DNA from: an uncultured virus (IMG/VR IMGVR_UViG_3300020171_002032)
Taxonomy: Duplodnaviria; Heunggongvirae; Uroviricota; Caudoviricetes
Reading direction: 5' to 3' (one strand)
IMG/VR virus record: IMGVR_UViG_3300020171_002032
DNA length: 20,000 bases
Shown: positions 1 to 20,000 of the stretch, piece after piece
Layout: each line of letters begins with the position of its first letter
Numbering within the stretch: position 1 is the first letter of the stretch
Position numbers and translations under genes: made by a program
The notes under the pieces: model-generated
What the model was told of the DNA's origin: nothing
Seen by the model: the letters and a program-made list of their open reading frames with translations, nothing else
Databases searched by the model: none

Positions 1-176
1 GATGAAGAGATCTTCTCAAAGATAGACATGGCTACCGAAATGCCTTCAGGTGCTCTGTTATGTGCTAACATTTCCTTGAAACTAAAAGTTTCAATATCTT
101 GTAGACTAACTGGAACGTTATGAATGCTAACTTGAAGGTTATCTCTGAAATATTCCTGAAGCACATCCATACACAT
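1..176 (-). CDS. Hypothetical protein, N-terminal part only (runs off the window); continuation of the minus-strand glycan operon
   Basis: ATG at 176-174 directly follows the TGA (179-177) of the upstream gene. The frame MCMDVLQEYFRDNLQVSIHNVPVSLQDIETFSFKEMLAHNRAPEGISVAMSIFEKISS is open to position 1. Not in the ORF track. Confidence 0.7.
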   Translation of the reverse strand, partial: MCMDVLQEYFRDNLQVSIHNVPVSLQDIETFSFKEMLAHNRAPEGISVAMSIFEKISS

Positions 177-1010
177 TCACTCTCGCTCTTTCTTTTTAAC
201 AATCCAAAAGGCGCGGTAGTCAGGTGAGTTCGGGTATCCTTCAAACTTAACTTGCTCAGTTGCCACAGAATCAAATCTTGGAAGACTGTTGAGAACATCT
301 AGAATCGCGGTCTTTGTGTAGTAGCTCCAGTAAAAAGCGTGCCTGTAGCCTACTTCTGGTTTGATTTCGCTTATCTTATACGTACACTCTTTCAGTATGT
401 CAGTTCCTCTTCCGAAGAACCCTATCATCAAGACTTTTTTGGTGACTCTCCACATTTCCTCTAAAACTTTCTTGTAAGCATCTGGTGGTAAATGTATCAA
501 CATGTCCTTCTCATAGACGCTTGCGAATGACTCGTTTTGGAAGGGCAGTTTCTTTCCATCTCCCTGAACTATTGGCACATCTGGTGTGTGTTTGAGTGCT
601 CCTGCCAACAGTTTATAGGTCAAGTCTACGCCAACATATCGTAATCCAGCTTCTCGGTATAGTGGATAGTCGATGCATGTTGCACATCCCACGTCGAGAA
701 CAGAGTTGCCATTAGTTTTTGCTTCATCCCGAATTCTAACTCGAATCGGCTGTTCATGCGGGTCAATGCCTCTCATAAACATGTGGTCAACGAGAGGAGC
801 GTCTGACAGTTCCCACCACTTCTCAAGAACTGATTGTTCAGGATTATCGTACAGTATAGGTATTGACTGGCGAATCCAATAGGTCTTATTACAAGTTTGG
901 CAAGTCAGCGTTCCTTCCTCTATAATACCATTGTCTTCCTTAGAAACGTTCAATGTCAAGGAATGATGATCGTCTGGACAAGCCAGAACATCCATAAGCT
1001 GCCGATTCAT
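177..1010 (-). CDS. Trm112-like domain fused to a class I SAM-dependent methyltransferase (Methyltransf_11-like)
   Basis: N-terminus LMDVLACPDD..L.L......IEEGTLTCQTCNKTYWIRQSIPIL matches the Trm112 pattern. It is followed by motif I VLDVGCATC, YVGVDL, VQGDGKKLPF..ESF, and 'VLEEMWRV'. Confidence 0.88.
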   Translation of the reverse strand: MNRQLMDVLACPDDHHSLTLNVSKEDNGIIEEGTLTCQTCNKTYWIRQSIPILYDNPEQSVLEKWWELSDAPLVDHMFMRGIDPHEQPIRVRIRDEAKTNGNSVLDVGCATCIDYPLYREAGLRYVGVDLTYKLLAGALKHTPDVPIVQGDGKKLPFQNESFASVYEKDMLIHLPPDAYKKVLEEMWRVTKKVLMIGFFGRGTDILKECTYKISEIKPEVGYRHAFYWSYYTKTAILDVLNSLPRFDSVATEQVKFEGYPNSPDYRAFWIVKKKERE

Positions 1011-1014
1011 CAGA

Positions 1015-2256
1015 TCACGGAGGAGAAATATCTGAGAGCAGATTTATTAGTTCATCCCTAGCCTGTTCAATATCGGTTTTCGTCATTTGACACGTTTCAA
1101 CAACGACGTTGCCCTTGTGACACTTGCCGACCATACTGTATTGGGTTAGGTCTCTGGTTAAGATTTTAAGTCCATATTTTTCTGGAAAAGCCCATGCATC
1201 ACAGCCTGGATAAGGGGTAAATACGCTTACGTTCCAGAAGTCAGGGGGGCACTCTTTCAACAGTTTTTTGGTGTCTTCAACACTCTGCCATGTTTCTCCT
1301 GGGCTTCCGACAATTATTCCAACTTTCAATTGAATGCCTGAAGCTTTAGTCAGTTTCATAGCCTTCAAATTCTGTTTCACAGTCGATCCTTTACGTAGCC
1401 TATTCAAAACTTCTTGATTTCCACTTTCGACTCCCAGAATTAATTCCTTACATCCTGAGTCTCGCATGAGAGCCAAAACTTCACTGTCGATGGTGTCTAC
1501 ACGCGAAAGACATCGCCACACAATGTCCAATTTGGCAAACTCCCGACACAAAGACATGACTCGCGTTCTGTCAACACAAAAAGTATCGTCATGCCAATTG
1601 AAACCTCTATAACCCATGGTGGATATGACTTGCCTGATTTCTGCAACAATGTTTTCTACACTACGAAAGCGAACTTGCCTTAAAAAAACAACATGGGAAC
1701 CGCAGAAACAACAATTAAACTTGCAACCGCGACTGGAGATGATGCTGACTGCGGGAGCTAACAACTTCTTTCCCCAGTAGATGCCTCGCTTATATTTTGT
1801 CCAATCGATCAAATGGCGAGCTGGAAAAGGAACAGAATCCATATCGCTGACAGGTTCTCCGCGAAACACTAAGCGAGAACCGATGTGTGACTGTGGATTT
1901 GAAAGTATGCGAGTTAACGCTTTTTCTCCCTCACCTAACACAGCCAAGTCGAATTTAGAACTGTCAAAGTCTTCGGGAACTGCTGAAATATGTGGGCCTC
2001 CGAGAATTTTGAGTTTATCTGGATACTCTTTGAAGAGTCTATGACTCAGTTTAACAGTGGTGGGCCATTGAGGACTTGTTGATGTGACTGCATAAACATC
2101 TGCGTCTGGAAGTTTGTCTTCAAGAGTGTTCATGTCAACGATGCTTGCTTGCCACATGTTTTCTTCTGCAATGGCCGCTAGATACATTAGTGAGAAGGGG
2201 GGATCTAACTGTTCCATGAATGCTTGATAGGGTGGCGAGATAAAGCATATTTTCAT
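1015..2256 (-). CDS. Cobalamin-binding radical SAM protein (class B methyltransferase-like)
   Basis: N-terminal B12-binding region (PPFSLMYLAA, ILGGPHIS, VLGEGE), SSRGCKFNCCFC (CxxxCxxC), RFRSVENIVAEI, HDDTF, GVESG, IVGSPGET, FTPYPG. Confidence 0.93.
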   Translation of the reverse strand: MKICFISPPYQAFMEQLDPPFSLMYLAAIAEENMWQASIVDMNTLEDKLPDADVYAVTSTSPQWPTTVKLSHRLFKEYPDKLKILGGPHISAVPEDFDSSKFDLAVLGEGEKALTRILSNPQSHIGSRLVFRGEPVSDMDSVPFPARHLIDWTKYKRGIYWGKKLLAPAVSIISSRGCKFNCCFCGSHVVFLRQVRFRSVENIVAEIRQVISTMGYRGFNWHDDTFCVDRTRVMSLCREFAKLDIVWRCLSRVDTIDSEVLALMRDSGCKELILGVESGNQEVLNRLRKGSTVKQNLKAMKLTKASGIQLKVGIIVGSPGETWQSVEDTKKLLKECPPDFWNVSVFTPYPGCDAWAFPEKYGLKILTRDLTQYSMVGKCHKGNVVVETCQMTKTDIEQARDELINLLSDISPP

Positions 2257-3110
2257 TTCAGATCATCAATCAACTGTTTTAATCCTTCGAAGAGATGAGT
2301 TTTAGCTTGAAATCCATATACGGCTGCTTTGCTTACATTCAGCTCATTCCGTTTTGGATCTCCTTTCAGGGTTGAAACAACATGCTCAACCTTTACTGGT
2401 TTGTTTAGAAGCTGTTGGATCAATATGATTAACTCGTTTATCGATGTTGAAATACCAGTTCCAATGTCATATGTTCCGCTTGGAAACTTTCCTTCAACTG
2501 CTAGAACGACTGCTTCTGCAACATCGCTTACATATGTGAAATCTCTTGTCTGTTCGCCATCACCATTTACTTGGATAGTTTCACCTTTCAAGGCTTTGTC
2601 TAAGATGAGGTTTATGCTGGTTTTCTTTCTTCCCTTGCCGTAGATGCTTGAGAATCGAAAGATGACGGTTTGAAGTCCGTACAGATCATGAAAGAGCTTG
2701 AGGTAGCGTTCTGCACATAATTTGGAGACTCCATAGGGACTTATTGGTTCTGGATATTGATAGTTATTTCCATAGACTGCACCACTGCTACTGAAAAGGA
2801 CGTTGCAACCGTTTTTGCGGGCTACTTCAAGAACGTTTAGAGTTCCGATAATGTTTATCAAAGCATCTTCTTGCGGATTCTGCAATGATGGAGTCAAAAA
2901 TACTTGAGCGGCAAAATGAACGATCCATTGTGGCTTAATTTGCTGTACCTTTTCATTCAACGCTTCTACATCAAGTATATCATACCCTTCAACCAAATCA
3001 TAAGAAAAAGCTGTGTAACCACGTTTTTGCAGTGTTTCAATAACACATTTGCCTATAAAACCTGAACCGCCAGTACATAGGACGCTTATTTTTGACGCTT
3101 CTGAAATTAT
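2253..3110 (-). CDS. NAD-dependent epimerase/dehydratase (extended SDR); probable non-canonical ATA/ATT start
   Basis: The ORF-track call (to 2996) lacks the Rossmann motif, but the frame extends upstream through ISVLCTGGSGFIGK to ATA(3110-3108)/ATT(3107-3105), behind GGAGG at 3120-3116. Catalytic SSGAVYG and YGVSK, plus GDGEQTRDFTYVSD. Confidence 0.88.
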   Translation of the reverse strand: MISEASKISVLCTGGSGFIGKCVIETLQKRGYTAFSYDLVEGYDILDVEALNEKVQQIKPQWIVHFAAQVFLTPSLQNPQEDALINIIGTLNVLEVARKNGCNVLFSSSGAVYGNNYQYPEPISPYGVSKLCAERYLKLFHDLYGLQTVIFRFSSIYGKGRKKTSINLILDKALKGETIQVNGDGEQTRDFTYVSDVAEAVVLAVEGKFPSGTYDIGTGISTSINELIILIQQLLNKPVKVEHVVSTLKGDPKRNELNVSKAAVYGFQAKTHLFEGLKQLIDDLK

Positions 3111-4072
3111 AGTCCCCTCCTTACCTGATTGTACCAGTTCACATAACGGGTCAAACCTTCTTTGAATGGAACCTTGGGACGGTAGCCGTAGCTTTTAGCA
3201 AGGGTAATATCTGCAAGCAATCTTTTTATGTCATTGAATCTAGGTGGACCAAAGACAGGTTCGTGATGGTTGCCCCAAATCTCGTTCATAAGGTCAACAA
3301 GATCTAAAACGGAGTAATCCTCTCCATATCCTAGATTCACTATTTCACAGTTACTTAGTTTCGAAAGAAGTATCAGACCATCAACGGTGTCGCTTACATA
3401 TGTGAAGTCTCTGCTGTGGTGTCCATCACCAAAAATCACTGGCGGTTGATTCTTTTCAAATCGCTTAATAAATGCGGTGATGACACCAGCGTAGGCATTG
3501 AATCCTTTCATCAGCCTTTCCATATTCAAATCTTCACGTTGCAATGGCCCGAATGTATTGAAGGGTCTAATGATTACTGCTGGGACGTTGTAGGTTTCGT
3601 GGAAGAATTTGACGTAGCTTTCGCCGATTACTTTGGTTAGGGCGTAAAGGCTGTTAGGTCTTAACGGCGCAGTTTCCTTTATTGGAAAAACGTCTTGATC
3701 GCCGTACTCCTCGCTCGTACCTACAAAAATTATCTTGTTGTTGCATTCTTTGGCGGCTAGGCACACGTTGAATGTTCCTACATCGTTTGCTTGGTGTAGT
3801 TTTGCTGGGTCATCCATGCCGAGTACTAAGCATTGTGTTGCGAGATGGAATATGACATCGGCATGAGAGGCTAACTTTTTCACTGCGTCATAATGGGCGA
3901 TAGTGTCTATTACAATGTTCACTTTGTCTTGGACGTTTCCTAAATTCTTAGGGTCAGCAGCGCCAGATGACAAGTCATCTATAACGCTTACTTCATGTCC
4001 GTCTTCTACAAGTTTTCGAACTAGATGGCTTCCTATGAAACCAATTCCGCCTGTAACTACATATTTTGTCAT
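3107..4072 (-). CDS. NAD-dependent epimerase/dehydratase (NDP-sugar 4-epimerase/4,6-dehydratase family)
   Basis: VTGGIGFIGSHL, TSEEYG, YALTK (YxxxK), RPFNTFGP, GDGHHSRDFTYVSD. ATGA overlap with the upstream gene. Confidence 0.94.
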   Translation of the reverse strand: MTKYVVTGGIGFIGSHLVRKLVEDGHEVSVIDDLSSGAADPKNLGNVQDKVNIVIDTIAHYDAVKKLASHADVIFHLATQCLVLGMDDPAKLHQANDVGTFNVCLAAKECNNKIIFVGTSEEYGDQDVFPIKETAPLRPNSLYALTKVIGESYVKFFHETYNVPAVIIRPFNTFGPLQREDLNMERLMKGFNAYAGVITAFIKRFEKNQPPVIFGDGHHSRDFTYVSDTVDGLILLSKLSNCEIVNLGYGEDYSVLDLVDLMNEIWGNHHEPVFGPPRFNDIKRLLADITLAKSYGYRPKVPFKEGLTRYVNWYNQVRRGL

Positions 4073-5223
4073 ATAAACGTTCCTTCTTGGTATTTTGAGT
4101 TTCCATCTAATCTCTTATTTCTTTCTTCTTCTAGATTGCGTATGGTTTGATGAGTTTTCCAGTAATCGAAATGTTCTTTACTGCTATCGTGTCCAGTATA
4201 GCCTGCTTTATGTTCAAACGGATATTGCCAAGGATGTTCCTTTTTACACAGTTCTCTTATTGGACATCGTTGAGCGCACCAAATTTCTTTTATCCACTTT
4301 ATGTCTGCGTCCGTAAGGATTTTAGTGTTTGCTCTATACTGATTAAAGAATCTCGCATACCATATGAGTGGATAATTACATTTGATCGTTATTCCCTGTT
4401 TCTTCTGTTTTGAATTCCAATAGCTTACATCTGTCGGTATGCGAGCTAAAAATACGTCCCTAAAGAGTGCAAGTCTTGATCCATGACCAGCTAGATCTAA
4501 TCGTGCTCCTACGTCACAATCCAGTAACATGCGGTCTCCATCAAAATTCTGGTTAAAACCATTTATCTTCAGCATTGCTTCTAGACTGACTGAGGAGCAT
4601 CCGAACCACCAGAGCCATGGCATAGGAAAGATTTCTTGTTTTGGGTCTTTGAAGGCTGTGGTGTAGCGGTGTTCGATTGAAACTTTCTTGCCAGTGTATC
4701 CTGAAAGATTGTAGGGTATTGGCGTGGTGTTCTGTTCTGGGTAGGCAACTTTGTATTTTTCTTGTGCAGACTGCACATCAAGTCTTCCGCTTGTGTATTG
4801 GACTTCTGAAAACGAGTGATCATACATGTACCATGCTGACGGGAAGTAGCCTTGTTGGTAACGATTCCATAATCGTTCCATGAATTCAGGAACAACCATG
4901 TGACTGTCACCTGTGAAAAACAATAGTTCGCCATCAGCGTAAACTATGCCTTTGTTGTATTGAGTTGCAATGCCTGGGAAACCCTTCTCAATCCAATGGT
5001 TGGGTTTAGCTGGAATATGCTTCACTTTAAAGGGCAAAGTCATGTTCTTGAAATAGTCTTTACGTTGATCATAAAGCACATCAACGATTATCCATTCGCC
5101 CCAATCTTGCAATGTTTGATTCTTGAAACTTTCCAACGTAGGCTCAAAAACGTGAAGATCAGGTCTATTCAAGAAAGGAAAATTCTCCCGCGCAGTAACC
5201 ATGACAAAACTGACTTTCACCAT
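4069..5223 (-). CDS. GT-A fold (GT2-like) glycosyltransferase
   Basis: KVSFVMVT, EWIIVD, NKGIVYADGELLFFTGDS (degenerate DxD position), INGFNQNFDG..DCDVGARL. Cys/His-containing C-terminal extension. Confidence 0.78.
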   Translation of the reverse strand: MVKVSFVMVTARENFPFLNRPDLHVFEPTLESFKNQTLQDWGEWIIVDVLYDQRKDYFKNMTLPFKVKHIPAKPNHWIEKGFPGIATQYNKGIVYADGELLFFTGDSHMVVPEFMERLWNRYQQGYFPSAWYMYDHSFSEVQYTSGRLDVQSAQEKYKVAYPEQNTTPIPYNLSGYTGKKVSIEHRYTTAFKDPKQEIFPMPWLWWFGCSSVSLEAMLKINGFNQNFDGDRMLLDCDVGARLDLAGHGSRLALFRDVFLARIPTDVSYWNSKQKKQGITIKCNYPLIWYARFFNQYRANTKILTDADIKWIKEIWCAQRCPIRELCKKEHPWQYPFEHKAGYTGHDSSKEHFDYWKTHQTIRNLEEERNKRLDGNSKYQEGTFI

Positions 5224-5230
5224 TTCTGAG

Positions 5231-5983
5231 TTAGTCCAACCTTTGATAGATAATTATTGAATTCAGGAGCCAATTTCTGATTATTGAAGGGTCTACCAAG
5301 CTTATGAACCAGTTCACCATGTCCTTTCGAGGCATCCAATCTTCATGTTCAAGCTTGTCATACCACCACTGCTCCTTTTTGAGGCTGACATGACCAGCAG
5401 CCGCACACCCTTCCAACTGGATAGGAACGGGTTCACCTTTCTTGAGAATATATCCTTCTTCGTCTCTTCCTTGTAGGCCGCCAGATCCCGCAATGGCCGT
5501 TTGGAGGAAAATCCATTTTTTAGAAACCCGATGGAATTCGGATATTGCAAAGGGGATGTCATCCAAATATAAATGTTCGAGGAGATCCAACCCTGTTACT
5601 AGGTCGAAGCTTTTATCAGCATATAGCCATGGCTTGGTAGCGTCATGGACTTTTAGCCATTCGGGTTTGCATTTTGGGTATCTTCCTTCGTTTACGGCCC
5701 ATTCTGAGAAGTCGAAGCCGCATGCTTCTATACCAGCTTGTCTTGCATAAGCCGTAAGGGTTCCCCTACCACATCCAACATCTAGCATTGTATGACACTG
5801 AAAAATCTTTTTCCAAGCTTCGACAATCGCACCACATCCAGAACTCTCTCCATCAGGATTAAAATATCCCCAATGATCAATTTCGCCGTTTGCTCTTAAA
5901 AACGATTTACCTTGCGGATTCTTGAAATAGAATTCATCGTAGTAATCTGCGGTGAAAACCCTCGGAATGTCACTTTTACTCAT
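5231..5983 (-). CDS. Class I SAM-dependent methyltransferase
   Basis: MLDVGCGRG, GFDFSEWA, HDATKP, FDLVTGLDLLEHL, EFHRVS. Start reassigned to ATG 5983-5981 (TAATG overlap with the upstream stop, GGAG RBS) instead of 6121. Confidence 0.88.
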   Translation of the reverse strand: MSKSDIPRVFTADYYDEFYFKNPQGKSFLRANGEIDHWGYFNPDGESSGCGAIVEAWKKIFQCHTMLDVGCGRGTLTAYARQAGIEACGFDFSEWAVNEGRYPKCKPEWLKVHDATKPWLYADKSFDLVTGLDLLEHLYLDDIPFAISEFHRVSKKWIFLQTAIAGSGGLQGRDEEGYILKKGEPVPIQLEGCAAAGHVSLKKEQWWYDKLEHEDWMPRKDMVNWFISLVDPSIIRNWLLNSIIIYQRLD

Positions 5984-6933
5984 TAATTCGACATCTCCAT
6001 AGTTTCGAGGAATATTTCTTTGTTTTCTTTTTCCATGTTTTTCAATTTCTCGCTCCCATACTTTTGATGCATGTCCTGAAATGCTTTTACCTTTGGATAG
6101 TTGATTAAAGCTGTTGGACATACTTTGAACGGAATATTATATGATGCTGCCCAGACTAGGGCGTGATATCTTCCGCCTGAGATGACTTTTTTGCTTTGAG
6201 AGATTGCATATTTGACTTTTCTTGGGCTGAATCCATCTGTCTCTAGGATTTGGCTGTGTTTGATTTTGCAGTTTAATTCTCTGCAAAGGGCAAGATCCAC
6301 TGGAACGCCTTCCCTATTGTAGGGTGCGAAGGGTATCAGTAGCACTTCGTCTCCATCACTTAGTTGCGATGTGATCCATTTTAACTGTGGATCGTTGCTT
6401 CCAAAGTCCTCATATCTTGGACAGACTGCTACCATGTTTTTTTGGCAATCATATTTTTCTTCTTTGAGGTTTATGCTTGGACACATGGTTAACGTTGACT
6501 TTACCCCGATTTCCTCTGCTATTTTCTGGCTGTGTTCATCTCGAACCGTTATGGCGTTGAACTGACTTAGAAATTCCCTGTAGAGGTTCTTCATTTTTGG
6601 ATGAAATATCTGGTGAGTGTCATAGCCTACACCGTAATTCATGGAAGGCTTGTTCGCAGCGAAAGCTGTGAGTGCCTGTCGCCAGCCGAATCCCCAGCTT
6701 AATGCTCCTCCGCCTAAGAGAAAAACATCGTAATCGTCTCTAAAGTCGTATACGTGTCGAACTTCCTGTAGTGTAGGCATTCTTCTTCTGTATTCTTCTG
6801 CAAACAGCCAAGGCAAATTTGTGCAGACAATATACTCGTTGTCTTTGCCTAAACTATCCATAATGGATAACAGGATTCCTTCGTCGCCGCTTGAACCCCA
6901 TCCCAGAAAGGCTGTGATGCAGATGCGAGCCAC
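5983..6933 (-). CDS. Polysaccharide pyruvyl transferase family protein (CsaB/WcaK-like)
   Basis: GWGSSGDEGIL (cf. GxxNxGDxAI), FLLGGG, YGVG, ITVRDEHS, ISGGRYHALVWA..NIP are characteristic PS_pyruv_trans motifs. GTG start. Confidence 0.88.
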   Translation of the reverse strand: MARICITAFLGWGSSGDEGILLSIMDSLGKDNEYIVCTNLPWLFAEEYRRRMPTLQEVRHVYDFRDDYDVFLLGGGALSWGFGWRQALTAFAANKPSMNYGVGYDTHQIFHPKMKNLYREFLSQFNAITVRDEHSQKIAEEIGVKSTLTMCPSINLKEEKYDCQKNMVAVCPRYEDFGSNDPQLKWITSQLSDGDEVLLIPFAPYNREGVPVDLALCRELNCKIKHSQILETDGFSPRKVKYAISQSKKVISGGRYHALVWAASYNIPFKVCPTALINYPKVKAFQDMHQKYGSEKLKNMEKENKEIFLETMEMSN

Positions 6934-7005
6934 ATTTTTTCCTTCTTTTTTAGTAACGATAGTTTTATATCTTCACGTTGATTAATATGTCTTGCTGTTC
7001 AACAA
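6934..7005. promoter_or_regulatory. Divergent promoter region of the glycan cluster
   Basis: 72-bp AT-rich gap between divergent operons, with TTTTATAT (6963-6970) and TTAATA (~6982-6987, ~24 nt before the ATG at 7006, compatible with a leaderless mRNA). Confidence 0.55.
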
Positions 7006-7245
7006 ATGTCCACGAAATTACCGAGAGAAATATTGGAGAAAGCAGTCAACTTGAGAAATTCTGTTCGCAAAATATACATTGCCCTCTACATCAATAACAA
7101 ACCATCAACATCACAAGAAATAGCACAGCTAGTCGGTCAAGCGCGAGCACATGTGAACATGAGACTCCAACAACTTGTCGATATGAATCTAGTGACAGTG
7201 GAACGTAAGGGAAGAACCAAATACTTCGAGGTTAAAAAACCATGA
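7006..7245 (+). CDS. Winged helix-turn-helix transcriptional regulator (ArsR/TrmB-like)
   Basis: 79 aa: KIYIALY....STSQEIAQLVGQARAHVNMRLQQLVDMNLVTVERKGRTKYFEV is a typical wHTH with beta-wing. ATGA overlap with the following GT4. Confidence 0.88.
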   Translation: MSTKLPREILEKAVNLRNSVRKIYIALYINNKPSTSQEIAQLVGQARAHVNMRLQQLVDMNLVTVERKGRTKYFEVKKP

Positions 7246-8474
7246 GAATCCTTGAGATTGGAGATAAAATAACCAGCGGAACTTCAGCTTACTCTAAGCT
7301 AGGCGAAGAAATTTGTACCCGCTTAGTTGCAATGGGGCATCAAGTTGCTCACACTCCAATTGGCAGAGCTAACAAAATGGGAAAGCAAGCATACCGTGGA
7401 GTATTGATCTATCCAAGCGGAGACGACTATTTTGCAGAGGATGTTGCTCTAGCAAACTACACTGATTTCAAAGCGGATCTGCTTATCGCCATAAAGGACA
7501 CTTGGATCTGGAACCATGTGCATCGCCTAGGAATCAACTTCTGCCCGTTTGCAGTGGTCGATCATACTCCAGTGAGCCAATCAATAATTTTTCGCCTAGA
7601 AACCGCGTTCAAAACAATTGCCATATCAAGATTTGGTCAAATCGAGCTTAACCGAAAGAAAATAAACTCAGTGTATATTCCGCATGGCGTAAGATGCGAT
7701 CTGTATAAGCCACTCACGCCAGAACAGAAAGTTGAAGCACGAAGACTGTTCGGGCTACCTCAAGACGCATTCGTAGTCGGAATCGTTGCGATGAATCGCG
7801 CTAGAAAGCTTATTCCACGAATGTTACGCGGATTCAAACGTTTTAGAGATCTGAACCCTGATGTAAACGCTCACATGATGCTATGGACAAATATTCAGCC
7901 GAGAAGACCTGCTGAAGATGTTACGTTAGGAGTTTCAGATGTGGGAGTAAACCTCATCCCAGAAATTCTTGCATTAGACCTAAACGAAGTCGTACATTGG
8001 CCAAACTGGGAAGACATAGAAAAAATAGGCGGATTACCTGAATACAATCCAAGCGGAACATGGGACATGACGAAACTTTACGGCACTTTTGACGTTAACT
8101 TTCTCTGTAGTGGCGGTGAAGCGGTTGGCCTCCCGTACCTTGAAGCGGCGAGCTGCGCCGTCCCCTCAATCGGCACAAATTATGCAGGGGCACCTGAACA
8201 TATTGGCCCTGGCTTGACTGTTTCATGGCATGACTACACAATATTCAACACTCCAGGAGTACGTTACGTGTTGCCTGACATTGACGGCATGGCTGAAGCT
8301 CTCAAGAAAATATATGACATGGATAGGGAGAAGCTTGGCAGAAAATGTCGAAAGTTCGCTGAAACCTACGATTGGAATGTTGTCATGTCCGACTTTTGGG
8401 TTCCGTTTCTTAGACAATGTAGCGATGAGCTGTATCCTCTTATCACAAAACAGGGGGCAAAGTCATGGGCTTGA
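7242..8474 (+). CDS. GT4 family glycosyltransferase
   Basis: AISRFG, YIPHGV, FVVGIVAMNRARK, SGGEAVGLPYLEAASCAVPSIGT (EX7E motif), YDW near the C-terminus. Confidence 0.92.
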   Translation: MRILEIGDKITSGTSAYSKLGEEICTRLVAMGHQVAHTPIGRANKMGKQAYRGVLIYPSGDDYFAEDVALANYTDFKADLLIAIKDTWIWNHVHRLGINFCPFAVVDHTPVSQSIIFRLETAFKTIAISRFGQIELNRKKINSVYIPHGVRCDLYKPLTPEQKVEARRLFGLPQDAFVVGIVAMNRARKLIPRMLRGFKRFRDLNPDVNAHMMLWTNIQPRRPAEDVTLGVSDVGVNLIPEILALDLNEVVHWPNWEDIEKIGGLPEYNPSGTWDMTKLYGTFDVNFLCSGGEAVGLPYLEAASCAVPSIGTNYAGAPEHIGPGLTVSWHDYTIFNTPGVRYVLPDIDGMAEALKKIYDMDREKLGRKCRKFAETYDWNVVMSDFWVPFLRQCSDELYPLITKQGAKSWA

Positions 8475-9517
8475 ATGTGGGTCTTATAACGACGTGGGCG
8501 CAACGATGCGGAATAGCTAGTTACTCCGCTAACCTTGCAAACGCATTGGCAAAACAGGATGTAAATGTCTACATTATTCGGATACCGCGGTTCGGTTACA
8601 AAGATCCAGCAGTATTTCAGAACATAGTTGACTCAATACCGCTTGACAAGATAGATCTGATTAGCTGTCAACATGAATATGGCCTCTACTCTGGTCTTGA
8701 CAGAGGCTTATTTTCCAGTTTAAAGCGACTGGGCAAACCGTTAGTCACGACTTTACATGCAGTAGGCAACTATGACGTGGATAACCTTATCCTTGAAGCA
8801 AGTGATCGGGTCATTGTTCACAATGATTACTGTCACAAACGATTATGGTACAACAAGAAGGCGACTGTGATACCTCACGGAATGACTCCCATGCTGACTC
8901 CTCCACCACCGAAAGAAGAGTGCAAGAAACGTGTTGGGATTCAGCCGAATACGCAGATAGTAGGCTACCTTGGATTCATAAGCAGCTACAAGGGATTGGA
9001 AACGCTCATTGAAGCAATGACTAAAATTCCAAATGTCGGGTTACTTATTGGAGGAGGATGGTTCATAGAAGCAGAACCTCAATACATCGTGGACCTGAAA
9101 GAGAAGTCACTGAATAAACTGCCTAACCGAGTTCAGTGGCTAGGCTTCATTCCAGATGAAGACTTGAACATGGTATATGGGGCAATGGACATTATCGTGT
9201 ACCCATCAATCACAATGACAGAATCAGGTGCTCTTCTCACAGCGTTGAGTTACGGAAAAGCAGTGATCACACGGAATCTTCCGCCAACAAGAGAAAAAGC
9301 GAAACATGGAGCGTTAATGCTGTTCAATAATGCGGATGATTTAGCAAGGAAGATCAAACATTTGCTTAAAGACAATGATCATCGCCTCATCCTTGAGGAA
9401 GGAGCCAAAAAATACAGTCAAGAAAACAGTTGGGCCAACATTGCGCTTCGTCACATACAACTTTACCAAGAAGTTTTAAGTCTCAGAAGTGAAGGCGACT
9501 TACCAAAAACCCAATAA
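8465..9517 (+). CDS. GT4 family glycosyltransferase
   Basis: CGIASYS, QHEYGLY, VTTLH, VIVH, IPHG, GFISSYKGLETLIEA, DIIVYPS..ESGALLTALSYGKAVI, SW..IA..H..LY. Confidence 0.92.
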   Translation: MGLNVGLITTWAQRCGIASYSANLANALAKQDVNVYIIRIPRFGYKDPAVFQNIVDSIPLDKIDLISCQHEYGLYSGLDRGLFSSLKRLGKPLVTTLHAVGNYDVDNLILEASDRVIVHNDYCHKRLWYNKKATVIPHGMTPMLTPPPPKEECKKRVGIQPNTQIVGYLGFISSYKGLETLIEAMTKIPNVGLLIGGGWFIEAEPQYIVDLKEKSLNKLPNRVQWLGFIPDEDLNMVYGAMDIIVYPSITMTESGALLTALSYGKAVITRNLPPTREKAKHGALMLFNNADDLARKIKHLLKDNDHRLILEEGAKKYSQENSWANIALRHIQLYQEVLSLRSEGDLPKTQ

Positions 9518-9782
9518 GAGCTACCAATCCACCGCCAACGACTGTGCCTAATAGATTGCGCCAAAAATGTTTCTCTTCTTTCCTTTCTTCTTCCTTGTCA
9601 GATTTGAGACTTTGAACTTCCTTTTTCAGTTCGTCTGACTTGTCTATGGTAAGTTGTTTTGCCTCATCTACACTGTCCTTGATACTGTTGATCTGATCTA
9701 GACTTCTTTGAAACCGTTCATCACAGAAACCTCGGGTTACAACAGAATTCGATGAGCCACCGTTCTTTTTCTCTTTTGGCAA
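9483..9782 (-). CDS. Small coiled-coil protein with a C-terminal transmembrane helix
   Basis: Heptad-like region followed by FWRNLLGTVVGGGLVALIGFLV. Start most likely TTG 9782-9780 behind GGTGA; the ATG at 9806 lies too close to the TATA box. Confidence 0.72.
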   Translation of the reverse strand: MPKEKKNGGSSNSVVTRGFCDERFQRSLDQINSIKDSVDEAKQLTIDKSDELKKEVQSLKSDKEEERKEEKHFWRNLLGTVVGGGLVALIGFLVSRLHF

Positions 9783-9821
9783 CTCTTCACCACTCTTATA
9801 TACCATTGTAGAGTTTGAATC

Positions 9822-9837
9822 AATAAAAGGCTTTTGC
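9822..9837 (-). promoter_or_regulatory. Archaeal BRE+TATA promoter (GCAAAAGCCTTTTATT)
   Basis: Purine-rich BRE-like run followed by TTTTATT in an intergenic gap. Near-identical copy at 19963-19979. Confidence 0.62.
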
Positions 9838-9882
9838 TACATTGAAACACGGTTAATTTGTTTTAACAGCGTGTTTTGTTGC

Positions 9883-10332
9883 CTAGCCTTCAATTTGAGT
9901 ATATAATGTTCCATTGACACCAGCAGACTGTACGAAGAAGATGAAGTGTCTTCTGTGGAATCGCATGTACGTGTTTGCTGGAATCAAATGTTGAACTCTT
10001 GATGATCCACCAAATCGTACATAACAGGTTTGGTCGCTGAGGAAAAGAATGTCTTTTGCTTCGAAACTTGGGAATGCTAGAGGCCATTCGAAGTCTGGGA
10101 TTATGCCTGCAAGAATAAGAGTAGTTAACCATGCTGGTCTTGCTGGTTGTCCATGAGTGTGAAGTGTCCAACCATAGAGTATGTTGAAAACAGTAGGATC
10201 TGAAAAATAAGCCATCATTCCTGACAAATAGTAGTCTTGTGTTGCAGTGAATGGAAGAGCTATGTAATCATCTGCATCATAGTGACGTTTAAGTACTGTA
10301 TAGTTTAGACCGCCTGTAAGGTCTGTACTCAT
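9883..10332 (-). CDS. Hypothetical beta-strand-rich protein (possible virion component)
   Basis: 149 aa, ATGA overlap with the upstream gene, GGAG RBS. Alternating hydrophobic strands at the C-terminus (ILFLSDQTCYVRF, FIFFVQS..GTLYTQIEG). Function is inference. Confidence 0.7.
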   Translation of the reverse strand: MSTDLTGGLNYTVLKRHYDADDYIALPFTATQDYYLSGMMAYFSDPTVFNILYGWTLHTHGQPARPAWLTTLILAGIIPDFEWPLAFPSFEAKDILFLSDQTCYVRFGGSSRVQHLIPANTYMRFHRRHFIFFVQSAGVNGTLYTQIEG

Positions 10333-10904
10333 TTCGGAGTCTCCTTTTTGAAGTCGGCTGGACCGACTACCATCAATGCTGGGTCAATTTTCAATTCTGA
10401 GTTTGGATCTAGGAGTCTGCGAATGCTTTGGATGTAAAGAGGCTTATTGGTGACATTGATAGCTCTTCCTGTAACGGATATGTCAGCTTGACTCTGCGTA
10501 CTCTCTATTCCAAGTCTAAGTTTAACGACAACGGTAGGTACAAAGGGAAGAGGCGAACCCCAATACCCTGAACCGACTATGACTACATAGAGTCCTGCTG
10601 TTGAGGCAGGGTCAGGTCGAAAGTATCTTGAAACGTAGCCGACTGGATCTGGATTTAGAGCACCTCCAACGAAATAAGTTTCTGGAAGTGCTTCAACGGT
10701 TTCAGGTCTCAGCTCTGCGCCTTGCCCTTCGAGAAGAACGGTTCCATAAGCATCTGTTGTAGCCATCTCAATAGCCATCATCAGTCCAGTTTCGCTGACC
10801 CTGATAATCTCGACAGTTTCTCCTCTCTTGACTGTTCTAGTGCCAGTATAAAGCCTCCATTCCCAACCTTTCAAAATTGGATAAACAGAGTATTGACCAA
10901 GCAT
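10329..10904 (-). CDS. Hypothetical beta-strand-rich protein (possible virion component)
   Basis: 191 aa, TGATG overlap upstream with AGGAG RBS, rich in V/G/T/P. No recognisable family. Confidence 0.72.
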   Translation of the reverse strand: MLGQYSVYPILKGWEWRLYTGTRTVKRGETVEIIRVSETGLMMAIEMATTDAYGTVLLEGQGAELRPETVEALPETYFVGGALNPDPVGYVSRYFRPDPASTAGLYVVIVGSGYWGSPLPFVPTVVVKLRLGIESTQSQADISVTGRAINVTNKPLYIQSIRRLLDPNSELKIDPALMVVGPADFKKETPK

Positions 10905-11098
10905 CAGCTTTTTCTCCTAACTGGAACAAGAGTTCGAGCCTTCTGTTCCAAGTCTTTTTTAGCTTTCTCCATAAGTTCTGTAATCTTGTTTCTGGGGATA
11001 CCAAGAGACAAATGCAAACACCTAACATAGAGTAGTCTCTCAATCATTTTAAAGTTTGTCATTCTGACAGTCATTGGAAAAATTGATAAGTCAAGCAT
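10904..11098 (-). CDS. Small basic hypothetical protein (start uncertain)
   Basis: Its stop overlaps the ATG of the next gene (TGATG). Several alternative ATGs. Confidence 0.5.
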   Translation of the reverse strand: MLDLSIFPMTVRMTNFKMIERLLYVRCLHLSLGIPRNKITELMEKAKKDLEQKARTLVPVRRKS

Positions 11099-11111
11099 CC
11101 CTACTCTAAAA

Positions 11112-11630
11112 ATGGTTCATATGAGTCACCTTAGTTTTGAAGGACAAACGAAAGAGAGTTACTGTATTGAGTGCGCTGAGAAACATGGTCAACGCGGAAA
11201 CATCTTCATGCGTGAAGGTCTCCAAAGAGCCGAAGTGTGTGGCAATGGCAATTGTGAGGGAGTCATTGAAAAGGTTCGTGCGACTGCTGAAGAGTTGGGA
11301 GGTATAGAAGCAGACACAGAGAACGCTCAAAATGAAGATGTAAGGCGAATCAATTCTCACGCTAGAGAAATCCGCAAACACATGTTCGCTATTCGCGCTG
11401 AACTTGGGCAGGCAAGCATAGAGCAACTTCAAGAAATAGAGAGCATGGTTGGCGATTTGGTAAATGAGATCTATGAAGTACGCAAGAAAGTAGATTGTCC
11501 TACTTGCAAAATCAAACTGGAGGAAGAGCAACAGGAACCAGAAAAACCAAGTTTAGAGCAGTACGGAAAGACTGTCGCTCAACGTAGAAAGGAACTGCTT
11601 GATGAAATAAGGGCTGGTATGGGAAGCTGA
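11112..11630 (+). CDS. Hypothetical helical protein with CxxC motifs
   Basis: 172 aa acidic helical protein with YCIECAEKH, CGNGNC and CPTC. Confidence 0.75.
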   Translation: MVHMSHLSFEGQTKESYCIECAEKHGQRGNIFMREGLQRAEVCGNGNCEGVIEKVRATAEELGGIEADTENAQNEDVRRINSHAREIRKHMFAIRAELGQASIEQLQEIESMVGDLVNEIYEVRKKVDCPTCKIKLEEEQQEPEKPSLEQYGKTVAQRRKELLDEIRAGMGS

Positions 11631-11637
11631 ATTCGCT

Positions 11638-11772
11638 ATGACTTGCCCATGTAAAAATACCTGCTCTTTCTACAGACCCGACGACTACAAATGCAGTCAC
11701 GAACCATCTACGGATGATAAGTCCTCGCTCTACTGCAAGCACTATACCCAATTGACAGGCAAAAACAGTTAA
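11638..11772 (+). CDS. Small Cys-rich protein (44 aa), possible metal-binding
   Basis: MTCPCKNTCSFYRPDDYKCSHEPSTDDKSSLYCKHYTQLTGKNS starts 7 nt after the stop of 11112-11630 and fills the gap. Below the ORF-track cut-off. Confidence 0.6.
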   Translation: MTCPCKNTCSFYRPDDYKCSHEPSTDDKSSLYCKHYTQLTGKNS

Positions 11773-11798
11773 CTCTCCTTAACCGCAATCATGAATGT

Positions 11799-12194
11799 TT
11801 AGAAGACACAAAGTTGTTGGGTTTCTGCAAGTTTCTTTGAGATTTTCCAGTCGAACTTTGAGCAGTAGACACCATCTTCTTCAGGTTTTCCTAGGTCACA
11901 TTTGCTACATGTGTGTTGCTTCCAATACTGCTGGGGAAGATGCTTTCCATCTAGAAGTTTTTGCATAGTGTGTTCTTTCAGTTCGATGAGATTCATTTCA
12001 CCTTCGGCTTTTTCCGAATCAAACTGATCTGGGTGGATCTCTCCACTTAGAATAAGATTGTTGAATGCGTTCTTGAAATTTATATCATTGACTCCTTTGA
12101 AACCTGCTGAAAGAGCTAGATCGCGGAATACGTCGAAAGAGTTTGGGTTATCCGCGAGAGCTTTCAATATCCTTTCTTCAAACTGATTCTTCAA
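11799..12194 (-). CDS. Hypothetical protein: possible N-terminal wHTH and C-terminal Cys motif
   Basis: EERILKAL....DLALSAG...FKNAFNNLILSGEI is wHTH-like; C-terminal CSKC...C...C. Start reassigned to TTG 12194 behind AAGGA to reduce overlap with the Zn-finger gene. Confidence 0.6.
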   Translation of the reverse strand: MKNQFEERILKALADNPNSFDVFRDLALSAGFKGVNDINFKNAFNNLILSGEIHPDQFDSEKAEGEMNLIELKEHTMQKLLDGKHLPQQYWKQHTCSKCDLGKPEEDGVYCSKFDWKISKKLAETQQLCVF

Positions 12195-12330
12195 CAACGA
12201 TTCCTTTATACGGTTTATTCCAGTATGGACTGTGACATTTTGGACAGACATCAGGATCAGATTCTTTTCTTGGTATCCAAATGTGACCACATCGCAAACA
12301 CTTAAGATGAGGAAGCCTAATCTCAGTCAT
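12178..12330 (-). CDS. Small zinc-ribbon protein (50 aa)
   Basis: MTEIRLPHLKCLRCGHIWIPRKESDPDVCPKCHSPYWN with two CxxC. ATG 12330 lies ~30 nt below a TTTATATT TATA (12362-12355). Confidence 0.8.
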   Translation of the reverse strand: MTEIRLPHLKCLRCGHIWIPRKESDPDVCPKCHSPYWNKPYKGIVVEESV

Positions 12331-12335
12331 GATTG

Positions 12336-12362
12336 TATTGCTATAGATTATAGTAATATAAA
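12336..12362 (-). promoter_or_regulatory. TATA box overlapped by an imperfect palindrome (putative operator)
   Basis: TATTGCTATA-GAT-TATAGTAATA (12336-12358; 9/10 arms) overlaps the TATA at 12355-12362. Confidence 0.5.
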
Positions 12363-12621
12363 TCTTCCTAGATGAACACACTCAGAACTGGCTAGTACGG
12401 ACTAAACAGGCAAGACTATTAGTAAGGAAGCAAAAAACCCATAAAACTAAAGAGAAATAACGATTTTTGATGGATAAAAGACCATGCGAAGAACGACTGC
12501 AAAGAATCAGCCTAGTTCTAGACAACCTTTAATCAGAATCGTCCATGTCTATGGAAGAGGGCAATACTGTTATTAACCTAGAAATAGGACTTCTTATATA
12601 GAAAGCATTGGAGGTGAGTCA

Positions 12622-12837
12622 ATGGATTTGAAGAATTTGAAGCCTCTCTTTGTAGTGTTGCTTGCTGTCGGCATTATCTTCGGAACCTTCGTGAATTTCC
12701 AGAGCAATGTACCCTTCGGTTTCGCATGGTTTGTGAATATGCTGTGGTTTGTCATAGGCTTTCCGACACTGCTAATAATTGGATCTCTGATTTTCTCGGC
12801 AGCAGAGAAGGCCCAGAAGGTTATAGAGGAAGACTAA
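12622..12837 (+). CDS. Small membrane protein (2 TM helices)
   Basis: Strong GGAGGTGA RBS, upstream TTATATA, two hydrophobic segments. Confidence 0.82.
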   Translation: MDLKNLKPLFVVLLAVGIIFGTFVNFQSNVPFGFAWFVNMLWFVIGFPTLLIIGSLIFSAAEKAQKVIEED

Positions 12838-12948
12838 CAAAGTGTTCCTCAAAAATTTTTCACAACCACTTTTTATATTATAGTAGAGTTTATCTTTTTC
12901 AAATGCTTTTTAAACCTATATGTTGAATACTGTATTGGGTGATATACA

Positions 12949-13401
12949 ACGAAGCTTAATGTCTACACTGCGGCAGTCATTCTACTTGTAGTCTTCGCCG
13001 TGATCTCAGGAATCCAAGCATTTGTCTTGAAACCTATAGACGTTTCGGGCGCACCATCAGAAATCCAGTATCTATACCAAGGCTTGCTCTATGTCTTCTC
13101 AACATCGGCTGTTGCACCATTGTTCACTATGGTACGCAATCTCTATGGCTATCTTCAAAACTATTTCGAAGAAGATCCTGCGAAGAGAAGTCAACTACAA
13201 TTTGAAGCTGGAAAACTTACGGCAACATGGCTACAATACGATGCTTACATCAAAGGCGCGGCAATATTCATTGTGGCATTTACGACAGGTACGGCACTTG
13301 CTCCTTACGCATATTACATGGCTGGAACAGTCGCTTTTATTCTAGATCTAGTGAGAAAAGCCTTCAAAGATGCTGCATCACCAGCTCAACCTGTCACTTA
13401 G
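12949..13401 (+). CDS. Multi-pass membrane protein; probable non-canonical ACG start
   Basis: The frame extends 17 codons upstream of the GTG at 13000 to ACG 12949 (6 nt after GGTGA), giving (M)KLNVYTAAVILLVVFAVISG. In-frame TGA at 12940. Confidence 0.7.
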   Translation, partial: TKLNVYTAAVILLVVFAVISGIQAFVLKPIDVSGAPSEIQYLYQGLLYVFSTSAVAPLFTMVRNLYGYLQNYFEEDPAKRSQLQFEAGKLTATWLQYDAYIKGAAIFIVAFTTGTALAPYAYYMAGTVAFILDLVRKAFKDAASPAQPVT

Positions 13402-13421
13402 TTGACTGCCACAAGACATCC

Positions 13422-13436
13422 CTTTTTTCTTTTTCC
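13422..13436 (+). terminator. U-rich archaeal terminator-like tract
   Basis: CTTTTTTCTTTTTCC about 20 nt after the stop at 13401. Confidence 0.45.
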
Positions 13437-13481
13437 ATTATTCAATAGATTTTTAAAGTTCGGTATCTGTTAAAGGATATT

Positions 13482-13919
13482 ATGCGAACATTGAGTTTTC
13501 CGAAACTTCTTGCAACACTGCAAATGGCAACGGTTCAGATTCCTTTCAGAATCACATTAAGTAACCAAGATCCATTAATCGACCAGTTCAGCAAATATTT
13601 CGCAAAACAGAAACATTGGTGGAGTTCTCCAATAATTAAGATACCGTTGTTTGTTCGAGGAATAATCAGATTCTACGATATAGATCATGGATACTTGGAT
13701 CATGGAGATTTTGTGAATGTGCCTTTGACAGGACGCTTTTTTGGTTGGTGGCGTTGGACACGCATTGAATTGTATGGAACTCTTCCCAATATAGGTCGTT
13801 TCTGTTTTAGCGGTTGGGGAATATGTGAAATGGAAGTCTATGACGAAAGCAACACTACTATTCTGAAGGGAGAGGGAAAAGTAATAACGACACTGGTACG
13901 GAGTGGTATCACATGTTGA
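13482..13919 (+). CDS. Hypothetical protein (aromatic/beta-rich; start may be ATG 13524)
   Basis: 145-aa ORF behind AAGGA and a TTTTTAAA TATA-like box. No family recognised. Confidence 0.62.
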   Translation: MRTLSFPKLLATLQMATVQIPFRITLSNQDPLIDQFSKYFAKQKHWWSSPIIKIPLFVRGIIRFYDIDHGYLDHGDFVNVPLTGRFFGWWRWTRIELYGTLPNIGRFCFSGWGICEMEVYDESNTTILKGEGKVITTLVRSGITC

Positions 13920-14071
13920 ATGAGCCGAAAGAAGTTCGAGACGCAAAGAACAAGTTGGTCATGAACGATCAGGATGTCAAGGTATTAGCCGAATATGCTC
14001 GGCAACGGTTTTTTCCAGTACAAAAAATTAGACTGATTGATGGAAAGCGTCTGAAAACATTAGATGAATAA
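13913..14071 (+). CDS. Small hypothetical protein (52 aa)
   Basis: MLNEPKEVRDAKNKLVMNDQDVKVLAEYARQRFFPVQKIRLIDGKRLKTLDE. GGAGTGG RBS; overlaps the upstream stop by 7 nt. Below the ORF-track cut-off. Confidence 0.62.
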   Translation: MLNEPKEVRDAKNKLVMNDQDVKVLAEYARQRFFPVQKIRLIDGKRLKTLDE

Positions 14072-14115
14072 TTTTAAATCTTCATAGAGACATATGGAGA
14101 AGTCCTTTTCAGAGG

Positions 14116-14136
14116 TGTAACAGTTACATGGTTACA
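14116..14136. promoter_or_regulatory. Perfect palindrome TGTAAC-A-GTTACA plus an extra GTTACA half-site over the RBS/start codon (putative operator)
   Basis: 14116-14128 is a perfect inverted repeat between the GAGGTG RBS and ATG 14128. Third half-site at 14131-14136. Confidence 0.55.
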
Positions 14137-14997
14137 GTCGATTCCCTCAGAAAAAGAGTCTACGACGTATGGGTTCAAAATCCATATATTCAAGCTCTAG
14201 ATACATGTAAAAAATTAGGTCTGACCTATGTTGATCATGGTCAATACATCCGAAATCTCTTGAGTCAGTTTCGGTCTTATTACCAGTTTGGTTCACCCCA
14301 AAAAGCCCATAATTTTCCGAAGCATCGTGTTTTTGAGTGGGAGAAGGTGCCGCGTGAGTTGTTGCCTGGTGAGGGGGAGTTGGAGAAGCGTTTGACTGCG
14401 TGGGGTTGGAAGCGTGTTGTGAATAGGAATGATATGTGGAGTTTTCGGGATCCTTTTGGGCAGGGGTCGGTTCATTGGTATGTTGGTGGTCTTGTTCGGC
14501 TTTATTTGAGGGGTGAGTTGCAGTTTGCTAAGGGTAAGGAATTGTTTTGCAGGGCCTTTCGCTGGTTTGATGCTAATGATTTGCGGAAGTATCTTGATGT
14601 TCCGTTAGTGGAGAAGTATCGGAAATGGACGTTTGAGATGGGTCAGCCAGTTCCGAGGTTTGATATTAGGCAATTTGAGCGTAGTCATGGATTGACGATT
14701 TTTAGTGATGGTTCGGACCCTACGAGTATTCATGTAGGAGAATCGATACCTTTTTGGCTCGATGAACAACGAGAAGCTACTAAAGAATTGGGTGTTGTTG
14801 TTAGAGAATTCGGGTATGATATTAAGGAGCACTTGAAGTTGATCACTGGCGCTCAAGATTTTGTGAAAGAGGTGTATGAAGAGGCTAAGGAGTGGAGGCA
14901 GGAGAGGAAGATGTCGCAGTTAAAACAGATTAAGCGAATGGAAAAACATGTTGAAGCCTCTCAGAAGAGCATTCTTGATTGGGTTGGAAAGGGTTGA
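14128..14997 (+). CDS. Hypothetical protein, possible N-terminal HTH and C-terminal coiled coil
   Basis: 289 aa with GAGGTG RBS. LRKRVYDVWVQNP.IQALDTCKKLGL...YIRNLLSQFR is HTH-like; alpha/beta core; charged helical tail. Confidence 0.78.
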   Translation: MVTVDSLRKRVYDVWVQNPYIQALDTCKKLGLTYVDHGQYIRNLLSQFRSYYQFGSPQKAHNFPKHRVFEWEKVPRELLPGEGELEKRLTAWGWKRVVNRNDMWSFRDPFGQGSVHWYVGGLVRLYLRGELQFAKGKELFCRAFRWFDANDLRKYLDVPLVEKYRKWTFEMGQPVPRFDIRQFERSHGLTIFSDGSDPTSIHVGESIPFWLDEQREATKELGVVVREFGYDIKEHLKLITGAQDFVKEVYEEAKEWRQERKMSQLKQIKRMEKHVEASQKSILDWVGKG

Positions 14998-15060
14998 GGA
15001 GCCTCCTAGGGATACTAAATTGGGAGAAAGGAGAATGAAAATGCGCTTCTCCTCAACCCT
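14990..15060. repeat. 12-bp perfect inverted repeat (AGGGTTGAGGAG ... CTCCTCAACCCT) at the 3' end of the 289-aa gene
   Basis: Arms at 14990-15001 and 15049-15060, with a 47-nt spacer containing a further GAGAA/TTCTC pair. Confidence 0.7.
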
Positions 15061-15107
15061 AGATACTCTTTTATCTTCTAGTAGCCTAATGAAATTTGTG
15101 GTAATCT

Positions 15108-15326
15108 GTGTCTGAGAGACGAGAGCTGTGCAAGATCTTTCTTGAATCTATTAAGGATGAAGGGCCAGCTTCAATCAGTTACAGAAAGGTGGCTGAACGT
15201 CTCAAAGAAAATCCTGATCCTGAGATTCAAGTTTTGAGTATTCTTTTCGAGAAAATGTCTCAGGACGAACAGAGTCATAAAATGGCTCTCGATAAGGTAG
15301 CTAAACTCGTCTGCACAGTCAGATAG
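15108..15326 (+). CDS. Ferritin-like / rubrerythrin-like helical hairpin (half-ferritin)
   Basis: 72 aa: IKDEGPASISY ... FEKMSQDEQSHK follows the E..A...Y / DExxH diiron pattern of one helix pair. GTG start. Confidence 0.72.
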   Translation: MSERRELCKIFLESIKDEGPASISYRKVAERLKENPDPEIQVLSILFEKMSQDEQSHKMALDKVAKLVCTVR

Positions 15327-15328
15327 AA

Positions 15329-15655
15329 TTATAGGCTCAATGCGAGAAGGGCCGTTAAGGCTATTCCGAGTGCTGTGCTTGCTCCAAATGTTGGTTTTCC
15401 TATCCCAAAGGGGTTTGTTTGTGCGGCTTCGCCTACTATAAGGCCAGTTCCGAAGCCGTCGAGATATGGTTCGCCTTTCTTATAATACCTAGCAGCAATC
15501 AGACTTACTAGGCCCCACTGATAATGTTCTATGAATGATAAGGGACTTTGAGCTAATGCAAGCTTGTACTGGTTGCTTGTTGGCACGACCTGCCAAGCTA
15601 CTGATGCTACCATACTTGCTCCCAAACCAACGAGTATTTTCTTCGTTTCAAGCAT
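15329..15655 (-). CDS. Small multi-pass membrane protein
   Basis: 108 aa, Gly/Ala-rich hydrophobic segments, EHYQWG motif. Confidence 0.72.
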   Translation of the reverse strand: MLETKKILVGLGASMVASVAWQVVPTSNQYKLALAQSPLSFIEHYQWGLVSLIAARYYKKGEPYLDGFGTGLIVGEAAQTNPFGIGKPTFGASTALGIALTALLALSL

Positions 15656-15694
15656 AGGTTAATATTCTGAGAATTAGGTAATTAACCTTAGCAT

Positions 15695-15892
15695 ATGGAG
15701 GAAGTATTGATGGGTTCTGTTTGGCTTCCAGTAGCAGCGGCGGCGTGTGTGGGTAGCTCCTTCTTTCTATGGTATGCAATGACAGACTACGAGCGTGCTC
15801 GCTATTTTGGTATCATTGCTGGTATACCAGTGACGGTCTTCGCGGTCTACGGCTTGTTTACTTGGGGTCAGACGCAGAAATTGAAAAAATAG
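15695..15892 (+). CDS. Small membrane protein (2 TM helices)
   Basis: Two hydrophobic segments and a basic tail. Start could be the second Met (15710) behind GGAGG. Confidence 0.68.
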   Translation: MEEVLMGSVWLPVAAAACVGSSFFLWYAMTDYERARYFGIIAGIPVTVFAVYGLFTWGQTQKLKK

Positions 15893-15894
15893 CA

Positions 15895-16632
15895 TCATTG
15901 TTTGCGTAGAATAAAATATAATGTAAGAATTCCAACACTGCCAGCTAGGAGAACCTGCCAAGTTTCGATGTATTGAAGATTGATATTTGGATTCCGTGTC
16001 GCATAAACAAAGGGATAAAATCCATATCGGCGCAAGGTCTTTGTTCGGAAGCCGTTCTCTCGTAGAAAAGTTTCTATCTGTCCAGCATCTTCTTGAGAAT
16101 GGTACGCAGCTATAGCGAAGTTGTCAATATTCGGCAACATTTCGCTTGCTCCTTCTAGGATATGCATAGCCGCGCCTTCAGCATCGATTTTCACGAAATC
16201 TACATGCGTAATGCCAAGCTTGGGAAGAACTCTGTCAAGCCTTCCCACTTTAACATTTATGCCATCAGCGCAGTTCATGATACTGCTACCAGTAAGAACT
16301 GGTGTAGGACAAATAACCTTACAAGTGCATTCGTTCCAAAGGCCCATTTGCACAGGCACGATATTTATGGCTTGATTCGCCTCTATGTTCTCAACCAACG
16401 CCTTGTAACTCATTGGTTCAGGTTCGAAAGCGATTATCTTTCCAATGGTTCCTACTTTCTGAGAGGCATAAAATGAGAAGAATCCAATACTTGCGCCAAT
16501 ATCAACTACGGTCATGCCAGTCTCAAGAGGGATCAACTTGTCGTATACATGGTCTCGCCAGATCTCGGGTGCTGGTCTGAGGTCGCAATTCTGAGGAACT
16601 GAAGCGAGAGTTAATCCATCATAGACAAACAT
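15895..16632 (-). CDS. FkbM-family methyltransferase with a C-terminal membrane anchor
   Basis: VVDIGASIGFFS, IIAFEPEP, N....I.PVQMGL, RLD, DFVKIDAEGA..ILEGA. Ends in WQVLLAGSVGILTLYFILRKQ. Confidence 0.9.
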   Translation of the reverse strand: MFVYDGLTLASVPQNCDLRPAPEIWRDHVYDKLIPLETGMTVVDIGASIGFFSFYASQKVGTIGKIIAFEPEPMSYKALVENIEANQAINIVPVQMGLWNECTCKVICPTPVLTGSSIMNCADGINVKVGRLDRVLPKLGITHVDFVKIDAEGAAMHILEGASEMLPNIDNFAIAAYHSQEDAGQIETFLRENGFRTKTLRRYGFYPFVYATRNPNINLQYIETWQVLLAGSVGILTLYFILRKQ

Positions 16633-16704
16633 TTTGTTCCATATATCGTATAGCTGTTCGTCATTTAATTGTTATTCCTAATACACGGCATCGATTCGGT
16701 GCAG

Positions 16705-16938
16705 TTAATGAGGTTTAACTGCGCCTATGGTCGCGGTAATGTTCTCCTTTATCTTACAACTAGGACATTGAATCCAGACTTGGCCATTCTCATCTTTCCA
16801 AGCATCCATTTTCACAGTTTTTCCTTCTTTCATACAAGAGCGACAAACGTAATCCCATGTGAGATATTCGCCCCAACGTTCATTATGATCTTTATGAGTA
16901 AAAGTATATGCACAGATTGGATGAGTCTTGATTGGCAA
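16705..16938 (-). CDS. Small zinc-finger protein
   Basis: CRSC ... CPSC. TTG start behind AAGGTGG. Confidence 0.72.
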   Translation of the reverse strand: MPIKTHPICAYTFTHKDHNERWGEYLTWDYVCRSCMKEGKTVKMDAWKDENGQVWIQCPSCKIKENITATIGAVKPH

Positions 16939-16966
16939 TGCAGTTAAGCCACCTTAAACGAAAACA

Positions 16967-17221
16967 CTATTCTTTGAACTGCCTCTTAGTTTCATCGCCA
17001 ATATTTGATCCTATAATAAAACCTTTCTTGAAGAATTCCTCCATGGTCAATACGCCTGACTGTAAGCCAGCATGTAGCTCTGGTAGTTTGACGAGTAATT
17101 GATTCACAAGTTGGGTCAGTAGCTCCTTAATATAGGCTTCAAGAGCCTCTTCCTTGATATCCTTCTTTGCAAAAAGTTGAACGACCTCTCTTGGGACTTC
17201 AACTTCAAGAGTGATTTTCAT
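16967..17221 (-). CDS. Small hypothetical protein (possible ribbon-helix-helix-like N-terminus)
   Basis: AGGAG RBS. MKITLEVEVPREVVQLF is a beta-strand then helix pattern. Confidence 0.7.
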   Translation of the reverse strand: MKITLEVEVPREVVQLFAKKDIKEEALEAYIKELLTQLVNQLLVKLPELHAGLQSGVLTMEEFFKKGFIIGSNIGDETKRQFKE

Positions 17222-17260
17222 AGAATCACATGCTCCTATTACCTCTGCGGTTATAAGAAC

Positions 17261-17350
17261 TTAACTGCGTCGCCTTTTTGGACAGTTGCCTCTTCCTCTT
17301 CCTGTTCGTGGGCCTTTCCCATTTGGCCCAGTGCCGTCATGATTCGGAAT
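17261..17350 (-). CDS. DUF5320-like Gly/Arg-rich peptide (29 aa) with ATT start
   Basis: (M)PNHDGTGPNGKGPRTGRGRGNCPKRRRS matches the DUF5320 N-terminal signature MPxxDGTGPxGxGPxTGRGxGxC. ATT sits at the Met position, 7 nt after GGAGG (17362-17358), with no in-frame ATG/GTG/TTG upstream. Confidence 0.75.
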   Translation of the reverse strand: MPNHDGTGPNGKGPRTGRGRGNCPKRRRS

Positions 17351-17366
17351 ATTATCGCCTCCTGAA

Positions 17367-17567
17367 TTATTTGGTTGCGTAGTACAGTCCTACTATGACG
17401 AGTGCTATGCCTCCAGCAATAGCAATGTAAGACCAGGTGTTGTTGGATGATAATGAGGCTGTTCCATAGTGTCTAGCGAGGCGTTCTTCATCTGTTCTGG
17501 GATATCCATATCTTCGTTCTCCAGCTCTACCAGTCTGTAGACCTGTTCCTTTGGTTGGTAGACTCAT
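17367..17567 (-). CDS. Small protein with a basic N-terminus and C-terminal TM helix
   Basis: MSLPTKGTGLQTGRAGERRYGYPRTDEERLARH...WSYIAIAGGIALVIVGLYYATK. Confidence 0.75.
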   Translation of the reverse strand: MSLPTKGTGLQTGRAGERRYGYPRTDEERLARHYGTASLSSNNTWSYIAIAGGIALVIVGLYYATK

Positions 17568-17654
17568 AAAATCAACCAATACGAAGGTATGAGAAGGTTA
17601 GAATTTAGATGTTTCCTTTAGATTCTAAACTGCTCTTAAATAGTGTTAACCGCA

Positions 17655-17834
17655 TTATTCTGTCGGGCACTTGAGCCTTTCTTTAACACGCAAAAACTCA
17701 TCTAGAAACTCCAAGTCCCTACGAAACTTGTCATAATCAGACTTGAAGTAGTGATCTAAAACCTCAACAAGCATTCTCGTCTCAATCTGACCAAAACATT
17801 GACATACGAATTTCTTTTGTTCAGCGGCATCCAT
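17655..17834 (-). CDS. Small hypothetical protein (59 aa)
   Basis: MDAAEQKKFVCQCFGQIETRMLVEVLDHYFKSDYDKFRRDLEFLDEFLRVKERLKCPTE. Overlaps the upstream stop; below the ORF-track cut-off. Confidence 0.62.
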   Translation of the reverse strand: MDAAEQKKFVCQCFGQIETRMLVEVLDHYFKSDYDKFRRDLEFLDEFLRVKERLKCPTE

Positions 17835-17991
17835 ATTCTAGAGCTTCCCGTGCCATTTTCATCTGTTCTTCAAGTGGTTTTTTCAGATATTCTTCAAAAA
17901 GTCGTTTTAAACGCTCTAAGGCCTCTTGCTCTCTAGATTTCATTTCCTCTGATTGAGTTCGAAGTCTGAGAAGACAGTCTGCTTCAGACAT
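17821..17991 (-). CDS. Small helical hypothetical protein (56 aa)
   Basis: MSEADCLLRLRTQSEEMKSREQEALERLKRLFEEYLKKPLEEQMKMAREALEYGCR. Fills the gap in the same-strand gene run. Confidence 0.6.
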   Translation of the reverse strand: MSEADCLLRLRTQSEEMKSREQEALERLKRLFEEYLKKPLEEQMKMAREALEYGCR

Positions 17992-18070
17992 ATGATCCAC
18001 ACTTTACGCATATGGTATTTCTGAGGTAAAAGGTTATCTGCACACGCTTATAGGCATTTAACCGCGCGAA

Positions 18071-18832
18071 CTAAATGAAGGCCGTGAGTTTTTCTGGTAT
18101 TGTTGCAAGACGCTTCTGTGCGATTTCGACATATTTAGAGCTAATATCGATCCCGATGAAATATCGTTTTAGTTTTCTACACGCGATAGCTGTCCATCCG
18201 ACACCTATGCAAGGATCTAGAACACAATCGTTCTCCAGTAAATAGGTTTTGACCAAGTATTCGGCAAGTTCAACGGGTTTTTCAGTAGGGTGCAAGGCTA
18301 CTGAGGAATGGGGTTTAGGTATGGAGATTATTGAAGTTGGATGCTTAAAGTAACCATCTCTTTCGGAATTGTCAACTTCTTTATGTTCTCCATAATTTCT
18401 ACGAGCGACGCGGAGTTTAGTTCCTCTACTATGACTTTTCTGACCTGCCACTTTCTGAGGAAAATAACGCGCTGTTTTTTCATAGAAGATCAGGATGTGT
18501 TCATGCACTCTTAATGGCATTTTATTAGCGTTTAGAAATCCTGAAACAAGGATTTTGTTCCAAATCAAGTCATACTTGAACCAGCTTCTATTTGAAAGAA
18601 TAAGGTCAATAGTGTAAGGAAACTGGGATGTAAGAATGACTGTTCCAGTATCAGGTTTTAGAAGACGTTTCCATTGGCCCCATAAGAGATCTAACGGAAG
18701 CTTGATGTCTTCTCTATTTTGAGTCACTCCATAAGGCAGATCGGTGAGAATTAAATCGATACTTTTCTCAGGGAGATCCTTCATTACTTCTAGGCAGTCA
18801 CCACAGATTATTTGATTTACGGGTAGCTCCAA
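18071..18832 (-). CDS. Orphan DNA methyltransferase, N6-adenine/N4-cytosine (beta class)
   Basis: IICGDCLEVMK, IDLILTDLPY (motif IV), HEHILIF, HPTEKP, VLDPCIGVGWT (variant motif I), FIGIDIS..Y..IAQKRL. No adjacent restriction endonuclease. Confidence 0.93.
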   Translation of the reverse strand: MELPVNQIICGDCLEVMKDLPEKSIDLILTDLPYGVTQNREDIKLPLDLLWGQWKRLLKPDTGTVILTSQFPYTIDLILSNRSWFKYDLIWNKILVSGFLNANKMPLRVHEHILIFYEKTARYFPQKVAGQKSHSRGTKLRVARRNYGEHKEVDNSERDGYFKHPTSIISIPKPHSSVALHPTEKPVELAEYLVKTYLLENDCVLDPCIGVGWTAIACRKLKRYFIGIDISSKYVEIAQKRLATIPEKLTAFI

Positions 18833-18846
18833 TATCCAACCTTCGT

Positions 18847-19554
18847 TTAATTAGATATATCCGCGTGGTGTTCTGGATGCCAGCTCTTTTCGCCACTCGC
18901 CATGTCGATGAGAATCCATCTTCCATCTTTAGCCTTGCAGAAGTCTACGGACCAGTAGCCTTGGAATTGTTGAGCTACGATTTCCGCATAGTGAGTGAGA
19001 AGTTCGATTTCTTCTTTGGTTTCAGTATTGAGTTTCTTTGAGACTTTCCTCCAATCTGGGATGCTCGGTTCCTTTGAATCAGCTATTGCTTCTTCAATCC
19101 AGTACGGATGATGACAAACGACTTTTCCATCTTTAATGAAGTATCGTCTTTCAGGGTTTACGGGCATGTCGCCATAGAAAGCGGTAAATCCACTGTCCAT
19201 TGGGATATACTCTCGAACTACGAGCGCTTTGAAGTTCAAGCCCATGATATCTGCGCAAAGGTTGAAAGAGACAACCTCGAAAATATGACTCCATAACTCG
19301 TCGGGCTTATCTACAAAACAGGATTTTTTCCAGTCATGTTTGCCACTTGCGAGATCTGTTCTGAGGAAACATGGGTAGCCCATTTTGTCGCAAAGAGGTT
19401 TGACTCCTTTAACCAGAACATCAGGAACATTTTCGTTAATCAGGCTCTTCAATTCTCTTTCGTTTAAAATGAGAATTTCAGTCTTTGGTTGTGGGATAGG
19501 CAGATTCTTGATTTTCGGATACCAGACCAACATACTATCAGATTCGACTTTCAT
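18847..19554 (-). CDS. ATP-grasp fold protein (R2K/Cdc123-like clade)
   Basis: PCFLRTD..SGKHDW, LVVREYI, ERRYFI.DGKV, WSVDF, WILIDM match ATP-grasp motif order. GAGG RBS. Confidence 0.72.
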   Translation of the reverse strand: MKVESDSMLVWYPKIKNLPIPQPKTEILILNERELKSLINENVPDVLVKGVKPLCDKMGYPCFLRTDLASGKHDWKKSCFVDKPDELWSHIFEVVSFNLCADIMGLNFKALVVREYIPMDSGFTAFYGDMPVNPERRYFIKDGKVVCHHPYWIEEAIADSKEPSIPDWRKVSKKLNTETKEEIELLTHYAEIVAQQFQGYWSVDFCKAKDGRWILIDMASGEKSWHPEHHADISN

Positions 19555-19589
19555 AATTCAACCTCATTCATCGCTTAATGCACATTATC

Positions 19590-19942
19590 TGATGGACTTT
19601 TAGGGAGGCTGTAGCCCTCAAGCTTCATACCTTCTCCAGACACACCACGAAGCACACGCTAACACATCTAGTACCCATGTCGATTGGACATTATGTGTTT
19701 CTGCTAACGATTAGCAGTCGTGGCTGGCTCTCTGGGACTCCCTGACACCCTCTGGATTATGAGACCAGTTGTGTCTTCGGGTGCCGAGCGCCTTCCAACA
19801 CCTACTAATGGTGTTTTAGCACCTTAAGATGGTGCTTTGAACCTCCTTCACCGATGGTTCTTAGTTCCTCCTAGGGTTTAGGAACGTAGTAGCTCCGACA
19901 GAAGCTACTTTGGCCTAGTCTGCTAGAGGACACCAACCTCAC
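19590..19942 (-). ncRNA. Putative structured non-coding RNA or long structured 5' leader (unassigned family)
   Basis: No ORF >=60 aa. At least 9 hairpins, including five back-to-back. A G-U wobble in the 19888-19909 stem works only on the minus strand. BRE/TATA about 29 nt upstream. Confidence 0.6.
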
Positions 19943-19962
19943 TCTAGAGATTGTTGTTGGAT

Positions 19963-19979
19963 AATAAAAGGCTTTTTGC
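19963..19979 (-). promoter_or_regulatory. Archaeal BRE+TATA promoter (GCAAAAAGCCTTTTATT) driving the structured region
   Basis: Same motif as 9822-9837 except for one extra A. Predicts a start near 19940. Confidence 0.62.
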
Positions 19980-20000
19980 GCTTATACCACGTTAACTGCA

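What the first reader, a model, noticed from the sequence alone, without database searches (positions are those of the whole stretch)
19555..19980. Promoter-driven ~390-nt ORF-free, hairpin-packed region: candidate novel ncRNA or leader upstream of an ATP-grasp/DNA methyltransferase operon
Seen: in an otherwise tightly packed genome this stretch has no ORF >=60 aa but is almost fully tiled with stems: 19926-19940, 19915-19926, 19888-19909, 19864-19885, 19839-19860, 19818-19836, 19797-19815, 19744-19775 (nested), 19701-19717 and 19661-19699 (nested). A BRE/TATA motif shared with 9822-9837 lies ~29 nt above the first stem, and a G-U pair in 19888-19909 supports the minus strand. Inference: a transcribed structured RNA, either stand-alone or a leader controlling the ATP-grasp gene at 19554. 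I cannot match it to a known RNA class.
Basis: partly seen in the sequence, partly recalled or inferred. Interest (0 to 1): 0.82.

Follow-up and report, generated by a model that had tools for sequence, protein, structure and literature searches.

The report
New structured RNA of Bathyarchaeia viruses
The hairpin-rich gap is a real gene for a roughly 340-base folded RNA from an uncatalogued family, found only in viruses and integrated mobile elements of Bathyarchaeia archaea; what the RNA does is still unknown.

Summary
Window 19605-19940 (minus strand) is ORF-free and encodes a compact, multi-helix RNA of about 336 nt.

- **Single-sequence folding is only suggestive.** The z-score is about -3 on both strands.
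- **Comparison is decisive.** I found ten more copies: one in an unrelated 84-kb tailed-virus contig, one diverged copy in a third study's metagenome, and eight in seven Bathyarchaeia MAGs.
- **Covariation is strong.** On nine full-length copies, 52 pairs are 95.6% paired and 20 show compensatory double changes (0 of 500 shuffles reach this).
- **The strand is clear.** G-U versus A-C counts are 61 versus 2 on the window's minus strand and 10 versus 11 on the other.
- **A promoter is conserved.** An archaeal BRE/TATA box sits about 22 nt before the first helix.
- **It matches no known class.** There is no Rfam 15 match. It is not SRP RNA or RNase P RNA, because canonical copies lie elsewhere in the same genomes.
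- **It is sporadic.** It occurs in 3 of 151 genomes of one family.
- **It travels with mobile elements.** It lies 2-2.5 kb from an integrase-like gene, and in cells it usually sits next to a divergent 49-aa AbrB/MazE-type gene.
- **The five-hairpin stretch is peripheral.**
- **It is not a leader of the ATP-grasp gene.** Downstream genes differ in every other copy.
- **Open points.** Function is inferred, and transcription is not shown.

The parts
19959..19975 (-). Archaeal-type BRE/TATA promoter of the RNA gene. The TATA box is at 19962-19969, with 21 nt between it and the first base of helix P1.
   Evidence: The 13-mer at 19963-19975 is repeated exactly at 9822-9834(-). The box aligns with the TATA box of six cellular copies at the same distance from P1 (A8). 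Function as a promoter is inferred.
19605..19940 (-). The structured RNA gene, from the first base of P1 to the last base of P1 (336 nt). The likely transcript runs from about 19943 to at least 19598.
   Evidence: Homology to L083 is 75.7% over 350 nt, E 1e-55. The R1 model scores 151.3 bits, E 3e-41. Covariation is, strand choice and coordinates.
19922..19940 (-). 5' strands of the closing helices P1, P2 and P3.
   Evidence: They pair with 19605-19623. This is helix 1: 16 pairs, 4 with double changes, 95.8% paired.
19913..19921 (-). Joining strand J3/5, identical in all 9 copies but for one change in G100.
   Evidence: Alignment A9; coordinates.
19888..19909 (-). Hairpin H1 (P5), present in every copy.
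   Evidence: Helix 2: 8 pairs, 5 with double changes.
19796..19887 (-). Variable hairpin fan (H2-H5). This is the core of the 'hairpin-packed' stretch. Viral copies have four hairpins here; cellular copies have one or two.
   Evidence: Alignments A2, A6 and A9. H2 and H5 each show one compensatory change against L083. In run X6, 19804-19879 is replaced by 72 other letters.
19736..19795 (-). Conserved central domain: joining strand plus the stacked hairpin P6-P7-P8.
   Evidence: Helices 3-5: P6 has 6 invariant pairs, P7 has 2 of 5 pairs with double changes, and P8 has 3 of 4.
19719..19735 (-). 5' strands of the long-range helices P9 and P10.
   Evidence: They pair with 19636-19649. This is helix 6: 13 pairs, 6 with double changes, 99.1% paired.
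19650..19718 (-). Window-specific insertion capping P10, made of two local hairpins.
   Evidence: It is absent or different in the other copies (A9). In run X6 exactly 19649-19718 is replaced by 27 letters.
19636..19649 (-). 3' strands of P10 and P9.
19624..19635 (-). Near-invariant joining strand J9/3. It runs into an AUG that opens a non-conserved ORF of 10-42 codons.
   Evidence: Alignment A9. Peptides diverge after about residue 7-9.
19605..19623 (-). 3' strands of P3, P2 and P1.
18847..19554 (-). R2K-clade ATP-grasp gene, 50 nt downstream of the RNA with no T-run between them. It is probably co-transcribed here but is not part of the family.
   Evidence: PF14243, E 7.8e-12. No T-run precedes its ATG. 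None of its 82 homologue loci carries the RNA.
18071..18832 (-). N6/N4 DNA methyltransferase gene, next in the same direction.
   Evidence: PF01555, E 1.2e-29; phrog_67, E 5e-58.
9822..9834 (-). Second copy of the promoter 13-mer, about 15 nt before the ATG of ORF 9483-9806 (a leaderless arrangement).

Best explanation
Window 19605-19940 (minus strand) is a stand-alone gene for a structured non-coding RNA of about 336 nt. It is transcribed from its own archaeal BRE/TATA promoter at 19959-19975.

**Family.** It belongs to an RNA family that is not in Rfam 15. The family is carried by mobile genetic elements of Bathyarchaeia: tailed viruses (this window and an unrelated 84-kb viral contig) and integrase-bearing integrated elements in Bathyarchaeia genomes.

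**Fold (shown by covariation).**
- A three-part closing helix (P1-P3) brings the two ends together.
- Inside it is a multi-way junction whose joining strands are almost invariant.
- From the junction spring a conserved stacked hairpin domain (P6-P8), a second long-range helix (P9-P10) and a variable fan of 2 to 5 small hairpins.
- The viral copies have the largest fan.

**How it works (inferred).**
- An invariant core with a freely varying periphery is the pattern of an RNA whose core is a binding or catalytic site. I therefore read it as a trans-acting RNA, either a ribonucleoprotein scaffold or a ribozyme-like core, that the element uses during active replication.
- In integrated elements it shares a divergent promoter region with a minimal 49-aa AbrB/MazE-type DNA-binding protein, which probably keeps it under repression.
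- In the viruses that partner was not found (in the window, only the 20 kb held could be searched).
- In this window no terminator separates the RNA from the ATP-grasp and DNA methyltransferase genes. The same promoter probably drives all three, and the RNA would be released by processing or would remain as a 5' domain.
For: **Homologues**
- Homologue in viral contig G001 (locus L083): 75.7% identity over 350 nt, E 1e-55. The window's 20 kb shares no proteins with that contig except two generic methyltransferase hits.
- Of 7 genome hits to a 19-nt core motif, 5 are Bathyarchaeia MAGs. The other 2 fail the covariance model.
- Further copies were found by BLAST and by the model: a second copy in G002, and copies in G100 and G452.

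**Structure and strand**
- On 9 full copies there are 52 pairs, 95.6% of cells paired. 20 pairs show double changes against 9.8 +/- 2.1 in shuffles (0 of 500 as high), and slid controls give at most 6.
- The consensus fold energy (RNAalifold) is -58.1 with 61 G-U and 2 A-C cells on the window's minus strand, against -46.0 with 10 G-U and 11 A-C cells on the opposite strand. Mean single-sequence energy is -100.3 against -88.5.

**Transcription signals**
- The TATA box aligns in six cellular copies and the window at the same distance from P1. The viral copy L083 has its own A/T box 21 nt upstream.
- T-runs of 4 or more lie within 45 nt after the 3' end in 6 of 8 cellular copies (read).

**Not a housekeeping RNA**
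- Canonical SRP RNA lies elsewhere in 5 of 5 host genomes, and canonical RNase P RNA in 3 of 5.
- The family was found in 2 of 151 genomes sampled from the class and 3 of 151 from the family.

**Mobile-element context**
- An integrase-like gene of about 500 aa lies 2.1-2.5 kb away in 5 of 7 cellular neighbourhoods fetched. The two without one are short contigs.
- G001 shares genes with these neighbourhoods.
- G001 is a tailed virus, with tail tube, capsid, prohead protease and portal hits.

**AbrB-type neighbour**
- PF04014 hits 5 of 6 divergent neighbour ORFs. The sixth is truncated.

**Modularity in a third study**
- In run X6 the core is kept while exactly the P10 insertion and three fan hairpins are swapped.
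Against: - **No direct evidence of transcription.** The only RNA libraries laid carry relatives that diverge from the window at 19592. They say nothing about the element.
- **Both strands fold better than shuffles**, and single-window z-scores are unremarkable.
- **The sample is small.** There are nine full copies, two of them paralogues in one genome. Shuffle controls can overstate significance for related sequences.
- **Helix P6 and several joining strands never vary,** so they are untested by covariation.
- **No terminator follows the RNA in either viral copy**. In the window it could function only as a 5' UTR.
- **Host assignment of the window rests on the RNA family alone.** The ATP-grasp gene was found in 0 of 401 sampled Bathyarchaeia genomes.
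- **Nothing tested bears on the proposed trans-acting role or on AbrB repression.** One cellular copy (G452) lacks both the AbrB gene and a recognisable TATA box.
Confidence: 0.7

Rival explanations
1. It is a cis-acting 5' leader (riboswitch-like or protein-binding UTR) that controls the ATP-grasp/DNA methyltransferase operon.
For: It lies on the same strand, 50 nt upstream of the ATP-grasp start, with no T-run or terminator-like site between them. A near-invariant segment resembles a ribosome-binding site followed by AUG.
Against: - None of the 82 ATP-grasp loci has the element. In them the gene is tightly preceded by other ORFs.
- The ATP-grasp gene follows the RNA only in the window, not in the nine other copies whose flanks I could read (G001 and eight cellular). 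What follows those copies includes convergent tRNAs in G001, ABC transporter genes, a TrmB regulator, an RHH protein and hypothetical ORFs.
- Six of 8 cellular copies are followed by T-runs.
- The ORF opened by the internal AUG is 10-42 codons long and is not conserved beyond residues 7-9. Its conserved codons are explained by helices P1-P3.
Confidence: 0.1
2. It is a host housekeeping RNA (a divergent SRP, RNase P or other essential RNA) that viruses have captured.
For: Its size, closing helix, multi-domain fold and archaeal promoter resemble those of essential archaeal RNAs. In G001 it lies next to a cluster of four tRNA genes.
Against: - No Rfam family matches at gathering score, or at E up to 1-10.
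- Canonical SRP RNA is present in 5 of 5 genomes and canonical RNase P RNA in 3 of 5, elsewhere in the same genomes.
- The family was found in only 3 of 151 genomes of one family.
- One genome has two copies.
- The copies lie beside integrase-like genes and blocks of hypothetical genes.
Confidence: 0.05
3. It is a DNA-level element (replication origin, packaging site or recombination site) whose hairpins form in single-stranded DNA rather than RNA.
For: Both strands fold better than shuffles. The cellular copies lie near the ends of integrated elements, close to a recombinase-like gene. The AbrB-RNA cassette has opposite orientation relative to that gene in G003 versus G002 and G004.
Against: - The G-U versus A-C asymmetry is strong: 61 versus 2 on one strand and 10 versus 11 on the other.
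- A TATA box is held at a fixed distance from P1, and T-runs follow the 3' end.
- No flanking inverted repeats are shared between loci.
Confidence: 0.05
4. The conserved 3' block encodes a micro-peptide, and the RNA structure is secondary.
For: A near-invariant purine-rich stretch followed by AUG is present in all 10 copies examined.
Against: Peptide lengths run from 10 to 42 aa with no similarity after residues 7-9. Third codon positions are as invariant as first and second positions. The variable positions covary with the 5' strands of P1 and P2.
Confidence: 0.03

Closest known systems
ROOL and GOLLD RNAs (large ornate RNAs of bacterial prophages; their properties are recalled, not taken from a call)
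   Same: It is a large, multi-hairpin RNA of unknown function carried by viruses and integrated elements. In one virus it sits next to tRNA genes. It has a conserved core and a variable periphery.
   Different: - No Rfam family matched in any search.
- This RNA is archaeal.
- It is 215-340 nt rather than roughly 580-800 nt (sizes recalled).
- In cells it is paired with an AbrB-type gene.
Archaeal SRP RNA (RF01857) and RNase P RNA (RF00373)
   Same: It is similar in size, has an archaeal promoter, a terminal helix joining the 5' and 3' ends, and multi-domain junctions.
   Different: There is no model match. Canonical copies are found elsewhere in the same genomes. The distribution is sporadic and tied to mobile elements.
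IS200/IS605 omega-RNA / HEARO
   Same: It is a structured RNA associated with a mobile element.
   Different: No TnpB, IscB or transposase domain was found among the neighbours scanned. There is no Rfam match. The variable parts are closed hairpins, not a guide segment at one end.
phi29-type packaging RNA (pRNA; properties recalled)
   Same: It is a junction-based structured RNA encoded by a tailed virus.
   Different: No evidence links this RNA to packaging. It also occurs in integrated elements, beside a regulator and a recombinase-like gene. No Rfam match was found.

Membership tests
Archaea_SRP (RF01857) | Covariance-model match at or above the gathering score | tested here: not met
   There is no match in the window or in the cellular copies.
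Archaea_SRP (RF01857) | It is the genome's SRP RNA gene | tested here: not met
   Canonical SRP RNA (147-153 bits) lies at other loci in 5 of 5 host genomes.
RNaseP_arch (RF00373) | Covariance-model match, and being the genome's RNase P RNA | tested here: not met
   The element does not match. Canonical RNase P RNA (180-197 bits) lies elsewhere in 3 of 5 genomes, and the other two gave no match at all.
tRNA / tmRNA | tRNA-like domain detected by ARAGORN | tested here: not met
   There are 0 genes in the window. In G001 only separate tRNA genes were found.
IS200/IS605 omega-RNA / HEARO | Adjacent or overlapping TnpB or IscB gene | tested here: not met
   No such Pfam domain was found in 24 window ORFs, in 24 ORFs beside cellular and viral copies, or in 37 ORFs of three 17-20-kb neighbourhoods.
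IS200/IS605 omega-RNA / HEARO | Rfam model match | tested here: not met
   No Rfam family reached threshold. That HEARO is among the 4227 models is recalled, not checked.
ROOL / GOLLD | Rfam model match | tested here: not met
   That both families are in Rfam 15 is recalled.
ROOL / GOLLD | Carried by (pro)viruses, often beside tRNA genes | tested here: inconclusive
   Virus and integrated-element carriage is met. tRNA adjacency is seen in G001, and one tRNA lies 1.2 kb away in G005. It is not seen in the window.
cis-regulatory leader / riboswitch | The same gene or pathway is conserved downstream across copies | tested here: not met
   Downstream genes differ from the window's in the other copies whose flanks I could read. 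None of the 82 ATP-grasp loci has the element.
New family proposed here (Bathyarchaeia mobile-element RNA) | Shared sequence blocks and helices P1-P3, P5, P6-P8 and P9-P10 with covariation | tested here: met
   The window scores 151.3 bits (E 3e-41) with model R1, which was built partly from it. Independent homology is 1e-55 to L083.
New family proposed here (Bathyarchaeia mobile-element RNA) | Divergent AbrB/MazE-type neighbour gene | not testable with these tools
   The window ends 25 nt beyond the promoter, so the position where the gene would lie is not in the window. No AbrB homologue occurs in window 1-20000 or in G001.

The most novel reading that the evidence does not exclude
The AbrB-RNA pair is a two-gene conflict module of a new type. 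In it, a compact effector RNA, catalytic or a decoy for a host factor, is held silent by a minimal AbrB repressor in resident elements. Bathyarchaeia viruses have captured the RNA without the repressor, enlarged its hairpin periphery and placed it at the head of an early anti-restriction operon (ATP-grasp plus DNA methyltransferase). It would then be an RNA weapon or counter-defence used during infection.
Probability: 0.2. Interest if true: 0.85.

Novelty: new variant of a known kind. Interest (0 to 1): 0.72.

Why it matters
- **Archaeal viruses have very few known non-coding RNAs.** As far as my searches reach, none of the large 'ornate' kind that bacterial prophages carry has been described for them.
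- **The family is unusually well defined for its size.** It has a covariation-supported fold and a clear strand and promoter. Its ecology points to a role in the conflict between mobile elements and host: viruses, integrated elements, a recombinase-like neighbour and an AbrB-type partner.
- **It gives a concrete target in an uncultured lineage.** Bathyarchaeia are among the most abundant sediment archaea, and the RNA can be taken directly to structure probing, cryo-EM and binding assays.
- **It supplies a marker.** The RNA can be used to recognise Bathyarchaeia viruses in metagenomes.

Tried and rejected
- **ATP-grasp synteny led nowhere.** I fetched 2 viral and 80 metagenome loci with ATP-grasp homologues. 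None holds the element.
- **Known phages:** no blastn match.
- **First exact 30-mer in IMG/VR:** 0 hits.
- **Later viral scans found only G001**, apart from one chance hit inside a coding region, L084.
- **Repeats in the window:** nothing involves the element.
- **Sigma-70 promoter and intrinsic-terminator scan:** nothing in the element.
- **Earlier findings of this scan:** four look-ups, all empty.
- **RNA libraries X4 and X5 are uninformative.**
  - Their contigs cover the ATP-grasp gene up to 19588-19592, identical to the window there, and show no cover over 19600-19935.
  - One X4 contig appears to join 19592 to 19969. Only 22 letters lie on one side, and likeness was set to 80, so this is at most a weak hint that close relatives lack the cassette.
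  - The missing cover is not evidence about expression.
- **Full-length covariance model:** A 149-position model of the 3' two-thirds was used instead.
- **Antisense targets:** the complement of an invariant 12-nt joining strand occurs in three host genomes only at the RNA genes themselves.
- **Inverted repeats flanking the AbrB-RNA cassette:** none shared between loci.
- **AbrB relatives in IMG/VR:** two distant hits, neither with the RNA.
- **ATP-grasp gene in 401 sampled Bathyarchaeia genomes:** not found with this query, so it does not help assign the host.
- **Two short BLAST hits were rejected.** The hits in G224 and G346 and the 19-28-nt matches in a bacterial MAG and in Hydrogenobacter fail the model and were dropped as chance.
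- **Literature:** three full-text searches and term look-ups in three papers found no description of this RNA.
  - PMC10848311 on Bathyarchaeia viruses.
  - PMC13551039 on Aca regulators.
  - bioRxiv 10.64898/2026.10.21.760802 on intergenic clustering.
  - I saw only the matched passages. Supplements were not opened and could list such a cluster.
Full report
**1. The observation**

Window 19555-19980 has no ORF of 60 aa or more. The longest ORF wholly inside it is 35 aa. The only other apparent gap nearby, 17580-18070, is filled by two 59-aa ORFs.

The stretch folds better than dinucleotide shuffles on both strands: z -3.15 on the minus strand and -3.66 on the plus strand, with 0 of 100 shuffles as good. 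In a 150-nt scan of the whole window, the two windows over it rank 2nd and 3rd of 133 by raw energy. Their z-scores are only -1.9 to -2.6, and some coding windows score lower. Single-sequence folding is therefore suggestive and no more.

The 3' two-thirds of the element is 53% G+C, against 38-46% per kilobase for the window.

The promoter motif is real. A 13-mer at 19963-19975(-) recurs exactly at 9822-9834(-), about 15 nt before the ATG of ORF 9483-9806. That is 2 matches against 0.06 expected.

**2. Known classes**

- Rfam 15 gives nothing at gathering score for the whole window.
- At E up to 10 on 19400-20000 it gives only a chance snoRNA match, E 5.8.
- ARAGORN finds no tRNA or tmRNA.
- No sigma-70 promoter or intrinsic terminator lies in the element.

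**3. Is it tied to the ATP-grasp gene?**

The gene at 18847-19554(-) is an R2K-clade ATP-grasp (PF14243). The next gene is an N6/N4 DNA methyltransferase.

I fetched 2 viral and 80 metagenome loci with ATP-grasp homologues of up to 80% identity. None has anything like the 446-nt upstream stretch; the best blastn hit is 26 nt at E 0.1. In those loci the gene is tightly preceded by other ORFs on the same strand. The element does not travel with the ATP-grasp gene.

**4. Other samples**

- Apart from the possible source run, a groundwater run from a second study (X2) holds the stretch. Its contigs are identical to the window over 17500-20000.
- A DNA contig of a third study (X6, 3222 nt) carries a diverged copy. 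The blocks 19575-19648, 19719-19803 and 19880-20000 are kept.
- In that contig, 19649-19718 is replaced by 27 letters and 19804-19879 by 72 other letters.
- These two swapped blocks later proved to be exactly the two variable modules of the RNA.
- The two RNA libraries hold only relatives of the ATP-grasp region and are uninformative for the element (see Tried and rejected).

**5. Homologues**

*In viruses.* A 19-nt core pattern hit IMG/VR twice.
- One hit lies inside a coding region of a G+C-rich contig and is chance.
- The other, L083, lies in an ORF-free gap of an 84,303-bp viral contig (G001, CheckV completeness 78). It aligns to window 19941-19602 at 75.7% identity over 350 nt, E 1e-55.
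- G001 is a tailed virus, with tail tube, capsid, prohead protease and portal hits.
- The window's ORFs share nothing with G001 but two generic methyltransferase hits.
- Four tRNA genes, one of them 159 nt long and so apparently carrying an intron, lie 220-650 nt downstream on the other strand.

*In cellular genomes.* A 19-nt motif scanned over 185,579 species genomes gave 7 hits, 5 of them in Bathyarchaeia MAGs. The other two, a bacterial MAG and Hydrogenobacter, match only 19-28 nt and fail the covariance model.

BLAST and a covariance model (R1, built from alignment A7) added a second copy in G002, a copy in G100 and a copy in G452.

In all I have 9 full copies, 7 cellular and 2 viral, plus one copy truncated at a contig end. 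The cellular copies are shorter, at about 215-280 nt.

**6. Structure and strand**

On the 9-row alignment A9 I took the RNAalifold consensus and removed one helix in a badly aligned stretch.

| Measure | Observed | Control |
|---|---|---|
| Pairs in the structure | 52 | - |
| Cells forming a standard pair | 95.6% | 87.4% in shuffles; 33-46% when partners are slid |
| Pairs with double changes | 20 | 9.8 +/- 2.1 in shuffles (0 of 500 as high); at most 6 when slid |
| Covariation score | 0.290 | 0.131 in shuffles |

The helices, in window coordinates, are:
- **P1-P3:** 19922-19940 with 19605-19623.
- **P5, hairpin H1:** 19888-19909.
- **P6-P8:** within 19736-19785.
- **P9-P10:** 19719-19735 with 19636-19649.

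P6 (6 pairs) never varies and so is untested by covariation.

The joining strands are nearly invariant: 19913-19921, 19786-19795 and 19624-19635.

Between H1 and the central domain lies a fan of one or two further hairpins in cells and four in the two viruses. H2 and H5 each show a compensatory change between the two viral copies.

The strand is clear.

| Strand | RNAalifold energy | G-U cells | A-C cells | Mean single-sequence energy |
|---|---|---|---|---|
| Window minus | -58.1 | 61 | 2 | -100.3 |
| Opposite | -46.0 | 10 | 11 | -88.5 |

The structure for each strand was derived on that strand, so the test is symmetrical.

**7. Transcription signals**

- In six cellular copies and the window, a TATA box aligns at the same place. 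In the window, 21 nt lie between the box at 19962-19969 and the first base of P1.
- L083 has its own A/T box 21 nt upstream.
- The G452 copy has none that I recognise, and an ORF runs up to its 5' end.
- T-runs of four or more lie within 45 nt after the 3' end in 6 of 8 cellular copies and in neither viral copy (read).
- In the window the ATP-grasp ATG follows 50 nt after P1 with no T-run. Read-through into that operon is therefore likely. This is an inference.

**8. Not a housekeeping RNA**

- Canonical SRP RNA is present elsewhere in 5 of 5 host genomes.
- Canonical RNase P RNA is present elsewhere in 3 of 5. The other two gave no match and may be incomplete.
- Rfam finds nothing in the cellular copies, even at E up to 10 on the element alone.
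- The family is sporadic. By BLAST, 5 of 401 genomes sampled from the class matched, and two of those matches are 25-29-nt chance hits.
- With model R1, 2 of 151 genomes matched in the class and 3 of 151 in the family.
- These are samples scored with strict filters, so 'not found in those searched' is all that can be said.

**9. Context in cells**

*The AbrB-type neighbour.* The conserved block is about 460 nt. It consists of the RNA plus a divergently transcribed ORF of about 49 aa whose start lies about 65 nt from the RNA. This ORF is a bare AbrB/MazE/SpoVT-type domain.
- PF04014 hits 5 of 6 such ORFs. The sixth, in G100, has lost its C-terminal half.
- It has no C-terminal tail and no conserved partner ORF.
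- It is absent beside the G452 copy, from G001 and from window 1-20000.
- The place where it would lie in the window is beyond base 20000.

*The integrase-like gene.* A protein of about 500 aa lies 2.1-2.5 kb away in 5 of 7 neighbourhoods fetched.
- The two without one are contigs of 4 and 11 kb.
- Only the G452 member hits PF00589, at E 9e-9.
- The others are tied to it by BLASTP: 31% over 237 aa at E 4e-22, and 35% over 81 aa at E 4e-10.

*Other context.*
- The surrounding genes are mostly without Pfam hits. On one side they give way to ordinary host genes: ABC transporter genes, citrate synthase and a prismane-family gene.
- G001 shares two gene families with these neighbourhoods.
- The two copies in G002 sit in two related but diverged elements.
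- Relative to the integrase-like gene, the AbrB-RNA cassette has opposite orientation in G003 versus G002 and G004. No flanking inverted repeats are shared between loci.

**10. What it most likely is and does**

*Shown.*
- It is a conserved, strand-specific, covariation-supported RNA fold.
- Its promoter box is conserved.
- The family is confined, as far as searched, to Bathyarchaeia genomes and two viral contigs.
- In cells it lies in what look like integrated mobile elements.

*Inferred.*
- It is a trans-acting RNA. An invariant junction core with a freely varying hairpin periphery is the pattern of RNAs whose core binds a partner or catalyses a reaction.
- The AbrB-type protein, a DNA-binding fold with no toxin-binding tail, probably represses the shared promoter in resident elements.
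- In the viral copies no such partner was found. The RNA heads an operon with a DNA methyltransferase (window) or sits by a tRNA cluster (G001). Both settings fit genes used during active infection.
- I could not test a target. The complement of one invariant strand occurs nowhere else in three host genomes.

**11. Rivals**

- **Leader of the ATP-grasp operon.** This is contradicted by points 3, 7 and 9.
- **Captured housekeeping RNA.** This is contradicted by point 8.
- **DNA-level element.** This is contradicted by the G-U asymmetry and the transcription signals.
- **Micro-peptide gene.** The AUG after the purine-rich strand opens ORFs of 10-42 codons that diverge after residues 7-9. The conserved codons are explained by P1-P3.

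**12. Novelty**

No Rfam family matches. Three full-text searches, and term look-ups in three papers of which I saw only the matched passages, found no description of this RNA. Supplements were not opened.

The nearest known kind is the large ornate RNA of bacterial prophages (ROOL, GOLLD). The resemblance is one of lifestyle, not of sequence or fold, and their properties are recalled rather than tested.

I rate this a new family and a new variant of that kind. It is, to my knowledge, the first in archaeal viruses.

Noticed in passing
window 14001-15000 (ORF 14128-14997 +): GC skew is +0.358 in this kilobase, far above the rest of the window, which stays within +/-0.14. The 289-aa ORF there has no Pfam or PHROG hit.
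   Followed up: no
window 9822-9834 (-) and 9483-9806 (-): The same 13-nt BRE/TATA-like motif as at the RNA gene lies about 15 nt before the ATG of a 107-aa ORF with weak holin-like PHROG hits. This suggests leaderless archaeal transcription units with a shared promoter type.
   Followed up: partly
window 1-9517: This is a glycan-modification cluster: SDR epimerases/dehydratases, a B12-binding radical SAM enzyme, several methyltransferases, a pyruvyl transferase and three glycosyltransferases. The unrelated virus G001 also carries glycosyltransferases, methyltransferases and a radical SAM/SPASM enzyme.
   Followed up: no
window about 18066 (run X5): An RNA-library contig that matches 18043-18066 continues into letters that read like the T-arm end of a tRNA. 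A relative may have a tRNA gene next to the methyltransferase gene.
   Followed up: no
G001 (L090:9877-14946, minus strand): A 1689-aa protein combines an ATP-dependent DNA ligase domain with a metallo-beta-lactamase domain. A second, stand-alone ligase and a LAGLIDADG endonuclease lie elsewhere on the contig.
   Followed up: no
L087:2206-2364 (G001): One of the four clustered viral tRNA genes spans 159 nt in the Rfam match, as expected for an intron-bearing archaeal tRNA. ARAGORN reported only two of the four.
   Followed up: no
L120 versus L128 (G002 versus G003): The ~460-nt AbrB-RNA cassette is inverted relative to the flanking integrase-like gene and a conserved ~170-nt block, while the flanks stay collinear. 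No flanking inverted repeats were found.
   Followed up: partly
L109:2087-2261 and its counterparts in L093, L094 and L110: A further conserved block of ~150-200 nt lies 330-550 nt from the RNA in four loci, at 71-80% identity. It may be a small gene: two ORFs of about 50 aa across it share 50% identity. It may instead be another non-coding element.
   Followed up: no
L110 / L095 upstream of the RNA: In G100 and G005 the promoter-proximal segment is duplicated, so two TATA-like boxes lie in tandem before the RNA (alignment A5).
   Followed up: no

What the first reader, a model, noticed from the sequence alone, without database searches (positions are those of the whole stretch)
19797..19909. 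Five back-to-back hairpins with 21-25 nt period and a repeated ACCAU..AGGU motif with a compensatory change
Seen (minus strand): AGUAGCUUC-UGUC-GGAGCUACU, GUUCCU-N10-AGGAAC, GAACC-AUCGGUGAAGGA-GGUUC, AGCACC-AUCUUAA-GGUGCU and AACACC-AUUAGUA-GGUGUU, joined by only 2-3 nt, mostly A-rich linkers. The last three share ACCAU...AGGU. The last two differ by a G-C to A-U compensatory pair and have different loops. Inference: a degenerate stem-loop array under selection for structure, e.g. repeated protein-binding sites (a CsrB-like sponge), packaging signals, or units processed into small RNAs with variable loops.
Basis: partly seen in the sequence, partly recalled or inferred. Interest (0 to 1): 0.72.

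Follow-up and report, generated by a model that had tools for sequence, protein, structure and literature searches.

The report
Hairpin array in an ORF-less viral cassette
Five neighbouring hairpins are really there and fold unusually well, and they sit in a gene-sized stretch with no protein gene that differs between close relatives of an uncultivated groundwater mobile element or virus, but no relative carrying them was found, so what they do is still a guess.

Summary
The five hairpins lie at 19797-19909 (minus strand) exactly as described and fold far better than shuffles (-47.1 kcal/mol, z -4.32, 0 of 200). Counting five hairpins is not rare under loose rules (46 of 100 shuffles reach 5). 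It is rare under rules matched to the weakest stem (0 of 200 reach even 4).

The array is the core of a ~427-nt ORF-free gap (19555-19981) between the end of an upstream ORF and an R2K.3 ATP-grasp gene. The gap is bounded by two copies of a 22-bp dyad motif. That motif recurs at about 10 mostly intergenic sites in the window (17 strand-hits against 1.97 expected). In other samples, contigs identical in the flanks diverge exactly at these two sites.

No Rfam family, tRNA or homologue was found. The searches covered phages, plasmids, viral contigs, and about 436 kb of loci fetched for other reasons.

Best reading (0.45): an accessory, strain-variable cassette transcribed into a structured minus-strand RNA. 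Its function is unknown. The CsrB-like, packaging and small-RNA readings have no support. Conservation and covariation could not be tested.

The parts
19888..19909 (-). Hairpin H1: 9-bp stem (one U.G pair), UGUC loop
   Evidence: MFE and centroid
19864..19885 (-). Hairpin H2: 6-bp stem, 10-nt loop; the 3' arm is part of UAGGAGGAAC (ribosome-binding-site-like)
19839..19860 (-). Hairpin H3: 5-bp stem, 12-nt loop (2 inner pairs possible); the 3' side reads GAAGGAGGUUC
   Evidence: D4 shows 82% similarity to the ATP-grasp RBS region
19818..19836 (-). Hairpin H4: 6-bp stem, 7-nt loop AUCUUAA
19797..19815 (-). Hairpin H5: 6-bp stem, 7-nt loop AUUAGUA; resembles H4 with one G-C to A-U double change
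   Evidence: (D3)
19930..19957 (-). 5' hairpin H0 (CAAUCUC/GAGGUUG core); its 3' arm repeats the ATP-grasp RBS motif UGAGGUUG
   Evidence: D9 (91% over 11 nt)
19726..19792 (-). Long irregular hairpin 3' of the array
   Evidence: (window 19720-19845, z -4.1)
19647..19721 (-). Three-way domain containing the perfect hairpin CUGCUAA-UCG-UUAGCAG
19593..19977 (-). ORF-less structured cassette, variable between relatives
   Evidence: 7-11 stops in each of 6 frames; z -3.35, 1 of 100; junctions at 19592/19593 and 19969-19977
19978..19999 (-). Site A: copy of the 22-bp dyad motif GCAGTTAA-N6-ATAAGCGC; overlaps the stop (TAA 19982-19984) of the upstream ORF
19571..19592 (-). Site B: degenerate copy of the same motif (TCAGATAA-N6-TTAAGCGA), 16 nt before the ATP-grasp ATG
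   Evidence: (D2)
18847..19554 (-). Downstream gene: R2K clade family 3 ATP-grasp
   Evidence: PF14243, E 7.8e-12

Best explanation
The five hairpins are the central domain of a ~385-nt ORF-less cassette (19593-19977). The cassette lies in a run of small minus-strand gene cassettes on an uncultivated groundwater mobile element or virus. Each cassette is bounded by the same 22-bp dyad DNA motif, probably a promoter/operator-type site. Here the cassette holds no protein gene, only a stretch that folds into about 8 helical domains. I read it as transcribed on the minus strand, either as a stand-alone non-coding RNA or as a long structured leader of the ATP-grasp / DNA-methylase genes. It appears to be an accessory module that relatives swap by recombination at the bounding motifs. 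Each of H0-H5 pairs a purine tract that resembles this element's ribosome-binding sites (GAGGUUG, GGAG, AGGAGG, GGAGGU, AAGGUG, AGGUG) with a pyrimidine-rich partner. My committed but inferred mechanism is an RNA scaffold that presents or masks RBS-like sites. It would then act as a decoy for an RBS-binding factor, or as a stability or insulator element. Shown: the hairpins, the lack of any ORF, the flanking motifs, and the variant junctions. Inferred: transcription, strand and function.
For: Structure: z -4.32, 0 of 200; rank 1 of 317; neighbouring windows rank 3 and 8; 0 of 200 shuffles reach 4 under strict rules; whole cassette z -3.35, 1 of 100. Strand: the minus-strand RNA fold is -47.1 against -41.9 for the plus strand. 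H1 has a U.G pair that becomes a mismatch on the plus strand. All nearby genes are on the minus strand. Non-coding: no ORF of 30 aa or more on the minus strand and 7-11 stops per frame. Cassette context: the dyad motif gives 17 strand-hits against 1.97 expected, 0 of 200 shuffles, and 8 against 0.99. Another cassette bounded by the motif (16701-16961) holds a 77-aa ORF and is not structured (z 0.13). Real DNA: an independent DNA run (X2, another study) covers 18800-19958 with 0 differences. Variability: contigs from RNA libraries that are identical over 19433-19592 diverge at 19588-19592. One 627-nt contig keeps 19572-19592 and 19977-20000 with 535 other letters between them. RBS likeness: D9 and D4, and the upstream regions listed.
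Against: No homologue was found, so there is no evolutionary test of the stems. The region is replaced in close relatives, which also fits a spacer under no constraint. No contig of the three RNA libraries laid covers 19620-19947, so transcription of this variant is not shown. No sigma-70-like promoter or intrinsic terminator was found in 19300-20000. Loose hairpin chains of 5 are common in shuffles, and one coding window reaches a similar z. The junction evidence rests on short anchors (21-24 nt, side 22) at 85% likeness, and the tool warns that such joints can mislead.
Confidence: 0.45

Rival explanations
1. A non-functional variable spacer. It would be sequence left between two recombination-prone motifs, such as remains of earlier cassettes and of RBS regions, whose hairpins are a by-product of purine/pyrimidine-tract composition and local duplication.
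For: Close relatives replace the region. No homologue was found anywhere searched. Short similarities link the array to the ATP-grasp RBS region (D4, D5, D6, D9). Loose chains of 5 hairpins occur in 46 of 100 shuffles. A coding window has z -5.3.
Against: 0 of 200 shuffles reach the fold energy. 0 of 200 reach a chain of 4 under strict rules. Three of the eight best-folding minus-strand windows lie in this gap. All stems are intact despite differing sequences. The control cassette is unstructured.
Confidence: 0.25
2. A cis-acting leader only. The array would be part of the 5' untranslated region of the ATP-grasp/methylase operon and would control its translation. H0's CAAUCUC can pair either with its own GAGGUUG or with the identical RBS motif of the ATP-grasp gene.
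For: In the 446-nt fold the 5' part of the region pairs with the ATP-grasp RBS region. UGAGGUUG occurs both in H0 and at the RBS (D9). No terminator lies between the array and the gene.
Against: Site B, a copy of the motif that precedes other genes, lies between the array and the gene. Of 53 ATP-grasp relatives examined, 34 have less than 100 nt between the gene and the nearest upstream plus-strand ORF of 80 aa or more, and none has a similar leader. Variants with an identical gene start carry other sequence upstream.
Confidence: 0.15
3. A DNA-level element. The inverted repeats would be protein-binding sites (H4 and H5 are 15-bp palindromes CACC-N7-GGTG whose centres lie 21 bp apart, two helical turns), or hairpins extruded in single-stranded DNA at an origin or recombination site.
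For: Folded as DNA, both strands form the same five hairpins with similar scores (z -3.86 and -3.55). The array lies between two copies of a clear DNA dyad motif. The H4/H5 core is identical.
Against: The five stems have different sequences, so only H4 and H5 share a half-site. The paired changes and the U.G pair fit base pairing better than protein contacts. The region is dispensable in relatives. No iterons or AT-rich tract were found.
Confidence: 0.1
4. One reading: a CsrB/RsmZ-type sponge, a packaging signal, or an array processed into 21-25 nt small RNAs.
For: Spacing of about 21-25 nt between hairpins and repeated SD-like purine motifs recall CsrB/RsmZ (recalled, not tested by a call).
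Against: No Rfam match even at E up to 10. GGA lies in 1 of 5 loops, and the purine motifs are in stems. No CsrA-like or other RNA-binding domain was found in the window. The units are too unlike for TRF.
Confidence: 0.05

Closest known systems
PeSL-bounded cassettes in the hyperplastic regions of T4-type phages (Arbiol et al. 2010, PMC2839356; abstract and outline read)
   Same: A short conserved regulatory motif recurs between small non-essential genes. Insertions, deletions and replacements between close relatives have their junctions at that motif.
   Different: The motif here is a 22-bp dyad (GCRGTTAA-N6-TTAAYYGC), not a sigma-70 promoter plus terminator stem-loop; none was detected. The cassette of interest holds no ORF. 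The host and virus type are unknown.
CsrB/RsmY/RsmZ protein-sponge RNAs
   Same: A several-hundred-nt non-coding RNA made of many short hairpins about 20-25 nt apart, with SD-like purine motifs (features of the family recalled).
   Different: No covariance-model match. The purine motifs are paired in stems rather than exposed in loops. No CsrA gene was seen in the window.
REP/BIME clusters of enterobacteria
   Same: Clusters of short extragenic palindromes between genes of one transcription direction, variable among strains (features of the family recalled).
   Different: The array's hairpins are not copies of a unit found elsewhere in the 20 kb. The element that does recur in the window is the separate 22-bp dyad motif, which is a better REP analogue than the array.
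ToxI-type (type III antitoxin) repeat RNAs
   Same: A tandem array of short structured units in a mobile, conflict-related context (recalled).
   Different: The units here are not near-identical repeats (TRF finds none). The period is 21-25 nt rather than about 36. The neighbouring gene is an ATP-grasp, not a ToxN-like nuclease.

Membership tests
CsrB/RsmZ-type sponge RNA | Match to the curated covariance models | tested here: not met
   no such hit at gathering score or at E up to 10 over 19300-20000
CsrB/RsmZ-type sponge RNA | GGA motifs exposed in most hairpin loops or linkers | tested here: not met
   Reading the fold, GGA lies in the loop of H3 only (1 of 5). In H1 and H2 it lies in the stem
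CsrB/RsmZ-type sponge RNA | Cognate CsrA/RsmA protein in the genome | tested here: inconclusive
   None among the 25 distinct window ORFs scanned against Pfam. The rest of the genome and the host are not held
REP/BIME | The same palindromic unit repeated at many extragenic sites | tested here: not met
   The H4/H5 core occurs only here in the 20 kb. Model R1 hits only itself in 406,700 bases. Genome-wide testing is not possible
ToxI-like type III antitoxin array | Near-identical tandem direct repeats beside a ToxN/AbiQ-type endoribonuclease gene | tested here: not met
   TRF finds 0 rows at minimum score 30. The downstream gene is an R2K.3 ATP-grasp
PeSL-like cassette boundary (flanking motif, not the array) | A conserved motif recurring between small genes | tested here: met
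   17 strand-hits against 1.97 expected, 0 of 200 shuffles; sites flank a 77-aa ORF
PeSL-like cassette boundary (flanking motif, not the array) | Composed of a sigma-70 promoter plus a terminator stem-loop | tested here: not met
   0 promoter-like and 0 terminator-like sites in 19300-20000
PeSL-like cassette boundary (flanking motif, not the array) | Indel or replacement junctions between close relatives lie at the motif | tested here: inconclusive
   divergence at 19588-19592 and at 19969-19977, but the anchors are only 21-24 nt and the sequences are contigs, not reads
Any Rfam 15 family / tRNA | Covariance-model or ARAGORN match | tested here: not met

The most novel reading that the evidence does not exclude
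An uncultivated, possibly archaeal, virus carries a swappable ORF-less cassette under its own promoter/operator motif. The cassette would encode a ~380-nt decoy RNA with six hairpins, each presenting a copy of the element's own ribosome-binding-site motif paired to an anti-SD-like strand. Such an RBS-mimic sponge would titrate a translational repressor, an RBS-cleaving or RBS-binding host defence factor, or 30S subunits during infection.
Probability: 0.1. Interest if true: 0.7.

Novelty: new variant of a known kind. Interest (0 to 1): 0.38.

Why it matters
If the cassette is transcribed, this would be a non-coding RNA occupying a slot that normally holds small accessory protein genes in a modular, recombining region of a mobile element. 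That would show that such regions trade RNA genes as well as ORFans. The RBS-like hairpins give a concrete hypothesis that can be tested. As it stands, the array is one orphan sequence with no relatives, so its value is as a lead and not as a result.

Tried and rejected
1. The window's own genome is not held, and a 30-mer from the window end is absent from viral contigs. The sequence beyond 20000 was therefore never seen.

2. Similarity searches of the gap and of 17000-20000 against phages and plasmids found nothing.

3. Loci of ATP-grasp relatives were fetched: 2 viral, 80 kept of 86 metagenomic and 2 genomic.
- blastn found only matches of 19 nt or less at E 1.7 or higher, and nhmmer found none, over the 82 loci then held.
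- CM R1 found only itself plus one hit at E 1.5, and nothing in 7 more loci.
- Synteny upstream of the gene is not kept.

4. Pattern scans of viral contigs led nowhere.
- The double H4/H5 pattern hit one coding low-complexity repeat, L083.
- The H1 pattern hit two coding sequences, L107 and L108. The weak R1 scores there (15.2 bits or less) come from the searched hairpin itself.
- The 3' hairpin pattern found nothing.
- The 20-nt flank pattern hit four coding sequences.
- The dyad motif hit 17 single-site loci and no related genome.

5. The first idea about sites A and B, that they were merely chance 75% repeats, was dropped. The idea that they are sigma-70 promoters has no support.

6. The three RNA libraries laid give no cover over 19620-19947. 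Absence in contigs says nothing about expression.

7. MAFFT could not align the four units in register. The pair comparison was made by reading.

8. Earlier-findings look-ups returned nothing, and one was malformed.

9. An anticodon-loop likeness of the H4 loop (U at loop position 2, CUU, AA) was considered. It was dropped as unsupported, since H5 has U where a purine is expected and no tRNA was found.

10. Paper searches for tandem-hairpin phage RNAs found nothing (0 papers) or nothing bearing on this, judged from the listing.

Full report
**1. The observation**

Linkers are 2-3 nt and start-to-start spacing is 24, 25, 24 and 21 nt. ViennaRNA predicts all five in both the MFE and the centroid structure of a 126-nt piece (-47.1 kcal/mol; 200 dinucleotide shuffles -31.2 +/- 3.7; z -4.32; none as good). 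It predicts them again when the 385-nt or 446-nt surroundings are folded.

The plus strand folds less well (-41.9, z -3.53). This is because H1 has a U.G pair that becomes an A/C mismatch on the plus strand. With DNA parameters the two strands score much alike.

**2. Is it more than chance?**

Four controls give a mixed but overall positive answer.
- GC-regressed MFE of 3976 sliding windows puts the array first, by a small margin (-3.36 sd against -3.19 for a coding region at 4821-4946).
- Shuffle z-scores for 317 minus-strand windows put it first (z -5.5 with 40 shuffles). Neighbouring windows 19720-19845 and 19657-19782 rank 3 and 8. A coding window at 18271-18396 reaches -5.3.
- Counting back-to-back hairpins under loose rules is not exceptional. 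Whole-window shuffles reach a chain of 5 or more in 46 of 100, and of 6 or more in 10 of 100.
- Under rules matched, after the fact, to the weakest real stem, no shuffle exceeds a chain of 3 (0 of 200), while the real window has 5.

The array is therefore real and unusual for the strength of its stems, not for their number.

**3. Internal repeats**

H4 and H5 share CACC-AU-N5-GGUG, which occurs nowhere else in the 20 kb. ACCAU-N(3-10)-AGGU occurs six times against 0.99 expected, three of them in the array.

Reading the pair list, H2-H5 all end in C-G, C-G at the loop. They differ at the other stem positions by about four double changes with no broken pair. This looks like covariation, but the evidence is weak for three reasons. 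The units were chosen because they are hairpins. TRF finds no tandem repeat. The 74-80% unit similarities (D1 and D3) are no stronger than other short matches in the same 600 nt, which are probably chance.

**4. Setting**

An ORF on the minus strand runs in from beyond the window and stops at TAA 19982-19984. The next gene starts at 19554 and is an R2K clade family 3 ATP-grasp (PF14243, E 7.8e-12). It is followed by an N6/N4 DNA methylase. Burroughs et al. 2015 (PMC4431377, passages read) proposed that R2K.2 and R2K.3 families take part in phage-host conflicts.

The 427 nt between the two genes have 7-11 stops in every frame, of mixed kinds. No Rfam family matches, even at E up to 10, and there is no tRNA. 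The centroid fold has eight domains: H0, H1-H5 and two larger 3' domains. The whole cassette scores z -3.35 (1 of 100 shuffles as good).

**5. Flanking motif**

The gap is bounded by two copies of a 22-bp dyad motif with consensus GCRGTTAA-N6-TTAAYYGC. Site A is 19978-19999. Site B, more degenerate, is 19571-19592.

The motif gives 17 strand-hits at up to 2 mismatches against 1.97 expected (0 of 200 shuffles), and 8 against 0.99 in a shorter form. About ten sites result, mostly intergenic: 9849, 11765, 14916 (this one within the 3' end of ORF 14128-14997), 16701, 16940, 17247, about 17632, about 18044, 19571 and 19978. Two of the coordinates were off by 4 and are corrected here by reading.

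In the 16.6-20 kb minus-strand cluster, a site precedes each small gene. The pair 16701/16940 flanks a 77-aa Cys-rich ORF whose region is not structured (z 0.13). The array therefore sits where a small gene would normally be.

**6. Variation among relatives**

Public runs hold the stretch in groundwater metagenomes, and hold parts of it in sediment metatranscriptome libraries. An independent DNA run (X2, another study) covers 18800-19958 with no difference, so the array is not an assembly artefact.

In the RNA libraries, contigs identical to the window over 19457-19592 and 19433-19588 continue with other letters above 19588-19592. One 627-nt contig matches 19572-19592 and 19977-20000 with 535 other letters between them, where the window has 384. 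Another joins 19592 to 19969. These anchors are sites B and A.

The anchors are short (21-24 nt) and the likeness threshold was 85, so I treat this as a good hint and not as proof that the cassette is exchanged at the motif. The pattern resembles what Arbiol et al. 2010 (PMC2839356, abstract and outline read) describe for PeSL motifs in T4-type phages.

**7. Search for relatives**

None carries the array. See Tried and rejected for the full list. The closest ATP-grasp relative is 67% identical. Of 53 relatives examined, 34 have less than 100 nt between the gene and the nearest upstream plus-strand ORF of 80 aa or more, 10 have 100-300 nt, 8 have more, and 1 has no such ORF.

**8. Reading**

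The six hairpins H0-H5 each carry a purine tract in their 3' arm that resembles the ribosome-binding sites upstream of this element's genes (GAGGUUG before the ATP-grasp, AAGGUUGG before the methylase). Two short similarities link H0 and H3 to the ATP-grasp RBS region (D9 and D4).

I therefore favour a transcribed, structured, accessory RNA whose hairpins present or mask RBS-like sites (0.45). The rivals are:
- a plain variable spacer (0.25);
- a cis-acting leader only (0.15);
- a DNA-level element (0.10);

Transcription, RNA ends and any partner are inferred and not shown.

**9. Verdict**

This is a real and unusually well-folding hairpin array in an ORF-less, strain-variable cassette. It is an orphan with no known family and no tested function. 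It is of moderate interest as a lead.

Noticed in passing
window 9849-9870, 11765-11786, 14916-14937, 16701-16722, 16940-16961, 17247-17268, ~17632-17653, ~18044-18065, 19571-19592, 19978-19999: A 22-bp dyad motif, GCRGTTAA-N6-TTAAYYGC, recurs at about ten mostly intergenic sites (17 strand-hits against 1.97 expected). The spacer length is constant and half-site symmetry is 5-8 of 8 positions. It looks like the operator of one dimeric regulator or a REP/PeSL-like boundary. It is absent from all 89 loci then held.
   Followed up: partly
window 19588-19593 and 19969-19977: Contigs from other samples are identical to the window on one side of these points and different on the other. One contig has 535 other letters in place of the window's 384. 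The gap looks like a swappable slot.
   Followed up: partly
window 19982-20000 (minus strand): The ORF that enters from beyond the window ends ...AVNVV*. A chance pattern hit (L085) ended in a similar ...NAVTVNVIKAI... tail, which I recall as typical of C5 DNA methyltransferase C-termini. Five residues are too few to judge.
   Followed up: no
window 16705-16938 (minus strand): A 77-aa ORF with CxxC...CxxC spacing (zinc-ribbon-like) lies exactly between two dyad-motif sites. It was missed by the 100-aa ORF list.
   Followed up: no
window 19559-19569 vs 19934-19944; 19557-19573 vs 19837-19853: The ATP-grasp ribosome-binding region (GAAUGAGGUUG) is nearly repeated in hairpin H0 and resembles the loop and 3' arm of H3 (D9 at 91% and D4 at 82%).
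   Followed up: partly
window 18271-18396 (minus strand): A window inside the DNA methylase gene has a shuffle z of -5.3 although its MFE is only -26.1. This may be a local mRNA structure or a low-GC artefact.
   Followed up: no
window 177-9517: The left half of the window is a polysaccharide-type biosynthesis block: B12-binding radical SAM, SAM methyltransferases, two NAD epimerase/dehydratases, a pyruvyl transferase and two group-1 glycosyltransferases. This is unusual beside the phage-like small-ORF cluster.
   Followed up: no
L088, L089 (genome contigs); L017: The only two genome-collection relatives of the ATP-grasp lie on MAG contigs labelled Woesearchaeota and Archaeoglobus. One metagenomic relative lies on a 496,664-bp contig. 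The host domain of the window is therefore open.
   Followed up: no
L095:1501-1658: An unrelated viral contig has five AGTGCAGTTAA copies within 160 nt, which looks iteron-like.
   Followed up: no
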